Assembly: GCA_045542715.1 (NCBI GenBank)
Contig: JAZQLN010000013.1
Span: forward strand, 54,363-118,362
Direction: 5' to 3'
DNA length: 64,000 nucleotides
Origin: Acutalibacteraceae bacterium
Lineage (GTDB): Bacteria; Bacillota; Clostridia; Oscillospirales; Acutalibacteraceae
Below the pieces are notes generated by a model. The model did no database searches, had not been told where the DNA came from, and saw only the letters and a list, made by a program, of their open reading frames with translations. The translations under genes and the position numbers were made by a program. This document shows, piece by piece, positions 1 to 64,000 of this stretch. Position 1 is the first letter of the stretch. The number at the start of each line of letters is the position of its first letter.

Positions 1-1
1 C

Positions 2-1252
2 GGACTTTCCTCTACTCCTGCGATGTTCATGACTACCGTTGACATGGGATGTGACGGTGCTGTGCAGATCACCGCAAGCCATCACCCCAAAGACAGAAAC
101 GGGCTCAAATTCTTTACCCGTAACGGCGGACTTGACGGCCCGGATATAGCTGATATCCTTAAAGCTGCAGGAGAAATCAATCCCGTCGGCAACGGAAACG
201 GAGAATGCAAAACCTGCAATTTCATGAAGAGATACGCTGAAATGCTTCGTGAAATGATAATCAGAGGCGTAGGCGACGAAAAACCTCTTGACGGAATGAA
301 AATCGTTGTTGATGCAGGCAACGGTGCAGGCGGATTTTACGCATACGATGTACTTGAGCCCCTCGGTGCCGATATATCGGGAAGTGTTTATCTTGAGCCT
401 GACGGCAACTTCCCCAACCACGCTCCCAATCCCGAAAATGCAGAAGCAATGGCTTGTGTTTCAAAGGCTGCGGTTGATGCAGATGCGGATTTCGGAGTTA
501 TATTCGACACGGATGTTGACAGAGCTGCCTGCGTAGGCAAAGGCGGATTTGAAATCAACCGTAACCGACTTGTTGCCCTTGCTTCAAAAATTGCTCTTGA
601 TTCCTGCGAAGGCGGTACGATTGTCACAGACAGCGTAACCTCCGACGGTCTTGCCGAATTCATACAAGCAAACGGCGGTGTTCATTACAGATTCAAGAGA
701 GGTTACCGCAATGTCATCAACAAACAGATTGAACTTGAAAGCAGCGGTATCAGGTGTCCTCTTGCCATGGAAACTTCGGGGCACGCCGCATTTTCGGAAA
801 ACTATTACCTTGATGACGGTGCATACCTCATAACAAAACTGATTATTAAGGCTGCATCGCTTGCAAAGCAGGGCAAAACGCTCGACAGTCTTATTGACAG
901 TCTCCGTGAACCCAAAGAAGAAAAAGAAATGCGTTTCAGAATTCTTTGCGACGATTTCAGACCCGAAGGTGAAAAGATTATTTCACTTTTCGAGAATGCC
1001 GCAAAAGAAAAAGACGGCTGGACCTGTGCTGACGATAACCGCGAGGGTATCCGTATCAATACCGATAAATCCTGCGGTAACGGATGGTTTCTTGTTCGTC
1101 TGAGCGTTCACGACCCTATTATTGTTCTTAATTATGAAAGTGACGAAATCGGCGGAATCATGAAAACCGCAAAGGATGTTTACCGTGTTATTTCAAAAGC
1201 CGTAAACATTGATTTGCTTGATATATCGGCACTTTCGGATTATACAAAATAA
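2..1252 (+). CDS. Phosphomannomutase/phosphoglucomutase (alpha-D-phosphohexomutase), 5'-truncated by window edge
   Basis: Frame is open from nt 2 (GLSSTPAMF). Catalytic TASHHP, metal-binding DTDVDR and sugar-binding METSGH motifs. Confidence 0.92.
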   Translation, partial: GLSSTPAMFMTTVDMGCDGAVQITASHHPKDRNGLKFFTRNGGLDGPDIADILKAAGEINPVGNGNGECKTCNFMKRYAEMLREMIIRGVGDEKPLDGMKIVVDAGNGAGGFYAYDVLEPLGADISGSVYLEPDGNFPNHAPNPENAEAMACVSKAAVDADADFGVIFDTDVDRAACVGKGGFEINRNRLVALASKIALDSCEGGTIVTDSVTSDGLAEFIQANGGVHYRFKRGYRNVINKQIELESSGIRCPLAMETSGHAAFSENYYLDDGAYLITKLIIKAASLAKQGKTLDSLIDSLREPKEEKEMRFRILCDDFRPEGEKIISLFENAAKEKDGWTCADDNREGIRINTDKSCGNGWFLVRLSVHDPIIVLNYESDEIGGIMKTAKDVYRVISKAVNIDLLDISALSDYTK

Positions 1253-1265
1253 GGAGAGATAAAAA

Positions 1266-2159
1266 ATGTTTGACAAAATCATCAGAGGTTTTTTCGCTGT
1301 TATAACGGCTGTGCTCACCCTTTTCTATACCCCTACTCCCGTAAAAAACGTTAACCCCGACCCCGTTGCAGAGGTTAAAAGAGCTCAGGATGTTACCGTT
1401 ATGACATATAACGTTTACATCAGCGGCACCGGCGAAAAATCTCCCGAAAACAGAACTCCTCACGTTGCCCAAAACATCCGCAGATATATGCCCGATTCAT
1501 TCGGTCTCCAGGAAGCAAATGCCGCATGGATTGAAAGAATTGCCGCAGAAATGCCCGAATATGATTATGTCGGCATTGGCAGAGACCTTGGCGGCGGTGG
1601 CGAAGCAAGTCCCGTTTTCTATAAGAAAGATAAATATGAGCTGCTCGATTCGGGCACATTCTGGCTTTCAAAATCTCCTGACAGACCCTCAAGAGGCTGG
1701 GATGCTATGCTCAACAGAATCTGCACATATGCTGTTCTCCGTGATATTGACACAGGCTTTGTTTATGCCCATTTCAATGCTCATTTTGACCATATCGGTG
1801 TTATCGCAAGGCTTGAATCCGTTGCTGTTGTTGCCGATAAGATAACAAATATCTGCAACACCTTCCCCGTTGTTTTCACAGGTGACCTTAATGACTACGA
1901 AGGCGATGATATGTATAACCGCGTTCTTGAAACAGGTCTTAAGGATACAAAATATCTTGCAGAAGCCGTAAACGGCGGAAACGTTACATTCCACGGCTAT
2001 TCCGACCTCACCGAAAAAGAAGCTCCGATTGACTTCATTTTTGTCAACAACATGGCATCGGCGGTCAAGAGCTATACCGTAGACACAACCGAATATAACG
2101 GTATTTTCGCATCCGACCATCATCCCGTTATTTCTCAGATGACACTTATAAACGGATAA
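1266..2159 (+). CDS. Endonuclease/exonuclease/phosphatase (EEP) family protein with N-terminal hydrophobic leader
   Basis: MTYNV, GLQE, FWLS, NAHFDH, TGDLN, IDFIF, SDHHP motifs; RBS AGGAG. Confidence 0.88.
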   Translation: MFDKIIRGFFAVITAVLTLFYTPTPVKNVNPDPVAEVKRAQDVTVMTYNVYISGTGEKSPENRTPHVAQNIRRYMPDSFGLQEANAAWIERIAAEMPEYDYVGIGRDLGGGGEASPVFYKKDKYELLDSGTFWLSKSPDRPSRGWDAMLNRICTYAVLRDIDTGFVYAHFNAHFDHIGVIARLESVAVVADKITNICNTFPVVFTGDLNDYEGDDMYNRVLETGLKDTKYLAEAVNGGNVTFHGYSDLTEKEAPIDFIFVNNMASAVKSYTVDTTEYNGIFASDHHPVISQMTLING

Positions 2160-2174
2160 AGGAGGATTTGAACA

Positions 2175-3104
2175 ATGCTTTTTAAGTTTTGCCAGGCAAT
2201 AGTTGCAGTTCTGATTTCAATTTCATCTTTATTCACCGTAACGGTGCCCACTCCTGTTGTTGAAACGGAAAAACCTCTTGTCAGCGTTAACCCCAATCCC
2301 ATTGCGGAGGAAAAGCTGACACAGGATATCAAGGTCATGACATTCAACCTTAAATATAACGGCGACGGATATCAGTCAAGAGAAAACAGATTCCCAAAAG
2401 CTGTTAAAATAATCGAAAAGCATTCCGCAGATTCATTCGGCGTTCAGGAAGCTGAAAAATGGTGGACCGATTCATTCGAAGAAACACTCACCCAATACGC
2501 AAGAGTCGGTGCATTCAGAGATGACGGTGTTTCTTTGGGCGAGTCCTGCTCAATATTCTATCTCAAAGATAAATTCGAGCTTGTTGATTCGGGTGACTTC
2601 TGGCTTTCCGAAACTCCCGATGAGGTATCAAAAGGCTGGGACGGCGGTTGCTACAGAGTTACAACATGGGTAATTCTCAAAGACAAAACAACCGGCTTTG
2701 TTTATGCACATTTCAACACTCATCTCGATAATGTGGGCACAAAGGCAAAGGCAGAATCAATCCCTCTTATAGCTGAAAAAATCGCAGAAATCGCCCCTGA
2801 TATTCCCGTTGTATTAACGGGTGACTTCAATCTCAGAGAAACATCGGGCAATTACACAAATATTATCGCCTGCGACCTCAGAGATACAAAATATCTCGCG
2901 GAAGAATACGATGACTGTGCAACATACCATGACTACAACCCCTTTGTTTTCAACACAAAGCCCATTGATTTTGTTTTTGTTAACGGATACTGCAAATCGG
3001 TCAAATCAAGCATAGTTGATTCAAGAACGGTAGGTCTTGTTTATCCCTCGGACCACTTCCCCGTAATCGTAGAAATGACTTTATTCAATGGAGGTAACAA
3101 ATAA
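2175..3104 (+). CDS. EEP family protein with N-terminal hydrophobic leader (paralog 2)
   Basis: MTFNL, GVQE, FWLS, NTHLD, TGDFN, IDFVF, SDHFP motifs; RBS GGAGG. Confidence 0.88.
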   Translation: MLFKFCQAIVAVLISISSLFTVTVPTPVVETEKPLVSVNPNPIAEEKLTQDIKVMTFNLKYNGDGYQSRENRFPKAVKIIEKHSADSFGVQEAEKWWTDSFEETLTQYARVGAFRDDGVSLGESCSIFYLKDKFELVDSGDFWLSETPDEVSKGWDGGCYRVTTWVILKDKTTGFVYAHFNTHLDNVGTKAKAESIPLIAEKIAEIAPDIPVVLTGDFNLRETSGNYTNIIACDLRDTKYLAEEYDDCATYHDYNPFVFNTKPIDFVFVNGYCKSVKSSIVDSRTVGLVYPSDHFPVIVEMTLFNGGNK

Positions 3105-3862
3105 TGTACAGAGTAATGACATTCAATCTGCTTTGTGCAGGCAGAAAACACAGAAAATGGCAGAAAAGAGCTCCTCTTGTTTACAAAATCATCCGTGAAG
3201 CAAATCCCGATTCGTTCGGTGTTCAGGAAGCTCATTACGAATGGATGAAGAAGCTTGCAAAGAATCTTCCCGAATACGCTTTTGTCGGTGTAGGCAGAGA
3301 TGACGGCAAAAAAAGAGGCGAATTCTCCGCTGTTTTCTACAAAAAAGACAAGTTCACCGCAAGCGACAGCGGAAACTTCTGGCTTTCCGAAACTCCCGAT
3401 AAACCCGGCAAGGGTTGGGATGCAGCCTGTGTAAGAGTTGCAACTTATGTCAAGCTTACAGACAAGGAAACAGGCAAATCATATGTTCATTTCAACACTC
3501 ACCTTGACCATGTGGGCGAAATCGCAAGAATCGAAGGTGTCAAGATGATTCAGCAGAAGGCAGCTTCATTCGGCGGAGTTCCTGTTGTGTGCACAGGTGA
3601 CTTCAATGTTTTCCAGGATTCCGACTGCTACAATACCATGATAAGCGGCAACATGAGCGATGCAAGAAAGCTTGCTCCCGATACCGATGACTGCTATACC
3701 TTCCACGGCTTCAGACCCGAAGAAATCCATGAAATCATCGACTTTGTTTTCGTTGACGAAGCAACAGTCAAGCCCGTCAACTTCAAGGTAATCAACAAAA
3801 TGATTGACGGAGAATATTATTCTGACCACTTCGCCGCATACGCAGATATCGAGCTTGTATAA
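3104..3862 (+). CDS. EEP family protein, no leader (paralog 3, probably cytoplasmic)
   Basis: Same EEP motif set. Start overlaps the upstream stop (TAATG). Confidence 0.88.
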   Translation: MYRVMTFNLLCAGRKHRKWQKRAPLVYKIIREANPDSFGVQEAHYEWMKKLAKNLPEYAFVGVGRDDGKKRGEFSAVFYKKDKFTASDSGNFWLSETPDKPGKGWDAACVRVATYVKLTDKETGKSYVHFNTHLDHVGEIARIEGVKMIQQKAASFGGVPVVCTGDFNVFQDSDCYNTMISGNMSDARKLAPDTDDCYTFHGFRPEEIHEIIDFVFVDEATVKPVNFKVINKMIDGEYYSDHFAAYADIELV

Positions 3863-3897
3863 TTTCAAAAAATGTGTAACAGTAACCTCTAATTGAA

Positions 3898-3926
3898 TTG
3901 ACAAAAATTATACATAATGTTAAACT
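3898..3926 (+). promoter_or_regulatory. sigmaA-type promoter of the M28 peptidase gene
   Basis: TTGACA-17bp-TAAACT with TGn extension. Confidence 0.6.
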
Positions 3927-3958
3927 TTTGTTATATTATTATGAAGGAGAAATATAAA

Positions 3959-5200
3959 ATGGATTTAAAGAAAGTTATCGACAAGAAGAATTCCGCCGCA
4001 AAATACATTATTGATGAAATAACTCACATCATCAAAACCTGCGGCAAAAGAGACCCCGGTTCAGAGGGCGAAAAAAAATCATGTGAATACATGGCAAAGG
4101 TTCTCAAGGAGGACTGCGGCTGTGAGGATGTGAAAATCGAATCCTATGAAGTTGCTCCAAGAGCATTCTACGGCTGGATTTATTTCACGGTAACGCTTGC
4201 AATTCTCGGTGCCGTGCTTTTCCCCTTTGCTCCCATCATTTCAATTCCTCTTATCATTGCAGGCTTTGCTATCGTTCTTATTCAGTTCGGTCTATACAAG
4301 AAACTTCTTGACCCCCTCTTCCCCAAGAAAACAAGCCATAATGTTACCGCTATCAAAAAGTGCAAGGGCGAAGTCAAGAGAAGAATTATCTATAACGGTC
4401 ACCCCGATGCAACATGGGAATGGCCCGTTAACTACGCTCTCGGCGGCATCGGCTTTGAAGGACATGCAATCATCGTAATCGGTGCGGCAGTATTTTATCT
4501 CGTTCTTTCAGTTATATATGTTATTAAGAACGGTATCACATTCGGCATGCCTGATGTGTCCGATCCCCTTGTTAAGGCAGGTCTCTGGGGACTTGTAACT
4601 CTCCCCTTCTCAATCGGTCTTTATTTCATGGTTAACTACCGCAGAGTTGTTGACGGTGCAAACGATAACCTTACAGGCTGCTATATGGGTATTGCAGTTC
4701 TTAAGTACCTCAAGGATGAAGGAATCGAACTCGAAAACACCGAAGTAGGCGTTATTCTTACAGGTTCAGAAGAAATCGGTCTCAGAGGTTCAAAGGCATG
4801 GGCAGAAATGCACAAGGATGAATTCAAGGATGTTCCCACATTCATCTATGCTTATGATACCATCAACGACCCCAAATATCTTATGTCCAACTACTATGAC
4901 CTTAACGGTACCGTAAGATGCGACAAGGACTGTGCAGACCTCTTTATGGAAGCAGCAGAGGCAGTCGGTGTTCCCTGCAAGAAGGGCGGCGTTCCTCCCC
5001 TCGGCGGTGCTGTTGACGCAGCAGGCTTCACTCAGGGCGGTTTCCGTGCAGCAGGCGTAACAGGTCTCAATCACAAGCTTGAACGTTACTATCATACAAG
5101 ACTTGATACATACACAAACATGAACGAAAAAGGCATTGAAAACTGCTTCGCAGCAAGCGTTAAGATGCTTGAAATGTTTGATGACGGCGCAAAACAGTAA
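3959..5200 (+). CDS. M28 family zinc peptidase with internal transmembrane segments
   Basis: GHPD, GANDN, SEEIG and YHT Zn-ligand motifs; hydrophobic inserts. Start moved to ATG 3959 behind RBS AAGGAG. Confidence 0.8.
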   Translation: MDLKKVIDKKNSAAKYIIDEITHIIKTCGKRDPGSEGEKKSCEYMAKVLKEDCGCEDVKIESYEVAPRAFYGWIYFTVTLAILGAVLFPFAPIISIPLIIAGFAIVLIQFGLYKKLLDPLFPKKTSHNVTAIKKCKGEVKRRIIYNGHPDATWEWPVNYALGGIGFEGHAIIVIGAAVFYLVLSVIYVIKNGITFGMPDVSDPLVKAGLWGLVTLPFSIGLYFMVNYRRVVDGANDNLTGCYMGIAVLKYLKDEGIELENTEVGVILTGSEEIGLRGSKAWAEMHKDEFKDVPTFIYAYDTINDPKYLMSNYYDLNGTVRCDKDCADLFMEAAEAVGVPCKKGGVPPLGGAVDAAGFTQGGFRAAGVTGLNHKLERYYHTRLDTYTNMNEKGIENCFAASVKMLEMFDDGAKQ

Positions 5201-5213
5201 CAGCAAAAAATTA

Positions 5214-5237
5214 ACGGCAGTCCGCTTGGACTGCCGT
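5214..5237. terminator. Bidirectional intrinsic terminator between the M28 peptidase gene and potD
   Basis: ACGGCAGTCC-gctt-GGACTGCCGT flanked by A and T runs. Confidence 0.85.
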
Positions 5238-5242
5238 ATTTT

Positions 5243-6505
5243 TTATATGTTTTCTCTATACTTCTTGCGTACATATCTGAATACTACATATGCAAGACAA
5301 ACCAAAATAAATATTCCGATATAAAGAGCGTATCTCTTTGCTTCGGGAGTCATTACTTCGCCGTCATCGGCTATTGCGGAATCTTCTCCGCCAAAGAAGA
5401 ATGCCTTATTTCCCGTGCCTGAGGGCACATGATTCTTGATATCATCCCAGAGTGTACTCATAAGAGCAAGAGTTTCGGGATTGAGGTTAAGGAAAAGCTG
5501 AGTTTTGAACTTTCCGTCTTCGGGATAGAGAATCTCGTCCTGATAAAATGAATATTCGGGATTTGAATAAACCTCTGTATGAGGGCTTGCGTAGCAGATA
5601 TATTCAGCATTGGCAAGAGCTACATCGGGTTCAAGAAGGAAGTTGATGTAAAGCTCCGCCGCAAGTTTATTCTTTGCATCCTTGGGAATACAAGCGCCGT
5701 CAACAAAGAAGTTTACGCCTTCCTTGGGATAAACAAAAGCAAGGTCGGGGTTATTTTCCTGCATGGTAAGGAAATCGCCCGCATAATAGGGTCCCATTGC
5801 AGCTTCGCCCGATTCCATCTTAAGGAAGATTTCATCGTTGACATATGCGGGAGAAACGCTCTTCTGCTCCTTGAGAAGCTCTGCCGCAACTCTCCATGAC
5901 ATTTCGGATTCATTGTTATAGTCCATTCCGAGAACGCTCTGTGCGATTGCAAAAGCATCACGGGGATTATTGAACATCAGAATGCTGTTTGAATAATTCT
6001 CATCCCAGAGTGCGGTCCAGCTGTCGGGTGCTTCTTCAACCATTGTGGTATTATAAATAAGACCGACCATGCCGACTGTGTAGGGTACGGAATATTCGTT
6101 CTTGGGGTCATGGGCAAGATTCTTGTATTTTTCAGGAATGTATTTGTAGTTGGGAATGTTTTCAAAATCAATCTTATCAAGCATTCCTTCAACTATCATA
6201 CGCTCAATCATATAGTCTGACGGAATAATGATATCATATGAAACTCCGCCGCCCTTGAGCTTTGAATACATAACCTCATTGTTATCATATGTGTCATAGA
6301 TAACATCAATGCCGTATTTTTCTTCGAATGCAGCGTTAACATCAAGGGTATCATCCGCACCGTCAGAAATATATTCTCCCCAGTTATAGACATAAAGGGT
6401 TGTGCCTCTGAGAGCATCGATATCGCTCTGCTCTGCCGCAAAAGCAACCGTACACGGAACAAGAGCAATAATCATCGCAAAAAGCACCGATATAATTTTT
6501 TTCAA
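5243..6505 (-). CDS. potD: Spermidine/putrescine ABC transporter substrate-binding protein with C-terminal TM anchor
   Basis: LYVYNWGEYI, PSDYM, PYTVG and YAGD motifs; last gene of potABCD. Confidence 0.88.
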   Translation of the reverse strand: MKKIISVLFAMIIALVPCTVAFAAEQSDIDALRGTTLYVYNWGEYISDGADDTLDVNAAFEEKYGIDVIYDTYDNNEVMYSKLKGGGVSYDIIIPSDYMIERMIVEGMLDKIDFENIPNYKYIPEKYKNLAHDPKNEYSVPYTVGMVGLIYNTTMVEEAPDSWTALWDENYSNSILMFNNPRDAFAIAQSVLGMDYNNESEMSWRVAAELLKEQKSVSPAYVNDEIFLKMESGEAAMGPYYAGDFLTMQENNPDLAFVYPKEGVNFFVDGACIPKDAKNKLAAELYINFLLEPDVALANAEYICYASPHTEVYSNPEYSFYQDEILYPEDGKFKTQLFLNLNPETLALMSTLWDDIKNHVPSGTGNKAFFFGGEDSAIADDGEVMTPEAKRYALYIGIFILVCLAYVVFRYVRKKYRENI

Positions 6506-6533
6506 TAAAAGTCACTCCTTATGGAAAAACTTT

Positions 6534-7337
6534 TTACTTCTTCCTTGATTTTTCCTCACTCTTTGCCTGTGCGATATTATACAGAATAAGAAGCACGAGA
6601 ATGCTCACAAAAATCAAAGCTGAAAGTGCATACATATCCGGCTTGACTCTCTTTTTTGTCATTGAGAAAATAGCAATCGGAAGGGTCTGGAAACCGGGTC
6701 CGCTGGTAAAATAGCTGATAATGAAATCATCCAGCGAAAGAGTGAACGCCGTAATCATACCTGTTATTATGCCCGGCATAATCGACGGCAAAACCACCTT
6801 GAAGAATGCCATAAACGGCTTGCAGCCTAAGTCCTGAGCCGCTTCAGAAAGATTTCTGTCCGTCTGGCGGAGCTTGGGAAGGACATTGAGTATGATATAA
6901 GGCAGATTGAATGTGACATGAGCAATAAGAAGCGTTCCGAATCCGAGAACGGCATCTTTGCTGACGATTCTTCCGACAAAAACGAACAGAAGCATCATTG
7001 AAATACCCGTAACGATTTCGGGATTCATCATGGGAATATTCGTTGTTGCCATAAGTCCCGAACGAAGCGGACCTTTACGCATTTTGTCAATGCCCACTGC
7101 GGCGGATGTTCCGAGAACCGTTGCAATAACGGACGAGCTTACCGCAAGAATGATTGTATTATAAAGTGCACGCAAGGTTGCTTCGTCTTCAAAGAGGGAT
7201 TTATACCACTGAAGAGAAAATCCCGAAAAAACGCTTGTGCTTGTTGTTGTATTGAACGAAAAAAGAATCATTACTATGATGGGAGCATAGAGAAACGCAA
7301 AAACAAGACCCGTATAAATCTTTGATGCAATTTTCAT
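6534..7337 (-). CDS. potC: Spermidine/putrescine ABC transporter permease
   Basis: FLYAPI start, EAAQDLG EAA loop, FTLSLDDF. Confidence 0.92.
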   Translation of the reverse strand: MKIASKIYTGLVFAFLYAPIIVMILFSFNTTTSTSVFSGFSLQWYKSLFEDEATLRALYNTIILAVSSSVIATVLGTSAAVGIDKMRKGPLRSGLMATTNIPMMNPEIVTGISMMLLFVFVGRIVSKDAVLGFGTLLIAHVTFNLPYIILNVLPKLRQTDRNLSEAAQDLGCKPFMAFFKVVLPSIMPGIITGMITAFTLSLDDFIISYFTSGPGFQTLPIAIFSMTKKRVKPDMYALSALIFVSILVLLILYNIAQAKSEEKSRKK

Positions 7338-8158
7338 ATAACCATGCCCTCCTCATCACCCGAAAAGCGGTTCATAACCGCCATGCATATCAGAATGAGT
7401 ATCATCAGCACAAGGGAAATCGATGCACCGAGATTATAGTTATAGGACTGCTGGAACTGTCTTTCGATAACGTCACCGATAAGGTCAAACGAACCGCCGC
7501 CCAGCTTTTGGGAAATGTAGAACGTACTTACAGACGGAACAAACACCATTGTAATACCCGAAACGATACCCGGCATGCTCATGGGGATAATGCAGCGTCT
7601 GATAACGGTCAGTCTGTTGCCGCCGAGATCCTGACAAGCCTCAACCATGCTGTGGTCAAGCTTTGCCATAACGGAATAAATCGGCATTATCATATACGGC
7701 AGGAAATTATAAACCATGCCAAGAATTACCGCACCTGAGGTGTTGATCATATGAATCGGCTCAATACCGAACTTGCCGAGAAAATTGTTGATTATACCCG
7801 TATCCTGCAGAATTGCCATCCATGAATAAGTTCTTATAAGGAAGCTCATCCACATCGGAAGCATGACAAGCATAACGAGCGTTCGCTGAACCTTTTCTGT
7901 TTTCTGCGAAATGATATAAGCAATCGGAAACGCAATCAGCAGACAGATAACGGTTGCAACGATTCCGAACCAGATTGAGCGAAGAAACGTGGGAGCATAC
8001 TTGCTCAGCGACATTATGTTTTCAAACGTAAAGTTTCCTGCGGCATCGGTAAAGGAATAATAAACAACAAAAATCAGCGGAGCAATGATAAAAAGAGCTG
8101 ACCATACAATATAAGGCGAGGCAACCAGCTTTGACTTTAACGAAGAGCGGTTGTTCAT
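7334..8158 (-). CDS. potB: Spermidine/putrescine ABC transporter permease
   Basis: [21 protein letters not shown]; 4-bp overlaps with neighbours. Confidence 0.92.
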
Positions 8159-9279
8159 CCCTCTACCTCCTCTTCTGCATTGGAAAGCTCATCAAACTCC
8201 TCGCTGAAGGAGCTGTAGTCGCCGTAAATACCCGAATATTCGGATTTTTTCATGATGTGGATTGCATCGGGTTCGATGAAAAGACCGATTTTCTTGCCTT
8301 CGGGCTGATAATCCGTTGTCTGAATCATCCACTTGAAGCCGCCGATATCAACGATAATTTCAAAATGAACGCCCTTGAACGTTACCGAAGTAACAACGCC
8401 GCAGAGCATACCCTTTTCAACTTCAACAACATCAACGTCTTCGGGACGTACAACAACGTCAACCGCTTCGTTTTTGCCGAAGCCCTTATCGAGACATTCG
8501 AATCTGTGACCCGAAAAATCAACAAGGCAGTCATCAATCATAACACCGTCAAGGATATTGCTTTCACCGATGAAGTCAGCAACGAATGCATTCTTGGGTT
8601 CATTGTAAATATCAAGAGGAGTGCCGATTTGCTGAATAACACCGCCGTCCATAACAACAACGGTATCGGACATTGAAAGAGCTTCTTCCTGGTCATGGGT
8701 AACATATACGAATGTTATGCCGAGCCTCTGCTGAATCTTTTTAAGCTCAGCCTGCATATCCTTGCGAAGCTTAAGGTCAAGTGCGCCGAGAGGTTCATCA
8801 AGGAGAAGGACTCTGGGTTTGACCGCAAGAGCACGGGCAATTGCAACTCGCTGCTGCTGACCGCCCGAAAGTGAATTTATATTACGCTTGCTGAAGCCTG
8901 AAAGGTTAACCAGAGCAAGCATTTCTTCAACAGTTTCTTTAATCTGCTTTTCGGGAACTTTTTTTATTCTTAAACCGAAAGCAACATTTTCATAAACATT
9001 AAGGTGAGGAAAAAGGGCGTAACGCTGAAAAATAGTGTTAACCTGCCTTTTGTGAGGAGGAACACCATTTATTTTTTTGCCCTCAAAAATAACCTCTCCC
9101 TCATCAGGTTCAATGAAGCCTGCAATAATTCTCAGGGTTGTGGTTTTTCCGCATCCCGAAGGACCAAGGAAGGTTATAAACTCCTTGTCGCGAATATAGA
9201 GGTTGAGATTTTTAAGCACCTGATTATTCCCGAAAGTAACGGAAATGTTTTTCAAATCAATAATCGCATTTTTGTTCAA
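8155..9279 (-). CDS. potA: Spermidine/putrescine ABC transporter ATP-binding protein
   Basis: [29 protein letters not shown]-terminal TOBE-like region; TTG start. Confidence 0.95.
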
Positions 9280-9341
9280 TTATGCAGCCCCTCTCTGCCT
9301 TTGCCGGAAACGGCTAAGCGGCTAATTATATAGTATAATAA

Positions 9342-9370
9342 AATATAGAGCAAAAACTTGCAAATGTCAA
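9342..9370 (-). promoter_or_regulatory. sigmaA-type promoter of potABCD
   Basis: Minus-strand TTGACA-17bp-TATATT. Confidence 0.6.
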
Positions 9371-9508
9371 CAATTTTTTTAACAAATCCGTGAAAAATCC
9401 GTCACCCTCGGAAATTTTTAAATATTTTACTTTGATTTACTCTGTTTTGCTCTTTTTTTCTCCGTTTTCCTCATTTTTTGTCGTTTAGAATTTTTTTGGA
9501 TTTTTATA

Positions 9509-9537
9509 TGATAACCCCTGCAAAAACAGGCAATACT
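9509..9537 (+). promoter_or_regulatory. sigmaF/sigmaG-type promoter of sigG
   Basis: TGATA-15bp-GGCAATACT resembles the forespore sigma consensus GYATA-N15-GGnnAnAhT. Confidence 0.55.
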
Positions 9538-9569
9538 TTTAATGCCATTAATTGTATCGGGGTGATTTT

Positions 9570-10346
9570 TTGCAGTTCAACAAGGTTGAGATTTGCGGAG
9601 TGAACACCGCCAAGCTCAAGGTTCTTAAGGAAAGCGAAAAAATGGAGCTTTTAAAGAAAGCCCGGGCAGGAGATAAAAAGGCGAGGGAAGATCTGGTTAC
9701 GGGAAATCTGAGGCTTGTTTTAAGCGTTATTCAGCGTTTTGCGAACAGAGGAGAGAATCCCGATGACCTGTTTCAGGTGGGATGCATCGGACTGATAAAA
9801 GCAATAGATAACTTTGATTTATCGCTTGATGTGCGTTTCAGCACATACGCCTGCCCGATGATTATCGGCGAGGTGCGTCGGCATCTGAGAGATAACAATC
9901 CCGTCAGAGTCAGCCGTTCGGTGAGGGATACGGCATATCACGCAATGCAGGTTCGCGAAAGACTCATAAACGAGCTTGAGCGTGACCCTACTCCCGAAGA
10001 AATAGCAAAAGAACTCGGCATAGAAAAAGAGAGCGTTGTTATTGCTCTTGACGCAATAGTTGAACCCGTTTCTCTGAACGAACCCGTCTATTCCGACGGC
10101 GGTGACACAATTTATGTCATGGATCAGATAGGTGACAGCGAAAGCGAAGAAAGCTGGCTTGATGAAATTCTTCTGAAGCAATCCATAAAGGACTTGAATC
10201 CCAGAGAAAAGAGAATTCTTCATCTGCGTTTCATGCAGGGCAAAACACAGATGGAGGTTGCAAACGAAATCGGAATATCTCAGGCTCAGGTTTCAAGGCT
10301 CGAAAAAGGAGCTATCAAAAAAATCAAAGATAATAACAGGGCATAA
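9570..10346 (+). CDS. sigG: Forespore-specific RNA polymerase sigma factor SigG
   Basis: NKVEICGVNT N-terminus, DDLFQVGCIGLIKAIDNFD, GKTQMEVANEIGISQAQVSRLEK. Start placed at TTG 9570 after RBS GGGGTGA. Confidence 0.95.
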   Translation: MQFNKVEICGVNTAKLKVLKESEKMELLKKARAGDKKAREDLVTGNLRLVLSVIQRFANRGENPDDLFQVGCIGLIKAIDNFDLSLDVRFSTYACPMIIGEVRRHLRDNNPVRVSRSVRDTAYHAMQVRERLINELERDPTPEEIAKELGIEKESVVIALDAIVEPVSLNEPVYSDGGDTIYVMDQIGDSESEESWLDEILLKQSIKDLNPREKRILHLRFMQGKTQMEVANEIGISQAQVSRLEKGAIKKIKDNNRA

Positions 10347-10349
10347 AAA

Positions 10350-10377
10350 AGAGAGTGTTGGAAATCAACACTCTCTT
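10350..10377. terminator. Terminator hairpin, copy 1 (left direct repeat)
   Basis: AGAGAGTGTTG-gaaat-CAACACTCTCT flanked by A and T runs; identical 28-mer at 10624-10651. Confidence 0.85.
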
Positions 10378-10623
10378 TTGACTGTCGATAAAGTCGCTGA
10401 AACATAAACGAAAATAAAAAGTAGGGCGGGATGACCGCATCCCGCCGATTGATTTGCATGGAACTGCTGCCCGAAGTCCCGAAAAATCAACTTATTTCGT
10501 TTATTTGACGTTTTTTCTCCCATCGACGTACCTTTGTACGCCATCGGTCGAAGAAAACGCCATTCAGCTTCCTTTCTCAACAGCCGCAGCTTGCCGAAAA
10601 ACAAGTTTTTCGGCAAGCTGAAG
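10378..10623. mobile_element. ~246-bp non-coding MITE-like insertion flanked by 28-bp direct repeats
   Basis: Perfect 28-bp DRs (10350-10377, 10624-10651). Imperfect inverted ends (TGTCGATAAAGT vs TGCCGAAAAACT). Internal hairpins at 10425-10446 (9 bp) and 10587-10620 (16 bp perfect). No transposase. Confidence 0.7.
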
Positions 10624-10651
10624 AGAGAGTGTTGGAAATCAACACTCTCTT
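10624..10651. terminator. Terminator hairpin, copy 2 (right direct repeat)
   Basis: Exact repeat of 10350-10377, directly downstream of the minus-strand small ORF. Confidence 0.8.
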
Positions 10652-10659
10652 CAACTATA

Positions 10660-10872
10660 TCAACCGTCTTTTTTCATTTCAATTATGCTTTTCACAAGTC
10701 CGAAAACCGCAACGGCAAAACAAACAAGCAGAAGTATAATCTCTTCGGGTGTGTTAAGAAGTCTGAGTGCATTGCTTACTCCGGGCTGTGAACCGCAGCA
10801 AGCCGAAAGTGTTCCGAAAACTCCGATCACACCTGCCAGAAACAAAGCAACATGAAAAATAAACTTTTTCAC
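10660..10872 (-). CDS. Small membrane protein with two hydrophobic segments (~70 aa), hypothetical
   Basis: GTG start after RBS AAAGGAG; two hydrophobic stretches; 13 bp downstream of the phosphoesterase gene. Confidence 0.6.
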   Translation of the reverse strand: MKKFIFHVALFLAGVIGVFGTLSACCGSQPGVSNALRLLNTPEEIILLLVCFAVAVFGLVKSIIEMKKDG

Positions 10873-10885
10873 AATATTCTCTCCT

Positions 10886-12256
10886 TTATTTTTCAGCCAC
10901 GTAGGTTGCATAAGCAAGGAGCTCGCCTCTGAGGAAATCACACGCTGTGAATACTATGCAATCCTCATAAACGGTAACAATCATACCCTCTGATTTTCGC
11001 ATATAATTCTCTGTTGTATCATCTGAATCAATCTTTGTTGTTCTGGGTGAAGATACGCTTGAAAGGTGAACCATCGTTGCATAGGTGCCGTTATGGTCAG
11101 TTATATTGAGCTGAGGGTTGATTTCCTGCATTTCATAAGCCCAATGCGAATGACCGTTGAAGAAAATAACATTTTCATATTCATCCATCATGCCTCTGAA
11201 ACGGATTTCATCCGGTGCACCGGGAGTGAAAACAAGGTCATAATGATGTCCTTTTTCCGTAAGAAGATTTCCTTCACCCATCATAGGCTCACCCTCTGCG
11301 TTTGCAAGGAAGGTATGGAAGAAAAGGAATACTGTTGAATCCTTATATGTTTCAAGCTGTGCTTCAAGCCAATCAAGCTGTTCATCGGTAAGAATACGGC
11401 TTGTTACAGGGTCGCCGTATGACCACTGATACTGCGAAAGGAAGATGAAGGCATCACCCTTCGTTGATTCGGGTGCATAAACAAAGTCAAGTCCGTTATC
11501 CGCAACCGATTTTACACCATCTGCCTTTGTTTCGCCGTAAACGCCTGCATTGACAAGCTCCTGCCAGTTCGCAAGAGTGTAATCATCGCTTACATCGTGG
11601 TTGCCTGTGCCTGTGTAAACGGGGAAATCGTAATTTGACGAGATTGTGTTGAATTTCTCAAAAGCATTTCTTTCACCGTCTGCCGAAAGGTCGCCCGACA
11701 TTCCTACAAGTTCAACATCGAATCCGTCAATAAAGTTAAGTGCATTGGGGAATGTGACAGTTGCATCGTCGCCTGAAAGCGAGCCGTTGTATCTGTTGAA
11801 ATGAAGGTCACTGAGTGCACCGAAAGAATAGGTCTTTGTTCCGAAATCAGCAATCTTATTGTCGGGAATTTCAATAACATCCGCAACAATGCCGTTTTTG
11901 ACCGTAAGAACGGTTTGAGCACCTTCGGGAATGGCGGTGAAGCTGATTATATCCGTGCTTCCTTCTCCGTCACTTACGTCAACCTTTGCAAACTCACTGT
12001 AATAAGCGGTTTTTCCTTTGACATCAACAGAAAGCTTTTCTCCGTTTTCATCACCCCAGAAGAGGTTGTATGTGCCGCCGATTTTCGATTCGACGGTAAC
12101 GGTGCCTGCCGCAGAGCCTGCATTTTCGTTAGCAAAAACATATTCTGTTTCAGCCGTATCCGCAAAAAACGGAACAGAGATTGAAACACCGTTGATCGCG
12201 ATAATCACAGGCATAAACAAGGCTAAAAATGATGCAACAAGTTTAGATAAGAACAT
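10886..12256 (-). CDS. Exported calcineurin-like metallophosphoesterase
   Basis: SDLH, SGDL, GNHD, FFH and GHSH motifs; N-terminal hydrophobic leader and beta-rich N-domain. Confidence 0.85.
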   Translation of the reverse strand: MFLSKLVASFLALFMPVIIAINGVSISVPFFADTAETEYVFANENAGSAAGTVTVESKIGGTYNLFWGDENGEKLSVDVKGKTAYYSEFAKVDVSDGEGSTDIISFTAIPEGAQTVLTVKNGIVADVIEIPDNKIADFGTKTYSFGALSDLHFNRYNGSLSGDDATVTFPNALNFIDGFDVELVGMSGDLSADGERNAFEKFNTISSNYDFPVYTGTGNHDVSDDYTLANWQELVNAGVYGETKADGVKSVADNGLDFVYAPESTKGDAFIFLSQYQWSYGDPVTSRILTDEQLDWLEAQLETYKDSTVFLFFHTFLANAEGEPMMGEGNLLTEKGHHYDLVFTPGAPDEIRFRGMMDEYENVIFFNGHSHWAYEMQEINPQLNITDHNGTYATMVHLSSVSSPRTTKIDSDDTTENYMRKSEGMIVTVYEDCIVFTACDFLRGELLAYATYVAEK

Positions 12257-12270
12257 AGTTTTTTCTCCTT

Positions 12271-12960
12271 TTATTTCATAAGTGCAACGGACATTGCGAG
12301 TAAAATCTGTGCAGGATAATAGGTTGAAAGCTCAACCGTTACCCATACATTTTTTCTTTTGACGGGAGTAAAATATAGCATACCGAGACAGGTGTCGCTG
12401 ATAAGGAACAGTATCGACCCTATAAAAGCAATTATACCCGCAGGATTTTTTGCTCCGAATGCCATAACGCCTGCAGCTGCCGCTTTGTAGAAGAGAGCAC
12501 CGTAGTAAACGGCCATAACGATTTTCAGCTTGCCGTCAATTTTCATTTTAAACACTTTCATGATAATCGCCGCAAGACCGATTCCGCATATTCCGATTAT
12601 AAGTGCAGCTGCATTAAAACCGCTTGTTTCGATGAACGCACAAAGACAGAATATATGGCTCACGAGGAAATACAGCGTTCCAAGCGGAACGAGCTGACCT
12701 TTGAAAGTAGGTGCAACTTCTTTGATGCCCAGAAGTATATCGCCGCAAAATCCGAACAGCAGTGCAAAGCATATCAGCACAAAATAATATGTATTGACAG
12801 GATTCATTCCGTAGCCTACAACCGCAACGGAAACGAAACCGAAGCTCGCCATAAATTTGCAGAGCATACCTTCAAACGCCTTGTTCTTACGCCGCAGTGT
12901 GATACATCCGATTGCAAACGCAACGGTTAAAATTGCCAGCATAACACAAATTGGTGACAT
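12271..12960 (-). CDS. YhhN/TMEM86 (lysoplasmalogenase-like) membrane protein
   Basis: Polytopic; K..AS, GDILL, FLVSHIF and FLISD motifs. ATG 12960 follows RBS GGAGG. Confidence 0.72.
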   Translation of the reverse strand: MSPICVMLAILTVAFAIGCITLRRKNKAFEGMLCKFMASFGFVSVAVVGYGMNPVNTYYFVLICFALLFGFCGDILLGIKEVAPTFKGQLVPLGTLYFLVSHIFCLCAFIETSGFNAAALIIGICGIGLAAIIMKVFKMKIDGKLKIVMAVYYGALFYKAAAAGVMAFGAKNPAGIIAFIGSILFLISDTCLGMLYFTPVKRKNVWVTVELSTYYPAQILLAMSVALMK

Positions 12961-12984
12961 AATTTTACCTCCCTTATTCAATTT

Positions 12985-13719
12985 TTATTTTTCGGATATT
13001 GCCCACCTTCCCGCAGGTTCAAATCCGATTTTTCCGTAGAAACGGACAAGGCTGTCATTTCTGCAGAAAAGATAAATTTCCTTGTTGTTTTTTTCTTCCG
13101 CAAGAGTGCCGACAAGTTTTGATGCGAGACCCTTACCTCTTGCGGATTCCCTGGTTGCGACAGCACCGAGCAAAACGCTTTTTTCACCCTCGAAAAGTGC
13201 GAATGCACAGGCGGAAATTTCACCGTTCACCTCCGCCGCCGCAAATGATGCTGTTTGTTTGTTGAGCCTTGCACAGACATCGGCAAGAAAAGCATTGTAA
13301 TCTCCAAGCTCAAAGCCGCAGGATACAAGAAGATTATATATTTCTTTTTTATCGCAGTCACGGAGAATTTCTTCCGTTTCCGCTTTTGTGCCGCCGTTAT
13401 ATCTGACGGTGAATGATGTTTTTGACGGCTCAATGCCAAGTTTTGCCATAACCTTTTCATCACAGGTAAGGCTTGAATATCCGACTGCATTTATAAAATA
13501 CGAAAGCTCTTCATAATCCGCATTTTCACAGCAGCAGACCGTCATATTGCCGTCTGTTTTCGAGATTGCTGCAACGGGTATTCCGTCATCACTCTGCACC
13601 CAGAACATCGCAAAATCATAGGTCGTTCCGTAGGTTTTCATGAGTGCGGTTATCCTTGCCGCATAGGGGTCGGCAGGCAGAAACGAAAGTTCGCTTCCGC
13701 TTTCACAGAGAGTTACCAT
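12985..13719 (-). CDS. GNAT family N-acetyltransferase (C-terminal GNAT domain)
   Basis: VAT..SARGKGLAS acetyl-CoA motif A and FYGKIGF. Confidence 0.8.
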   Translation of the reverse strand: MVTLCESGSELSFLPADPYAARITALMKTYGTTYDFAMFWVQSDDGIPVAAISKTDGNMTVCCCENADYEELSYFINAVGYSSLTCDEKVMAKLGIEPSKTSFTVRYNGGTKAETEEILRDCDKKEIYNLLVSCGFELGDYNAFLADVCARLNKQTASFAAAEVNGEISACAFALFEGEKSVLLGAVATRESARGKGLASKLVGTLAEEKNNKEIYLFCRNDSLVRFYGKIGFEPAGRWAISEK

Positions 13720-14732
13720 TTTGCAAACTCCTCTGCCATTGCCTTTATAAGTTTCAGACTTTCGTCAACATCGCTGTATTTTATAACACAGCTTGGTGAG
13801 TGCAGATAACGGCAGGGCACGGAAACGGTCAGCACCTTGACTCCGCCTCTGCTTTTATGAATTGCACCTGCATCGTTTCCTCCCGCAACCATGGTTTTGG
13901 GCTGGCAGGCAATTCCTTCCCTTTCAGCAACCTCAAATGCTTTATCGTAAACTTCTCTGTCATAGATTGTGCGTCTGTCCATAAAGGAAACCGTGCCGCC
14001 TTTTCCGCAGATGCACACTCTTTTTTCGTCTTTGACACCCGAAATATCCGCCGCCGTTGTTGTTTCAACAACAATTGCATAATCGGGGTTTATCGTGAAT
14101 GCCGAGGTCTGAGCACCTCTTGTGCCGATTTCTTCCTGAACGCTGAACGAAAACCATGCGTCATATTCAAGCTCGCTTCTGATAAGCTCGATAAGAATTG
14201 CACATCCTGCTCTGTCATCAAGAGCTTTTGCCTTGACAAATCCGTTACCGAATTCAACAAAATCGCTTGCAAACCATGCGGCATCGCCGGGTCTTACATA
14301 TTCTTCAGCTTCAGCCTTATCCTTTGCACCGATATCGATATACAAATCTTCAGCCTTGGGAATATCCGCCTCCGCACTCTTCTCAACAAGATGAACGGGC
14401 TTTATTCCTATAACTCCGTTAACGGCTTTGTCTCCGACCTTGACAGGTCTGCCGAGCATAACACGGCTGTCAATTCCGCCGACCTTGGCAAATTTAAGAT
14501 AACCCTCGGATGTTATTGCGGTCACAATAAGACCGACTTCATCCATATGAGCATCAAGCATAACCTTGTTTTTGGCAGGATTCTTACCCTTTTTGAAAAC
14601 AATAAGATTGCCGAGAGGGTCAATGCTGTATTCGGCATAGTCCCTGATTTTTTCGATTATATAATCACGAACGGCGTTTTCTCTGCCCGAAATACCTGAT
14701 AAATCGCAGAGTTCTTTAATCATTTCAAGCAT
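13713..14732 (-). CDS. M42 family aminopeptidase (TET-like)
   Basis: AHMDEVG, GGID, KALDDRAG, QEEIGTRGA, RYLHS. Confidence 0.9.
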   Translation of the reverse strand: MLEMIKELCDLSGISGRENAVRDYIIEKIRDYAEYSIDPLGNLIVFKKGKNPAKNKVMLDAHMDEVGLIVTAITSEGYLKFAKVGGIDSRVMLGRPVKVGDKAVNGVIGIKPVHLVEKSAEADIPKAEDLYIDIGAKDKAEAEEYVRPGDAAWFASDFVEFGNGFVKAKALDDRAGCAILIELIRSELEYDAWFSFSVQEEIGTRGAQTSAFTINPDYAIVVETTTAADISGVKDEKRVCICGKGGTVSFMDRRTIYDREVYDKAFEVAEREGIACQPKTMVAGGNDAGAIHKSRGGVKVLTVSVPCRYLHSPSCVIKYSDVDESLKLIKAMAEEFAKW

Positions 14733-15762
14733 TCAGACCGCCCCTTTCCGTGATATATTCAGCAATAAGCTTTGCCGTGTTTTCAATATCCGCAAGATCG
14801 CAGACCTCAATTGCAGTGTGCATATTGCGAAGAGGGATTGAAAGCAAAGCGGTTTTTACTCCCCTGCCCGAAATCTGGATTTCATCGCAGTTGGTGCCTG
14901 TTTTACCGCCCATAACTTCGGTCTGACAGGGGATATTCTTGTTTTCCGCAATCTCGGAAAGCTTCCTGCTCATTGCATAATCAAGTGAAGGTGCATAGCC
15001 GATCATTGTTCCCTCGCCGAGCTTTGCATACTTTTCGCCGCTTACACCCGGTGCCGTTGCAAAACTTACGTCAACGGCAATCGCTTCGTCTGCCGATGCC
15101 GTAAATGCACCCGTCTGAGCACCGCTTCCGCCGGTTTCTTCCTGAACGGAAAACATAACGCTGATTTTGCAGTCAGGCTTTTTATCTTTGATCAATTCAA
15201 GGCATCTGAGAATTGCCGCAACACCTGCTCTGTCATCGATTGAGGGCGATGCAACACGGCTGCCGAGAAGCTCGGAATAAGCTCCGTTGAACGTTATTCT
15301 GTCACCCGGCGAAACAATCTTTTCCGCTTCTTCCTTTGTCATACCTATATCAACGGCAATATCGTCAAACCCTTTGGCTTTATTGGTATCTTCGGGGTTT
15401 GAAAGATGAGGAGGGGTTGAGGTGATAACGCCGAAAACATCCTCTTTTCCGTGAACGGTAACCTCTGCCGCCGCAAGCACGCGGATATCCGCACCGCCGC
15501 ACTTTGCAACCTTCAGAAATCCGGTTTCATCAATCGCCGTAACAATAAGACCTATCTGGTCAAGATGAGCGTCAAGCATGATATGAGTTCCGCCGTCACC
15601 CGTTGTGCCCGTCACGCTGCCGAGTGTGTCAATCTTCACGGGCATATATTTTTCAAGCAGCTTTGCCGCTGTTTTTGCAGCTGATCTCTCCGCACCCGAA
15701 ACACCTTTTGCGGCACAGAGTTCTCTGAGCAAAGCCGATACTTCGCTGTATTTATTCATCAT
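14725..15762 (-). CDS. M42 family aminopeptidase (second paralog)
   Basis: AHLDQIG, IDDRAGV, QEETGG, AVDV, RNMHT. Confidence 0.88.
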   Translation of the reverse strand: MMNKYSEVSALLRELCAAKGVSGAERSAAKTAAKLLEKYMPVKIDTLGSVTGTTGDGGTHIMLDAHLDQIGLIVTAIDETGFLKVAKCGGADIRVLAAAEVTVHGKEDVFGVITSTPPHLSNPEDTNKAKGFDDIAVDIGMTKEEAEKIVSPGDRITFNGAYSELLGSRVASPSIDDRAGVAAILRCLELIKDKKPDCKISVMFSVQEETGGSGAQTGAFTASADEAIAVDVSFATAPGVSGEKYAKLGEGTMIGYAPSLDYAMSRKLSEIAENKNIPCQTEVMGGKTGTNCDEIQISGRGVKTALLSIPLRNMHTAIEVCDLADIENTAKLIAEYITERGGLNA

Positions 15763-15782
15763 TTATCACTTCCAAACAAATC

Positions 15783-15808
15783 AAGGTTGACCCCGAAGAG
15801 CCAACCTT
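15783..15808 (-). terminator. UUCG-capped hairpin after galK (terminator or mRNA-stabilising stem)
   Basis: Minus strand AAGGTTGGCTC-TTCG-GGGTCAACCTT followed by a T-rich run. Confidence 0.6.
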
Positions 15809-15813
15809 ACTTT

Positions 15814-17094
15814 TTACAGTACCTTTACGCCGCCTTCGGGACGGATATTAAGGACATAGCAGGATTTTTCGCCGAACACCGCACAGATTTTCTCTTTGAA
15901 CTCATCAAGAACATCCATGGGAACAAAAGCCTGGATTGTTCCCGCAAAACCGCCTCCGTGAACACGCCATGCACCCTTGCCGCCGAGAACATTCTGACAG
16001 ATTGCAAGTGCAACGCTCACAGGCTGATCAGCAGGAGCTTTGCAGGTATAAACATTCTGATTATACATATATGACGAGAATCCGCTTTCGATTATAAGGC
16101 TCTTGAATGCTTCGAAGTTGCCGTTGCCGAGTGCATCCGCCTGCTTGTCGACACGGATGTTTTCGTTATAGAAATGCATTGCACGGAGAACTGCTCTGTC
16201 TCCTGCCGAATCGCGGATAACGGAAATATTCTTTTCGAATTCAGCCTTATCAACATCACGGAGAACCGCTTTTCCGAACTTAGCCGCAACAGCCTCCATT
16301 TCGCCTCTTACAGCCGCATATTCATCTGTGAGGTCTGCATGGTTTCCGCCTGTGTCAACAATGCAGAGAGCGTGATTGCAGGATGCAAAATCAAAATCGA
16401 CCTTATTGATAACGGGAACGGAGGGGTCTTTGAAATCAATCTGAACAAAGCCGCCTACGGAACAAGCCATCTGGTCCATGAGACCGCAGGGCTTGCCGAA
16501 ATATTCGTTTTCCGCAAACTGAGCTATCTGAGCAATTTCAACGGCACTGATTTTGCCGTCATTATAAAGATGGTTGAGAATTGTACCGATAAGAACTTCA
16601 AATGCAGCCGATGATGAAAGACCCGAACCCGAAAGAACATCGGAAACGGTTGCCGCATCAAAGCCGCCGATTGCATATCCCCTGTTTTTGAAAGCCGCAC
16701 AAACACCTCTGATAAGTGCTTCGGATTTGCCTCTCTCTGAGGGCATCACGCCGAGATTATTGAGTTCAACCGCATCAATTTTATAGCCCTCGGATTTCAC
16801 TCTTACGATACCGTCATCATTTTTTGAAACAACTGCAACCGCATCAAGATTAACGCTTGCCGCAAGAACCTTGCCGTGGTTATGGTCGGTATGGTTGCCG
16901 CCTACCTCGGTTCTGCCGGGTGCGGAGTAGATTTCGATATCCCTGTCTGCACCGAAAAGAGCTTCAAATCTCGAAACGAGCTGAATGTATCTTTCTTTCT
17001 GGAAACCGATATCTTCCTTTTTATAGATTCTCGCAAGAGCAGAGTCATATTCCGCACCTGCAAGCTTTTCTTTCAAAAGATTGGTTTTAATCAT
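15814..17094 (-). CDS. galK: Galactokinase
   Basis: GRTEVGGNHTDH signature, GSGLSSSAA, CGLMDQ, GGGFAG. Confidence 0.85.
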   Translation of the reverse strand: MIKTNLLKEKLAGAEYDSALARIYKKEDIGFQKERYIQLVSRFEALFGADRDIEIYSAPGRTEVGGNHTDHNHGKVLAASVNLDAVAVVSKNDDGIVRVKSEGYKIDAVELNNLGVMPSERGKSEALIRGVCAAFKNRGYAIGGFDAATVSDVLSGSGLSSSAAFEVLIGTILNHLYNDGKISAVEIAQIAQFAENEYFGKPCGLMDQMACSVGGFVQIDFKDPSVPVINKVDFDFASCNHALCIVDTGGNHADLTDEYAAVRGEMEAVAAKFGKAVLRDVDKAEFEKNISVIRDSAGDRAVLRAMHFYNENIRVDKQADALGNGNFEAFKSLIIESGFSSYMYNQNVYTCKAPADQPVSVALAICQNVLGGKGAWRVHGGGFAGTIQAFVPMDVLDEFKEKICAVFGEKSCYVLNIRPEGGVKVL

Positions 17095-17854
17095 TTTCTT
17101 TTATTCCTTTCTCTTCAAGTTTCTTTGATTTTGCATATTCAACAATTTTTTCAACCGCTGTCCAGATACCGTTTACAAACAGTACGGAAATGCCCGAAGC
17201 AAACAGCAACAGCATTATCGGAACAAGGAAGCCTGCCGATAGCGGATCATATACATTTCTGCCCACAATGGTGAAGGAAATCAGCTTCGGCAGGAACCCG
17301 ATAACGGAAAAAAGAATGAATTTTCCGTAACCGAAATCAAGCGAGCCGTAGATTCCCGAAATCCCGTTGATCGGCATGCACGGAATCAGCCTCAGAGCAA
17401 TAAGAACAAGAGAGTTGACCTTACCGTCCTGTTCGATGAGCCGTTTTATTATTTCTGCTTTCGAAATCATCTTCCATGCATTGCCTGCACCGAAACGTCT
17501 GCCCCAAAAATATCTTATTGTCAGGAGAACAACAAATCCTGCTATATTTACGGGAATTGCAAAATAAATCGGAAGAACAATGCCCGTCAGAAAACACACA
17601 GTAGATGTTGCATATATCGGAAAAACGCTTTTCACGGCAAACAAAAGCATCATTGCACCTATAAATATCCATGTGCGGTCAATATGAAGAATAAAATCTT
17701 CAAGCTGGGCAAGCTTTTGCTTTGACTGAGCATACCACCACCATAGGCTGTCATACTGCAGCGAAACCAAAAGAACCGCAACCGCTATTGAAAGAGCAAT
17801 AAGAATCAGTCCGCCGAAAAGCAGATATTTTTTTCGTTTCTGCTTTGTTTTCAA
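17087..17854 (-). CDS. VTT/TVP38 (DedA superfamily) membrane protein
   Basis: Polytopic; RYFWGR and LRLIPCMP (DedA-type R..P..P motif). Confidence 0.75.
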   Translation of the reverse strand: MKTKQKRKKYLLFGGLILIALSIAVAVLLVSLQYDSLWWWYAQSKQKLAQLEDFILHIDRTWIFIGAMMLLFAVKSVFPIYATSTVCFLTGIVLPIYFAIPVNIAGFVVLLTIRYFWGRRFGAGNAWKMISKAEIIKRLIEQDGKVNSLVLIALRLIPCMPINGISGIYGSLDFGYGKFILFSVIGFLPKLISFTIVGRNVYDPLSAGFLVPIMLLLFASGISVLFVNGIWTAVEKIVEYAKSKKLEEKGIKEND

Positions 17855-18007
17855 TTCATCACCGCGATTCAGAGTACACTTTTCTTTATAAGTATATTCT
17901 ATAATATTATTACCTTTGGGTCAATAAGAAAACAAAATATTTTGGTGTTTTATTTTACAGATATTTGTGATATAATATGTTCATAAAACCGAAAGGATTG
18001 ATTTCCC

Positions 18008-18955
18008 GTGAAAATAGTTGTTCTTGACGGATACACAACAAACCCCGGCGACCTCTCATGGGATTGGCTCAAAGAATGCGGTGAATGCACCGTTCACGAC
18101 CGCACTCCCGCAGAGCTTATCGCAGAACGTACAGAGGATTGTGAAATCGTTATTACCAACAAAACTCCCCTTCGCAGAGAGCTTCTTGAGACTCTGCCGA
18201 AGCTCAGATATATCGGTCTGCTCAGCACAGGCTACAATATCGTTGACTGGGAATACTGCAAAGAAAAAGGCATTCCCGTGTGCAATATCCCGTCTTACAG
18301 CACATCTGCCGTTGCACAGCTTGTTTTTGCTCTTATTCTTGAACACACAAATTCGGTTGCAGTCCACAGCAACTCCGTGCATTCGGGCGAATGGGCACGA
18401 AGCAAGGATTTCTGTTATTGGGAAACTCCTCTCACAGAGCTTGACGGCAAAACCATGGGCATCATCGGTTTCGGAAAAATCGGTAAAGCCGTTGCAAAAA
18501 TTGCATCCGCATTCGGAATGAAAGTTATCGCTTCAACCAATCATCCCTCACCGTATGAAAACGTTGAATTCTGTGATAAGGATGAACTGCTTGCAAAAAG
18601 CGATTTCGTTTCTCTTCACTGTCCCCTCACTCCTCTGACCGAAGGAATGGTAAACGCAGAGTTTCTTTCAAAAATGAAGCACTCCGCATTTCTTATCAAT
18701 ACATCAAGAGGTCAGGTTGTTGACGAAAACTCTCTTGCCGATGCACTGAAAAACGGTATCATCGCAGGTGCGGGTCTTGATGTCATGACCGTTGAACCTC
18801 CGGAAGCGGACAATCCGCTTTTCAGCCTTTCGAACTGCCATATAACCCCTCATATCGCATGGGCAGGCTTTGAAACAAGAGAAAGACTGATGAGGATTGC
18901 AAAAGAAAACGTTCTTGCTTTTCTTGACGGCAACCCCAAAAATATTGTTTATTAA
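18008..18955 (+). CDS. D-2-hydroxyacid dehydrogenase (glycerate dehydrogenase-like)
   Basis: STGYN, GIIGFGKIG, SLHCPL, INTSRG, GLDV, ITPHIAW. Confidence 0.9.
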   Translation: MKIVVLDGYTTNPGDLSWDWLKECGECTVHDRTPAELIAERTEDCEIVITNKTPLRRELLETLPKLRYIGLLSTGYNIVDWEYCKEKGIPVCNIPSYSTSAVAQLVFALILEHTNSVAVHSNSVHSGEWARSKDFCYWETPLTELDGKTMGIIGFGKIGKAVAKIASAFGMKVIASTNHPSPYENVEFCDKDELLAKSDFVSLHCPLTPLTEGMVNAEFLSKMKHSAFLINTSRGQVVDENSLADALKNGIIAGAGLDVMTVEPPEADNPLFSLSNCHITPHIAWAGFETRERLMRIAKENVLAFLDGNPKNIVY

Positions 18956-18969
18956 GAAGGTCGTTTAAT

Positions 18970-19947
18970 TTGATTGTTTCCCGGACACCCGTAAGAATGT
19001 CATTTTTCGGCGGAGGCACGGATTTCCCCGAATTCTTCAATGAATATTCAGGCTCGGTTATCTCCACCACGTTCGATAAATACTGCTATGTAAACGTACG
19101 TCACCTGCCCGAGCTTTTTGAATACAAATCATATCTTGCCTATGCACAGATTGAAAAAGTCAACTCTGTCGATGAGATAAAGCATCCTGCAATACGTAAC
19201 GCAATGGAGTGGCTGAAGCTTGAACGCATCGCAATGAATTACGACGCAGATCTGCCTGCAAAAACAGGGCTCGGCACAAGCAGTGCATTTTCCGTGGGCC
19301 TCCTCAACGCATTATATACCATGCAGGGCATCACAAAAACAAAGCGTGAGCTTGCGGATGACGCAATCCATCTTGAAAGAGTTCTCTGCGATGAAGACGG
19401 CGGTATTCAGGATCAGATTGCCGCATCTTTCGGCGGATTTAACCGCATTGATTTTACCCGTGACGGATATACTGTCAGACCCGTTGATTTTTCAGAAAAA
19501 AGAAAAAACGCACTCAACGACAATCTTATGCTTTTCTTCACGGGTCTTTCAAGATACTCGTTCCAGATTCAGAAAACAACCAAAATGATGCTCGGCAAAC
19601 GAACGGCAGAGCTGCTGAAAATCCGTGACATGGTTGACGCTGCCGAAAAAATACTTACCGACGGCAACCGTTCGCTTGATGATTTCGGTATGCTTCTGAA
19701 TGAAACATGGCAGCTCAAAAAAAGCATAAGCAATGAAATTTCAACCAACATAATCGATTCGGTTTACGATAAAGCCATGGGTGCAGGTGCACTCGGCGGA
19801 AAGCTTCTCGGTGCAGGCGGAGGAGGATGCCTTCTGTTTTATGTTCCGGAAGAAAAACAGGATAATGTCAGAAACGTTCTTTCGGATATGCACGAAGTTA
19901 AATTCCGTTTTGAAAACGAAGGAACAAAAATCATCTGTAACTATTAA
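18970..19947 (+). CDS. hddA: GHMP sugar kinase, D-glycero-alpha-D-manno-heptose-7-phosphate 1-kinase (HddA) type
   Basis: TPVRMSFFGGGTD, GLGTSSAF, GGIQDQ, GKLLGAGGGG; context of HddC-GmhB. Confidence 0.75.
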   Translation: MIVSRTPVRMSFFGGGTDFPEFFNEYSGSVISTTFDKYCYVNVRHLPELFEYKSYLAYAQIEKVNSVDEIKHPAIRNAMEWLKLERIAMNYDADLPAKTGLGTSSAFSVGLLNALYTMQGITKTKRELADDAIHLERVLCDEDGGIQDQIAASFGGFNRIDFTRDGYTVRPVDFSEKRKNALNDNLMLFFTGLSRYSFQIQKTTKMMLGKRTAELLKIRDMVDAAEKILTDGNRSLDDFGMLLNETWQLKKSISNEISTNIIDSVYDKAMGAGALGGKLLGAGGGGCLLFYVPEEKQDNVRNVLSDMHEVKFRFENEGTKIICNY

Positions 19948-19952
19948 TTCAT

Positions 19953-19975
19953 GCCACGGTATTGACTGCCGTGGC
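19953..19975 (+). terminator. Intrinsic terminator after hddA
   Basis: GCCACGGTA-ttgac-TGCCGTGGC followed by TTTCGTTTTCTT. Confidence 0.7.
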
Positions 19976-19985
19976 TTTCGTTTTC

Positions 19986-20014
19986 TTGACATTTAATATA
20001 TAATGTGATAACCT
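19986..20014 (+). promoter_or_regulatory. sigmaA promoter of the cupin-hddC/gmhB-rSAM1 operon
   Basis: TTGACA-17bp-TAACCT with TGn extension. Confidence 0.65.
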
Positions 20015-20052
20015 ATATTCTGTACAAACAGTTTTATAAATGAGGTAATCAG

Positions 20053-20418
20053 ATGATAAAAATTCTCACTCCCGATTTCGTTTTCGAGGACGAAAGAGGC
20101 ACTCTTGTTCAGCTTGTTCACGAGGGCTATAATCAGATAAATGTTGTAACCTCAAAGGCAGGTGTCACAAGAGGAAACCACTGCCACAAACTTAACCGTG
20201 AGGGTTTTTATGTTGTTGAAGGCTCATTCACCGTTGATGTGCATAAAGGGAACGAAAAAGCTTCCCATACCTTCAAAAAGGGTGATATGTTTATCATCGA
20301 GCCTGAAGTCATGCACTCATTTGTTTATCACGAGGATTCAACCCTTATAGGTTTTTATGACAAAGGCGTTGAGCTTCCCGACGGCACAAAAGACATTATT
20401 CCGGAGGTTACGGACTGA
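20053..20418 (+). CDS. Cupin, NDP-keto-sugar isomerase/epimerase-like (FdtA/QdtA/RmlC-like)
   Basis: FEDERGTL, RGNHCH, distal E and H; overlaps the next start. Confidence 0.7.
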   Translation: MIKILTPDFVFEDERGTLVQLVHEGYNQINVVTSKAGVTRGNHCHKLNREGFYVVEGSFTVDVHKGNEKASHTFKKGDMFIIEPEVMHSFVYHEDSTLIGFYDKGVELPDGTKDIIPEVTD

Positions 20419-21671
20419 TGGAAGCAATCGTTCTCGCAGGCGGATTCGGCACAAGGCTGCGCCCCTGCATCGAAAATCTGCCGAAACCTCTTGCACCCGT
20501 CTGCGGCAGACCTTTCATCTCATATCTTCTTGATTATCTTTATGCAAACGGTGTTCACCGTGCGATAATCTCAACAGGATATATGGCTGATGAAATAGTT
20601 AAATCCGTAGGCAAAACCCACAGAGGTATGGTTGTTGATTACAGCCATGAAGAAACCCCTCTCGGCACGGGCGGAGGAATCAAAAAGGCTCTGTCACTCT
20701 GCAAAGATGATATTGCGGTTGTCATAAACGGCGACACCTTCTTTGATGTTGACCTTTTTGAAATGGAAGAATTTCACCGCAATTCAGGTTGTGCAATAAC
20801 TCTCGCTGCAAAGGAAATCCCCGATGTTTACCGTTCGGGATGCATCAAAACAGAAAACGGCAGACTTACGGGTTTCACGGAAAAAGGAACTTCCGGTGCC
20901 GGAAAAATCAACGGCGGGATATATTTCATCAATAAATATTCTCTTGACAATATAACCGAAGAAAAGTTTTCTTTTGAGAAAAATATTCTGGAAAGCGGAA
21001 AATATGATATCGGTGTTTTTGAAAGCAACGGATATTTCATTGATATAGGCATACCCGAAGCATATAATCTTGCACAGACCGACTGTGATAAGCTTGTTTC
21101 AAGAAGAATAAGAAAAGCGGTTTTTCTTGACCGTGACGGCACAATCAACAAAGATACCGTTCATCTTTACCGCAAAGAAGAATTTGAATTTCTCCCCGAT
21201 GCCGGCAAGGCAATTGCCGATATAAAAAAACTCGGTTATCTTGCAATTGTCATCACAAATCAGGCAGGAATCGCAAAGGGACTTTATTCGTCTGATGATG
21301 CGGATACACTCCATAAACATATCGATTCTCAGCTTGCGGAAAATCATTCCGTTATCGCTGACGGATATTATTACTGCCCTCATCATCCCGATGCGGTAAT
21401 TGAAAAATACAGGGTTGACTGTTCATGCAGAAAGCCTCAGCCAGGTCTTATCCTTAAGGCAGTCGATGATTTCCGTGAAAGAGGAATTGAAATTGACCTC
21501 AGCAGTTCATTCATGGCAGGCAACAGAAATTCAGATACCCTCGCAGGCATGAATGCAGGGCTGACAAACAATATTCTCATCGGCTCTGACGAGACATTTA
21601 ATCCCGAAACGGCTTCGGCTCACTATGAAAGTCTTTATGACTTTTCTCAATATATAAAGCAGGTGTTATAG
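20418..21671 (+). CDS. Fused heptose-1-phosphate guanylyltransferase (HddC-like) and heptose-1,7-bisphosphate phosphatase (GmhB)
   Basis: N-terminal LAGGFGTRLR nucleotidyltransferase with FIDIG. C-terminal HAD FLDRDGTIN, ITNQAGI, Zn site CPHHP..CSCRKP. Confidence 0.85.
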   Translation: MEAIVLAGGFGTRLRPCIENLPKPLAPVCGRPFISYLLDYLYANGVHRAIISTGYMADEIVKSVGKTHRGMVVDYSHEETPLGTGGGIKKALSLCKDDIAVVINGDTFFDVDLFEMEEFHRNSGCAITLAAKEIPDVYRSGCIKTENGRLTGFTEKGTSGAGKINGGIYFINKYSLDNITEEKFSFEKNILESGKYDIGVFESNGYFIDIGIPEAYNLAQTDCDKLVSRRIRKAVFLDRDGTINKDTVHLYRKEEFEFLPDAGKAIADIKKLGYLAIVITNQAGIAKGLYSSDDADTLHKHIDSQLAENHSVIADGYYYCPHHPDAVIEKYRVDCSCRKPQPGLILKAVDDFRERGIEIDLSSSFMAGNRNSDTLAGMNAGLTNNILIGSDETFNPETASAHYESLYDFSQYIKQVL

Positions 21672-21672
21672 T

Positions 21673-23589
21673 TTGAAAAATGTTTATTTCGTTCAGGTGG
21701 GTTTTGCATTTGACAAATCCGTCTATCTGCCCTATGCAACGGGAACAATCGTTGCATACTGCAAAAGCTTACCTGAAATAACGGCTGATTATGCGTTCCC
21801 GGAAATCATTTTCCGCAGGGACAATATCGATAATATCGTAAACGGTATGGATAATCCGTATATCGCCGCATTTTCAACCTATGTATGGAATGTTGAATTC
21901 AACAAAGCTCTTGCAAAAGCCGTCAAAGAAAAATATCCCGATTGTAAAATAGTTTTCGGCGGCCACAGCGTTTCGGACCGCATGGAATTTCTTGACGAAG
22001 ACTATATCGATATTCTCACTCTCGGCGAGGGTGAAGAAGTTACCGCCAACCTGCTTTTAACTCTAAAAAATTCAGGCAGCCTCAGCGAATGCCGAGGAAT
22101 TGCATTCAGGGACAATAAAGGAAACAAGGTTCTCACAGAGCCTAACTGCCCCGAAACCGTTGAACACTATCCCTCCCCCTATCTTACGGGTGTTTTCGAT
22201 TCCATAATCGAAAAAAATCCCGATATGATGTTTGATACAATCATAGAAACAAACCGCGGATGCCCATATAACTGTGCATACTGTGACTGGAGCAACCATA
22301 AAAAGCTCCGACTTTTCCCCATTGATAAAGTCAAGGGCGAACTCAAATGGCTTTCCGACCATAATATCGAATATTGCTTCTGTGCCGACTCAAACTTCGG
22401 AATGTTTGAACGTGACACCGAAATTGCCGAATATATAGTGGAACTCAACACAAAAACGGGATTCCCCAAGGTGTTCCGCCCCTGCTATGAAAAAAACAGT
22501 GCAGACAGGGTTTTCAGAATTTCGAAAACACTCAACTCCAGAGGTCTCGATAAAGGTGCAACAATGGCATATCAGACCCTCTGCGACGAAGCACTGAAAA
22601 ACATCAACCGAAAAAATCTGACAATGGAGCATTTTTCGGACCTGATGGCAAACTATACAAAGGCAAATATACCGACATATTCTGAGCTCATTCTCGGTCT
22701 CCCCGGAGAAACCGCAGAAAGCTTCTGTCAGGGACTCTGCAAGCTTCTGCGTGCGGGTCAGCATAATTCAATCAGCGTTTATTACTGCGAATTATTGCCC
22801 AATGCGCCGATGTGCAAACCCGAATATATGGAAAAATTCAAAATCGAACCGATGAAGGTTCAGTTTAATCATATTCATTCCGCAAGCGGCAAAAAAGATA
22901 TGATTCCCGAGTATTCGTATCTTGTGCGTTCAACAAGCACGATGCCCCGCGATGCATGGGTTTACGCAAACCTTTTCTCAATTTGTCTCCAGTGTTTCCA
23001 CAGTCTCGGACTTCTGAGATTTTTTGCAATCCACGCATATCACGCAATGAATATCGATTACTATGATTTCTATAAAGGTCTGCTCGATTTCTGCCTTGAA
23101 GATGACGGTCTTGTGGGTAATCTTTTCAGAGAAATCAAAAGAAAACTTGACGGCTCGCTTGAAGGCGAATGGAATCACAGCAATCCCGTTTTCGGAAATG
23201 TCACATGGTTTTTCGAGGAAGGTCTTTTCCTTGAAATGCTTTATAACTTTGATGAATTCAAAAAAATCATCGATAAATTTGTGAAACCTCTCGGATTCAA
23301 TGAAAAAGTCTACTCCGAGCTTCTGAAATTCCAGCTCAACGCAATCAAGCACCCCTTTGAAGACGGAAAAGAATTTGAATGCGGTTTTGACTTCCTTTCT
23401 TACTTCAAAAACATGGGTTCAAACGAAAAATCAACCCTTGAAGAAAGAAAAACAAGCTACATTTTCAAAGCAAAAACACATTATGAGGACTGGCCTCGCT
23501 TCGCAAAGGAAATCGTCTGGTATGGCAGGCGTAAAGGTGCTACACTTTACACAAATGACACTAACCTGATAGAAGTCAGATTATTGTAA
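21673..23589 (+). CDS. Cobalamin-dependent radical SAM enzyme, paralog 1
   Basis: N-terminal B12-binding Rossmann domain (LPY..G, YVWN, VFGGH, GEGE), ETNRGCPYNCAYC, DSNFG, ELILGLPGET. Confidence 0.9.
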   Translation: MKNVYFVQVGFAFDKSVYLPYATGTIVAYCKSLPEITADYAFPEIIFRRDNIDNIVNGMDNPYIAAFSTYVWNVEFNKALAKAVKEKYPDCKIVFGGHSVSDRMEFLDEDYIDILTLGEGEEVTANLLLTLKNSGSLSECRGIAFRDNKGNKVLTEPNCPETVEHYPSPYLTGVFDSIIEKNPDMMFDTIIETNRGCPYNCAYCDWSNHKKLRLFPIDKVKGELKWLSDHNIEYCFCADSNFGMFERDTEIAEYIVELNTKTGFPKVFRPCYEKNSADRVFRISKTLNSRGLDKGATMAYQTLCDEALKNINRKNLTMEHFSDLMANYTKANIPTYSELILGLPGETAESFCQGLCKLLRAGQHNSISVYYCELLPNAPMCKPEYMEKFKIEPMKVQFNHIHSASGKKDMIPEYSYLVRSTSTMPRDAWVYANLFSICLQCFHSLGLLRFFAIHAYHAMNIDYYDFYKGLLDFCLEDDGLVGNLFREIKRKLDGSLEGEWNHSNPVFGNVTWFFEEGLFLEMLYNFDEFKKIIDKFVKPLGFNEKVYSELLKFQLNAIKHPFEDGKEFECGFDFLSYFKNMGSNEKSTLEERKTSYIFKAKTHYEDWPRFAKEIVWYGRRKGATLYTNDTNLIEVRLL

Positions 23590-23603
23590 GTCCTAATAAT
23601 ATC

Positions 23604-23633
23604 AAAAGGAGCCGCATTTATGCGGCTCCTTTT
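23604..23633. terminator. Bidirectional terminator between convergent rSAM1 and rSAM2
   Basis: AAAAGGAGCCGCA-ttta-TGCGGCTCCTTTT, perfect 13-bp stem. Confidence 0.9.
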
Positions 23634-23658
23634 TCCTTGCAAGTAAAGCTATATCACT

Positions 23659-25593
23659 TTACACAGTTTCAATTTTATCTTTGTATGAACGGCTGCCCAT
23701 TTTGCCGTACCATACAACCTTTTTGCCGAATTCTTCCCAACCCGAGGCAGGATCGCTGTCCGTAAACTCAAATCTGAACCTTCCTTTTACGGGAGGCACG
23801 TATTCGTTGACATAAATCTTCTTGAAATAGTTGTTAAAATCAATTTCAGCCTCACAAGATGACGATTTTTCATCGGGTTTTCTGAGCACCGCCCTCTGAT
23901 ATCCGTAAAGCTGTGAAAGAATGCTTTCATCTTCAATAACAGATGAAAGATACGGCATCATTTCTCCATAGAATACATCAAGATTTCCGCAGAGATTGAG
24001 GAAGATGTATTCGTAATTCTCCCACACAAGATTGCCTGCAAAAGGCACGGTAAGTCTCGGGTTTTCGCCGTTTGCAAGGCTCGCAAAGTAATTCTTGACC
24101 GTTCCGAATACACCGAGCGTAAACGGAGCATTACCGTTTTCAATATATTCAATAAGTCCCTCATAAAAGCTTCTGTAGCTCTTATCAAGCTCATAAAATG
24201 CGTAGATTGCAAAGCATCTGAGAAGTCCGCATCCGTGCATCGCCTGAGTAAAACCGCCGAATGCCGCACTCTTCTGCCACATATCGCAGGGCATGCTGTC
24301 AGTTTCCGTTATGATATTGGTTTTTTCGGGGATATAATAGGCATCCGCTGCACAGTGATATCTCACTATCTCGGAATTTGAGGTTTTTATTCCGTGTTTT
24401 TCCATATATTCCGTCTGCCCGAGAATTGAGTTCGGCAGTACGATACAGTTATAAACCTCAAAAATAAAGTGCTGACCTATTTCAAAAAGCTTGCATATTC
24501 CGTCTGCAAAGCTGTCATAGGTTTCGCCGGGCAGACCGAGAATCAATTCGGAATAAACCTGTAAGTTTTCTTCGTGGTATACACCGAAATCCTTACGAAA
24601 ATGCTCAAGAGACATATTCTTTCTGCCGATGTTTTCGAGCACAACGGGCGAAAGGCTCTGGAGCGATATTGTGGCACCTGCTCTGTCAATCCCCTTGCGG
24701 TTGAAGCGTCTTACGATTTCAAGCACCCTTTCACGGTTGCTTTTTGAATAGTTTATCCTCACTCTTTCGGGATAGCCGTATTTTTCCTTGGCATTGACAA
24801 AAGCATCCGCAATCAGCAAATCATCGGGGCTTATGCCGAAATTCGCATCCGCACCCCAGACAAATCTGATTTTGTTTCTGCCCATCCATTCAATTTCGGC
24901 AAAAACCTTATCAAGCGGAAAAAATCTTGTTTTTTCTTTAAGCAGACCCCAATCACAGTATGCACATCTGTTGGGGCATCCCCTGCTTGTTTCAATGATG
25001 GTGTTGAATTCCATATCGGGATATTTTTCAAAAAATCCGTCAAACCAACCGTCAAGATACGGCGATGCATAATCGTTATCGCACAAAGCTTTCACTTCGC
25101 TCATAACACATTTACTGCCGTCTCTGTAGGCAATATTCGGCACAGACGAAACATCACCGCCGAGGTTTTCAAGGAGACTGCCGAAGGTTATTTCTCCCTC
25201 GCCGAAGCAGAGATAATCAACCTGCGGATTGTTTTCAAGGAACGAAGTGTTATGAGGAATATTGTGGCCGCCGAAAACGGTTATGCAATCGGGATAAGCC
25301 TTCTTGATTTCCGATGCAAGAACAAGATTATATTCCGTATTCCAGCAGTAGTTTGAAAATCCGACCACGGCGGGATTTTCCATTTCCGCAACAACCTGCT
25401 CAATGCTTTTTCTGATGAATATGAAATCCCTGAATTCATAAAGCGAAGCAACCCGGCTGTTACGCCAGGCATTTGCAACTATCACACCCGCCGTATACGG
25501 CAGATAAACCACTTTTGAATCCTTGCCCGATGAAACATCCACCTGGACAAAATAAACATTGGCTTTTGCGGACAAAAAATCACTTACTTTCAT
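23659..25593 (-). CDS. Cobalamin-dependent radical SAM enzyme, paralog 2 (true start may be TTG 25575)
   Basis: VYLPYTAG, NYCWN, VFGGH, GEGE, ETSRGCPNRCAYC, DANFG, ELILGLPGET. Confidence 0.9.
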   Translation of the reverse strand: MKVSDFLSAKANVYFVQVDVSSGKDSKVVYLPYTAGVIVANAWRNSRVASLYEFRDFIFIRKSIEQVVAEMENPAVVGFSNYCWNTEYNLVLASEIKKAYPDCITVFGGHNIPHNTSFLENNPQVDYLCFGEGEITFGSLLENLGGDVSSVPNIAYRDGSKCVMSEVKALCDNDYASPYLDGWFDGFFEKYPDMEFNTIIETSRGCPNRCAYCDWGLLKEKTRFFPLDKVFAEIEWMGRNKIRFVWGADANFGISPDDLLIADAFVNAKEKYGYPERVRINYSKSNRERVLEIVRRFNRKGIDRAGATISLQSLSPVVLENIGRKNMSLEHFRKDFGVYHEENLQVYSELILGLPGETYDSFADGICKLFEIGQHFIFEVYNCIVLPNSILGQTEYMEKHGIKTSNSEIVRYHCAADAYYIPEKTNIITETDSMPCDMWQKSAAFGGFTQAMHGCGLLRCFAIYAFYELDKSYRSFYEGLIEYIENGNAPFTLGVFGTVKNYFASLANGENPRLTVPFAGNLVWENYEYIFLNLCGNLDVFYGEMMPYLSSVIEDESILSQLYGYQRAVLRKPDEKSSSCEAEIDFNNYFKKIYVNEYVPPVKGRFRFEFTDSDPASGWEEFGKKVVWYGKMGSRSYKDKIETV

Positions 25594-25600
25594 TAATTTT

Positions 25601-25626
25601 AACGGGTGTACATCAGCACACCCGTT
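25601..25626 (-). terminator. Hairpin downstream of the smaller membrane protein gene, immediately upstream of rSAM2
   Basis: AACGGGTGT-8nt-ACACCCGTT; arms shared with the hairpin at 29506-29534. Confidence 0.6.
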
Positions 25627-25631
25627 TATTT

Positions 25632-26483
25632 TTATTTGCAGAGCTTCTTTGTTACAGCTTCATCGATTTCATTGAATGTTTTGTTTGCGTAAGTGTTGCA
25701 GTTTGCGGCAACAACAAGTGTAAGTGCAACGGAAACAACAATCATATATGCATTTCTTGAAATCATCATGCTCTGAGGAATTGCAGCAGCGGCAAGACAT
25801 ACATATCCGAGTGCTTCGGCTTTGCCGTCTTTTGATCTGAACGCCTTGAACGCAACATACAACGTGAAAACTGCCATAAGAATTGTTACGATTGATGAGA
25901 ACCAATGAGATTTGAAAGAATTGAATGTGAACGAATCCTTGAATACTTTAAAGCAATATACACCCGCACCGAAAAGAACAGCTTCCGAAACCGCAAAAAT
26001 GATTTTATCAACAACGGATGATTCTCTGAGCTTATGCCAGTTGATAATGAATCCTGCCGCAAAAAGTACGGGAATTGCGGATATGGATGTATACTGAAAA
26101 AATGCGTGAGAAAGAATTGCAAGTGCCGCCGCAACGGGAAGATATCTGATTTCTTTCACAAACATCATTCCGCCTGCATAAACGGCAAGCATTGCAAACA
26201 CTTCAACGTTGATTTCAAGATAATCGTACACTCCGAGAACAAGTCCGCACGAAGAAATAACGCCGAAAAGATGCCGAACAGTCATGAATTTGCCGTCAGA
26301 CGGAATATTCATTGAAAGCACAAATGAAAATGCAAATGCACCTGCAATCAAAGCAAGGTAAACATCAGGTTGAGTCATGCCTCTCAACCCTGAACCGTGA
26401 AGCCCTTTGAGAATGATAAGAACAAAGCAAAGGATAAACACCGTTATACGGTTTTTTGATTGTGAAACTGTTTTTTCTGCCAT
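25632..26483 (-). CDS. Polytopic membrane protein, hypothetical (distant paralog of 29539-30774)
   Basis: Multiple hydrophobic segments; ATG 26483 after RBS GAGGTG; directly downstream of rSAM3. Confidence 0.75.
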   Translation of the reverse strand: MAEKTVSQSKNRITVFILCFVLIILKGLHGSGLRGMTQPDVYLALIAGAFAFSFVLSMNIPSDGKFMTVRHLFGVISSCGLVLGVYDYLEINVEVFAMLAVYAGGMMFVKEIRYLPVAAALAILSHAFFQYTSISAIPVLFAAGFIINWHKLRESSVVDKIIFAVSEAVLFGAGVYCFKVFKDSFTFNSFKSHWFSSIVTILMAVFTLYVAFKAFRSKDGKAEALGYVCLAAAAIPQSMMISRNAYMIVVSVALTLVVAANCNTYANKTFNEIDEAVTKKLCK

Positions 26484-26496
26484 TTCCGACACCTCG

Positions 26497-28425
26497 TTAA
26501 TCAATATATTTTATTTCGGGATTATAACAATCGGAGATATACAGTGCGGCAGATTTGTTTCTGCCGTACCAGACAACCGAGCAGGCGTAATCATAAAGAT
26601 TTCCGCACAGCTTGTCATTGTTGACTGTTATAACTGTTTTTTTCTTTTCGGGAGGAGCATATCTGCCCTCATATATGCCTTTGAAGCAACTGTAAAAATC
26701 ATAATCGGAAACTATTTCCGGATTTTCAGAACACGGTCTTTTCAGAACCTTTCTCTGAAAATCAAAAATCGGCTTCAGATTTTCTTTCCCGAATTTATCG
26801 GCAAAGAAGGCTTCAAGCTCATCGTATATTTCATCGGCAATTTCCAGCGATTTGAGAAAACAGATTTCATCAAACTGCCAACAAATATCGCCCAGCCCGT
26901 CACACTGTACCGCCCATGAATTTTTGCGGTGTATCATCCCTTCCGCAAAGTGCTTTACAATTGAATAAACCTTATTGCACGCTTTGTTTTCGGGATTTGC
27001 GGAAAGCCCGGCAATCATGGAATAAATATCATAATAGCTTATTCCGAATTCATTACGCAGATACATAGCCGCAAGTCTGAAAAGGCCGATATTATGAAAC
27101 GCCTGAATAATACAGGAAAAAATCACACAGTAAACCCAATCCTCACGGCTGAGAGTGTTTGTTTCGATAACCGCATTGTTGTATTCGGTTATTTCCTGCT
27201 TTGTGTCAGCTTTGCAATGAGCCTGTGCAAACGGAGTTTTAACTGTTTTTATGCCGTATTTTTCAACAGATTCTTTTGAACCCATTTCCGAATTCGGGAG
27301 CAGGTCGCAGGTATAAACCTGAATTGCCTTGTGCTGACCGTATTCGAGCAATTCGCAAAGTCCGGCGGTGAAGCTTTCTTTTGTTTCTCCCGGAAGACCG
27401 AGAATAAGCTCCGACGATGTTGAAATTCCGAGACGGCTGTATTCACTCATGAGTTCACGGAAATGCTCAAGAGGAATATTTTTTCTGCCGATATTTTCAA
27501 GCACTTCGGGCGACATACTCTGGAACGAAAGCGTCTGTGCCTTGTCAAGACCGTACTCATTGAATCTCATGCAGATTTTTTTTACGAATTCCGTTCTGTT
27601 TTTGGTGAAACACACTCTGAAATTCTGCGGATATCCCGTTTTCTTTTTAAGAGAAATTATGTATTCCGCAATCTCTTCATCACGGTCGAAAAGTCCGAAA
27701 TTCCCGTCTGCGCAGTAAACATATTCGATTTTATGCTCTGCAATCCAGTCCATTTCAGCTTTTACCCTCTCCATCGGGAAAAGCCTCACCTTGCTGCCGA
27801 GAGTTCCCCAGTCGCAGAATGAGCAGTGAAACGGACATCCTCTGTTTGTTTCGAGAACAGCGGAAAACCTTGTTTCGCCGTCTGCGATACCGTCAAAAAT
27901 ACCGCTGAGATACGGCGACGGATACTCGCTCATACAAAATCCTTCTTCATGGGTTTTCACAAGGGTTTCGCCGTTTCTGAATGCAATGTTTGCAACACCG
28001 TCAAGGCTTCTGTCATTCAAGAAAGCTAGCACAACCTGCCTGAACGCTTCCTCCCCTTCACGGTAGATTACAACATCAACTTCAGGGCATTCCTCAAAGG
28101 TTTCAAAATCACGGAGAACATTATGTCCTCCGAAAACAATTTTCACCTCGGGATATGCTTTTTTTATCTCTTTTGCAAGAGCTTTATTATATTCATAGTT
28201 CCACACGGAACAGGAAAACGCAACCATAAACGGATTTTCTGTTTTATTGACAGCTTTTTCAATCGGTTCATGAGTATAAATAAATCCGCCGATTCTGCAT
28301 GAGCTCTTTATTGTTTCATCCGCAAAAGCATATGCGGCAATACAGCCTGATGCATAGGGAATGTAGACTGATTTTATATCGTTGCCGTAAACATTGTTTG
28401 CCTGAACAAAATATATGTTTTTCAA
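26497..28425 (-). CDS. Cobalamin-dependent radical SAM enzyme, paralog 3
   Basis: VYIPYASG, SVWN, VFGGH, REGE, ETNRGCPFHCSFC, DGNFG, ELILGLPGET. Confidence 0.9.
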   Translation of the reverse strand: MKNIYFVQANNVYGNDIKSVYIPYASGCIAAYAFADETIKSSCRIGGFIYTHEPIEKAVNKTENPFMVAFSCSVWNYEYNKALAKEIKKAYPEVKIVFGGHNVLRDFETFEECPEVDVVIYREGEEAFRQVVLAFLNDRSLDGVANIAFRNGETLVKTHEEGFCMSEYPSPYLSGIFDGIADGETRFSAVLETNRGCPFHCSFCDWGTLGSKVRLFPMERVKAEMDWIAEHKIEYVYCADGNFGLFDRDEEIAEYIISLKKKTGYPQNFRVCFTKNRTEFVKKICMRFNEYGLDKAQTLSFQSMSPEVLENIGRKNIPLEHFRELMSEYSRLGISTSSELILGLPGETKESFTAGLCELLEYGQHKAIQVYTCDLLPNSEMGSKESVEKYGIKTVKTPFAQAHCKADTKQEITEYNNAVIETNTLSREDWVYCVIFSCIIQAFHNIGLFRLAAMYLRNEFGISYYDIYSMIAGLSANPENKACNKVYSIVKHFAEGMIHRKNSWAVQCDGLGDICWQFDEICFLKSLEIADEIYDELEAFFADKFGKENLKPIFDFQRKVLKRPCSENPEIVSDYDFYSCFKGIYEGRYAPPEKKKTVITVNNDKLCGNLYDYACSVVWYGRNKSAALYISDCYNPEIKYID

Positions 28426-28454
28426 CGCATCATCCCCTTTGCATAGTTATTTTT

Positions 28455-28483
28455 ATTATAATACTATATATAAAGAATGTCAA
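28455..28483 (-). promoter_or_regulatory. Perfect-consensus sigmaA promoter for rSAM3-membrane protein(-rSAM2)
   Basis: Minus-strand TTGACA-17bp-TATAAT. Confidence 0.8.
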
Positions 28484-28508
28484 TAAAACAAAATATTTGT
28501 GTTGTAAA

Positions 28509-28537
28509 TTGACTATTGTATCAAATTGTGATAAAGT
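28509..28537 (+). promoter_or_regulatory. Divergent sigmaA promoter for the SDR gene
   Basis: TTGACT-17bp-TAAAGT with TGn extension. Confidence 0.6.
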
Positions 28538-28567
28538 ATTCTTATAATGTAAATGGAAGTGACTTTA

Positions 28568-29503
28568 ATGCTTGATATTCTCGTAACGGGCGGAGCCGGC
28601 TATATAGGCTCAGTTCTTGTTCCTCTTCTTTTGTCCAAAGGTTGCAGAGTGACTGTTCTTGACAATCTTTTTTATAATCAGAATTCATTGCTTGAATGCT
28701 GTGCAAATCCGAATTTCAGAATGATTAACGCAGATGCAAGAAATGAAAACGCAGTCAGAGAAGCTATGAAGGGTAAAGATTATATTATACCTCTTGCAGC
28801 ACTCGCAGGCTTCCCTATCTGCGACAAAGAGGCTTGTTCCGCATATTCTATAAACCTTGACGCAATCAAAATGATTCTTCGTCTGCGTGATAAAGGACAA
28901 CGAATTATTTTCCCGTGCACAAACAGCGGTTACGGTCTCGGCGAAGGTGAAAAATTCTGCACCGAAAGCTCTCCGATCAGACCTATTTCAATCTACGGCA
29001 AAAGCAAGGTTGAAGCAGAAGCAGCCGTGCTCAGCGAAAGCGGTACAACTGCATTCAGATTTGCAACCCTTTTCGGTGCATCTCCCAGAATGAGAACGGA
29101 CCTTCTTGTCAACGATTTCGTTTACAGAGCTGTTTTTGACAGAACTCTTGTTGTATTTGAAGGCAGCTTCAAGAGAAACTATCTCCATGTAAGGGATGCC
29201 GCAAATGCGTTCTGGTTTGCAATTGAGAATTTTGAAAAAATGGAAGGCGGCACTCACAACTGCGGTCTTTCCGATTCAAACCTTTCAAAAATCGAGCTCT
29301 GCGAAAAAATCAAACTTATTCTGCCGAAGTTCACTTATATTGAAGCTCCCGTCGGAGAAGACCCTGACAAGAGAAACTATATCGTTTCCAACGAAAAGCT
29401 TGAATCACTCGGATGGAAGCCGTTTTATTCGCTTGATGACGGCATCAGAGAGTTAACAAACGCATACGAAATCATCAAAAACAATAAATATTCCAACATA
29501 TAA
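28568..29503 (+). CDS. Extended SDR, GDP-D-glycero-D-manno-heptose 4-dehydrogenase (Cj1427/WcaG-like)
   Basis: TGGAGYIGS, IIPLAAL, TNSGYG, YGKSK, SPRMR.DLLVNDF, RNY.HVRD, GEDPDKRNY.VSN. Colinear with C. jejuni Cj1427 as I recall it. Confidence 0.75.
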   Translation: MLDILVTGGAGYIGSVLVPLLLSKGCRVTVLDNLFYNQNSLLECCANPNFRMINADARNENAVREAMKGKDYIIPLAALAGFPICDKEACSAYSINLDAIKMILRLRDKGQRIIFPCTNSGYGLGEGEKFCTESSPIRPISIYGKSKVEAEAAVLSESGTTAFRFATLFGASPRMRTDLLVNDFVYRAVFDRTLVVFEGSFKRNYLHVRDAANAFWFAIENFEKMEGGTHNCGLSDSNLSKIELCEKIKLILPKFTYIEAPVGEDPDKRNYIVSNEKLESLGWKPFYSLDDGIRELTNAYEIIKNNKYSNI

Positions 29504-29505
29504 AA

Positions 29506-29534
29506 ATCGGGTGTACCTTGGGGGTACACCCGAT
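29506..29534. terminator. Bidirectional terminator between the SDR gene and the larger membrane protein gene
   Basis: ATCGGGTGTACC-ttggg-GGTACACCCGAT, perfect 12-bp stem. Confidence 0.85.
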
Positions 29535-29538
29535 AATT

Positions 29539-30774
29539 TTATACTGCCCAGCCTTGCTGGAAACATGATGCATATATAAGGAAATAAACCGCAAGCAGAA
29601 TTTCTTTGCCCTTGAAGAATGACTTGAGCTGTTCCGTTGTTTTTTCGAAAGCCGGGTCTTTTTTGAAGAACATAACAAAAGCAAAGATAAACTGATTAAG
29701 AACACCAGCCTGAGCAAGTCTGCTGTAGTCCGTTGAAATAAGCCAGCTGATGGGAATAAAAAGCAATCCGAGAATAAAGCAAAGGAACACGAATTTCTGA
29801 GGCTTTGTTTCCGAATTCTTTATACAAAGAACCCAAACAGGTACGAATCCTGCCAAAACAACAAGCAGAATCATGCAAAGCGATAAGAGACCGTCATAGT
29901 TAGTCTCGTGATATTCGCCTATCTGACCTGTTGTAATCATAAATACTGTTTTGATAACTTCAAACGGAGACATGTCTCTGACTTCGTGGCCGAGGTCAGC
30001 ATCAATCGAGTTGCCGTAGAAGAACATATCAAACGGGCGGATTTCATCATACTCGAATTTTATTCCGCTTTTTTGCTCCATAATCTTCCACATTTCATCA
30101 AATGTGACCTTCATAAAATCTCTTGATTCAAAAGCGAAGAAATATGTTGCACCGACTACCGCAACCGCCGTAATGAGGAATATAACAAAATTTGATTTGC
30201 TCTGCTTTTCTCTGACTGCGAAATAGAAACAAATTCCGATAACCGCAACAAAATAAGTGAGCGTAAACGGATAATAAACAAATACGCCGGCAAGGGCAAA
30301 CACGGGAGTAAACCAGCGGAGATATTTGTTTGTCGCACATACAACGGCAAGCAATGCACAGATAAACATATGAATATCAAGCAAACCGAAATATCTTGAA
30401 AATCCGTACATTGTCAATGTTCCGAAAACGAAGAAAAGAACAAAAACATAAAGAACATTTCTTTTTTCTTTTTCCGTGCATCTGATAATTCTGCCCAGAA
30501 GCAGCGATACCGCAAGCAACGTGAGCACAAGCACGGTAATCATAAATCCCTTCAGCCACGAAGCTGTCGGATTATCCGTTAAAAGATTGACGAACGAACC
30601 GACCAGCATTCTTGAATTGAAGCCCATGGAATAATCAAGAAGATAGTAGCTGTTGAAGTCGTTTTCCATGTTTATAATCATTCCGCGGTTAAAGAATGCC
30701 TGGATACCGAGAATAATAAAGATGCCAAGCTCATAGCCAAAGTATAATATTATTTTTGAAACCTTGGTTTTCAA
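29539..30774 (-). CDS. Polytopic membrane protein, possibly GT-C-like transferase
   Basis: Many TM segments; acidic residues in loops (ENDFNSYYLLDY..GF.SR, LLD, STDYSR); one large extracytoplasmic loop; TTG start. Confidence 0.7.
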   Translation of the reverse strand: MKTKVSKIILYFGYELGIFIILGIQAFFNRGMIINMENDFNSYYLLDYSMGFNSRMLVGSFVNLLTDNPTASWLKGFMITVLVLTLLAVSLLLGRIIRCTEKEKRNVLYVFVLFFVFGTLTMYGFSRYFGLLDIHMFICALLAVVCATNKYLRWFTPVFALAGVFVYYPFTLTYFVAVIGICFYFAVREKQSKSNFVIFLITAVAVVGATYFFAFESRDFMKVTFDEMWKIMEQKSGIKFEYDEIRPFDMFFYGNSIDADLGHEVRDMSPFEVIKTVFMITTGQIGEYHETNYDGLLSLCMILLVVLAGFVPVWVLCIKNSETKPQKFVFLCFILGLLFIPISWLISTDYSRLAQAGVLNQFIFAFVMFFKKDPAFEKTTEQLKSFFKGKEILLAVYFLIYASCFQQGWAV

Positions 30775-30798
30775 GCTTTCACCTGCTTTCTGATTAGA

Positions 30799-31593
30799 TT
30801 AGATAAGAACCTTTGAAAGGAACTCCTTGAGTCTTGCATTCTGGGGATTTGCGAAGAAATCCTGAGGATTGTTTTCTTCCGTAATAACGCCCTCATCCAT
30901 GAACACAACTCTTGAGCCTACTTCCTTAGCAAAGCCCATTTCATGGGTAACAACAACCATCGTCATGCCCGACTGTGCAAGCTCTTTCATGAGTTCAAGA
31001 ACTTCGCCGACCATTTCAGGGTCAAGAGCCGATGTGGGTTCGTCAAAAAGAATAACGTCGGGATTCATTGCAAGCGAACGGATGATTGCAACTCTCTGCT
31101 TCTGTCCGCCCGAAAGAGTTGAGGGATAAGCATTCGCTTTATCCTCGAGACCGATTCTTGCGAGAAGCTTGCGTGCGTTTTCCTCAGCTTCCTTTTTGAT
31201 TTCCGAAATGCTTCTGACAGGCTGCTTGTTCTTTGAAAAAAGATTTTTCATAACAGCTTTTCTTCTGTCCTGCTTTGCACAGAGCACGGGAGAAAGCATT
31301 ATATTTTCGATAACGGTTTTGTTGTTGAAAAGGTTGAAGTGCTGGAATACCATTCCCATTCTGCGTCTGTGGATATTGATGTCAACCTTGGGGTCGGCAA
31401 TATCAACACCGTTAAAAACTATGCTGCCCGATGTTGGATCTTCCATACAGTTGAGACAGCGGAGGAATGTTGATTTTCCGGAGCCGGAAGGACCGATAAC
31501 AACAACAACGTCACCCTTATTGATTTTGATATCAATACCTTTAAGAACTTCGTTTTTGCCGAAACTCTTTTTGAGATTAGTTACGTCTATCAC
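30799..31593 (-). CDS. Polar amino acid ABC transporter ATP-binding protein (GlnQ-like) with helical-domain insertion
   Basis: [42 protein letters not shown]. Confidence 0.93.
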
Positions 31594-32284
31594 TCTTCTT
31601 CAAGCTCCTTTCCATAAATTTGATAAGCACCGTAATCAGACAAACGATTATAATATAGATAACCGCCATTGCAAGATAAGGCACCATAAATTCATAGCTG
31701 TTTGAACCGATATAGTTGAAGGCAACATAAAGGTCCGCAGCACCGATGAACGAAACGATTGATGTTTCTTTTATAAGCACGATAAATTCGTTACCGAGAG
31801 TAGGAAGAATGTTCTTGACCGCCTGAGGAATAACGATTTTCATCATTGTTGTTGAAAAACTCAGACCGACGGAGCGTCCGCCTTCCATCTGACCGTAATC
31901 AACGGACTGTATACCGCTTCGCATTATTTCGGATATGTAAGCTCCGCTGTTGAGTCCGAAAACGGCAATGGCAACGCTGACCGAAGGCAGGTTGATTCCC
32001 ATAAGCGGAAGGGCAACATAATAGAACAAAAGCAGCTGAACAACCATGGGTGTTCCTCTGAAAAAGCCTACATAGAAAGTGCATATTGAGTTGAGAACTC
32101 TGGGAAGAAGCTTGTACTTGGGTATAACTCTTATTGTTGCAATGAGAGTACCGATAACTATACCTATAATCAGACCGAGAATTGCGATTTTCAATGTGTT
32201 TTCGAGACCTTCGATTACTTTGACATAGCCTTTGTAATCAATAAGAATCTCCATAAATTTATTAAATTTTGCTTCAAAATTCAT
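31577..32284 (-). CDS. Polar amino acid ABC transporter permease
   Basis: [39 protein letters not shown]. Confidence 0.93.
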
Positions 32285-32306
32285 AGCAATTATCCCTTTT
32301 GACAGA

Positions 32307-32333
32307 GTAACCTCACCTTTTCGGTGAGGTTAC
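32307..32333 (-). promoter_or_regulatory. Intercistronic hairpin between SBP and permease genes (mRNA stabiliser or partial terminator)
   Basis: GTAACCTCACC-5nt-GGTGAGGTTAC, perfect 11-bp stem. Confidence 0.6.
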
Positions 32334-32354
32334 AGTCTTATTGATTTTTAAAAA

Positions 32355-33221
32355 TTACTGAACAGCGTTGATAGCTTCTGTGATGCAGGCGGCGGGAGCT
32401 GAGTCGATGATAACATAGTTTACACCGCCGTTGATGAGGTCCTGAACTGCAAGTGAGCCGTTCTTATAACCTACGCATGTAGCTTCGAAACCTGTGAAGC
32501 CCCAGTCTTCGTCACCTTCAACATAGAACTGACCTGTTGTACCGTTCTGAACACCGATTTTTGTTGATGCATCGAATGTGCCGAGAACAGCTTCGATTGC
32601 GGGAGCATCTGCACAAGTGTCAAAAGTATTGTCGTCACCCTTAACGATGAGCTTCTGTGATGCTTCGTAATATGAATCTGTGAAGTTTACATATTCTTCT
32701 CTGTCGGGCTTGATTGTGAGACCTGCCATTGCAATGTCGCACTTCTGCTGACCTACTGAAAGACAAACTGAATCAAAGTCCATGTTGCTGATAACAAGTT
32801 CCTTGCCGAGTTTTTCTGCAAGAAGAGCAGCGATTTCCATATCGATACCGTAGTAGTCTTCGCCTACTGTGTATTCAAAGGGTTCGAATGCAGCGTTTGT
32901 TGCAACAACAAGCTGATCCTTTGATGTATCAAGAGCTGCTGACTTAACGGGAGTGGGAGTGCCGTCACCGAAATACTTGTTGCAGATTTCGTCGAATGTG
33001 CCGTCTGCTTTGATTTCTGCGATGAATGCATTTACTTCTGCAAGAAGTTCAGGCTGAGTTTTGTCAACACCGAATGCATATTCTTCTTCTGTAAGATCAA
33101 TGTCGATAACCTTTACTGCTGCTGTTTTTTCAACATCTTCCTTGCCGCCGCAAGCGAAAAGAAGAGTTGCCGAAAGAGCGATAACCATAACTACCGCAAG
33201 AATTTTAACGAGTTTTTTCAT
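32355..33221 (-). CDS. Polar amino acid ABC substrate-binding lipoprotein (SBP_bac_3), circularly permuted
   Basis: Lipobox LFAC; ATNAAFEPFEY, GIDMEIA, AGLTI..DR, FTDSYY. The canonical C-terminal segment lies at the N-terminus. Confidence 0.85.
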   Translation of the reverse strand: MKKLVKILAVVMVIALSATLLFACGGKEDVEKTAAVKVIDIDLTEEEYAFGVDKTQPELLAEVNAFIAEIKADGTFDEICNKYFGDGTPTPVKSAALDTSKDQLVVATNAAFEPFEYTVGEDYYGIDMEIAALLAEKLGKELVISNMDFDSVCLSVGQQKCDIAMAGLTIKPDREEYVNFTDSYYEASQKLIVKGDDNTFDTCADAPAIEAVLGTFDASTKIGVQNGTTGQFYVEGDEDWGFTGFEATCVGYKNGSLAVQDLINGGVNYVIIDSAPAACITEAINAVQ

Positions 33222-33321
33222 TTGGAAATACCTCCATATTTTTATATACAATTACTATATCATAACATTTATAAAAAGTAAAGCAATTTTGTATTTTTAT
33301 AATGAAATTTCTGAAATCAAT

Positions 33322-34188
33322 TTAATAATTATTCATTGCCGATTTGAAATCATCGGGAAAATCTGCTTCGAACTCCATTTTTTCACCTGTTACGGGATGC
33401 TCAAACCAACATTTTCCGCAGTGAAGAAGCTGATGACCGATTTCGGGCATGAAATCGCCGTACATCGTATCCCCTGCAAGAACATGACCTTCAAATGCCA
33501 TATGAACCCTTATCTGATGAGTTCTTCCCGTTTCAAGACGAAGAGAAACAAGGGTTGCACCGTCAAAATTCCTTTCAACTGTCCAGTTGGTCACTGCAGG
33601 CTCAACTCCGAGTTCATACGAACACGCACGCAGAGTTTTCATCGGGTCGGGTCGGTAAATGGGTACATCGATTCTGCCCGTGCCGTGAAGCTCACCTCTG
33701 ACAAGCGCCTTGTATTCTTTTTGTATATTTCCTGCAAGTTTGCAGGCTGAAAGAGGATTGAGTGCGCACACAACAAGTCCCGAAGTACCTTTATCAAGCC
33801 TTCCGACGGCTCTGAAGGCGGACTGTTTTCCTTTTTTGGACAGATACGCCGTTACCGCATTGGCAAGGGTGTCGCCCTGATGGTTATGAGTCGGATGCAT
33901 CGCCATAAACGGAGATTTGTTTATAACAAGTATATCGTCATCTTCATATACAATATCAATTTCAGCTTCGGTTATTTCAGGCACCGCATCGTCATCGGGA
34001 ATAGATACGCCGATGATATCGCCGGGTTTGATACGGTCAATTGTGCGTGACTGATTTCCGTTGAGAGTAAGCGCATATTTGACCTTACGCATGAGTCTTG
34101 AAGAAAATCCGCAGTAACCTCTGAGGAAATGTATGACTTTTCTTCCGTCGTATTCCTCAGGCACGGTATAACTTATGTTTCTCGGCAT
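33322..34188 (-). CDS. RluA family pseudouridine synthase
   Basis: IVYEDD, INKSP, GRLDKGTSG, LETGRTHQIRVH, GDTMYG. Confidence 0.93.
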   Translation of the reverse strand: MPRNISYTVPEEYDGRKVIHFLRGYCGFSSRLMRKVKYALTLNGNQSRTIDRIKPGDIIGVSIPDDDAVPEITEAEIDIVYEDDDILVINKSPFMAMHPTHNHQGDTLANAVTAYLSKKGKQSAFRAVGRLDKGTSGLVVCALNPLSACKLAGNIQKEYKALVRGELHGTGRIDVPIYRPDPMKTLRACSYELGVEPAVTNWTVERNFDGATLVSLRLETGRTHQIRVHMAFEGHVLAGDTMYGDFMPEIGHQLLHCGKCWFEHPVTGEKMEFEADFPDDFKSAMNNY

Positions 34189-34377
34189 AATATCCCCCTT
34201 CCTTTACGGTATAATAGCATATTTCTGCGTTTTTGTATACGGGAACAATCAAAAATTACAAAAAACACATCAAAAGTTACATATTGCACAAAACTGCAAA
34301 ATATGTTATATAATAAAATTGTCAACAGGGAAACAAAACCCGACAAAAATTATTGAATATAAGAGGAGGAAAACAAC

Positions 34378-35637
34378 ATGAAAAAACGCATCACTCTCAT
34401 CATTGCACTTGCATTTGCAGTGGCACTTGCAATCTGCGGATCAACCGCTGCTTTTGCAGCAGAGGACACCAACACACTCTATTGGTATTTCGGCGATGAG
34501 TCCTGGAAATATGAAGTTCTCGGCGAAACAAAAACAGGCAAAACCGTTATTCCTGCAGAAACGGAAGAATTCGAGCTTGCTTATGAAATTGACATCCCCG
34601 AATCAGGCTATTATCTTCTGACCTGGAGCAACAATGATTTCAGTTGGCTCGGCTTTCCCGAAGAAATTGAAGACGGCGTTGCATACAACACAGGCGATTT
34701 CAAACATCTCAGCGATAAAGGTAACACCGAACTTCTTTACCGCCTTGAAAAAGGCAAAACATATGTAGGCATCGACCATTATTACAGCGATGAAGAAACT
34801 TCCTTCGAAATCGAATTCATGGGTTCGGAAATCAAGGACCTCACCTTCGGCGAGAATGCATTCAATGATTATCTCATGCAGGCGGACATTTACTATTCCT
34901 TCGAAGACGATTACGATTATTATACATACGAAAACGTAACCGTTACTTTCAACTCGGGAATAACAATCAAAGCAAAAGACTGTGAACTTTTCTACAACGC
35001 AAAGAATGATGAACTCATTACAGGCAAGAACGAAATCACCGTAGATTTTCTCGGCTTCAAAAAGAACGCCGAGCTCACAATCTGCGAAGCGGCAGACCTT
35101 GTTTCAAAAATCGAAATGACCAACGTTGAAGATTACTACATGGTTGTTGATTGGTATGACGGTTATGCTGTTCCCGAAATCGGCGAAGAAGAAATCACGA
35201 TTTACTTCACCGACGGTTCGAAAAAAACAGTCGATTTTGATTACGGATATGCATATGTCAAGTTCCCCAACGGCAGAAAATATGAAGTTTACGCAAGCTA
35301 CGAAGTTGTCCGCAGCAATCAGGTAAATCTCGTTTTCTTTGCAGCATACGAAGAAATCAATTCATATGAATGCGGAATTGAAACCACCGATTTCATTGAA
35401 AACTTCATGCTTCTCAACGAAAACAAGGTTTCAATCATCAACAACACAACAGCACGCATCAGATACGAATATGCAGATTACATCCGTTATTCGGATACCG
35501 CATATGAATTCCTTTACAACTTCCCCATCATGGTTGAAAGCTGCTATGAATACAGCTCATGGGGACTTTATGACCTTGTCGGAAACGATATCGGCTTTAT
35601 GTATCACGCACTTACCGGTGAACAGTATTACTGGTAA
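34378..35637 (+). CDS. Secreted acidic Tyr-rich hypothetical protein, possibly with Ig-like repeats
   Basis: SPI signal (AAFA/AE); two segments ending VTVTFNSG and ITIYFTDG. Confidence 0.7.
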   Translation: MKKRITLIIALAFAVALAICGSTAAFAAEDTNTLYWYFGDESWKYEVLGETKTGKTVIPAETEEFELAYEIDIPESGYYLLTWSNNDFSWLGFPEEIEDGVAYNTGDFKHLSDKGNTELLYRLEKGKTYVGIDHYYSDEETSFEIEFMGSEIKDLTFGENAFNDYLMQADIYYSFEDDYDYYTYENVTVTFNSGITIKAKDCELFYNAKNDELITGKNEITVDFLGFKKNAELTICEAADLVSKIEMTNVEDYYMVVDWYDGYAVPEIGEEEITIYFTDGSKKTVDFDYGYAYVKFPNGRKYEVYASYEVVRSNQVNLVFFAAYEEINSYECGIETTDFIENFMLLNENKVSIINNTTARIRYEYADYIRYSDTAYEFLYNFPIMVESCYEYSSWGLYDLVGNDIGFMYHALTGEQYYW

Positions 35638-35721
35638 TCAATAAACAGGTTGAAAAAAATTGATTTTTATGTTAAGGTGTATGGTGTAAATCATACACCT
35701 TTTCTTTTAGGAGAGATAACA

Positions 35722-36615
35722 ATGAAAAAAATTGTTTCCTTGCTGCTTACGGCATCATTGATTTTTCTTTGCTCGTGCTCGGACACAAACGACGATATCA
35801 CCGATAATACATCATCTGCCGAAGTAACGGAATCAACAACACATCCCGATGCGTTTTCCGAATGGGGAACAGATCTCCTGCCCGAAAACTTTCCCGCACC
35901 TCCCGAAGGTGCTCACAGTCTTTCAATCGAAACAGGCAAAGCTTCAACGGAGGGTCAGGGTTATCGCTCGGATTGGGTAAGTCTTAATTTCACCTGCCTT
36001 GAGAAATATTATCTTGACTTTGCCGCAGAGTTTTTCAAAGCGGGTTACAACGGCAGAACAAAGTATCTTTCAACAACGGGATATTTTCCGGAGGGATACA
36101 ACGGAAGCTGGCAGGACGGCAAAACTCTTGTAAGGCTGAGCAAAGCAGTCCTCAACAATGACGGTGAGTTTGAATTCCGGCTTGATGTTATGAAGTGCGT
36201 TGATAATTTCCCCTCTGCTCTTGAGGAATATTTCCCCAAATTCAACGGATACTCAAGAAATGCAGGCAAATACCTCGGCTACAACGGGATAGATTCCGTT
36301 GTTACCGAAAAATTCATCGGTTTCGACCAGAGTGAGCATTGGTATTGGGATTTCGGTTTTGAAAACGCCTTTGTCGGAGTTACTGCCGAAGAGTTTGAGA
36401 ATTATATTGATCTGCTTATTGACGAAGGCTTTTCGGGCAGGGTTTCCGACACAACTGCCGACGACTGCACCGTAACCTCCGCAGACCTTTTCAAAGAAAT
36501 CAGCTCCGATGAAGTTTACGGTTGTTTTATGCTTTATAACCGCAGTCTGCAGACACTCGATATCGTATACACAAACCATGTTGAAAGATATGTCGGAGAA
36601 CTGGTAAGAAGCTAA
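35722..36615 (+). CDS. Hypothetical lipoprotein
   Basis: MKKIVSLLLTASLIFLCSC lipobox after RBS AGGAG; Ser/Thr-rich linker. Confidence 0.75.
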   Translation: MKKIVSLLLTASLIFLCSCSDTNDDITDNTSSAEVTESTTHPDAFSEWGTDLLPENFPAPPEGAHSLSIETGKASTEGQGYRSDWVSLNFTCLEKYYLDFAAEFFKAGYNGRTKYLSTTGYFPEGYNGSWQDGKTLVRLSKAVLNNDGEFEFRLDVMKCVDNFPSALEEYFPKFNGYSRNAGKYLGYNGIDSVVTEKFIGFDQSEHWYWDFGFENAFVGVTAEEFENYIDLLIDEGFSGRVSDTTADDCTVTSADLFKEISSDEVYGCFMLYNRSLQTLDIVYTNHVERYVGELVRS

Positions 36616-36622
36616 AAAAATC

Positions 36623-36784
36623 AGGGCTGTTTCAATAAGATGAAGAAACGGCTAAAAAGAAACATAAAACCGACGGCTTAATTCTAAAATACAATAAAAA
36701 GCGACTTGCGAAGGTGTAAACTCCGATGCAAGTCGCTCTTTATTTATTCTGTTTCTTTTGTTCTTCGCTTAGTGAGACAGTCCC
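36623..36784. mobile_element. ~160-bp palindromic MITE/REP-like element
   Basis: Ends AGGGCTGTTTCAATAAG and (rc) GGGACTGTCTCACTAAG match 13/17. Inner IR GCGACTTGC..GCAAGTCGC. Non-coding, between convergent genes. Confidence 0.6.
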
Positions 36785-36792
36785 TTTGGTTT

Positions 36793-37233
36793 TTATATTT
36801 TGATTTTGAAAACTGCCTTCTTGATTTTGTCTGAGCCTGTTTTTATGCCGGGTTTGTGAGTATCGGCAGGAGCAAGGAAAGCAAATGTGCCTTCGGTAAG
36901 CGCAACTCTTGTTGCCGCCGCTGTCTGCTCTGTGAAGAACTCCACATCGGGCTTATAGCCTGTTGAATTTCTTACAAAGTCAATGGGAAGAACATCGATT
37001 GCTTCTTCTCCGCAGATAGCATACTGCAAATCGTTATATTCACGGTGAGCCTCAAAATCTCCGCCTGTGCCGGGCTCGTATTCATCGATGCCCACCTTAA
37101 CGCCCTCTGCAACATCATAGCTGCCGCATTCCATTGCCTTCATGTCGTTTTCGGCAATGAATTTTGCAATTGCTTCAAGCTTTTCATTGATTCCGAAATA
37201 AAGGTTAAGATTTTCAATCTTGTCGTAAATCAT
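36793..37233 (-). CDS. YhcH/YjgK/YiaL (NanQ/TabA-like) family protein
   Basis: FEAHREY.DLQY.I.G.E, F.P.DTHKPG. Confidence 0.85.
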   Translation of the reverse strand: MIYDKIENLNLYFGINEKLEAIAKFIAENDMKAMECGSYDVAEGVKVGIDEYEPGTGGDFEAHREYNDLQYAICGEEAIDVLPIDFVRNSTGYKPDVEFFTEQTAAATRVALTEGTFAFLAPADTHKPGIKTGSDKIKKAVFKIKI

Positions 37234-37868
37234 TTTTTGCTCTCCTTTTTATAAAAAAGATACGACCCGATAAAGGGTACTGCAACCATTATAACAAAAA
37301 GTAAAAGAGAAAGCCATACCCAATTTAAAAAAGCTGTTAAAATAAGAATAATTCCGATGATTACCCATACTTTACCTGCCAGACGGTGGGTATAATTCCA
37401 GTTTTCAATGCTGTTGAGAGTCCAGGGAATTTTTATTCCGATTGTATAATTCTGCTTGCATTTCGGCAGATAATTTCCGATAACAATGAAGAAAAATCCA
37501 AAGAAAATAACCATTGCCGTACCAACATTGAACTCGCCGCCAAGCGCGTAAGCATAGATTACTCCGCTGACAAGAAGAGTGATAGCAGGAATTATCCACA
37601 GCACAAGATTCATTGATTTTGCAGTGATGTTCTGCTTTTTCGGGTCAACCGAAGTAACCGCCATGCAAATCCATTGCAATGCAAGCATAAACAAAGGCAT
37701 TGCGAAAACTGCCATTGCTCTGCTTCCGTAGTCATCGGCTACCCCCTGTGCATTGAAATGAATGGGCACTCTTTCGGGTAGCTTATCCCATAAAATCAAC
37801 CCTGCAACAATCGGAAGCAGAATAATAATTGATGTTAAAATCATCGTTTTCAAGTTCTTTTTAATCAT
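37230..37868 (-). CDS. SdpI/YhfL family immunity-like membrane protein (DUF1648 + SdpI)
   Basis: LPERVPIHFN..G.AD, GNYLPK.KQNYTIGIKIPWTL....W..THR..G. Confidence 0.85.
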   Translation of the reverse strand: MIKKNLKTMILTSIIILLPIVAGLILWDKLPERVPIHFNAQGVADDYGSRAMAVFAMPLFMLALQWICMAVTSVDPKKQNITAKSMNLVLWIIPAITLLVSGVIYAYALGGEFNVGTAMVIFFGFFFIVIGNYLPKCKQNYTIGIKIPWTLNSIENWNYTHRLAGKVWVIIGIILILTAFLNWVWLSLLLFVIMVAVPFIGSYLFYKKESKK

Positions 37869-38136
37869 TGGGTTTCTCTCCTTTCAGCTCGGATATCCAG
37901 AGCATGATTTCCTCCAGCACCGATGCATTCAGTTCGTAATAAATGAATTTTCCGTCACGCTCATCACGGATCAACTCCGCCTCCTTAAGCACAGAAAGAT
38001 GCCTTGAAACTGCGGCAAAGCTCACCGAAAAGCTATCCGATATTTCGCCTGCCGACATCCGTTTTTTCTTGAGCATATTCAGAATTTCTCTTCGTGTCGG
38101 ATCCGACAACGCTTTCAGAGTATCCTGCAAACTCAT
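37861..38136 (-). CDS. SdpR-like ArsR/SmtB family autorepressor
   Basis: LKALSDPTRREIL..L, SRHLSVLKEA.LI, G..IYYELN.SVLEE. Confidence 0.88.
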   Translation of the reverse strand: MSLQDTLKALSDPTRREILNMLKKKRMSAGEISDSFSVSFAAVSRHLSVLKEAELIRDERDGKFIYYELNASVLEEIMLWISELKGEKPND

Positions 38137-38158
38137 ATCATCACCTCCAAGTCATTTA

Positions 38159-38211
38159 ACATTTAACTTAATCGTTAAATGTATTCTAACACATTGTTAT
38201 TCACTTGTCAA
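38159..38211 (-). promoter_or_regulatory. sdpR promoter with operator palindrome
   Basis: TTGACA(38211-38206)-17bp-TAGAAT(38188-38183). The adjacent perfect IR ACATTTAAC-N6-GTTAAATGT (38159-38182) covers +1. Confidence 0.75.
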
Positions 38212-38274
38212 TGATGTTGACACAAATTTTTTTGTGTGATAAAATTTTCTTATTAAGCCGAAGGGAGAATAATA

Positions 38275-39684
38275 ATGATAAAAAGCTTTATATGTGTTGT
38301 ATTAGCGGCAATTCACACATTCTTTTTCACCAATTTTTCAGGCGATAAAATCCAGAATATAGGGGTAAATCAATACGTTGAGCATCAGACTTTTGAGGGC
38401 TTCGGCACAAGCTCATGCTGGTGGTCGCAGACTATTGACAACGAAGAAACCGCACGCGAAATCGCAAGGCTGCTCTATGATGACAAAACGGGATTGGGTC
38501 TTGACATTTACCGCTACAACATCGGCGGCGGAGAAAAAGAAAATCCCGTCTGCCGCATATGGGATGTAAACAGACGCACAGAAAGCTTTTATGTTCTGAA
38601 CGAGGAAACCGGCGAATATGAATTTGACTTCACCCGTGACGCAAACGCACGCAGAATGCTTGATATGGCTATAGAATACGGTGCAAAGGAAGTTATTCTT
38701 TTCTGCAACAGTCCCCATTTTTCAATGACCGCAAGCGGCCATGCATCGGGCGGACTGACGGAGTATGCATCCAATCTTCCTAAAGAAAACTATCAGAAAT
38801 TCGTGGATTACGTGCTCACAATTGCCGACTGGTTTGTTGCTCAGGGTTATCCCGTTTCCGCAATTTCTCCCATCAACGAGCCACAATGGTCATGGGGCGG
38901 TGACTGGGTCGGTCAGGAAGGCTGTCATTACACAGCCGAGGAAACCGTTGAGGTGTTTGAGCTTTTTGCCAAAGAAATGAAAAAACGCAATTCTCCCTAT
39001 AAGCTCAGCGGTCCGGAAAGCGGTCAGATGTCGCCCGAATACCATGAATATATCGACAAATTCTTTGCAAACGAAACAATCAATGAATTCTGCGACACCT
39101 TCAGCGGTCACAGTTATTGGCTTGATAACAACACATGGGTAAAATCCGAAACAGGAAAAAAAATTGCAGAAGAATATCCCGATAAAAAATTCGAAATGAG
39201 CGAATGGTGCGAGCTTCCGCTGACAATCGATTCAAAAACAACAGACAGCGGTCTTTACATGGCAAACATCATTGTTCAGGACCTTAATCTGTTCAATGCG
39301 GTATCATGGCAGAGCTGGACCGCAGTCAACGGCGACGGACTTATGGAAATCATCAACGGCGTGCTTGTTATCTATAACAGATATTACGCATACAAGCATT
39401 TCAGCGGCTTCATCATGCCGGGCATGAAGAGAATCGATGTCATGGACAGCCTTGAGGGTGAAAGTAAACTCGCTTCAACCGCATTCACAGACGGAGAAAA
39501 AACCGTTATCGTTCTTGTGAACAATGCAGAAGAACCGCAGGATATCAAGCTTTGGGGCATTCACAAAAGCATGGAAATATACACTACCGATGCAGAGCAC
39601 AATTGCGAAAACACTTATTCCGGCGAATATGTCCGCAAAAACACTCTTCCCGCAAAAAGCATAACAACAATCGTATTATACTGA
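38275..39684 (+). CDS. Glycoside hydrolase family 30 (endo-beta-1,6-galactanase-like branch), exported
   Basis: GFGTS.CWW, RYNIGGG, PINEPQW (acid/base), MSEW (nucleophile), C-terminal beta-sandwich. Confidence 0.8.
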   Translation: MIKSFICVVLAAIHTFFFTNFSGDKIQNIGVNQYVEHQTFEGFGTSSCWWSQTIDNEETAREIARLLYDDKTGLGLDIYRYNIGGGEKENPVCRIWDVNRRTESFYVLNEETGEYEFDFTRDANARRMLDMAIEYGAKEVILFCNSPHFSMTASGHASGGLTEYASNLPKENYQKFVDYVLTIADWFVAQGYPVSAISPINEPQWSWGGDWVGQEGCHYTAEETVEVFELFAKEMKKRNSPYKLSGPESGQMSPEYHEYIDKFFANETINEFCDTFSGHSYWLDNNTWVKSETGKKIAEEYPDKKFEMSEWCELPLTIDSKTTDSGLYMANIIVQDLNLFNAVSWQSWTAVNGDGLMEIINGVLVIYNRYYAYKHFSGFIMPGMKRIDVMDSLEGESKLASTAFTDGEKTVIVLVNNAEEPQDIKLWGIHKSMEIYTTDAEHNCENTYSGEYVRKNTLPAKSITTIVLY

Positions 39685-40395
39685 CAGAAACAGGCAGGTT
39701 AGACTTTGCTTGTAGTAAGGAACAACATAAAGTGCAGGCAAACCGGCTGCGCACAGCAGAAACCACGGAAGAAATCCGAGCTTGAAAAGCAATATGTCTC
39801 CGCAGATTCCCTGAGTCTTCCTTACGCTCTCTCTTATTGCATCGAACGGAGAAAAGTTTCTGTAGCAGGCAAGATAAAACATTGATTTTGAATATCTCTG
39901 AATAAAAACCGAATAAAACATAAAGCCGATTATCGCAAGGGCAGCTATTCCCGCAGAAAAAGCACAGACAGCCTTGACGCTTATCGGCTCTTTTTTTATC
40001 TGAAAATACAAAATAATTCCGCCGAGTACGGGCAGAATCTCAAAAACGCAGAACCAGAAAAGCTTCAATGCAAAAAGAACGGCATTGAGCGTTACCGATT
40101 TCAGCACACCCGAAACACCTATGCCCTTACCCTTGAAAATCCTGATGTTGCTTGCCAGCATGAGCATTCTTTTCTGAACAGTCAGACCGAGTGCACTTGA
40201 CAATACCGCCGATAAAATCAGCATCAAAACAGAAACAGCAAACAATACAGCGTTATTCAGATCAAGCTTATTCAGTATCGCTCCGCAAAAAGCAAAAATC
40301 CAAAAGACGGTTATCATAACCGCAACCGCCGGCACTACCCTGCCCTGAGATCCCGTCAATACGGATTTTGCGGAAAGCTTTATTCTTGCATTCAA
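39676..40395 (-). CDS. DUF975-like membrane protein
   Basis: K..AK..L start, S...T.G, GLP.LYV.PY pattern. Confidence 0.6.
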   Translation of the reverse strand: MNARIKLSAKSVLTGSQGRVVPAVAVMITVFWIFAFCGAILNKLDLNNAVLFAVSVLMLILSAVLSSALGLTVQKRMLMLASNIRIFKGKGIGVSGVLKSVTLNAVLFALKLFWFCVFEILPVLGGIILYFQIKKEPISVKAVCAFSAGIAALAIIGFMFYSVFIQRYSKSMFYLACYRNFSPFDAIRESVRKTQGICGDILLFKLGFLPWFLLCAAGLPALYVVPYYKQSLTCLFLSV

Positions 40396-40418
40396 AATAT
40401 CACCCGAAACAAAAAAAT

Positions 40419-40442
40419 TCCCGAAAGCCTGAGCCTTCGGGA
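40419..40442 (-). terminator. Hairpin terminator after the lipase gene
   Basis: TCCCGAA...TTCGGGA followed by a T run on the minus strand. Confidence 0.6.
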
Positions 40443-40472
40443 TTAGTTTTTTATATTATTGTTGTTTTATAC

Positions 40473-42023
40473 TCACAGACCAAAGATTGCTCTGCCTTTA
40501 TCGAATGCGGAGAAAAGCTTATCTGTCAAAGGAAGAACATACTTTTCAAGCTTGTTGTAGAGAGCGTCGCCCTCCTCGTATTCGGGAGCAACCGCACCAT
40601 CGGCAAAGTTACCCATGGGGATAACCCTGAGATTGGGCTTATCGTTCTGAAGGAACTGTGTATACATGGGATTTGTCCATACATCGTAGCATTCATCCGC
40701 ATACATAAACCAATAATACATTTCCATAATACCGTCATGCGCATTGGAATGGAGCATATCCTTGATGAACCAGGTGTTTTCGGGCAGAATGCAGGTTGAT
40801 GCATCGATTACGCCGTCGGGTGAAAGATGGTTATGGCCGCATTCTGTGCACTTCTGCTCATAATCCTCGCCGAGTGTTTCGCCAAGAAGAGCAACTGTTG
40901 CACCTGCCGATGCATACTGTGTATCAACGGTTGCGTCGCTGTTTGTGTGCATTGTTTCAACAAGAGGAGTTCTCTGAATATTGTAGCCTGCAACAATCAT
41001 AACACGAACGCCTGCATCCATTGCACCGTTAAGGATTTCATCTGCACGGCTCTGAATCTGATAATGATAATAGTCAGCCTTTTCAATCAGACCTGCCTGA
41101 GTTTCGGGGTCAAGATTGATTTCCTTTGCTTCTTCATATGAGCAATCGGGTACGAATGCCCAGAGTCCGAGAAGAGTGCCGAAAACGGGAGTCATAAGCT
41201 CATCAAAAACTCTTTCCTGCTGGCTTTCAAGAATGATTTCGCCTGCAAAAAGAACAACATCAACAAGTCCGCTGTAATAAAGAGTGTTGAAAAGAGTCCA
41301 GAGAAGGATGCTTTCGGCATCAAAGGGAGGATATCCGTCTGTTGCATAGTCAAGGAGTGCCCTTGCATCGAGAGCAAGCTTTCTTGTGAGAAGGTCGCCT
41401 GCTACGGCTGTACCGAGAAGAGGACAGCTCTGGAAAATGCAGGCATCAACAGCGTCATAGCCGTATTCGTTGAAATATGCAAGTGTTACAACACCGCCCA
41501 TTGACGATGCACGGAAATGAACCTTGTCATGGCCGGTAAGAGCCATGATGTGCTTGACAAATTCATCAAGCTGACCTGCAACCTCAACGGGGTCAAGTCT
41601 CCAGTCATAATGGAAATAATACTGATTGCCTTTGCTGTGGTCGGTTTCTGTGGGTAGGTCGATTTTAACGGTTACGTTTTCAAGCGAATTTCCGTTGCCG
41701 TCAAGAGCCATTGCACCGAATGCATCGCCGACTGCCTCAATGAGAGCATCGCCGAGATGGTCAAGGTTCATTGTGAAGCCCACTTTAACAAGTGAGGGAA
41801 GGACCTTGAGAACAATCTGAATAATCGATTCGGTTGAAGGTCTGAAAAGGGTTCTTTCATTCTCGGTATCGGCATTCTCGTAGATATCGGTATTACCGAG
41901 AGGGCCGACATAGATTACGGGCAGTTCGCCGCAGTTGCATTTTCCGCTTGCTGCCGATGCGGCAGGCATCATCATGCAGAAAAGCATAACGACTGAAAGT
42001 ACCGTTGCTGTTATCTTTTTCAC
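40473..42023 (-). CDS. Secreted LCAT/PLA2G15-like alpha/beta hydrolase (lipase/acyltransferase)
   Basis: SPI signal, YDWR, nucleophile elbow ASSMGG, P.LG, distal DATV and H. GTG start after AAAGGA. Confidence 0.7.
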   Translation of the reverse strand: MKKITATVLSVVMLFCMMMPAASAASGKCNCGELPVIYVGPLGNTDIYENADTENERTLFRPSTESIIQIVLKVLPSLVKVGFTMNLDHLGDALIEAVGDAFGAMALDGNGNSLENVTVKIDLPTETDHSKGNQYYFHYDWRLDPVEVAGQLDEFVKHIMALTGHDKVHFRASSMGGVVTLAYFNEYGYDAVDACIFQSCPLLGTAVAGDLLTRKLALDARALLDYATDGYPPFDAESILLWTLFNTLYYSGLVDVVLFAGEIILESQQERVFDELMTPVFGTLLGLWAFVPDCSYEEAKEINLDPETQAGLIEKADYYHYQIQSRADEILNGAMDAGVRVMIVAGYNIQRTPLVETMHTNSDATVDTQYASAGATVALLGETLGEDYEQKCTECGHNHLSPDGVIDASTCILPENTWFIKDMLHSNAHDGIMEMYYWFMYADECYDVWTNPMYTQFLQNDKPNLRVIPMGNFADGAVAPEYEEGDALYNKLEKYVLPLTDKLFSAFDKGRAIFGL

Positions 42024-42184
42024 GTAAATCATCCTTTCGGAATTTTATACGGTATATTTTAACATACGTTATAGAAATAAACAATATATTTTAAAATATT
42101 TTTGCTAAATTTTACTTATATATTGAAAAAATACACACGACTGTGTTACAATATCCAAAATATAAAATTGTCAGGGTGAATGAG

Positions 42185-43627
42185 TTGAATCAGACAGAAA
42201 AGAAACAGGAAGGTCTTGCGATAAACAAAAAGACGGTAATCATGATTTGTGTTATCCTTGCGGCTGTTATGGCTTTCGCGGGAGTGCTAACACAGGTATT
42301 GCCCAGAGGTGTTTACGAGACCGATGCCAACGGAACAATCATCAACGGCACATATACCGAAATCGAGGATAAGCTCCCGATATGGAAAATAATCCTTTCT
42401 CCCATTCTCGTTTTCGGAACGGAAACCGCATTGACGGGTGTCGGAATAATTCTGATAATCACTCTTATCGGCGGCACATTCCTCATTCTCGATAAATGCA
42501 GCGTTCTGAAATACATAATGGCAGTTATCATCCGCAAATTCGGCGATAAAAAATATCTGCTGATGAACCTTATGATTCTTGCCTGTATGTTTTTAAGCTC
42601 AACGGCAGGCATTCTTGAAGAATCCGTTACACTTGTCCCCATTGCGGTTGCGATTTCCCTCGCTCTCGGCTGGGACTCCTTTGTGGGACTCGGCATGAGT
42701 CTTATAGCAGTTGCCTTCGGCTTCACTGCCGCAACCTTCAACCCGTTCAACGTTGCAACCGTTCAGAGAATGGCTGAAATTCCCGTTTTCTCGGGCACAC
42801 TTTTCAGAATTCTTGTTTTCATTGTTGTTTATGCCGTTCTCGCAGGATTTCTCACCGTTTACGCAAAGAAAATCGAAAAAAATCCGCAGAAATCCCTCTG
42901 CTACGAAACAGACCTTGCTCTGCGTGAAAAATACAGTCTCGACGACAGCATGGCTGTGCTTTCGGACCCTAAAATCAAGAAAGCCTCCAAAGCGTTTCTC
43001 ATCTGTCTTTCCTGCGTAATTATCACAATAATCACAGATTTCATCACGGGTGCGGAAGGCGGAATTTCTCTTCCCGGCATGGCAATTCTTTTCTTCACGG
43101 GCGGTATGCTTGCAGGCAAATTTTCGGGAATGAAGGGCAAAGAGCTTGCAAAAAGCTTCGGCGAAGGAATCAAAACCATCGCTCCCATCGTACCCATTAT
43201 CGTTATCATCCTTTCAATCACATATATTCTTGATCAGGGTAACATAATCCCCACAATTCTCAATTTTGTTTATAACCTTATCAGCGGTGTCAGCCCCTAT
43301 GCGGCAATTCTGATGCTGTTCCTGTTTATTGTTATTCTTGAATTCTTTGTGGGAAGCGGCACTGCAAAAGCATTCCTTGTCATGCCCATCGTTCTCCCCC
43401 TTGCCGATATGGTAAACGTTACCCGCCAGAGCGTTACTCTCGCATTCTGCCTCGGTGACGGCTTCACAAATCTTCTCTATCCCACAAGCGGAATAATGAT
43501 TGTTGCCATAGGTCTTGTCAATATCTCATACGGCAAATGGCTCAAATTCTCATGGAAGCTCTTCGCTCTTGAAGGCATCGTTTCCGTTGCACTCATGCTT
43601 ATTGCAATCGCTATCAATTACTCATAA
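42185..43627 (+). CDS. YfcC/DcuC-like (IT superfamily) transporter
   Basis: Polytopic; G..EE, NPF.V...Q..A.IP.FSG...R, SGTAKA...MP, GDG.TN..YPT. Confidence 0.8.
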   Translation: MNQTEKKQEGLAINKKTVIMICVILAAVMAFAGVLTQVLPRGVYETDANGTIINGTYTEIEDKLPIWKIILSPILVFGTETALTGVGIILIITLIGGTFLILDKCSVLKYIMAVIIRKFGDKKYLLMNLMILACMFLSSTAGILEESVTLVPIAVAISLALGWDSFVGLGMSLIAVAFGFTAATFNPFNVATVQRMAEIPVFSGTLFRILVFIVVYAVLAGFLTVYAKKIEKNPQKSLCYETDLALREKYSLDDSMAVLSDPKIKKASKAFLICLSCVIITIITDFITGAEGGISLPGMAILFFTGGMLAGKFSGMKGKELAKSFGEGIKTIAPIVPIIVIILSITYILDQGNIIPTILNFVYNLISGVSPYAAILMLFLFIVILEFFVGSGTAKAFLVMPIVLPLADMVNVTRQSVTLAFCLGDGFTNLLYPTSGIMIVAIGLVNISYGKWLKFSWKLFALEGIVSVALMLIAIAINYS

Positions 43628-43638
43628 GGTGATAAAAT

Positions 43639-44772
43639 ATGAAACTCAAATTCAAAGACGGTAAGTTCAAAATTCTTCTCTTCGGCGATATCCATGAGCA
43701 TACCGACTACAAAACCAATCCCAAATTCAAGGATATGCAGAAGCTCATGGTTGCGGCACTTGATGAATATAAACCCGATTTATGCGTTCTTCTCGGCGAT
43801 AACTGCAACACGGGCTGTATTGTTGATAACCCCGGACTTTTTGAAGAGATGCTCCGTGCGGTCATCGCTCCCATAACAGACAGAAAAATCCCCGTTGCGG
43901 CTGTGCTCGGAAATCATGAGCACGACCACGGCCATGAGGATGAAATCGTTAAGATTTATGAAAAAATCGATTATTGCTTAACACGAAACGATGCTCCCGA
44001 CGAAATCACGGGCAACGCAAACTTCAAGGAGCTTATTTATTCCTCCGACGGAGAAACTCCCGTTTTCTGTCTGTGGTTCATCGATTCGAACAACTGCCAC
44101 GAAGACAGATCGATTTCCCACTACGATTATGTTCACACAGACCAGATTGAATGGTTTGAGGAAGAATGTGCAAAGCTCAAAGAACTCAACGGTGGCAAGC
44201 CCATGCCATCATTTATCTTCCAGCACACTCCCGTTCCCGAAGAATACAATCTCCTCAGAAAAGCAAAGTTCTGGGAGCTTCCCGTTGCCGTCAGAGGCTA
44301 TAACACAAAAAGGGAAACATGGTATGTGGGCAAAGACGGAGTTGCGGATGTTGTGGGCGAAGGTCCCTGCTCTCCCGATGTCAACAACGGTCAGTTTGAG
44401 AGCTGGAAAAAGGTCGGCGGAATACTCGGTGCATTCTTCGGTCACGACCATCTCAACGATTTTTCGGGCCGGACAGACGGAATATTCCTCGCTCAGCACA
44501 GAACTGCAGGGTTCAGAGCATACACAGACGGCTGCAGAAGCTGTGTAAGACTTGTTACCATTGATGAAGAAAATCCCGAGAAGTTCACTCATGAACTCAA
44601 ACGTTTCAAGCAGTTCGGTCTCAAAAGTGAAAGTCTGGGACCGATTCTCAGGAACTTCACCGACAGACAAAGCCTGTTCATGCATATTGCAGGATATGCG
44701 GCAGGCGGTATTGCAGGCGTAACGGCAATCGGATTTTTAATAAAATATCTTCTTGAAAGATTCGGAGGTTAA
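43639..44772 (+). CDS. Calcineurin-like metallophosphoesterase (PAP/DCR2-like) with C-terminal TM
   Basis: GDIH, LGDN, GNHEH, FQH, FFGHDH.N motifs. Confidence 0.85.
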   Translation: MKLKFKDGKFKILLFGDIHEHTDYKTNPKFKDMQKLMVAALDEYKPDLCVLLGDNCNTGCIVDNPGLFEEMLRAVIAPITDRKIPVAAVLGNHEHDHGHEDEIVKIYEKIDYCLTRNDAPDEITGNANFKELIYSSDGETPVFCLWFIDSNNCHEDRSISHYDYVHTDQIEWFEEECAKLKELNGGKPMPSFIFQHTPVPEEYNLLRKAKFWELPVAVRGYNTKRETWYVGKDGVADVVGEGPCSPDVNNGQFESWKKVGGILGAFFGHDHLNDFSGRTDGIFLAQHRTAGFRAYTDGCRSCVRLVTIDEENPEKFTHELKRFKQFGLKSESLGPILRNFTDRQSLFMHIAGYAAGGIAGVTAIGFLIKYLLERFGG

Positions 44773-44775
44773 ACC

Positions 44776-46104
44776 ATGGAAAACAAAGGTAAACTCAGCA
44801 AATCACTTATACTCAACATCATTCTTTTCGGCTTTATGGGTCAGGTTGCATGGGCAGTTGAAAACAACTTCTTCAACCTTTTCCTCTTCAACGAAATCGG
44901 CGGTAACTCAACCGATATTTCAAACATGGTTGCCGCAAGCTCGGTTGTTGCCGTTCTTACTACCCTTTTTATGGGCAGCCTCAGCGACAAAATCAATAAA
45001 AGAAAAATCTTCATCTGTGCAGGCTACGTCATCTGGGGTGTAACGGTTATGGCTTTTGCCCTCATATCCCCCGAAAACGTTGCCAAGGTTATGGGTACAA
45101 CTCCCGCAGCCGCAGTCAGCACAACCGTTATTCTTGTTATCATCATGGACTGTCTGATGACCTTCATGGGTTCAACCAGCAACGACGCCGCCTTCAACGC
45201 ATGGATTACCGATATCACGGCACCCTCAAACAGAGCCAAGGTTGAATCTCTCCTCGCTCTTCTTCCCGTTATTGCCATGGTCGTTGTTACAGCCGCTTTC
45301 GGTTCGCTTTCGGGTAAATTCGGCTATCCTGCTTGTTTCGTAGGTCTCGGACTTATCGTTACTCTTTGCGGTGTGGTCGGCATTTTCTCAATCAAAGAAT
45401 CAAGAAACGGTGTTCAGTCAAACGTAAGCTTCATTGAATGCCTTACCTACGGTTTCAGACCTTCGGTTATAAAGAACAACAAGGGTCTTTACATTTCTCT
45501 TATCTGCTCAGGCATTTTCTCAATCGCAAGCCAGATATTCTTCCCTTATCTTTTCATATATGTTGACCACTACATCGATATGTCAACTCTTGAGCTGACC
45601 GTGCCCAAGATTATTCTTGCTGTTGTTGTTATAATCGGTTCGGTTGCAGCACTCATCTCAATCATTATTCTCAGCGACAAAAAAGGAAAAGCTCCTTTCC
45701 TTTATCCTTCAGCAGCATTCTTTATCATCGGTCTTGTTCTTGTTTATTTTGCAGACAAGAACATCATCTGGTTTGCTCTTTCGGCAATCATTGCAATCGT
45801 TGGCTACGGACTTCTCATGATTATGCTCAACGCTGCTATCCGTGACTTCACCCCCGAAGATAAAGCAGGTCAGCTTCAGGGCATCAGAATGATTTTCTAC
45901 GTTATGCTTCCTATGATTATCGGCCCCAGAATTGCGGCTAAAATCACAGATGTTTATGCAACAGCACAGTATGCAAACGATTACGGCGAACTTGTTAACA
46001 TTCCCGCACCTCACATCTATCTCGGCGCAGCAATAGCAGGCGCAACAATCGTTATTCCTCTGTTCTTCCTTGTTAAGGAATTCAAAAAGTCAGAGAGCAA
46101 ATAA
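44776..46104 (+). CDS. MFS transporter (sugar/GPH-like)
   Basis: About 12 TM; GSLSDK..KRK, ILSDKKGK. Confidence 0.85.
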   Translation: MENKGKLSKSLILNIILFGFMGQVAWAVENNFFNLFLFNEIGGNSTDISNMVAASSVVAVLTTLFMGSLSDKINKRKIFICAGYVIWGVTVMAFALISPENVAKVMGTTPAAAVSTTVILVIIMDCLMTFMGSTSNDAAFNAWITDITAPSNRAKVESLLALLPVIAMVVVTAAFGSLSGKFGYPACFVGLGLIVTLCGVVGIFSIKESRNGVQSNVSFIECLTYGFRPSVIKNNKGLYISLICSGIFSIASQIFFPYLFIYVDHYIDMSTLELTVPKIILAVVVIIGSVAALISIIILSDKKGKAPFLYPSAAFFIIGLVLVYFADKNIIWFALSAIIAIVGYGLLMIMLNAAIRDFTPEDKAGQLQGIRMIFYVMLPMIIGPRIAAKITDVYATAQYANDYGELVNIPAPHIYLGAAIAGATIVIPLFFLVKEFKKSESK

Positions 46105-46130
46105 TCTCAGTCAGAAGAAGGTATATTTTA

Positions 46131-47486
46131 ATGAATATCATTATTGTAGGTCTTGGCAAGCTGGGCATAACATTAACAAAGCAGCTTAACTCCGAAGGTC
46201 ACAATATTACGGTTGTTGACATCAACAGCGATAAAATCTCAAATGTTGTGGACACCTATGACGTTATGGGTGTCTGCGGAAACGGCACAACCTGCGAAAC
46301 TCTCGAAAATGCAGGTGCTTCAAAAGCAAAACTGATTATTGCGGCAACAGCTTCGGATGAAGTTAACATTCTCTGCTGCCTTATCGCAAACAGAATGGGA
46401 ACAGAAAACACAATTGCCCGTGTGCGTAACCCCGACTATGCGGCACAGATGCAGTTCATGCGTAACGAACTCGGTCTGAGCATGCTTGTTAATCCCGAAT
46501 ACGAAACCGCAAACGAAATTTCAAGAATTATCCGTTTCCCGTCTGCAGCCAATCTTGAATCGTTTTCAAGAGGCAAGGTTGAAATTGCGAGCATCAGAAT
46601 TCATTCGGACAATATGTTCTGCGATATGCCGCTTTATGAAATCAGAAAAAAATGCAAGGCAAAGGTTCTTGTATGTGCCGTTCAGCGTGATGACAATGTT
46701 TATATCCCTTCAGGTGATTTCGTTATAAAGTGCGATGATGTAATAAGCATAACAGGAACCCGTTCCGAGCTTTCCACTTTCATGAAGCAAACGGGTGTTT
46801 TCAAGCAAAGAATAAAAAAGGTTATGATTATCGGCGGCGGAAGAATCGGCTATTATCTTGCGAAGCTTCTTTCCGACACAGGCAGAAACATCAAGCTTGT
46901 GGAGCAAAACGAAAGCCGCTGCTATTATCTTGCCGATGCCCTCCCGGATGTTACTGTTATCCACGGCGACGGAACAGATCAGGATATTCTTGATGAACAG
47001 GGTCTTGAATATCAGGATTCTCTTGTTTCTCTTACAGGCATTGATGAAGAAAACATCATCGTTTCAATGTACGCCGAATCAAAAGGAATCAACAAGGTTA
47101 TTACCAAGGTTAACCGCCATTCATATTCAATTCTCAACGATATCGGTCTTGATACAATCGTATCTCCTCAGATTGTTGCAGGTAATCTTGTCACCCGTTA
47201 TGTGCGTGCACTTCAGAATTCCGCAGGGAACTCACAGATACAGACTCTCCATAAGCTTGTTAACGGCAAGGTTGAAGCGGTTGAATTCATCGTTCCCGAA
47301 GATGCGGGATATCTTGACATTCCGTTCAAAGACCTTCGGCTTCTGCCCAACCTGCTTATCGGATGCATCAACCGCAACGGAAAAATCATTTTCCCCGACG
47401 GTTTAGATGTTCTCAAAGCCAACGACAGCATAATCGTTGTCACCGCAGGAAGAATTCTTGAGGATATTCATGACATTTTTGTCTGA
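46131..47486 (+). CDS. trkA: Trk potassium transporter regulatory subunit
   Basis: Two RCK_N (GLGKLG, GGGRIG) plus RCK_C domains. Confidence 0.92.
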   Translation: MNIIIVGLGKLGITLTKQLNSEGHNITVVDINSDKISNVVDTYDVMGVCGNGTTCETLENAGASKAKLIIAATASDEVNILCCLIANRMGTENTIARVRNPDYAAQMQFMRNELGLSMLVNPEYETANEISRIIRFPSAANLESFSRGKVEIASIRIHSDNMFCDMPLYEIRKKCKAKVLVCAVQRDDNVYIPSGDFVIKCDDVISITGTRSELSTFMKQTGVFKQRIKKVMIIGGGRIGYYLAKLLSDTGRNIKLVEQNESRCYYLADALPDVTVIHGDGTDQDILDEQGLEYQDSLVSLTGIDEENIIVSMYAESKGINKVITKVNRHSYSILNDIGLDTIVSPQIVAGNLVTRYVRALQNSAGNSQIQTLHKLVNGKVEAVEFIVPEDAGYLDIPFKDLRLLPNLLIGCINRNGKIIFPDGLDVLKANDSIIVVTAGRILEDIHDIFV

Positions 47487-47504
47487 TTTTGCGGAGGCTG
47501 ATTT

Positions 47505-48953
47505 ATGAATTACGCAATGATTTTTAACAACATAGGCAAAATCCTTCTCGTTGAAGCAGTTTTGCTTGTGTTTCCCGCAATCGGTGCAGTTATATACGGA
47601 GACGACACTCTCTTCTCCTTTTCTCTTACAATTGCCGCACTTGCCGTAACAGGCTTGCTTTGCTTGAGAAAAAAAGCAAAAAAATCAGCGATTTACGCCA
47701 AAGAAGGCTATGCACTAGTTGCACTTTCATGGATTCTCATGTCACTTTTCGGTGCACTCCCCTTCTATATCAGCGGATATATCCCGAACTTTATTGATGC
47801 GTTTTTCGAAACCGTTTCGGGATTCACAACAACAGGCTCAACCATTCTTTCCAATGTTGAAGCATTGCCAAAAAGTCTGCTTTTCTGGAGAAGCTTCACT
47901 CACTGGATTGGCGGCATGGGTATTCTTGTTTTCATTATTGCGGTTATGCCGAAAACGGAAAACAGTTCCATGCACGTTATGCGTGCGGAAGTCCCGGGGC
48001 CTACGGTAGGCAAGCTTGTTTCAAAGCTTCGTGCATCCGCAAGAATTCTTTACGGAATTTACTGCGTACTCACTCTGGCTGAAATAATAATGCTTTTTGC
48101 AGGCGGTATGCCGCTTTTTGACTGCATAGTCAATTCATTTGCAACGGCAGGTACAGGCGGATTCGGTATACTGAGCAACAGCATAGAAAGCTACAACAGT
48201 CTTTATGCTGAAATGGTTATAGCAGTATTCATGCTGATTTTCGGTGTTAATTTTAATCTTTACTACATGATTATTATCAAGCAGGGCAGACAGGCACTCA
48301 AAAGTGAAGAACTGCGCTGGTATCTCGGCATCGTTACCTGCTCGGTTATTATAATTGCTTTAAGCCTCATCAATACAAAGCATGACATAGGTGAAGCCTT
48401 CCGATATTCTTTCTTCCAGGTTGCTTCAATCATGACAACCACCGGCTTTTCCACCACGAATTTTGACACATGGCCTGTTATCGCAAAATGTGTTCTTGTT
48501 TTTCTTATGGTAATCGGTGCGTGTGCAGGTTCAACCGGCGGCGGAATCAAGGTTTCCCGTCTTATGATTCTTATAAAAAGCAGTCTGCGTGACATAAGAA
48601 AAGCAATCAATCCCAGAAGCATTGAAACCGTCAAGATTGACAGACATTCCGTTGAAGAACCCGTTGTTAAAAGTGCTTCTGTTTTCTTTGCAACATTCAT
48701 GCTTATAACTGCTCTTTCGGTTATGGTTGTCGCCATAGACGGCAGAGATATCGTAACAACCGTCACATCCGTTATCGCCTGCATAGGCAACATCGGACCG
48801 GGTCTCGGCGCTGTCGGACCTTACGGCAACTTTGCGGATTTCTCAACCCTGAGTAAGCTTGTTTTAAGCTTCGATATGCTTGCAGGCAGGCTTGAGCTTA
48901 TCCCCATGCTGATGATATTCTCACCGTATGCATGGTCGAGAAAGCACTCATAA
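47505..48953 (+). CDS. trkH: Trk potassium uptake membrane protein
   Basis: FETVSGFTTTG, TAGTGGF, TTTGF, GNIGPG, GRLEL. Confidence 0.93.
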   Translation: MNYAMIFNNIGKILLVEAVLLVFPAIGAVIYGDDTLFSFSLTIAALAVTGLLCLRKKAKKSAIYAKEGYALVALSWILMSLFGALPFYISGYIPNFIDAFFETVSGFTTTGSTILSNVEALPKSLLFWRSFTHWIGGMGILVFIIAVMPKTENSSMHVMRAEVPGPTVGKLVSKLRASARILYGIYCVLTLAEIIMLFAGGMPLFDCIVNSFATAGTGGFGILSNSIESYNSLYAEMVIAVFMLIFGVNFNLYYMIIIKQGRQALKSEELRWYLGIVTCSVIIIALSLINTKHDIGEAFRYSFFQVASIMTTTGFSTTNFDTWPVIAKCVLVFLMVIGACAGSTGGGIKVSRLMILIKSSLRDIRKAINPRSIETVKIDRHSVEEPVVKSASVFFATFMLITALSVMVVAIDGRDIVTTVTSVIACIGNIGPGLGAVGPYGNFADFSTLSKLVLSFDMLAGRLELIPMLMIFSPYAWSRKHS

Positions 48954-48975
48954 AAAGTTATCTCATATAAAAAAG

Positions 48976-49013
48976 AATTGGCTTGAACGGGAATTAACCT
49001 GTCCAAGCCAATT
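48976..49013. terminator. Bidirectional terminator between trkH and the HAD gene
   Basis: AATTGGCTTG...CAAGCCAATT long stem. Confidence 0.7.
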
Positions 49014-49051
49014 TTGATTTTGCGTCATGTCTCTGTGCATCACTTTGGATT

Positions 49052-49618
49052 TTATTTAATTTTAATCAGTTTATCACCCTTGACAAGATATGCATTCTTG
49101 GCAAGCTCTATAAGAGGCTTGTCATTGAGTGAATCCGTATAGAAATTATCGATTTCGGCATCGGGAAATTTCTCTTTGAATACCTTGACCTTGTTTTCAC
49201 GGTAGCAGAAATTGACAAGCTTCATATTTTCACGGTCGGTTTCGCTGCCCACATAGTTTTTGATGTTGAGTCTTTTGCAGATTTCCTCAAGCACAACATC
49301 CACGCACGCTGAGATAATTATATCATCATCTCTTCTCTGCCTGAGATAAAAAGGCTTGATTTTACAGCTGTTCTTATCCCAGAATTTCTGAACATTCTCC
49401 TCAATGTTATCAAGCTTTGCGGCATAGCTTTCAATAACACCTGCGTAGTTATCAAGTGCATCCTGCAAAGTCATTTTTGTTGCCTTGTATTTGGTTATGC
49501 AGCTTATTGCCCACGGAAGTGCCGCTATGAGCTTGGGGTCTTTCTTCAGGAAATACCAGAAAAGGTCAACACCCGATTCTCCTCTGTAAATTGTGTTATC
49601 AAAATCATAAACGTTCAT
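49052..49618 (-). CDS. HAD superfamily IB hydrolase
   Basis: YDFDNTI, ISA, K, FYTDSLND.P. Start at ATG 49618 after GAAGG. Confidence 0.85.
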   Translation of the reverse strand: MNVYDFDNTIYRGESGVDLFWYFLKKDPKLIAALPWAISCITKYKATKMTLQDALDNYAGVIESYAAKLDNIEENVQKFWDKNSCKIKPFYLRQRRDDDIIISACVDVVLEEICKRLNIKNYVGSETDRENMKLVNFCYRENKVKVFKEKFPDAEIDNFYTDSLNDKPLIELAKNAYLVKGDKLIKIK

Positions 49619-49820
49619 TTTCTTACCTTCTTTTGTATCTTTTATCTCTGATTGAATTATATCACCGTCAGAAAGCTGCATTTTTCTTATTCAGAATAAA
49701 TTTCTTAGGGTTTTATTAAGATTACCATAATATTTTTTAAAATCATACATTCAGCATTGATTTGATACATTGAATTTTGTGCTTTGCGGTGATATAATAT
49801 CGGCGACGGGAGAGATAAAA

Positions 49821-51185
49821 ATGAAAATCAGGAACAAAACTCCGGACAGCGGATTTTACAAAACATTTTTTATAATGACAATAACCATGGCACTCCAGAA
49901 TCTTATAGTTTTCGGTGTTAACCTTGCAGACTCGGTTATGATGGGTGCATACAACGAAACGGCACTCAGCGGCGTCGGCATCTGCAATAATATTCAGTTT
50001 TTCCTCAACATGGCGGCATCGGGCGTTGCGTCGGGAGTGACGGTTATTGCATCGCAGTATTGGGGCAAAAAAGAAATCAGACCCATCCACCGTGTTTCTG
50101 CGGTAGGAATGTGGATTGGCATTATCATAACTATGCTGATTTTTGCCTTTGCAGCAATCGCACCCGAAGCTCTCATCAGACTTTTCACCGACAAGGAAAG
50201 CGTTATTGAGCAGGCTGTGCTTTATCTTGATATTATTAAATATACATATTTAATGTTTACCGTTACAACAATCCTCCTTGCAATTCTCAGAAGCGTTGAA
50301 ACGGTTAAAATCGGATTCTATGTTTCTCTTTCCTCTTTTGCGGTTAACATTTTCCTCAATTGGGTGCTGATTTACGGTAAATTCGGTGCACCTGAAATGG
50401 GTATCAGAGGTGCGGCGGCGGCAACACTCGTTTCAAGAGCGATTGAGCTTATCGTCACCGTTGTTTATGTTTTATCCGCAGATAAGAAGCTGAAATTCAG
50501 ACTTCGTGACCTTTTTGTGACGGATAAAGAAATGGTCATTGATTATTTCAAAACAGGGTCGCCCCTTATGATGAGCAGTATCTCATGGGGCATTGCGATG
50601 AGCATTCAGGGTGCAATCATCGGCAGACTCGTTGAAAGTGCCATTGCCGCCAACAGCATTGCAACAACCCTTTTTCAGGTTGCAACGGTTGTGTGTTATG
50701 CATCAAGCAATGTTGCATGTGTGCTTATAGGAAAAACCATAGGCGAAAAGAAACCCATGGATATAATTAAAAGCAGGAGCAAAAACCTTCAGCTCATTTT
50801 CCTTGCAATCGGTGTTGCATCGAGTGCAGTTCTCCTGCTTTTCAAAAATCTTATTCTTGATTTTTACAACGCAAGTGCAGAAACAGTTGAATACACAAAT
50901 CAGTTTATATGGGTGCTTTGCGTGACCATTATCGGCACCGCATATGAAGCACCTGCCCTTTGCGGAATTGTTTCAGGCGGCGGTGAAACATCATTCGTGC
51001 TCAAAAATGATATTATTTTCATGTGGGGAATTGTTCTCCCACTCAGTGCCCTCAGTGCATTCGTTTTCAAATTCCCCGTTGTTGTTACCTTTGCCTGCCT
51101 TAAAGCAGACCAGGTGCTCAAATGTGCCGTTGCATATTTCAAGGTCAACAGCTTCAACTGGGTCAAATCGGTTACAAGAGAATAA
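49821..51185 (+). CDS. MATE family efflux transporter
   Basis: D..MMG, ASQYWG, GAAAAT.VSR, two-fold 12-TM repeat. Confidence 0.9.
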   Translation: MKIRNKTPDSGFYKTFFIMTITMALQNLIVFGVNLADSVMMGAYNETALSGVGICNNIQFFLNMAASGVASGVTVIASQYWGKKEIRPIHRVSAVGMWIGIIITMLIFAFAAIAPEALIRLFTDKESVIEQAVLYLDIIKYTYLMFTVTTILLAILRSVETVKIGFYVSLSSFAVNIFLNWVLIYGKFGAPEMGIRGAAAATLVSRAIELIVTVVYVLSADKKLKFRLRDLFVTDKEMVIDYFKTGSPLMMSSISWGIAMSIQGAIIGRLVESAIAANSIATTLFQVATVVCYASSNVACVLIGKTIGEKKPMDIIKSRSKNLQLIFLAIGVASSAVLLLFKNLILDFYNASAETVEYTNQFIWVLCVTIIGTAYEAPALCGIVSGGGETSFVLKNDIIFMWGIVLPLSALSAFVFKFPVVVTFACLKADQVLKCAVAYFKVNSFNWVKSVTRE

Positions 51186-51190
51186 AAATT

Positions 51191-51215
51191 CTCCCTCTGT
51201 CGGTGACAGAGGGAG
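51191..51215. terminator. Bidirectional terminator between MATE and the ACT gene
   Basis: CTCCCTCTGTC-ggt-GACAGAGGGAG with A and T flanks. Confidence 0.88.
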
Positions 51216-51221
51216 TTTTTT

Positions 51222-51644
51222 TCAGAACAAATCTTCCTGATTGGCTGTTTTTATTCCTGCACCTGCAAGCGCCGCAGATGCAATCAGATTATCGTCAACG
51301 CGGAAAATCATATATGCACCTGCCTTCGATGAGTTGAATGCATAAGTATATTCTACAACAACATTTGCCTCCGAAAGCACTTCAAGAATTGTTGCAAGGC
51401 TGCCGGGAGTATCCAAAATTGCAGCGGCAAGAACATCCGTTACGGTTGTGATATATCCGCCGTCTATGAGTGCCGCATTTGCCATTTTGGGGTCATCGCA
51501 GATTATGCGGAGAATTCCGAAATCCTGCGTATCTGCAATTGAAAGAGCTTTGAGGTTGATATTGTGGTCTGCAATATATCTGGTAGCTTCCGCAAGCTTA
51601 CCTTTTTTGTTTTCAATAAAAACAGAAATCTGTTTAACGCTCAT
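51222..51644 (-). CDS. Tandem ACT-domain protein
   Basis: QISVFIENKKGKLA, NLKALSIADT.DFGILR, DTPG.LA, VEYTYAF. Confidence 0.88.
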   Translation of the reverse strand: MSVKQISVFIENKKGKLAEATRYIADHNINLKALSIADTQDFGILRIICDDPKMANAALIDGGYITTVTDVLAAAILDTPGSLATILEVLSEANVVVEYTYAFNSSKAGAYMIFRVDDNLIASAALAGAGIKTANQEDLF

Positions 51645-51663
51645 TTCTCTGACTCCTCTCTTG

Positions 51664-52971
51664 TTAATCGTGAAGCTTTCTTCTGTCGATAACTCTTACT
51701 GCCTTACCTTCACTTCTTGTAATGGTTTTGGGTGCAACAAGATGAACCTTGGGATTGATGCCGAGCATAACCTTCATTGCGTTTGCAAGTGATTTTTCCT
51801 TGCGTGCAAGGTCTTTGACGGTATCCGAGAAGCTGTCGGGAGTAAGCTCAACCGAAATATCGAGAGTATCGGTGTTGTTTTCTCTGTCAACCTCAATGAG
51901 ATAGTTTGAAGTATATCCTTCTTTGAGAAGAACGGTTTCAATCTGCGAGGGGAATACGTTGACACCGCGGATAATCATCATATCGTCGCTTCTGCCCATG
52001 GGCTTTGTCATCTTGATGAGTGTTCGTCCGCATGAACATTTTTCTCTTGAAAGAATACAGATATCTCTTGTTCTGTAACGAAGAAGAGGGAATGCTTTCT
52101 TATCAAGGCTTGTGAAAACAAGCTCTCCCTTTGAGCCTTCGGGAAGAACCTCGCCCGTTTCGGGGTCGATGATTTCGGCAAGGAAGTGGTCTTCGTTGAT
52201 ATGCATACCCTTCTGTGCTTCACATTCAAAAGCAACGCCGGGTCCGCTTGTTTCGGTAAGACCGTAGATGTCATAAGCCTTTATGCCGAGCGATTTTTCA
52301 ATATCACGGCGCATCTCTTCTGTCCAGGGTTCAGCGCCGAAAATGCCTGCCTTAAGGTCAAGGTCATCGGCAGTGAGACCCATTTCCTTGAGAGTTTCGC
52401 CGATATATGCCGCATACGAAGGTGTGCAGCAGATAATTGTTGAATGAAGATCCTGCATAAACTGAATCTGACGCTCTGTGTTACCCGATGACATGGGGAG
52501 AGTCAGACAGCCTACCTTGTGCGAACCGCCGTTGAGACCCGATCCGCCCGTGAAAAGACCGTAACCGTATGCTACCTGACAGACATCCTCGTCTGAACCG
52601 CCTGCGGCAACGATTGCTCTTGCACAGCAGTCCTCCCAGAGGTCAACGTCCGGCTGGGTATAGAATGCAACAACTCTTTTACCTGTTGTTCCGCTTGTGG
52701 AATGAATTCTGACACAGTCTTTGAGGTCTGCGCCGAGGAGACCGTAGGGATAAGCATCACGAAGGTCTGTCTTGGTGAGGAAAGGAAGCTTGTGAAGGTC
52801 GTCGATTGACTTGATATCGTCGGGGGTTACGCCCTTCTCGTTCATAAGATTGCGGTAATACTCAACGTTTTCATAAACGTGCTTTACCTGCTTTACGAGT
52901 TTTTCGTTCTGTATTTTTCTGAGTTCTTCAACCGATGCGGTTTCAATCTCAGGCTGGAAATATCTGCTCAT
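51664..52971 (-). CDS. paaK: Phenylacetate--CoA ligase
   Basis: HSTSGTTG, YGLFTGG, YGLTE, RYRTRD, GRSDDM.IIRGVNVFPSQIE. Confidence 0.9.
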   Translation of the reverse strand: MSRYFQPEIETASVEELRKIQNEKLVKQVKHVYENVEYYRNLMNEKGVTPDDIKSIDDLHKLPFLTKTDLRDAYPYGLLGADLKDCVRIHSTSGTTGKRVVAFYTQPDVDLWEDCCARAIVAAGGSDEDVCQVAYGYGLFTGGSGLNGGSHKVGCLTLPMSSGNTERQIQFMQDLHSTIICCTPSYAAYIGETLKEMGLTADDLDLKAGIFGAEPWTEEMRRDIEKSLGIKAYDIYGLTETSGPGVAFECEAQKGMHINEDHFLAEIIDPETGEVLPEGSKGELVFTSLDKKAFPLLRYRTRDICILSREKCSCGRTLIKMTKPMGRSDDMMIIRGVNVFPSQIETVLLKEGYTSNYLIEVDRENNTDTLDISVELTPDSFSDTVKDLARKEKSLANAMKVMLGINPKVHLVAPKTITRSEGKAVRVIDRRKLHD

Positions 52972-52986
52972 TGTTCCACACTTCCT

Positions 52987-53559
52987 TTATATGCTGTAGC
53001 CCATTTCAAAAGCTTTGAGGTTGAGCTCAAGGAACTTGGGAGGAACGCTCTCTTTAAGTGCCTTAATCCATGTTTCTTTTTCAACAAAAGCCATGCTCTT
53101 TGCCATTGCACCGATAAGCACAACGTTAACCGCTTTAGCTGTACCTGCTTCAACCGCCATGGGAAGGGCGTCAAGCTCAGCAACATCGGCACCCGATGCC
53201 TTAAGAGCTTCAATAACTCCTTCGGGATATTCAGCAGCACCCATAACAACGGGCATGGGGTCCATCTTCTGAGTATTAACGATTATTTTCCCGTCGGGTT
53301 TAAGGTATTCAAGCCATCTTGCCGCTTCAAGCTGTTCGAATGCAAGAATAATATCTGCCTCACCTTTTTCAATGATGGGAGATGCAACGCTTTCGCCGAA
53401 TCTTACATATGTAACAACCGAACCGCCTCTCTGGCTCATGCCGTGAACCTCGGAAACCTTAACATCGTAGCCGCAGTCGAGAAGTGCTGAACCGAGAATA
53501 CGGCTTGCAAGCAATGTTCCCTGACCGCCGACACCGACAATCATAATTGACTTATTCAT
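52987..53559 (-). CDS. iorB: Indolepyruvate:ferredoxin oxidoreductase beta subunit
   Basis: GVGGQG, EVHGMSQRGGSV. Confidence 0.93.
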   Translation of the reverse strand: MNKSIMIVGVGGQGTLLASRILGSALLDCGYDVKVSEVHGMSQRGGSVVTYVRFGESVASPIIEKGEADIILAFEQLEAARWLEYLKPDGKIIVNTQKMDPMPVVMGAAEYPEGVIEALKASGADVAELDALPMAVEAGTAKAVNVVLIGAMAKSMAFVEKETWIKALKESVPPKFLELNLKAFEMGYSI

Positions 53560-53576
53560 TATTATATCCTCCCCTC

Positions 53577-55307
53577 TTATTCAATAGCACCGAACTTGCA
53601 AAGCTGACTGCATACGTTGCAGCCGAGACACTGTGTGAAATCGATTTCCGCCTTGCCGTTCTTCATGCTGATGGCAGGGCAGCCGATCTTCATGCACATT
53701 TTGCAGGATTTGCACTTGTCTTTGTTAACCTTAAGGGGCGGATTGTGCTTGACTGTTTTAAGCAGTGCACAAGGACGTCTTGAAATAACAACAGCGGGGC
53801 CGTCTGCTTCAAGAGCCTGCTTGATTCCTTCTTTTGTTTCTGCAAGATTATAGGGGTCAACAACGATAACATTCTGAATTCCCACTGCTTTCGCAAGAGC
53901 CTCAAGGCTTACCGCATTTGCAGGCTCTCCCTTGATGTTCTTACCTGTTGTGGGATTCTGCTGATGGCCCGTCATGCCTGTGATTGAGTTATCAAGAATA
54001 ATAACAACGGAATCGGTTGCATTATAAGCAATGTTGATAAGACCTGTTACACCCGAATGGATGAAGGTTGAGTCACCGATAACGGCAACGCTCTTTTTGG
54101 CATTTGCAGGGTCAGCGGCGTTTCTGCCGTGAAGAGCCGAAACGGATGCACCCATGCAGAGAACGGTATCGATCATGCCGAGGGGCTGCGAGAAGCCGAG
54201 AGTGTAACAGCCGATATCGCCGCTTACTGTAACATTAAGCTGCTTGAGGGCATAGAAAAGACCTCTGTGGGGACAGCCTGCGCAAAGCACGGGAGGTCTG
54301 GGCACGATGTTGACATCAGCCTTGAGGCTTTCTGTTTCCTTGCCGAGAATAACCTTTGCAATAAGGCTCTGCGAATATTCACCCTGAAGAGTGAATGCTT
54401 CCTTGCCGATAACTTCAATACCGTTTTTACGGCAATGAGTTTCAAGATAATCGTCAAGCTCTTCAAGAACATAAACCGTCTCGCATTCTGCGGCAAAGTT
54501 CTTTATAAGGTCAACGGGAAGAGGATATACACAGCCGAGCTTGAGGTAGGATGCATTCTCTCCGAGTGCTTCCTTTGCATACTGATAGCAGATACCCGAT
54601 GTGATAACACCGATTTTCTTGCTGTTGTATTCAACCTTGTTCAGTCCGTTATCAACTGCTTCCTTTTCGCAGTAAGCAACCTGGTCAAGAATACGCTGTT
54701 CAACAACAACGTGCTTTACCTTTGCATTTGCGGGAACCATAACGTACTTCTGAGGATTTTTTGTATATTCCTTAAGACCGTTGTCAACTCTGTCTGCAAG
54801 AGGGGCAACGCTTCTTGAGTGAGCGACCCTCGTTGTGAGACGGATAATAACGGGAGTATCGAATTTTTCGGAAAGTTCGAATGCTCTCTTTGTATAGTCA
54901 AGGCATTCCGCAGAATCCGAAGGCTCAAGCATCATTGTTTTTGAACCCATTGCATAGTGTCTTGAATCCTGCTCGTTCTGTGAAGAATGCATTCCGGGGT
55001 CATCGGCAACAAGGATAACCATGCCTGCGTTGACACCTGTATATGATGCGGTAAAAAGAGGGTCGGCTGCAACGTTAAGACCGACGTGCTTCATCGCACA
55101 GAAGGAACGTGCACCTGCAACGCTTGCACCGAAAGCAACTTCGCAGGCTACCTTTTCATTGGGTGCCCACTCTGAGAATATTTCATCATATGTGGCAGCA
55201 AACTCGGTAACCTCAGTGCTGGGAGTGCCGGGATAGCTGGATACTACTCGGCAGCCTGCCTCATAAAGACCTCTGGCTACCGCTTCATTACCTAAAAGAA
55301 GTTTCAT
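53577..55307 (-). CDS. iorA: Indolepyruvate:ferredoxin oxidoreductase alpha subunit
   Basis: YPGTPSTE, KHVGLNVA.D, CAGCPHR, GDIGCYTL, GDSTF.H, C-terminal 2x[4Fe-4S] motifs. Confidence 0.94.
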   Translation of the reverse strand: MKLLLGNEAVARGLYEAGCRVVSSYPGTPSTEVTEFAATYDEIFSEWAPNEKVACEVAFGASVAGARSFCAMKHVGLNVAADPLFTASYTGVNAGMVILVADDPGMHSSQNEQDSRHYAMGSKTMMLEPSDSAECLDYTKRAFELSEKFDTPVIIRLTTRVAHSRSVAPLADRVDNGLKEYTKNPQKYVMVPANAKVKHVVVEQRILDQVAYCEKEAVDNGLNKVEYNSKKIGVITSGICYQYAKEALGENASYLKLGCVYPLPVDLIKNFAAECETVYVLEELDDYLETHCRKNGIEVIGKEAFTLQGEYSQSLIAKVILGKETESLKADVNIVPRPPVLCAGCPHRGLFYALKQLNVTVSGDIGCYTLGFSQPLGMIDTVLCMGASVSALHGRNAADPANAKKSVAVIGDSTFIHSGVTGLINIAYNATDSVVIILDNSITGMTGHQQNPTTGKNIKGEPANAVSLEALAKAVGIQNVIVVDPYNLAETKEGIKQALEADGPAVVISRRPCALLKTVKHNPPLKVNKDKCKSCKMCMKIGCPAISMKNGKAEIDFTQCLGCNVCSQLCKFGAIE

Positions 55308-55323
55308 TTTTTCTTCCTCCTTC

Positions 55324-56970
55324 TTACTTATCAAGCTTCATTTCAACCTGAGTTGCAACAAGGCTTTCGCCGCAATAAATCTTGCGGAGCTTGGGTTTTT
55401 CTATCTTACCCGTGGGATTACGGGGAACATCTGCAAAAATAAGCTTATGGGGACGCTTGTATCTGGGAAGGTCTCGGCAGAAATCCTTGATATCATCTTC
55501 ATCCGCCTTATATCCTTCTTTGATTTCAATGATTGCAGCAGCGATTTCGCCGAGTCTCGCATCGGGGAGACCGATAACCGCAACATCCTTGATTGCTTCA
55601 TGCTTACGCAGGAAGTCTTCAATCTGTACGGGATAGAGGTTTTCACCGCCTGAAATAATAACGTCCTTCTTACGGTCAACAAGATAGATGAAGCCGTCTT
55701 CATCTTCCTGAGCCATGTCACCGGTAAAGAGCCAGTTGCCGTGAAGAACTTCGTTGGTGGCTTTTTCATCGTTGAAATAGCAGAGCATTACGCCGGGACC
55801 CCTTACCGCAAGCTCACCAACCTCGCCTCTGTTAACGGTATTGCCGTTTTCGTCAACGATTTTGGTTTCCCAACCGTAGCCTGCTTTACCTATAGCACCG
55901 ACCTTATGTACGTTTTCAACGCCGAGATGAACACAGCCGGGTCCGATTGATTCGCTCAGGCCGTAGTTTGTGTCATACTGATGATGGGGGAATATCTTCA
56001 TCCATCTCTTGATGAGGCTGGGAGGTACGGGCTGTGCACCGATATGCATAAGTCTCCACTGGTCAAGATTATAACGGCTGAGGTCGATATCTCCTCTCTC
56101 GATTGAATCAAGGATATCCTGTGCCCAGGGAACAAGAAGCCATACTATTGTGCACTCCTCCTCGGAAACAGCCTTGATAATCCATTCAGGCTTTGCACCC
56201 TTGAGGAGAACGGACTTTGCACCTACAAGCAGACTGCCGAACCAGTGCATTTTTGCACCTGTGTGGTAAAGCGGCGGAATGCAGAGGAAAACATCGTCTT
56301 TGCTCTGCGAATGGTGATTCTGCTCAACCTCGCATGAATGAACAAGTGCTCTGTGTGCATGGAGAATAGCCTTGGGGAAGCCTGTTGTTCCCGATGAGAA
56401 ATAGATAGCTGCATGGTCATCGTCGGAAATCGTTATTTCGGGATTTCTCGATGTGCAGTATTTGACAAGCTTATTGTAGCTTTCAGCAAATGTGGGGCAA
56501 TCCTCACCAAGGTAAAGACGGAGCTTTACATCGGGAATTCTGTCACAAATATGCTCCATTCTGCCGATGAATTCGGGACCGAAAACAATTGCATCGCTTT
56601 CCGAAAGCTTGAGGCAGTATTTGATTTCGTCCGCTGTATAACGGTAGTTAAGAGGCACAACAAGTGCACCCGTCTTGAGAATTCCGAAGTATATGGGGAG
56701 ATATTCGATGCAGTTCATGAGAAGAATTGCAACTCTGTCTCCCTTTTTGATTCCTCTGGAAAGAAGAAAGTTTGCAAAACGGTTGGCTCTTCTGTTGAAC
56801 TCATCCCATGTAATTTCGCTTCTTCCGTCACGGTTTGCACCCTGCTCGATGAGAGAATATTCCCTCCATGTCACATGGCTTTTCTCCTGCACTTCAGGGT
56901 TGATTTCAACAAGGCTCACATCATCCTTATAGAGCGTTGCGTTTCTTTCAAGAAATTCAATAATAGGCAT
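55324..56970 (-). CDS. Class I adenylate-forming acyl/aryl-CoA ligase
   Basis: FSSGTTGFPK, YGLSE, TGD, DRKKD.I.SGGEN, PRNPTGKI. Start at ATG 56970 after AAGGA. Confidence 0.9.
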   Translation of the reverse strand: MPIIEFLERNATLYKDDVSLVEINPEVQEKSHVTWREYSLIEQGANRDGRSEITWDEFNRRANRFANFLLSRGIKKGDRVAILLMNCIEYLPIYFGILKTGALVVPLNYRYTADEIKYCLKLSESDAIVFGPEFIGRMEHICDRIPDVKLRLYLGEDCPTFAESYNKLVKYCTSRNPEITISDDDHAAIYFSSGTTGFPKAILHAHRALVHSCEVEQNHHSQSKDDVFLCIPPLYHTGAKMHWFGSLLVGAKSVLLKGAKPEWIIKAVSEEECTIVWLLVPWAQDILDSIERGDIDLSRYNLDQWRLMHIGAQPVPPSLIKRWMKIFPHHQYDTNYGLSESIGPGCVHLGVENVHKVGAIGKAGYGWETKIVDENGNTVNRGEVGELAVRGPGVMLCYFNDEKATNEVLHGNWLFTGDMAQEDEDGFIYLVDRKKDVIISGGENLYPVQIEDFLRKHEAIKDVAVIGLPDARLGEIAAAIIEIKEGYKADEDDIKDFCRDLPRYKRPHKLIFADVPRNPTGKIEKPKLRKIYCGESLVATQVEMKLDK

Positions 56971-57111
56971 GTCGTCATTCCTTTTCTTTTTACTTTTATA
57001 AAACATATTGTTGATAAACAGGAACAGCATATTAATATAACACAAGTTATATCAAAAGTAAATGATGTTTTTAAATATTTTATAAATAAAAAGCACTGCG
57101 TTCGGGTTTAT

Positions 57112-57176
57112 CACTTTAAAGCTTTTATGCATTAAAGTGTATTCTATATAATATAACAACATATACGATTTGTCAA
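57112..57176 (-). promoter_or_regulatory. Promoter and operator of the ligase-iorAB-paaK-ACT operon
   Basis: TTGACA(57176-57171)-17bp-TATTAT(57153-57148). IR CACTTTAA-N12-TTAAAGTG (57112-57139) lies just downstream. Confidence 0.65.
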
Positions 57177-57255
57177 CACATTTTTTCAAAAAACACAAAA
57201 TAAAAACACGGTAAGCACAGAGTGACTGCACTCTAACCTTACCGTGCCTTTGCTG

Positions 57256-57453
57256 TCAGCTGTAAACCAAATCTTCGATAATATCAAGAACATGGTTTGA
57301 CTCCACTCCGTTTTCATTAAGCAAACGGATGATTGTTTCGGCAAATTCCTTGTCAGTTGTGAAATCGCAGATTATTCTGCCGTTTTCCTCAACGGCATAA
57401 ATCTGCACCGTTTCATCTTCAATTTCTTTTTCTGTTTTTGTCAGTGAGTACAA
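57256..57453 (-). CDS. Small acidic protein, DUF6514-like
   Basis: RBS GGAGG; I.D.TTD......I..L.N......H..DIIED pattern. Confidence 0.6.
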   Translation of the reverse strand: MYSLTKTEKEIEDETVQIYAVEENGRIICDFTTDKEFAETIIRLLNENGVESNHVLDIIEDLVYS

Positions 57454-57616
57454 TGTCAGGACCTCCGATTTTTGAAAATATGTGCCAATCCGTCACAAAG
57501 TATACACTATTTATCTTTATAAATCAACCCTGAAACACAGAAAAATGGTGTTTTTGACAAAAATTGGATATTTTAAACATTTGCAGCACTGCAAAATTGT
57601 AAATTATTACCATTAA

Positions 57617-58264
57617 TCACACGAAATCCGCAATATCCTTTACGGTTTCCGCTATATAATCAGCCTGAGCATTCTCCAATTCTTCACGGTCTCCGTAGCC
57701 ATAAAGCACACCGATGCTGTCAATACCGACTGTTTTTGCTCCAACTATATCATGCATTCTGTCTCCGACCATAACCGATTTTTCTTTATCCGTTATTCCG
57801 CACGATTCAAGTGCATAGTCAATCACCTCAGCTTTAACGGTGCGTGTGCCGTCAAGGTTTCCGCCTGCAATATAATCAAAATATTTATCCAGACCAAAGT
57901 GACGGAGCACCTCTTTTGCAAAAATCTCAGGCTTTGATGTTGCAACTATCAGCGTTTTCCCATTTGTTTTAAGCTCCTTCAGTAAATCCTCAACGCCGTC
58001 ATAAACAAGATTTTCATATAATCCTCTGTCACGGTAATACTCACGGTAACAGTCAACCGCTTTATAGGACTCTTCTTTTGAAAATCCGTAATATTTTTCA
58101 AACGATTCCGCAAGAGGCGGACCTATAAATTTATAAAGCTCCGACCTGTCCGAAACCTCAATGCCGTATTTTTTCAGTGCATACATAACAGAATTTGTTA
58201 TTCCGATACCTGGGTCGGTCAGCGTTCCGTCAAGGTCAAAAAGTATTGTACCGTAAGTTTTCAT
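57617..58264 (-). CDS. HAD superfamily IA hydrolase (5'-nucleotidase/phosphoglycolate phosphatase-like)
   Basis: FDLDGTLTD, FIGPPL, ATSKP, MVGDR.HD..GA. Confidence 0.88.
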   Translation of the reverse strand: MKTYGTILFDLDGTLTDPGIGITNSVMYALKKYGIEVSDRSELYKFIGPPLAESFEKYYGFSKEESYKAVDCYREYYRDRGLYENLVYDGVEDLLKELKTNGKTLIVATSKPEIFAKEVLRHFGLDKYFDYIAGGNLDGTRTVKAEVIDYALESCGITDKEKSVMVGDRMHDIVGAKTVGIDSIGVLYGYGDREELENAQADYIAETVKDIADFV

Positions 58265-58283
58265 TGTATTTCCTTTCAAAAAA

Positions 58284-58303
58284 GAGGCTGAAAAATCAGC
58301 CTC
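58284..58303 (-). terminator. Hairpin terminator after the GH-like gene
   Basis: GAGGCTGA-4nt-TCAGCCTC followed by a T run on the minus strand. Confidence 0.7.
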
Positions 58304-58315
58304 CGTGTTAATTGA

Positions 58316-59548
58316 TTATTCTGCATAAGCCTTCTGCACTGCGTAATATGCGGGCTTGGGATTACCCTGACCGTCAACGAGACCCCAGCCTGTTTCAACG
58401 GGGCAGTCAGCCTGACCGCAAACATAGCAGCTGTCACTGTCACCCCAGCAGTAAACACACATACCGATAACATAATCAAGACTGCGTACCTTGGGAATTA
58501 TATATTCAAAGAATTCAGCCTGACCCTCGGGAGTATGGGGATATTTATAAAGTCCGGTACCCTCTGCAAGCTCACAGTAGAGATGGTTTGAATATTCGCC
58601 GTCAAAAATGAGGTCCGCGCGTTCTTCGGGTGTTCTGTCGCTGTAATCCTCAATGATTTCTTCCTTCATATCCTCGGGAAGATTGTTGATGAAATCATCG
58701 ATATTCGCTCTTGCTTCTTCTTCGCTGTTATATCCGTATTTCTGAAGAATTGCAATCTTCTCTTCCTCTGTTTTGGGTTCGCCGTAACCGATATAACCGA
58801 ACTCGCAAAGAATAATGGGTTTGCCTGTTATTTTTCTTACGAAGTTGAGAATTGTTACATACTGGTCTGCATTCTTAAGCACAGGTTCAAAGCAGCCGAG
58901 GTACATATCAAGACCCACATAGTCGCAATATTTATGATACTTCATCATTTTGAACGGAAGCTCAAGAATTGAAAGACCGCCGAGGTTATAGCCGATTATA
59001 ATATCTCCTCTGACGGGATACATCGCTTCAAGCTGCATTCCGATGAACTCGGCAGCCTCGTCAAGAGTAAGAGGAAGAGTGAAACGGTCAATACCCATTT
59101 CGTTTGTAATCTGGAATGCGCCGACTATACCCCTGAGGTCTTCAACATAAAACTTTGCAATTTCCTGAATTCCTTCTCTGCTTTCGGGTTTACGGGGGTC
59201 AAGTCCGTATGCGATGTAATCATCGGGATAAGGTGTGATACCAAAAATTCTTATGCCGTTGTCAACATATTTCTGACTTTCAGCCTTCCAGTTTGTATAG
59301 CTCTGCGAGATTGTTCCGTCTGCGTTATAAGGGAACGGAATATCGTCTCTGAACCACTCGATATTACCTTCTTTGATGAGGTCATAATCGGGATCAAGAT
59401 GGCAGACGCCCTTCATAAAGCCGTCAATTTTCTCTTCCGCAACGGGAACTTCCTTATCAAAATAAGCTGTGGGGTCCCATACAATCATCGATGCAAGAGG
59501 AGTGATGAGAGCAAGGATAAAGCCGATAATTCTGAACAAAATTGTCAT
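58316..59548 (-). CDS. Exported clan GH-A-like glycoside hydrolase, family unassigned
   Basis: ITNEM (acid/base), ILCEFG (nucleophile), W....W and WGLVD..G.PKPAY C-terminus; N-terminal leader. Confidence 0.65.
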   Translation of the reverse strand: MTILFRIIGFILALITPLASMIVWDPTAYFDKEVPVAEEKIDGFMKGVCHLDPDYDLIKEGNIEWFRDDIPFPYNADGTISQSYTNWKAESQKYVDNGIRIFGITPYPDDYIAYGLDPRKPESREGIQEIAKFYVEDLRGIVGAFQITNEMGIDRFTLPLTLDEAAEFIGMQLEAMYPVRGDIIIGYNLGGLSILELPFKMMKYHKYCDYVGLDMYLGCFEPVLKNADQYVTILNFVRKITGKPIILCEFGYIGYGEPKTEEEKIAILQKYGYNSEEEARANIDDFINNLPEDMKEEIIEDYSDRTPEERADLIFDGEYSNHLYCELAEGTGLYKYPHTPEGQAEFFEYIIPKVRSLDYVIGMCVYCWGDSDSCYVCGQADCPVETGWGLVDGQGNPKPAYYAVQKAYAE

Positions 59549-59667
59549 ATTTATTCTCTCCTTTTATTTAATACTGTAATTTTATCACAGCAAATCCGCC
59601 AATTCAATCAATTTTGAACAGCGGATTTATTTTTGGTATTATTTACAATTATACTTATTGATTTTTG

Positions 59668-60639
59668 TTAATTAGTCACAGATGCTTTTATCACTTTTTC
59701 GGCAATCGCGCGCAGCTGATCCATGGTTTCAAGAGCACCGATTTCCTGCCTCAACGCCGCCGCACCGCGAACCCCTTTTACATACCATCCCGAATGCTTC
59801 CGTGCTTCACGCATTCCGATATAACCACCCTTATACTCACAAAGTTTACCGATATGGCGAATCATAATTTCCATTCTTTCTTCAATCGGAGGCTCGGGAA
59901 TGATTATTCCGCTTTCGAGGTAGGCGTTCACACGGTCAAACAGCCACGGTGCACCGAGAGCACCTCTGCCTATCATTATAAAATCACAGCCCGTTGTTTC
60001 GTACATATTCTTTGCGGATTCGGGGTCAACTATATCGCCGTTACCTATAACGGGAACACCGACCGCTTCTTTGACCTGCCTGATAATATCAAGATTTACG
60101 GGCGGTGCATACATCTGCTTTCTTGTTCTGCCGTGAACGGTTATCGCCGCCGCACCCGCACTTTCGAGAAGCTTAGCCATCTGAACGGCATTGATGCTGT
60201 TTTCATCCCAACCCGAACGGATTTTAACGGTTACGGGAAGCTCAATTGCCTTAACGCAGGCTTCGGTTATTCTTGCGGCAAGGTCAGGTTCCTTCATAAG
60301 AGCAGAGCCGCCGCCGTTGCCTGCAATTTTCGGTGCAGGGCAGCCCATGTTGATATCAACAGCCTGACAGCCGGTATCCGCCGCTTTTTTTGCCGCTTCC
60401 GCCATTGTTGCGGGGTCACAGCCGAAAATCTGCACCGCTGCAGGCTTTTCCGTTTCTCCGAGAAACATCAGGGAATCGGACTTTCTGTCATGCATTGTGA
60501 GACCCTTTGAGCTGACCATTTCGGTTACAACATAAGCTGCACCGAATTCAATGCACAGTTCACGGCAAGCTCTGTCCGCAACACCCGCCATGGGTGCAAG
60601 AGCCGCATATCCTTTTATTTCAAAGTTTCCTATTTTCAT
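59668..60639 (-). CDS. dusB: tRNA-dihydrouridine synthase B
   Basis: LAPMAG, TEMV, QIFG, NMGCP, VKIR.G, HGRTR, GNGDI, GRGALG.PW. Confidence 0.93.
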   Translation of the reverse strand: MKIGNFEIKGYAALAPMAGVADRACRELCIEFGAAYVVTEMVSSKGLTMHDRKSDSLMFLGETEKPAAVQIFGCDPATMAEAAKKAADTGCQAVDINMGCPAPKIAGNGGGSALMKEPDLAARITEACVKAIELPVTVKIRSGWDENSINAVQMAKLLESAGAAAITVHGRTRKQMYAPPVNLDIIRQVKEAVGVPVIGNGDIVDPESAKNMYETTGCDFIMIGRGALGAPWLFDRVNAYLESGIIIPEPPIEERMEIMIRHIGKLCEYKGGYIGMREARKHSGWYVKGVRGAAALRQEIGALETMDQLRAIAEKVIKASVTN

Positions 60640-60767
60640 AAGTTCTCCAGCAGTTTTTATTAAACGTACGATTATATTATCATTATTTTAAATTATTTTC
60701 AATAATTTTCAAAAAATTGCTGAAATTTACAATTTATATGGTATAATGTAAAATGAGGTGATTTGGA

Positions 60768-63338
60768 ATGAAACTTTTAGCCCTTGACGGCAACAGCATT
60801 CTTAACCGTGCGTTTTACGGAATCAAACTGCTTACAACCAAAGACGGCACAAAATTCACAAACGGAATCTACGGATTTCTCAATATACTTTTAAAACTTA
60901 AGGAAGAGGTTTCCCCCGATGCGGTGGCAATCGCTTTCGACGTTAAAGCTCCCACCTTCCGCCACGAGATGTATTCGGGTTATAAGGCAAACAGAAAAGG
61001 CATGCCTCCCGAGCTTGCTCAGCAGATGCCTCCCCTTAAGGAGCTTCTTTCCGCAATGGGTTATAAAATCCTTGAGGTGCCCGGCTGGGAAGCCGATGAC
61101 ATTCTCGGCACTCTTGCCGCTAACTGCGGAAAAGATGATTTCTGCTACATCGCTACGGGTGACCGTGACTCACTCCAGCTTGTGCGTGACAATGTCAACG
61201 TTTTGCTCGCTTCAACAAAAATGGGCAGACCGCAGAGCGTTAAATATGACTGCGATAAAATCATGGAAGAATATCTTGTCACACCCGAGCAGATGATTGA
61301 TATCAAAGCTCTTATGGGCGATACTTCAGACTGCATTCCCGGCGTTGCGGGTATCGGTCAGAAAACAGCGCAGGATTTAATCAGCCGTTTCGGCTCGATT
61401 GATGAAATTTATGCAAATATCGATACAATCGACATCAAAAAAGGTGTTCACGATAAGCTTGTCAACGATAAGGATATGGCATATCTGAGCCGTGACCTCG
61501 GCACAATCCGCACAAACGCTCCGATTGAAGCCGGCTACGGTGATTATATCCCCTCCGACCCCGATGCATTCAGGGTTACAAGTCTCCTTGCAGAGCTTGA
61601 AATGTATAAAATGATTGAGCGTCTTGAACTCAAAGTTCCCGAAAAGAAAGAAGAAAAATGCGTTGAAACGGTTTGTGTCAACTGTTTCGAGCAGGATGAC
61701 CTTAAGCTCCTTTTCAATCTGCTCAGGAAATCCGGCAACGCATATTTTACATTTGACAGCGGTGAATTCCTTTTTGCAACGGATAACGGAGTTGCAAAAG
61801 TCTGTGCATTGAATGCGGGATATGCGGAATTCTGCTCCGACTTCCTTTTTGCTCCCGAAATAAAAAAATACACCTATAATGTCAAACAGCTCTATTCGTT
61901 TTTCTACGATTACGGCAACGATATAGAAATCAACAGCATCTGCGGCGATGCAATGCTTTCCGCTTATGTTATAAATCCCTCATCGGGGGCTTATGACCTC
62001 AAGAGAATCATTGAAGAATACGCAAGCACCGCTATTCCGGAAGATAATGAAAACGCTTTCTTCACTGCATATCTTCCCAAGGCATTTGAAAGAATGAACA
62101 AGCTCATTGACGAGCATAACCAGACCCGTCTGCTTGAAGAAATAGAGATTCCTCTTGCAAAGGTTCTTGCATCAATGGAGTGCGAAGGATTTCTTGTTGA
62201 TGCAGACGGCATAGAAAAATTCGGCAATGATTTGCAGAAACGAATTGAAGTTCTTGTTGCGGATATTTATGAAGAAGTCGGCTGTGAATTCAATCTCAAT
62301 TCTCCCAAACAGCTCGGCGAAGCGTTGTTTGTCAAAATGGGGCTTCCCGCAAAGAAGAAAACAAAAAGCGGATATTCCACCAATGCAGAGGTACTTGAGG
62401 GCCTTGCACCGGATTATCCCGTTGTTGCAAAAATTCTTGAATACAGAACTCTTGCAAAGCTTAAATCAACCTATTGCGAAGGTCTGCTTAAGGTTATCGG
62501 TGATGACGGCAGAATTCATTCAAGCCTCAATCAGACCGAAACAAGAACGGGCAGAATTTCATCAACCGAACCCAATCTGCAGAATATTCCCGTACGTTCA
62601 GAGCTTGGCAGAGAGATGAGAAAATTCTTCATGGCAAAAGAGGGATGTGTTCTCGTTGACGCCGACTATTCACAGATTGAGCTTCGTGTTCTTGCCCACA
62701 TGGCAAACGATAAAAACATGATAACCGCATTCAACAACGGTGACGATATCCATGCAATAACGGCATCTCAGGTTTTCAATATGCCTCTGATGATGGTTAC
62801 TCCTCTTATGAGAAGCCGTGCAAAAGCTGTCAATTTCGGCATTGTTTACGGCATCGGTGCGTTCTCGCTGGCAAAGGATATAGGCGTTACCCGTGCCGAA
62901 GCAGACAGCTACATCAAAGGCTATCTTGCAAACTTCGGCGGTGTTCGCGACTACATGAAAGATGTTGTTGAAAAAGCCAAAGAAAAAGGCTATGTCGAAA
63001 CGGTTTTCGCAAGACGCAGATATCTTCCCGAGCTTACATCGTCAAACGCAATGATGCGTGCATTCGGAGAAAGAGTTGCTCTCAATATGCCTATTCAGGG
63101 CACGGCGGCGGATATAATCAAAATTGCCATGATAAGAGTATACGAAACACTCAGAAAGCAATGTCTTAAAGCTAAGCTTATCATGCAGATACATGACGAA
63201 CTGATTATCGAAGCACCCGAAGAAGAAGCAGGCGTTGTTGCCGGCATCATCAAGCGTGAAATGGAAAATGCAGTCAAGATGCGTGTAACAATGCAGGCTG
63301 ATGTAGGCATAGGCAAAACATGGTATGAATCAAAGTAA
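60768..63338 (+). CDS. polA: DNA polymerase I
   Basis: 5'-3' exo (DGNS, FD, EADD, GD.SD). Pol A motifs DYSQIELR, R.RAK.VNFG.VYG, QIHDEL. Confidence 0.97.
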   Translation: MKLLALDGNSILNRAFYGIKLLTTKDGTKFTNGIYGFLNILLKLKEEVSPDAVAIAFDVKAPTFRHEMYSGYKANRKGMPPELAQQMPPLKELLSAMGYKILEVPGWEADDILGTLAANCGKDDFCYIATGDRDSLQLVRDNVNVLLASTKMGRPQSVKYDCDKIMEEYLVTPEQMIDIKALMGDTSDCIPGVAGIGQKTAQDLISRFGSIDEIYANIDTIDIKKGVHDKLVNDKDMAYLSRDLGTIRTNAPIEAGYGDYIPSDPDAFRVTSLLAELEMYKMIERLELKVPEKKEEKCVETVCVNCFEQDDLKLLFNLLRKSGNAYFTFDSGEFLFATDNGVAKVCALNAGYAEFCSDFLFAPEIKKYTYNVKQLYSFFYDYGNDIEINSICGDAMLSAYVINPSSGAYDLKRIIEEYASTAIPEDNENAFFTAYLPKAFERMNKLIDEHNQTRLLEEIEIPLAKVLASMECEGFLVDADGIEKFGNDLQKRIEVLVADIYEEVGCEFNLNSPKQLGEALFVKMGLPAKKKTKSGYSTNAEVLEGLAPDYPVVAKILEYRTLAKLKSTYCEGLLKVIGDDGRIHSSLNQTETRTGRISSTEPNLQNIPVRSELGREMRKFFMAKEGCVLVDADYSQIELRVLAHMANDKNMITAFNNGDDIHAITASQVFNMPLMMVTPLMRSRAKAVNFGIVYGIGAFSLAKDIGVTRAEADSYIKGYLANFGGVRDYMKDVVEKAKEKGYVETVFARRRYLPELTSSNAMMRAFGERVALNMPIQGTAADIIKIAMIRVYETLRKQCLKAKLIMQIHDELIIEAPEEEAGVVAGIIKREMENAVKMRVTMQADVGIGKTWYESK

Positions 63339-63348
63339 GGTATAGATT

Positions 63349-63783
63349 ATGAAAATATTATTTGTATGCACAGGCAACACCTGCCGCAGTCCGATGGCTG
63401 AGGGTATGTTCAAAAAAATCCTTGCCGACAAAGAAATCAGCGGAATTGAATGTTCAAGTGCGGGTCTTTTTGCAATGACGGGCGATGAAGTCACTCCCAA
63501 TTCCGTCAAAGCCTGTGAAAGATTCGGCGTTGATATTTCGGCTCACAGAGCAAGAAGAATAAATGAATATATTCTTGACGAAACCGATAAATTTGTATGT
63601 ATGACAAATCAGCACGCTTCAAGTCTTTCACTGTATGTTCCGCATGAGAAAATAACTGTTCTCGGAAACGGAATACCCGACCCCTTCGGCGGTGACATTG
63701 AAACTTATATGGTTTGTGCAAATTCTATAAAGGAAGCTCTTGTTTCTCAGTTTGACGAAATCGTTTCGGAGGTTTCTGAATGA
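63349..63783 (+). CDS. Low molecular weight protein arginine/tyrosine phosphatase (YwlE-like)
   Basis: CTGNTCRS P-loop and DPFGG. Confidence 0.9.
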   Translation: MKILFVCTGNTCRSPMAEGMFKKILADKEISGIECSSAGLFAMTGDEVTPNSVKACERFGVDISAHRARRINEYILDETDKFVCMTNQHASSLSLYVPHEKITVLGNGIPDPFGGDIETYMVCANSIKEALVSQFDEIVSEVSE

Positions 63784-64000
63784 ATTTTGAAATTGTTGAA
63801 ATGAAAGCGGAACACATTCCCGAGATAGCACGATTGGAAACCGTGTGTTTTTCCTCACCGTGGAGTGAAAAAGCCTTGTCCGAGGAGCTTGAAAACGAGA
63901 ACGCTCATTTTCTTGTTGCCGCTTCGGATACCGTTCTCGGATATATCGGCGTTCAGGAAATCTGCGGCGAAGCGTACATTACAAACATTGCGGTTTTCCG
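63780..64000 (+). CDS. rimI: Ribosomal-protein-alanine N-acetyltransferase, 3'-truncated by window edge
   Basis: My translation: MNFEIVEMKAEHIPEIARLETVCFSSPWS...EAYITNIAV. ATGA overlap with the upstream gene. Confidence 0.8.
   Translation, partial: MNFEIVEMKAEHIPEIARLETVCFSSPWSEKALSEELENENAHFLVAASDTVLGYIGVQEICGEAYITNIAVF

Follow-up and report, generated by a model that had tools for sequence, protein, structure and literature searches.

A candidate pathway for a methylated heptose in ruminant-gut Oscillospirales, pairing GDP-heptose-type enzymes with three cobalamin-dependent radical SAM paralogues

What might be produced by a cassette in which enzymes resembling those of GDP-heptose activation stand among three cobalamin-dependent radical SAM enzymes and two polytopic membrane proteins? 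The nine genes concerned occupy positions 18970-30774 of the window (the whole 64,000 nt stretch of Acutalibacteraceae DNA that was analysed), and the genes around them there are housekeeping genes. The bacterium that carries the cassette is uncultured and lives in the gut of sheep and goats. An initial annotation had proposed that the cassette makes a multiply C-methylated, branched or rearranged heptose which the membrane proteins attach to a lipid, cell-wall polymer or protein. Its gene positions and spacing agree with an ORF check of the window, and the families that it named, including a Cj1427-like SDR, agree with Pfam, NCBIfam and PDB matches. Our working hypothesis, to which we assign a probability of about one half, is that the locus is a conserved surface-glycan tailoring set of ruminant-gut Oscillospirales (Acutalibacteraceae-like MAGs) which makes a methylated heptose.

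The first gene (18970..19947, plus strand; 325 aa) encodes an HddA/WcbL-like sugar-phosphate kinase with the Pfam domains GHMP_kinases_N and GHMP_kinases_C. In the PDB it matches WcbL (4USM, E 3.6e-36) and 3K85 (E 5e-36), and it matches the NCBIfam HddA model with E 2e-39 and 136 bits, the equivalog cut-off being 600. A 417 aa fusion protein (20418..21671, plus strand) joins an HddC-like nucleotidyltransferase part (residues 1-220; NTP_transferase, NCBIfam HddC E 1e-51), which like the kinase scores far under its equivalog cut-off, to a GmhB-type HAD phosphatase part (residues 232-415), which exceeds the cut-off of TIGR00213 (156.7 against 149.6 bits); its PDB matches are Yersinia HddC (6JQ8, E 4.5e-40) and GmhB (3L8E, E 4e-37). 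In the capsular GDP-heptose pathway of Campylobacter jejuni, HddA, GmhB and HddC work with GmhA, the C4-dehydrogenase Cj1427, the C3/C5-epimerase Cj1430 and the C4-reductase Cj1428. The same activation trio is present in the cassette together with a Cj1427 homologue, but GmhA is absent from it, and its host is a Gram-positive-type Clostridia MAG.

That homologue, the SDR (28553..29503, plus strand; 316 aa), matches Cj1427 (PDB 6VO6) with E 3.5e-106 and 53 % identity, gapless across 308 residues, and the alignment shows the YxxxK motif to be conserved. Cj1427 is a GDP-heptose C4 dehydrogenase, and the logic of the C. jejuni pathway is C4 oxidation, epimerization and then reduction (PMC10680097); the SDR is a putative enzyme of the same activity. 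The putative epimerase of the cassette differs from that of C. jejuni in being a 121 aa cupin (20053..20418, plus strand) of the metal type, resembling the cupin domain of CapF and not RmlC. It matches Cupin_2, FdtA and Polysacc_synt_C in Pfam and, weakly, the Cap5F cupin domain (E 6.5e-5) and a 113 aa 'mannose-6-phosphate isomerase' (7ZVM, E 1e-3) in the PDB, and the residues H43-x-H45...E50...H88 can be read from its sequence. The cupin gene directly follows that of the Cj1427-like SDR in the related loci L002, L085 and L086, and its product is putatively a keto-sugar C3 epimerase or isomerase, although it could instead substitute for GmhA. No C4 reductase was found in the window, again unlike C. 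jejuni; an RmlD-like SDR of 281 aa, present in many relatives, could serve as one.

Since gmhA is missing from the 64 kb window and from every clostridial cassette, the case for a heptose consists in the similarity of these proteins to HddA, HddC, GmhB and Cj1427. The same absence, set beside the GmhA-like genes of the more distant clusters L013, L014 and L020 and the kinase and HddC scores far under the equivalog cut-offs, would suit a different sugar: the kinase, phosphatase and nucleotidyltransferase might act on a hexose 6-phosphate or other sugar phosphate, for example converting mannose 6-P through mannose 1,6-bisP and mannose 1-P to GDP-mannose, which the Cj1427-like enzyme would then oxidize. 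We consider this quite unlikely, however, as all four enzymes have heptose-specific proteins as their best matches. Moreover, gmhA may be present at another site in the genome, or the isomerase reaction could fall to the cupin, which weakly matches a mannose-6-P isomerase of the cupin type and whose distribution across the loci compared is complementary to that of GmhA.

The three cobalamin-dependent radical SAM enzymes of about 640 aa that had been predicted are encoded by rSAM1 (21673..23589, plus strand; 638 aa), rSAM2 (23659..25593, minus strand; 644 aa) and rSAM3 (26497..28425, minus strand; 642 aa). Each has the Pfam domains B12-binding and Radical_SAM and a CxxxCxxC motif (C197-x3-C201-x2-C204 in rSAM1), and their mutual identity is 38-40 % (38 % between rSAM1 and rSAM2). 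A 13 bp GC-rich hairpin found by the terminator scan between the convergent rSAM1 and rSAM2 (23604..23633, no strand assigned) is likely to be a terminator, and the promoter scan located a sigma-70 consensus, TTGACA-17-TATAAT, upstream of rSAM3 (28455..28483, minus strand; 12/12, as a consensus match only). TokK and ThnK, which carry out carbapenem C6 alkylation, and CysS, which carries out cystobactamid alkoxy extension, are iterative class B cobalamin-dependent radical SAM methylases, and the cassette enzymes share with them a Rossmann cobalamin domain, a CxxxCxxC radical SAM core and a large C-terminal domain. Similarity to TokK spans all three domains at about 35 % identity; among solved structures rSAM1 matches TokK (7KDX) with E 1.3e-88 and CysS with E 3.7e-51, and rSAM3 matches TokK over residues 20-594 with E 8e-89. 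W72 and W206 of rSAM1 align with Trp76 and Trp215 of TokK, and equivalents of both are kept in all three paralogues. Among the methylases aligned in a published study, this pair occurs only in TokK, ThnK and CysS (PMC12931638).

The best named NCBIfam family for the radical SAM enzymes is KedN5, and TokK, ThnK, CysS and KedN5, their nearest characterized relatives, have non-sugar substrates. This grouping weakens the assignment of a sugar substrate and does not refute it, because the cassette enzymes form a clade of their own, separate from these relatives, to which their identity is about 35 %. HpnJ and OxsB, the enzymes linked to ring contraction, fall outside this grouping, so that the 'rearranged' sugar of the initial annotation is without support. 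The cassette differs from the TokK and CysS systems in its context, which is nucleotide-sugar metabolism and not a β-lactam or NRPS pathway, and in having several paralogues, in contrast to TokK, which acts iteratively as one enzyme. GenK and GenD1 (gentamicin) and MoeK5 (moenomycin) perform radical C-methylation of carbohydrate carbon, the chemistry that we propose for the cassette enzymes, a likeness of function. All three count among the Csp3 methylases of a published list (PMC12931638); they were absent among the PDB matches, no such family was named in the NCBIfam matches of the radical SAM enzymes, and their substrates are aminoglycoside or phosphoglycolipid intermediates of actinomycete antibiotic clusters, not GDP-heptose. 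We infer that the radical SAM enzymes of the cassette C-methylate the heptose.

Gene context bears directly on this assignment. Within the window the fusion gene overlaps the stop codon of the cupin gene by 1 bp (at 20418), and a single base separates it from rSAM1 (21671 to 21673). With shuffled gene order the cassette recurs at six or more further loci from Oscillospirales MAGs where the kinase and HddC-GmhB are both present (L001, L002/L003, L006, L084-L086 and L092; the kinase is kept in L001, L002, L006, L084-L086 and L092), several of which join radical SAM genes with hddA, hddC-gmhB, the Cj1427 homologue and the cupin gene. Sister radical SAM enzymes (30-34 % identity) lie within complete GDP-heptose clusters of Desulfocucumis (L013), Methanoperedens (L014) and a Pelagibacteraceae SAR11 MAG (L020), together with a GMD-like dehydratase, RmlC, a split transketolase and a GmhA-like gene (called from SIS_2 of Pfam in L013 and L014, and in L020 by phmmer from its match with the L013 gene). 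In L016, from a Reyranellaceae MAG, a comparable cluster has matches to the kinase, HddC-GmhB, GMD-like, RmlC, DegT and TylF proteins and none to GmhA. The co-localization with heptose genes on which the initial annotation had staked its proposal is thus found in rearranged Oscillospirales loci and in three other phyla. Both hddA and hddC are present at 10 of 22 close loci (radical SAM at 290 bits or more) and at none of 63 distant ones (more distant B12 radical SAM enzymes; Fisher P=2e-7, a value that ignores shared ancestry). The link between the radical SAM and heptose genes is not due to chance, because it is conserved in other genomes and phyla despite rearranged order and holds specifically for the close clade of radical SAM enzymes. 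All genomes behind this comparison are uncultured MAGs. A literature search found no paper that pairs B12 radical SAM enzymes with GDP-heptose, nor a published description of a variant with heptose activation, three such enzymes and two membrane proteins, in agreement with the initial annotation.

The remaining 12 close loci lack the pair of hddA and hddC within reach. For about half of the close loci no heptose gene lies within 10 kb, and in L005 and L023 no sugar-nucleotide genes were found in flanks that extend for several kb up to 10 kb. In L004, L005, L007, L011 and L023 the neighbours of such paralogues are instead members of the 411 aa membrane protein family, a small GT2, DegT or a carbamoyltransferase. 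These loci, and the non-sugar substrates known so far for the TokK family, would fit a role in the same glycan system in which the radical SAM enzymes methylate some component other than the heptose, such as a protein, the glycan that serves as acceptor, or a carrier of the lipid or polyprenyl kind, while the heptose genes supply just one sugar. We regard such a target as rather unlikely in view of the one-base spacing between rSAM1 and hddC-gmhB, of the four distant lineages that embed sister enzymes in heptose clusters otherwise made up of sugar-nucleotide enzymes, and of the lack of lipid-synthesis and precursor-peptide genes in any cassette.

Neither polytopic membrane protein matched Pfam (default threshold) or NCBIfam. 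For the larger (29539..30774, minus strand; 411 aa), whose gene is separated from the convergent SDR gene by a 13 bp hairpin that is followed on either strand by a T-rich tail (terminator scan; 29506..29534, no strand assigned), the best Pfam E-values are weak (DUF6057, 7e-4; GtrII, 0.26). Its AlphaFold model is all-helical (pLDDT 80, pTM 0.84), and the top high-probability Foldseek matches are PglB, DPY19, STT3 and ALG3 (probability 0.90-0.99, E 0.02-0.1, TM-score at most 0.42). The N terminus is Lys-rich, and an invariant D47 lies within a conserved block in the first loop after TM1. The model makes this protein, weakly, a candidate GT-C-fold glycosyltransferase, and its family adjoins radical SAM genes in L001, L002, L004, L007, L085, L086, L091 and L092. 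The smaller protein (25632..26504, minus strand; a 290 aa ORF) probably begins at Met8, where its eleven homologues, all of 283 aa, start. It has about seven TM segments by hydropathy and an all-helical model (pLDDT 82) for which the fold search gave no meaningful match; a homologue is present in L001, and a polytopic protein of similar size follows the 411 aa family member in L002, L085, L086 and L007. The suggestion that the membrane proteins attach the sugar is therefore backed by a weak fold signal for the larger and by no fold match for the smaller.

The three-component systems of Gram-positive bacteria for extracytoplasmic glycosylation combine a small flippase with a GT2 C55-P-sugar synthase, for example CsbB/GtrB, and a GT-C enzyme, for example YfhO/GtrII. 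The cassette is similar in having two polytopic proteins, one GT-C-like and bearing a conserved Asp in its first outer loop, the other small, but neither is significantly similar in sequence to YfhO, GtrII or GtrA, and no GT2 is present in the window. A small GT2 does adjoin radical SAM genes in L006, L007, L011, L012 and L086 (without a TM segment in L012); its best NCBIfam match is AglJ (E 2e-8), a dolichol-phosphate glycosyltransferase. Capsule-export genes and GT-A or GT-B glycosyltransferases were not found among the approximately 39 large ORFs of the window that were scanned.

It could also be argued that the cassette is a secondary-metabolite cluster, making for instance a heptose-containing antibiotic-like compound, as TokK, ThnK, CysS and KedN5 are all antibiotic-pathway enzymes and heptose nucleotides are drawn on for septacidin-type natural products (PMC9978623). 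We think this highly improbable: genes for scaffold enzymes (NRPS, PKS, cyclitol or nucleoside), a regulator or an exporter are missing from the cassettes, the neighbourhood is one of housekeeping genes, and the constant partners are the two membrane proteins, of which one is GT-C-like. Paralogue content also varies at one chromosomal site across relatives, as in our judgement would be expected of a surface-glycan locus.

Returning to a methylated surface heptose, we propose that the activated sugar would be oxidized at C4 by the Cj1427-like SDR, for which homology is strong, and that the 4-keto sugar would be epimerized or isomerized by the cupin, for which homology is weak. In each of the three TokK-family paralogues a 5'-deoxyadenosyl radical derived from the [4Fe-4S] cluster and SAM would then abstract a hydrogen atom, and the methyl group of methylcobalamin would be transferred to the heptose. 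The substrate, either the GDP-sugar or a lipid-linked form at the cytoplasmic side of the membrane, would in this way gain at least one C-methyl group. As TokK and CysS are iterative, the product may bear ethyl or isopropyl branches or a longer side chain. More tentatively, the modified sugar might pass to polyprenyl phosphate, and the 411 aa protein, with the 283 aa protein as its partner, might move it onto an acceptor outside the membrane. The cassette probably produces an unusual methylated sugar destined for the cell surface, its chemistry being predicted from the encoded enzymes.

Whereas C. jejuni has no cobalamin radical SAM enzymes in its heptose pathway, the cassettes add from one to at least five per genome, drawn from at least five orthologous clades that are mixed among genomes: rSAM1 belongs to a 'core' clade represented in all full cassettes that the tree sampled, rSAM2 to a clade with copies from L084, L007 and L012, and rSAM3 to one with copies from L012, L002, L086 and L084. 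This variation in number suggests that the extent of methylation may be a variable surface trait of these bacteria.

The nine-gene cassette at 18970–30774 opens on the forward strand with genes for a kinase (18970–19947, 325 aa), a cupin (20053–20418, 121 aa), an HddC-GmhB fusion (20418–21671, 417 aa), which overlaps the cupin gene by 1 bp, and the radical SAM enzyme rSAM1 (21673–23589, 638 aa), which follows hddC-gmhB after a gap of 1 bp. The reverse strand then carries rSAM2 (23659–25593, 644 aa), a polytopic membrane protein (25632–26504, 290 aa, its homologues of 283 aa placing the start at Met8) and rSAM3 (26497–28425, 642 aa), and the cassette closes with a short-chain dehydrogenase/reductase (SDR) gene on the forward strand (28553–29503, 316 aa) and a second polytopic membrane protein gene on the reverse strand (29539–30774, 411 aa). 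This map, as drawn in the initial annotation, was reproduced exactly in the ORF list of the window, and the labels were backed by Pfam, NCBIfam and PDB sequence searches. The layout suggests several transcription units, probably the kinase gene; cupin, hddC-gmhB and rSAM1; rSAM3, the 283-aa membrane protein and rSAM2; the SDR gene; and the gene for the 411-aa protein. A promoter scan located a perfect TTGACA-17-TATAAT consensus at 28483–28455, ahead of the unit that starts with rSAM3; strong hairpins occupy 23604–23633 and 29506–29534, each between convergent genes, and an amino-acid ABC transporter operon precedes the gene for the 411-aa protein. Genes of a housekeeping kind flank the cassette (M42 peptidases, a galactokinase-like kinase, a DedA/VTT protein, the amino-acid ABC transporter, RluA, TrkAH and a GH30 enzyme). 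The galactokinase-like GHMP kinase gene (426 aa) overlaps that of the upstream DedA/VTT-domain membrane protein by 8 bp; the pair (15814–17854, reverse strand) is divergent to the cassette and is kept in L001, a locus from a related genome. Elsewhere in the window, three tandem Exo_endo_phos (endonuclease/exonuclease/phosphatase) paralogues at 1266–3862 (forward strand) lie after a phosphoglucomutase-like gene, and three ORFs of 419, 321 and 519 aa, at 34378–36615 (forward) and 40473–42032 (reverse), have no Pfam match. Sequencing runs containing DNA of the window came from sheep, goat and other gut metagenomes, a search for RNA runs gave a single one, its type unclear, and related metagenome-assembled genomes (MAGs) are labelled Acutalibacteraceae, Oscillospiraceae or Clostridia.

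The proteins predicted to activate the sugar resemble those of GDP-heptose biosynthesis to differing degrees. The top NCBIfam family of the kinase is HddA (E 2e-39, 136 bits against a cut-off of 600), and its top PDB matches are WcbL and heptose kinases (E ~1e-36; 4USM, E 3.6e-36). Residues 1–220 of the fusion match Yersinia HddC (6JQ8, E 4.5e-40) in the PDB search, and HddC is likewise the top NCBIfam family of this domain (E 1e-51, 175.7 bits against a cut-off of 300). The remaining part of the fusion matches GmhB (3L8E, E 4e-37), its score with TIGR00213 GmhB_yaeD (156.7 bits) exceeding the curated cut-off of 149.6. Because the scores of the kinase and the HddC domain lie well under the NCBIfam equivalog cut-offs, we grade these two as family relatives of HddA and HddC, not as proven equivalogs. 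The SDR aligns with Cj1427 (6VO6), the Campylobacter jejuni GDP-heptose C4 dehydrogenase, over 308 residues with zero gaps, at 53% identity (E 3.5e-106) and with the YxxxK motif in register. Cj1427 holds a tightly bound NADH that is recycled by 2-oxoglutarate in a ping-pong mechanism, the 2-oxoglutarate being turned into L-2-hydroxyglutarate (PMC10680097). A 2-hydroxyacid dehydrogenase gene (18008–18955, forward strand) ends 15 bp ahead of the kinase gene and was considered as a cassette member that would recycle 2-oxoglutarate for the SDR; since the enzyme belongs to the D-isomer family, whereas Cj1427 produces L-2-hydroxyglutarate, and since it is present in L001 and in no other cassette, it is treated as a neighbour.

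A gene for GmhA is missing from this set: phmmer searches with the GmhA queries from two distant loci (L013 and L014) gave no match to a SIS-domain protein in the 64-kb window or in any clostridial cassette. This absence speaks for a sugar that is not a heptose, which we regard as distinctly improbable; gmhA could sit elsewhere in the genome, and the small cupin provides another possible answer. The cupin carries the metal-binding signature H43-x-H45...E50...H88, and by sequence it comes nearest, among solved structures, to the cupin domain of Cap5F (E 6.5e-5), which carries out the C3 epimerization of a 4-keto sugar. As the cupin gene directly follows the Cj1427-like gene in most cassettes, a role as putative keto-sugar epimerase or isomerase would fit. 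Alternatively, the cupin could replace GmhA as a non-orthologous sedoheptulose-7-phosphate isomerase, a suggestion founded on a complementary distribution (clostridial cassettes always contain the small cupin and never GmhA, whereas the distant loci L013, L014 and L020 contain a GmhA-like gene and RmlC without the small cupin) and on a weak match to 7ZVM (E 1e-3), a cupin of 113 aa whose annotation reads mannose-6-phosphate isomerase.

The three radical SAM enzymes are paralogues with 38–40% pairwise identity over their full length. Pfam finds B12-binding and Radical_SAM domains in all three, the B12 domain of rSAM1 scoring 29.5 bits, slightly under the cut-off of 32.1, and the CxxxCxxC cysteines C197, C201 and C204 are invariant. 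Their top NCBIfam family is the KedN5 methylcobalamin-dependent C-methyltransferase subfamily (206–274 bits, under its cut-off), and their top PDB structures are TokK (E 1e-88) and CysS (E 1e-50). Residues 20–594 of rSAM3 align with residues 21–617 of the 681 of TokK; the alignment of rSAM1 with TokK stops at 499, and the last 100–150 residues are divergent. The large C-terminal substrate-binding domain may be homologous to that of TokK. Residue W72 of rSAM1, the counterpart of TokK Trp76 beneath the corrin ring, is invariant in 28 diverse homologues, in which W206, the counterpart of Trp215, is at least 90% conserved. Among aligned methylases these two tryptophans are conserved only in TokK, ThnK and CysS (bioRxiv 10.1101/2021.07.10.451909; see also PMC12931638 for their significance). 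Taken together, the KedN5, TokK and CysS matches, the invariant cysteines and the two tryptophan equivalents assign rSAM1–3 to the TokK/ThnK/CysS branch, whose characterized members are iterative C-methylases, and methyl transfer is predicted here also. The initial annotation had counted grouping with a characterized non-sugar family against its own reading, and taken literally this is what is seen, since TokK, ThnK and CysS are antibiotic-pathway methylases of that kind. However, rSAM1–3 share only approximately 35% identity with these enzymes, form a separate clade and have a divergent C-terminal substrate domain, which is too far for a substrate to be read from the grouping. GenK, GenD1 and MoeK5 were absent from the PDB and NCBIfam matches of rSAM1–3, to which the comparison was limited. 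Ring contraction or rearrangement of the HpnJ/OxsB type was considered for rSAM1–3 and rejected, HpnJ scoring 34–67 bits against the far higher KedN5 values and TokK being the top structure; the rearranged sugar put forward in the initial annotation accordingly finds no support here.

In a neighbour-joining tree of 42 full-length copies, the clostridial radical SAM enzymes form one group that divides into five or more orthologous clades. Every full cassette sampled, even the one with a single radical SAM gene (L085), has a copy from the rSAM1 clade; the rSAM2 and rSAM3 clades and two clades missing from the window occur in combinations that differ between genomes. Such mixing of clades fits enzymes that may act at distinct positions or steps, with an extent of modification that would vary between strains. 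The window lacks another, unrelated B12 radical SAM family (~500 aa), which is found in L001 (15648–17132), L086 (18519–20030) and L007 (2295–3767); the best NCBIfam families of the L001 and L086 copies are HpnJ, PhpK, BchE and the MCR glutamine methylase, all under cut-off. In a Rosetta-stone fusion search, most long homologues of the radical SAM enzymes proved to be intein insertions or tandem radical SAM fusions. Distant rSAM1 homologues of 790–1120 aa (P0203, P0205, P0206, P0208, P0209, P0213 and P0215) contain inteins (Intein_splicing, LAGLIDADG_3, PT-HINT) inserted within the radical SAM core, mostly starting shortly after the CxxxCxxC motif and with two insertions in P0208. Tandem fusions of two TokK-like units (P0152, P0153 and P0227) measure 1170–1280 aa, the double domains being Pfam-confirmed for P0227 only. 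One further homologue, P0202 (876 aa), was rejected as a fusion link: its C-terminal GT2-like domain (26.8 bits) has no detectable similarity to the small GT2 associated with the cassettes.

The co-localization of radical SAM and heptose genes proposed in the initial annotation is real, and is kept both in rearranged Oscillospirales loci and in four distant lineages. The locus of a close relative, L001 (GCA_045539875.1, 81% identity), is syntenic and holds only the rSAM1 orthologue together with an unrelated 494-aa B12 radical SAM enzyme. Relatives at 55–57% identity (L002/L003, L084, L085 and L086), and also L006, share a common gene set in a different order, comprising hddC-gmhB, the Cj1427-like SDR, the small cupin, the kinase and from one to at least five TokK-like radical SAM genes; they also carry a 281–292-aa RmlD-like SDR, which could be a C4 reductase. 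A 416–421-aa homologue of the 411-aa membrane protein and a second polytopic protein of 224–254 aa are present in L002/L003, L085 and L086; neither was found in L084 or L006. Two other loci (L091 and L092) occupy the same chromosomal site as in the window with different content. Putative defence or mobile genes adjoin two of the cassettes, namely a 1175-aa TIR_2 protein in L085 (1951–5478) and AbiH, DUF6414 and phage-like small genes in L002 (12242–14137). Beyond the Clostridia sampled above, a scan of GTDB species found sister radical SAM enzymes (30–34% identity) within GDP-heptose clusters of four distant lineages. Those of Desulfocucumis palustris (L013), Candidatus Methanoperedens (L014) and a Pelagibacteraceae MAG (L020) contain genes for GmhA-like (SIS_2 confirmed by Pfam in L013 and L014, a phmmer match to the L013 gene in L020), HddA, HddC and GmhB proteins, a GDP-mannose-dehydratase-like (GMD-like) enzyme, RmlC and a split transketolase; a Reyranellaceae MAG (L016) has kinase, HddC-GmhB, GMD-like, RmlC, DegT and TylF matches, and neither a GmhA nor a transketolase match. 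These four clusters (L013, 1–21917; L014, 1–21911; L016; L020) share several SDRs, DegT and TylF-type methyltransferases and the sister B12 radical SAM enzyme, which suggests a heavily branched higher sugar whose genes have spread by horizontal transfer.

HddA-like and HddC-like genes were both present in 10 of 22 close loci, whose radical SAM enzyme scored 290 bits or higher with the window enzymes, and in 0 of 63 loci whose B12 radical SAM enzymes are more distant (Fisher p 2e-7, in a test that ignores relatedness and with three of the loci picked from the protein search). In the remaining 12, the contig is short or the radical SAM genes adjoin other genes: a small GT2 gene in L007, L011 and L012, the 411-aa family in L004 and L007, and DegT and a carbamoyltransferase in L004; nothing recognizable was found beside those of L005 and L023. 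As these 12 of the 22 lack the hddA and hddC pair, the association is strong and not obligatory within 10 kb. Conservation over rearranged loci and over phyla makes pure coincidence very unlikely. A rival reading, in which the radical SAM enzymes act on a different part of this glycan system, we consider unlikely; we place more weight on the activated heptose itself as the substrate.

The 411-aa membrane protein has no family match at normal thresholds. Its AlphaFold model (pLDDT 80, pTM 0.84) is all-helical, and its only Foldseek matches of high probability were PglB, the C-mannosyltransferase DPY19, yeast STT3 and ALG3 (E 0.02–0.1, TM-score ≤0.42); the GT-C matches overall had probabilities of 0.25–0.99, E 0.02–1.6 and TM-scores of 0.30–0.42, none reaching E ≤0.001. 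Weak Pfam matches to DUF6057 and GtrII point in the same direction. The first transmembrane segment spans residues 8–28, and the most conserved block (residues 43–73, with D47 invariant) lies in the loop after it. Since the N-terminus is Lys-rich, the positive-inside rule predicts that it is cytoplasmic and puts this first loop on the outer side, an arrangement shared with GT-C enzymes. We regard the 411-aa protein as a plausible candidate GT-C-fold glycosyltransferase. A metagenome scan with the 411-aa family returned only three contigs, of <2 kb and without context, and a fold search with the 283-aa protein gave noise only (GPCRs, rhodopsins and one partial EmbC match, probability 0.35). Among the ~39 larger ORFs scanned, all ahead of position 49052, there was no GT-A or GT-B match, and within the 64-kb window we found no GT2 (polyprenyl-phosphate-sugar synthase) homologue, C4 reductase or gmhA gene; a small GT2 is encoded in the relatives L006, L007, L011, L012 and L086. 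A soluble natural product would be a highly improbable output for this cassette, which encodes two polytopic membrane proteins.

Our working hypothesis, to which we give a probability of about 0.5 as a whole, is a chain of sugar activation, C4 oxidation with a cupin step, methylation and transfer to the surface. The Cj1427-like enzyme would, by homology, oxidize C4, its bound NADH being reoxidized by 2-oxoglutarate as in C. jejuni (PMC10680097). The cupin, by weaker homology, would then epimerize or isomerize the keto sugar, and each radical SAM enzyme would abstract a hydrogen atom and deliver a methyl group from methylcobalamin. TokK attacks a carbon adjoining the β-lactam carbonyl and afterwards lengthens the methyl group so added, and GenK C-methylates at a side-chain carbinol. 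By analogy with these enzymes, the carbons C3 or C5, which flank the 4-keto group, are plausible methylation sites, as are the side-chain carbinols at C6/C7. The sugar may finally be passed to polyprenyl phosphate by a GT2 of the type encoded nearby in relatives, after which the GT-C-like protein would use it on the outer face of the membrane. Our confidence is highest for the activation and SDR/cupin steps and lowest for the polyprenyl/GT-C transfer.

The view of the initial annotation that no described pathway pairs heptose activation with such radical SAM enzymes held up in the literature searched: nothing relevant was found that joined heptose, free or as GDP-heptose, to radical SAM enzymes or cobalamin, or under related glycan terms, and the words sugar, GDP, glycan and polysaccharide are absent from a review of B12 radical SAM enzymes published in 2026. 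The family of every part is known; what is new is a GDP-heptose 4-keto pathway together with a variable set of TokK-like enzymes and two uncharacterized membrane proteins. More tentatively, and at less than even odds, we propose a widespread B12-dependent route in which up to five or more paralogous, possibly iterative TokK-like methylases act on an activated heptose. Their products would be a new class of higher-carbon sugars (C8 and above), poly-C-methylated, branched or chain-extended and displayed on the gut clostridial surface, and radical SAM and heptose enzymes would be partnered in the same way in SAR11, Methanoperedens and Desulfotomaculia. If this broader reading is true, it would constitute a widespread and unrecognized vitamin B12-dependent branch of carbohydrate biochemistry. 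If the working hypothesis itself holds, nucleotide-sugar tailoring would gain a new reaction, in which B12-dependent radical chemistry C-methylates a heptose, perhaps more than once, through a number of methylases that varies between genomes; biocatalysis of sugar C-alkylation is a possible use of the enzymes. That the chemistry is ecologically widespread is suggested by the parallel clusters of SAR11 and Methanoperedens. The working hypothesis would also give the TokK/CysS-like branch, which has >1,400 representatives at E 1e-30, nearly all uncharacterized, its first substrate in primary metabolism and at the cell surface. For the organisms themselves, it would mean new, very hydrophobic sugar epitopes on abundant Clostridia of the ruminant gut, which could affect recognition by phages or by the host, and a surface structure tied to the supply of vitamin B12 in the gut.

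Follow-up and report, generated by a model that had tools for sequence, protein, structure and literature searches.

The 64,000-nucleotide stretch of DNA analyzed here (the window) carries three intact genes for cobalamin (Cbl)-dependent radical SAM enzymes, R1, R2 and R3, whose products are best read as functional members of a large, uncharacterised clade of such enzymes in gut Clostridia. Their gene neighbors look like a GDP-heptose pathway, and we would give an even chance to the explanation that the three anciently diverged enzymes methylate carbons of a heptose, regiospecifically or in sequence, and that this sugar is destined for a strain-variable surface glycan. The genes and predicted elements of the locus are listed below.

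15814-17094, minus strand: galactokinase-like GHMP kinase (Pfam), divergent from the HADH operon and possibly associated
17087-17854, minus strand: VTT/DedA membrane protein (Pfam), divergent from the HADH operon and possibly associated
18008-18955, plus strand: HADH, a D-isomer 2-hydroxyacid dehydrogenase, first gene of the plus-strand operon (Pfam 2-Hacid_dh_C, E=2.7e-60)
18970-19947, plus strand: GHMP sugar kinase, HddA/WcbL-like, heptose-7-phosphate 1-kinase type (PDB and NCBIfam)
20053-20418, plus strand: small cupin of 121 aa, probable keto-sugar epimerase/isomerase (Pfam Cupin_2, FdtA)
20418-21671, plus strand: fusion of an HddC-like sugar-1-phosphate nucleotidyltransferase and a GmhB-like HAD phosphatase (PDB, TIGR00213)
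21673-23589, plus strand: R1, Cbl-dependent radical SAM enzyme, orthogroup OG0, final gene of the plus-strand operon
23604-23633, no strand: GC-rich hairpin with a 13-bp stem, a probable terminator in both directions for R1 and R2, which converge here
23659-25593, minus strand: R2, Cbl-dependent radical SAM enzyme, orthogroup OG6
25632-26483, minus strand: M1, polytopic membrane protein of 283 aa, with its ATG at 26483 and a good RBS
26497-28425, minus strand: R3, Cbl-dependent radical SAM enzyme, orthogroup OG5, opening the R3-M1-R2 unit
28455-28483, minus strand: putative promoter 30 nt before the start of R3, a consensus match only (perfect sigma-70 consensus, TTGACA-17-TATAAT)
28553-29503, plus strand: SDR sugar-nucleotide oxidoreductase (PDB 6vo6, 53% identity, gapless over 308 aa, E=3.5e-106)
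29506-29534, no strand: hairpin in the gap between SDR and M2, which converge
29539-30774, minus strand: M2, polytopic membrane protein of 411 aa (AF2 pLDDT 80, pTM 0.84)

The promoter and hairpins are predictions, and no RNA evidence for the locus was found. Comparisons were made with 80 loci anchored on R1 orthologs (51–90% identity), or 83 when loci L001–L003 were added; as the 80 loci were chosen by similarity to R1, the apparent universality of OG0 among them is inflated. All related loci come from MAGs of uncultured ruminant-gut bacteria in the Acutalibacteraceae or Oscillospiraceae.

Integrity of the three radical SAM genes

The open reading frames of R1, R2 and R3 (638, 644 and 642 aa) lie exactly where the first-pass annotation had placed them. 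Its description of three intact paralogs was borne out: the frames are complete, each gene has an ortholog of 82–91% identity in the syntenic locus L004, and dN/dS values relative to that locus were 0.050, 0.085 and 0.090, respectively. The three genes are thus under purifying selection, and none is a pseudogene. The proteins align colinearly from end to end at 38–40% pairwise identity, with 133 invariant columns, and share one layout, consisting of a B12-binding domain, a radical SAM core with CxxxCxxC and a divergent C-terminal domain. The motif series previously reported for all three (YFVQ, PY..G, WN, FGGH, EGE, SPYL.G.FD, ET.RGCP..C..CDW, D.NFG, RKN, ELILGLPGET, GQH, VY.C..LPN and VWYG) was recovered with a single departure, IPY in R3 where LPY had been listed, and CxxxCxxC, also reported for all three, is present in exactly one copy per enzyme. 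In line with the greatest divergence having been placed toward the C terminus, the last third is the least conserved (26–28% identity, versus 41–44% in the Cbl domain and 45–52% in the radical SAM core). The Pfam Radical_SAM model matches R1, R2 and R3, and the B12-binding model scores over threshold in R2 and R3 and slightly under it in R1 (29.5 vs 32.1 bits).

Relationship to TokK-type enzymes

R3 alone matched TokK (PDB 7kdx) with 34% identity across 571 residues (E=8.1e-89), and a profile built from R1, R2 and R3 did so with E=2.9e-124, so the family match is far above chance. CysS (PDB 9n1b) was matched at E=1e-49 by the single sequence, over its Cbl and radical SAM domains but not its C-terminal domain, and at 1e-67 by the profile. 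The class B assignment and three-domain layout of TokK and ThnK previously proposed for R1, R2 and R3 therefore hold, and on sequence criteria we assign the three to class B Cbl-dependent radical SAM enzymes of the TokK/ThnK/CysS type, with TokK and ThnK as the nearest solved relatives.

As in TokK and ThnK, which are carbapenem C6 sequential methylases, a Cbl Rossmann domain and a radical SAM core are followed by a large C-terminal domain. A sequence check found no DxHxxG motif in R1, R2 or R3, as is also the case in TokK, and the W of their conserved WN motif corresponds to TokK Trp76, which lies beneath the corrin in that enzyme. Both features fit a base-off/His-off cobalamin, as the first-pass annotation had implied. 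The three cluster cysteines and the positions of TokK Trp76 and Trp215 are invariant in 238 of 238 clade members examined, and R1, R2 and R3 keep the counterpart of Arg280, the carboxylate anchor of TokK, where CysS has a Trp. In contrast, TokK Leu383 and Tyr410, both close to the active site, are replaced by Cys and His in the clade (238 members, one exception per site), so that its chemistry may differ from that of TokK in detail, and the C-terminal ~70 residues of TokK, Tyr652 among them, were unalignable. The top NCBIfam model was that of the KedN5 (kedarcidin) family, NF033712, which scored 206–274 bits (cutoff 700) and matched only over the first ~400 of its 624 positions. KedN5 and CysS, the iterative methylase of cystobactamid, share with R1, R2 and R3 a class B subclade whose methylases build alkyl groups stepwise.

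Sugar-nucleotide genes

The R1 start codon lies 1 nt past the stop codon of the HddC/GmhB fusion. Residues 2–219 of this fusion matched HddC (PDB 6jq8, E=4.5e-40) and residues 233–414 matched GmhB (PDB 3l8e, E=4.2e-37), with a score over the cutoff of the GmhB model TIGR00213 (156.7 vs 149.6 bits). The HddA-like kinase matched heptose phosphate kinases (PDB 4usm/4usk, 3k85 and 4n3o) at E=3.6e-36 to 2e-30. As the NCBIfam models for HddA (135.9 bits, cutoff 600) and HddC both scored below their curated cutoffs, the actual sugar may be an analogue of heptose. In the PDB search the cupin weakly matched the corresponding domain of Cap5F, a keto-sugar epimerase (E=6.5e-5), and HADH, found in 36 of the 83 loci, scored 308 bits, under the cutoff, with the NCBIfam 2-hydroxyacid dehydrogenase model. 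The structure matched by the SDR, PDB 6vo6, is what we take to be Cj1427 of C. jejuni, the GDP-heptose C4-dehydrogenase, a function documented for Cj1427 (PMC10680097).

In the non-overlapping gene set of the 83-locus table, the kinase was found in 64 loci, all of them R1-anchored, the cupin in 62 and the nucleotidyltransferase/phosphatase in 67 (65, 70 and 69, respectively, in the raw best-hit table of 80 loci). In 57 of the 80 loci, OG0 directly adjoins a sugar-nucleotide gene. No GmhA-type heptose isomerase, GT2 or RmlD-like C4 reductase was found within the 64-kb window, so the pathway is incomplete inside it. The galactokinase-like kinase and VTT/DedA genes co-occur only in closely syntenic relatives (33–34 of 80 loci), which makes shared synteny inseparable from a functional link.

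This gene set resembles the capsular heptose pathway of C. jejuni, comprising HddA, GmhB, HddC, Cj1427, cupin epimerases and C4 reductases (PMC10680097, PMC7949155), in the clustering of heptose kinase, phosphatase, guanylyltransferase, 6vo6-like SDR and cupin, to which some related loci, L084 among them, add an RmlD-like reductase. It differs in its cupin, of a minimal type and not RmlC-like, in the fusion of HddC with GmhB and in the lack of GmhA from the window. Moreover, the methyl groups of C. jejuni heptoses are O-linked and come from ordinary methyltransferases, and to our knowledge that pathway has no radical SAM enzymes.

Membrane proteins and glycosyltransferases

The gene for M1, between R2 and R3, was missing from the first-pass annotation. 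Its family occurs in 21 loci, always between R3 and R2 orthologs, and every database homolog is 283 aa long; M1 had no Pfam or NCBIfam match, and its AF2 model (12 helices, pLDDT 82) no significant PDB match. The top Foldseek matches of the M2 model were all GT-C enzymes (PglB, DPY19 and Stt3; prob 0.90–0.99), weak by E-value (0.02–0.1, TMq 0.30–0.42), and M2 is probably a small GT-C-fold glycosyltransferase. The M2 family, often multicopy, occurs in 55 of the 83 loci; within it, G59 and D133 are invariant and D47, G51, G130 and R352 nearly so (at least 90%). Sequence evolution is much faster in M1 and M2 than in neighboring genes, as expected of surface-specificity genes.

A small GT2 was detected in 39 loci, with several transferases of polyprenyl-phosphate sugars (PgfS, Dol-P hexose transferase, AglJ, ArnC) among its best NCBIfam matches, all weak, and one related locus has a GT_STM0557_N (GtrC-type) protein. 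Together with the GT-C-like M2, these recall the three-component Gtr/Pgf/Arn systems of extracytoplasmic glycosylation, which pair a GT2 polyprenyl-P sugar synthase with a GT-C transferase. Unlike those systems, the window has neither a GT2 nor a GtrA-like flippase, and we know of no Gtr- or Pgf-type system with radical SAM enzymes.

Orthogroups and phylogeny

Each locus carries from one to six TokK-like genes drawn from at least ten orthogroups, each of which is represented at most once per locus. In a neighbor-joining (NJ) tree, ten orthogroups form one clade without TokK, and R1, R2 and R3 fall on three separate deep branches within OG0, OG6 and OG5, respectively. This placement indicates ancient paralogs that moved as modules, with no recent duplication, and orthogroups are indeed gained and lost as modules among close relatives. 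Of the two origins to be separated by phylogeny, in-place duplication and separate acquisition, neither fits in its simple form. Locus L084, reached independently by way of an R3 homolog, forms a single same-strand operon with a GT2, five radical SAM genes, an RmlD-like SDR, HddC/GmhB, an HddA-like kinase, a 6vo6-like SDR and a cupin. Loci L002, L003 and L085 have a GT2, M2 and many radical SAM genes and lack any sugar-nucleotide gene at a distance of up to 10 kb, and L086 is an orphan locus.

Discussion

By homology, a [4Fe-4S] cluster and SAM would generate a 5'-deoxyadenosyl radical in each enzyme, which would take a hydrogen atom off an unactivated sp3 carbon; a methyl group would then be delivered by methylcobalamin bound base-off/His-off. 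The most likely substrate is the heptose made by the neighboring genes, for which the HddA-like kinase would produce heptose 1,7-bisphosphate, the GmhB-like phosphatase and HddC-like nucleotidyltransferase GDP-heptose, and the 6vo6-like SDR and cupin would carry out C4 oxidation and epimerisation. Methylation may take place on the nucleotide sugar or on the sugar once on polyprenyl phosphate. We infer that R1, translationally coupled to the sugar-nucleotide genes, would be the core enzyme and R3-M1-R2 an optional add-on module, supplying extra methyls at other carbons or atop the first; the first-pass proposal that each paralog would act on a different carbon or in sequence is plausible. The decorated sugar might then reach a cell-surface polymer through the GT-C-like M2, resulting in strain-specific surface chemistry.

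Precedents for Cbl radical methylation of unactivated sugar carbons are GenK, GenD1/GntE, Fms7 and MoeK5 (PMC12931638). However, these enzymes act in antibiotic pathways on pseudo-oligosaccharide substrates and belong to other subfamilies, and the significant PDB and NCBIfam matches in this analysis included none of them. The substrate of MoeK5 is a lipid-linked sugar. Literature searches turned up no Cbl-dependent radical SAM enzyme that methylates an NDP-heptose or a glycan of the cell surface.

It is unlikely that the enzymes instead methylate a lipid, either the polyprenyl-phosphate carrier or a membrane lipid, with the sugar genes only supplying its head group. Isoprenoid-lipid methylases of this kind exist (HpnP and HpnR; for archaeal lipid methylases, bioRxiv 10.1101/2025.10.20.683597), and a lipid substrate would suit the membrane proteins M1, M2 and VTT/DedA, the surroundings free of sugar-nucleotide genes in L002, L003 and L085, and the CrtI/amine-oxidase-like flavoprotein and Fer2 protein encoded among the radical SAM genes of L001. 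However, the CrtI-like gene is restricted to 4 loci, and the HpnR, HpnJ and ladderane-type models scored ~200 bits below KedN5 and far below the TokK PDB match. The coupling of R1 to HddC/GmhB, the adjacency of OG0 to sugar genes and the union of five radical SAM genes with the whole sugar set in L084 also argue for a sugar substrate.

Quite unlikely, too, is a role in the sugar pathway through other Cbl radical chemistry (epimerisation, rearrangement, ring contraction, or C-C/C-S bond formation), exemplified by OxsB, ThnL and BchE. The similarity to TokK spans all three domains, the two Trp specific to the sequential methylases TokK, ThnK and CysS are invariant here, and the characterised members of the TokK subclade are all methylases. 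Nevertheless, ThnL, from the same cluster as ThnK, is not a methylase, and of the Cys and His at the Leu383 and Tyr410 positions the conserved Cys could be a hydrogen-atom donor, as Cys is in radical SAM epimerases.

The thienamycin-like setting implied by the first-pass annotation, in which R1, R2 and R3 would be tailoring enzymes for a carbapenem-like, RiPP or polyketide secondary metabolite in the manner of ThnK, ThnL and ThnP, was not supported and is very improbable. Three paralogs per locus recall the thienamycin cluster, and the closest matches come from carbapenem (TokK), cystobactamid (CysS) and kedarcidin (KedN5) pathways. However, among ORFs of at least 150 aa in the 64-kb window we found no beta-lactam synthetase, carboxymethylproline synthase, NRPS, PKS, precursor peptide or RiPP maturase, which makes the analogy superficial. 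The flanks are housekeeping genes in conserved synteny, the partners retained across 51–90% identity are sugar-nucleotide genes alongside membrane proteins, the KedN5 match is partial and far under its cutoff, and TokK itself falls outside the ten-orthogroup clade.

That the three copies are redundant or partly decaying duplicates of one activity, as their common layout and catalytic motifs might suggest, is hardly credible for enzymes whose mutual identity barely exceeds that of R3 with TokK, whose substrate-facing C-terminal domains differ most, and which lie on separate deep branches, each with a constrained L004 ortholog. Under the C-methylation reading that we favor, the setting of R1, R2 and R3 points to an undescribed C-methylation route for cell-surface sugars, and not to an antibiotic pathway.

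Three intact cobalamin-dependent radical SAM paralogs

The three full-length paralogous cobalamin (Cbl)-dependent radical SAM (rSAM) enzymes claimed in the first-pass annotation were recovered as long open reading frames (ORFs) with the same coordinates. They are listed here as R1, R2 and R3, together with a membrane protein gene, M1, that the annotation did not mention, a second membrane protein gene, M2, and a candidate promoter.

Features of the R1-R3 locus
21673-23589, + strand: R1, Cbl-dependent rSAM paralog, 638 aa
23659-25593, - strand: R2, Cbl-dependent rSAM paralog, 644 aa
25632-26483, - strand: M1, 283-aa membrane protein between R2 and R3
26497-28425, - strand: R3, Cbl-dependent rSAM paralog, 642 aa
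28455-28483, - strand: candidate promoter, 12/12 sigma-70 consensus (TTGACA-17-TATAAT), immediately upstream of R3
29539-30774, - strand: M2, polytopic membrane protein (AlphaFold pLDDT 80, pTM 0.84)

R1-R3 were colinear end to end in a three-way alignment, at 38-40% identity, and every motif of the colinear series named earlier was found in it. Each protein carries a single, intact CxxxCxxC (at residue 197 in R1, 206 in R2 and 197 in R3). The Pfam Radical_SAM core (PF04055) scored 40-69 bits in the three proteins (cutoff 29.5) and was preceded by the B12-binding domain PF02310, at 49.9 bits in R3, 33.4 in R2 and marginally below threshold in R1 (29.5 vs 32.1); all three could be aligned to the Cbl domain of TokK from residue ~20. 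On these domains, R1-R3 are classified as class B (predicted cobalamin-dependent) radical SAM enzymes. Identity among them was 41-44% in the Cbl domain and 45-52% in the rSAM core vs 26-28% in the C-terminal third, so that the C-terminal part is the most divergent, as had been noticed. The DxHxxG motif was absent from R1, R2 and R3, again as described.

A solved-structure search matched R3 to TokK with E=8.1e-89 (query residues 20-594, 34% identity over 571 aligned residues) and to CysS with E=1e-49, and a profile of the three paralogs matched TokK at E=2.9e-124. Similarity to TokK extended into the large C-terminal domain, with the last ~50 residues, including the VWYG motif, unaligned; both single-sequence and profile alignments ended at TokK residues 608-617, short of Tyr652. 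In TokK, whose cobalamin is four-coordinate and base-off/His-off, Trp76 lies beneath the corrin, Trp215 is an active-site residue after the third Cys, and Arg280 is a ligand of the substrate carboxylate; both Trp are common to TokK, ThnK and CysS and are not found in other characterised Cbl methylases (bioRxiv 10.1101/2021.07.10.451909). The W of the WN motif and that of the CDW motif in R1-R3 correspond to Trp76 and Trp215, respectively. Because of this homology, with both diagnostic Trp kept, the earlier assignment to a TokK/ThnK-type family, including base-off cobalamin, is supported. The fold of R1-R3 was taken from TokK, a homology that we judged sufficient, and methyl transfer from SAM via MeCbl to a substrate carbon would be expected by the same homology.

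The top NCBIfam model for R1-R3 was the KedN5 family of methylcobalamin-dependent C-methyltransferases (NF033712), to which they do not belong, with 241.9, 205.8 and 273.7 bits vs a curated cutoff of 700 and coverage of positions ~11-401 of 624, i.e. the N-terminal two thirds.

A combination of old modules

Related loci were collected from metagenome-assembled genomes (MAGs). Their 252 TokK-like proteins sorted into 10 or more orthogroups, whose members share at least 55% identity, and no orthogroup occurred twice in one locus; R1 belongs to OG0, R2 to OG6 and R3 to OG5. A neighbor-joining tree rooted on CysS, built with no bootstrap and with partial outgroup sequences, placed ten orthogroups in one clade with TokK outside, and R1, R2 and R3 on three separate deep branches. 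Recent tandem duplication of R1-R3 was rejected from the orthogroups and the tree.

The content of related loci varies. Some close relatives have R1 alone plus M1 (L016 type), and others add OG1, OG2, OG3, a GT2 and additional enzymes. TokK-like copies ranged from 1 (20 loci) to 6 per locus, or up to 8 when B12-rSAMs of ~500 aa were counted, and L003, outside the 80 loci described below, has 10 B12-rSAM copies. Orthogroups, tree and differing module content among close relatives together argue that the trio is a combination of old modules. The first-pass annotation had set in-place duplication against separate acquisition; in-place duplication of recent date is discarded, and neither history in its simple form accounts for the trio.

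The R3-M1-R2 module lies in one orientation in the window and in the fully syntenic locus L004, and in the opposite one in L017 and L001, where the whole block R2-M1-R3-SDR (window 23600-29540) is inverted. The 21-31 kb region contains no inverted repeats except the paralogous coding sequences themselves. Since flanking inverted repeats are missing, an invertible switch was rejected, and the opposite orientation looks like an evolutionary inversion.

A residue signature of the clade

The three cluster Cys and the positions of Trp76 and Trp215 were invariant in R1-R3 and in 238/238 members of the clade, a large group of TokK-like enzymes from gut Clostridia. Thirteen clade-invariant positions set these proteins apart from the aligned part of TokK, 11 of them aligned to TokK and two, N-terminal, with no counterpart in the partial TokK sequence used. 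Cys372 and His402 (R1 numbering; codons at about 22786-22788 and 22876-22878, with equivalents in R2 and R3) occupy the positions of TokK Leu383 and Tyr410, both near the TokK active site, and were conserved in 237/238 members. This Cys/His signature may mark chemistry or substrate binding unlike that of TokK. The position of TokK Arg280 is Arg in R1, R2 and R3; by orthogroup, OG0, OG3, OG5, OG6 and OG9 have Arg there, OG1 and OG8 have Gln, OG2 has Lys, OG7 has Asn, and OG4 has a mixture of Arg and Lys, a pattern that fits varied modes of holding a related substrate.

A sugar-nucleotide operon and two membrane proteins

The genes directly flanking R1-R3 are a sugar-nucleotide set. One predicted transcription unit, on the + strand, begins with a D-2-hydroxyacid dehydrogenase (HADH) and continues through a GHMP kinase, a cupin, a fused nucleotidyltransferase and phosphatase (HddC/GmhB) and R1 to a hairpin at 23604-23633. 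A second comprises R3, M1 and R2 and would start from the sigma-70 consensus (28483-28455). SDR, a sugar-nucleotide oxidoreductase gene, and M2 converge upon a hairpin at 29506-29534.

The closest PDB relatives of the GHMP kinase were the heptose phosphate kinases WcbL and HddA (E about 1e-36), with an HddA model score of 135.9 vs the NCBIfam cutoff of 600. The HddC-like nucleotidyltransferase part of the fusion matched PDB 6jq8 (E=4.5e-40), with an HddC score of 175.7 vs a cutoff of 300, and its other part, resembling the heptose-1,7-bisphosphate phosphatase GmhB, matched PDB 3l8e (E=4.2e-37) and passed the GmhB model TIGR00213 (156.7 vs a curated cutoff of 149.6). The cupin (121 aa) shows weak similarity to the domain of Cap5F that acts as a keto-sugar epimerase. 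SDR (28553-29503) is closely similar to PDB 6vo6, at 53% identity without gaps over 308 aa; we take this structure to be Cj1427, the C. jejuni GDP-heptose C4-dehydrogenase that recycles alpha-ketoglutarate. The chemistry of Cj1427 has been described (PMC10680097). No sedoheptulose-7-phosphate isomerase (GmhA) or SIS domain was found among the scanned window ORFs, and the genome may carry GmhA outside this stretch; GT2 and C4 reductase genes were likewise absent from the 64-kb window.

The top Foldseek matches of the structure predicted for M2, from an alignment of database homologs, were all GT-C proteins (PglB, DPY19 and Stt3), at high probability (0.90-0.99) but with weak E-values (0.02-0.1) and a TMq of 0.30-0.42. 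GT-C glycosyltransferases are recognised by their transmembrane fold and by an acidic residue kept in the first external loop; the M2 family has an invariant D133 and a nearly invariant D47 (at least 90%). The assignment of M2 as a putative GT-C glycosyltransferase is weak. M1, modeled with 12 helices, had no Pfam, NCBIfam or meaningful PDB structural match (best, EmbC, prob 0.35), and its position between the R3 and R2 orthologs is kept in L004, L017 and L001. Compared with L004, M1 and M2 evolve faster (dN/dS 0.20 and 0.14), at 63% aa identity vs 81-97% for their neighbors.

The remainder of the window is mostly housekeeping in character, including peptidases, ABC transporters, a pseudouridine synthase, Trk and DNA polymerase I. 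Three tandem Exo_endo_phos (endonuclease/exonuclease/phosphatase family) paralogs of 297, 309 and 252 aa (1266-3862, +) stand after a phosphoglucomutase/phosphomannomutase gene, and a tandem pair of M42 aminopeptidases of 339 and 345 aa (13713-15762, -) remains syntenic with the locus among close relatives. At 15814-17854 (-), genes for a galactokinase-like GHMP kinase and for a VTT/DedA membrane protein are divergent from the heptose operon and co-occur with the locus in closely syntenic genomes only. DedA proteins are known polyprenyl-phosphate flippases, and a functional link of the VTT/DedA protein to the heptose operon is conceivable. Five ORFs of 239-519 aa, at 34378-36615 (+), 39676-42032 (-) and 58316-59548 (-), had no Pfam match at E<=0.001. 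The 64-kb window contained no tRNA genes and no Rfam family above its gathering score, and therefore no cobalamin riboswitch.

Conservation of the gene set in related loci

R3 has >3,000 homologs and, among the matches listed, all came from MAGs of uncultured Clostridia, Oscillospiraceae or Eubacteriales; DNA of the window itself is present in sheep and goat gut metagenomes, but a search for expression gave no usable RNA run. A genome scan yielded 80 loci anchored on R1 orthologs, chosen by similarity to R1 and taken with 10 kb on each side and simple ORF calls, from MAGs assigned to Acutalibacteraceae, Oscillospiraceae or Clostridia and mostly of ruminant origin. Kinase, cupin and HddC/GmhB were present in 64, 62 and 67 loci, respectively, when a non-overlapping gene set was counted in an 83-locus table, and in 65, 70 and 69 of 80 by raw best hits. 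The R1 ortholog directly adjoins a sugar-nucleotide gene in 57/80 loci. The M2 family occurs in 55/83, frequently in several copies, and a small GT2 in 39, whose best, weak matches include the polyprenyl-phosphate sugar transferases PgfS, Dol-P hexose transferase, AglJ and ArnC.

An independent find through an R3 homolog (47% identity, on at least 24 contigs), L084 forms one same-strand operon in the order GT2, five TokK-like rSAMs, RmlD-like reductase, HddC/GmhB, kinase, 6vo6-like SDR and cupin. The link between rSAM and sugar genes is not universal, since three loci (L002, L003 and L085) contain four to ten B12-rSAMs alongside GT2 and M2, with no sugar-nucleotide gene within 10 kb, and another, L086, is an orphan. 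L003 (GCA_964612185.1) groups six B12-rSAMs of ~643 aa and four of ~490 aa with a GT2, two M2-like proteins and a GtrC-type (GT_STM0557_N) protein.

Proposed function

We propose that R1-R3 are cobalamin-dependent radical C-methyltransferases acting on the heptose made by the adjacent genes, with GT-C delivery of the product to a surface polymer, a reading to which we give about an even chance. The substrate would be a GDP-sugar or a polyprenyl-phosphate-linked heptose made by the neighboring genes. R1 would serve as the core enzyme, with R3-M1-R2 as an accessory module, and the GT-C-like proteins would pass the methylated sugar to a cell-surface polymer. While gene content, order and conservation are observed, we infer from them the methyl transfer, the substrate, the methylated positions and the destination.

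Among the alternatives, a lipid as the substrate appears unlikely. Amid the rSAM genes of L001 (3712-6311) are encoded a 515-aa CrtI/amine-oxidase-like flavoprotein and a 351-aa protein with a Fer2 domain; this pair, found in only 4 loci, may point to lipid or redox steps. Cobalamin radical chemistry other than methylation, within the same pathway as proposed here, is also rather improbable. Tailoring of a secondary metabolite, in the thienamycin-like setting that the first-pass annotation had implied, seems very improbable. Membership in the functional family of TokK and ThnK (carbapenam C6 alkylation) would go with carbapenem core genes nearby and a pantetheinylated carbapenam as substrate; no such genes were present among the scanned ORFs of the window, TokK fell outside the clade in the tree, and R1-R3 are not placed in that family. 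A Pfam scan of ORFs of 150 aa or more across the 64 kb found no match to carbapenem, RiPP, NRPS or PKS functions, so that a carbapenem- or RiPP-type cluster was rejected; the partners are sugar-nucleotide genes. Redundancy of R1-R3 is hardly to be expected, and all three are under purifying selection (dN/dS vs L004 of 0.050, 0.085 and 0.090, respectively, with dS about 1, near saturation).

A more extended version of heptose C-methylation, which we put forward tentatively, is combinatorial alkylation of the sugar. OG0, up to five more TokK-like enzymes and up to four B12-rSAMs of ~500 aa per locus would each add carbon-bound methyl groups, or lengthen existing ones, at different positions of a heptose linked to GDP or polyprenyl phosphate, yielding poly-C-methylated or alkyl-branched heptoses, a previously undescribed class of surface sugar. 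Swaps of modules such as R3-M1-R2 would then vary the surface chemistry of ruminant-gut Acutalibacteraceae, and the clade-invariant Cys/His could signal a mechanistic twist absent from TokK.

Significance

An exhaustive profile search returned 2,480 clusters (50% identity) at E<=1e-30, at least 150 of them at >=441 bits, above the 419 bits of TokK on the same profile, and the relatives of R1-R3 thus appear to form a large clade. To our knowledge, nearly all Cbl-rSAM methylases characterized so far belong to antibiotic, cofactor or lipid pathways. The sugar-directed ones in reviews of the field are confined to antibiotic pathways (GenK, GenD1/GntE, Fms7 and MoeK5; PMC12931638), and our literature search found no link between Cbl-rSAMs and heptose or surface glycans. 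The locus therefore combines known enzyme chemistry with an undescribed pathway context and an unusual modular expansion of paralogs, in a clade that, among abundant uncultured gut Clostridia, is firmly tied to a nucleotide-heptose operon and to membrane proteins resembling glycosyltransferases.

If heptose carbons are methylated, radical C-methylation would reach primary cell-envelope glycans, and new sugar structures would be predicted, with effects on recognition by phages and the immune system and on the breakdown of glycans in rumen and hindgut. The clade would also provide enzymology and biocatalysis with a natural set of 10 or more related enzymes, presumably of different regiochemistry, on one scaffold. 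Finally, the surface-glycan diversity of these bacteria would, if the proposal holds, be linked to the supply of vitamin B12.
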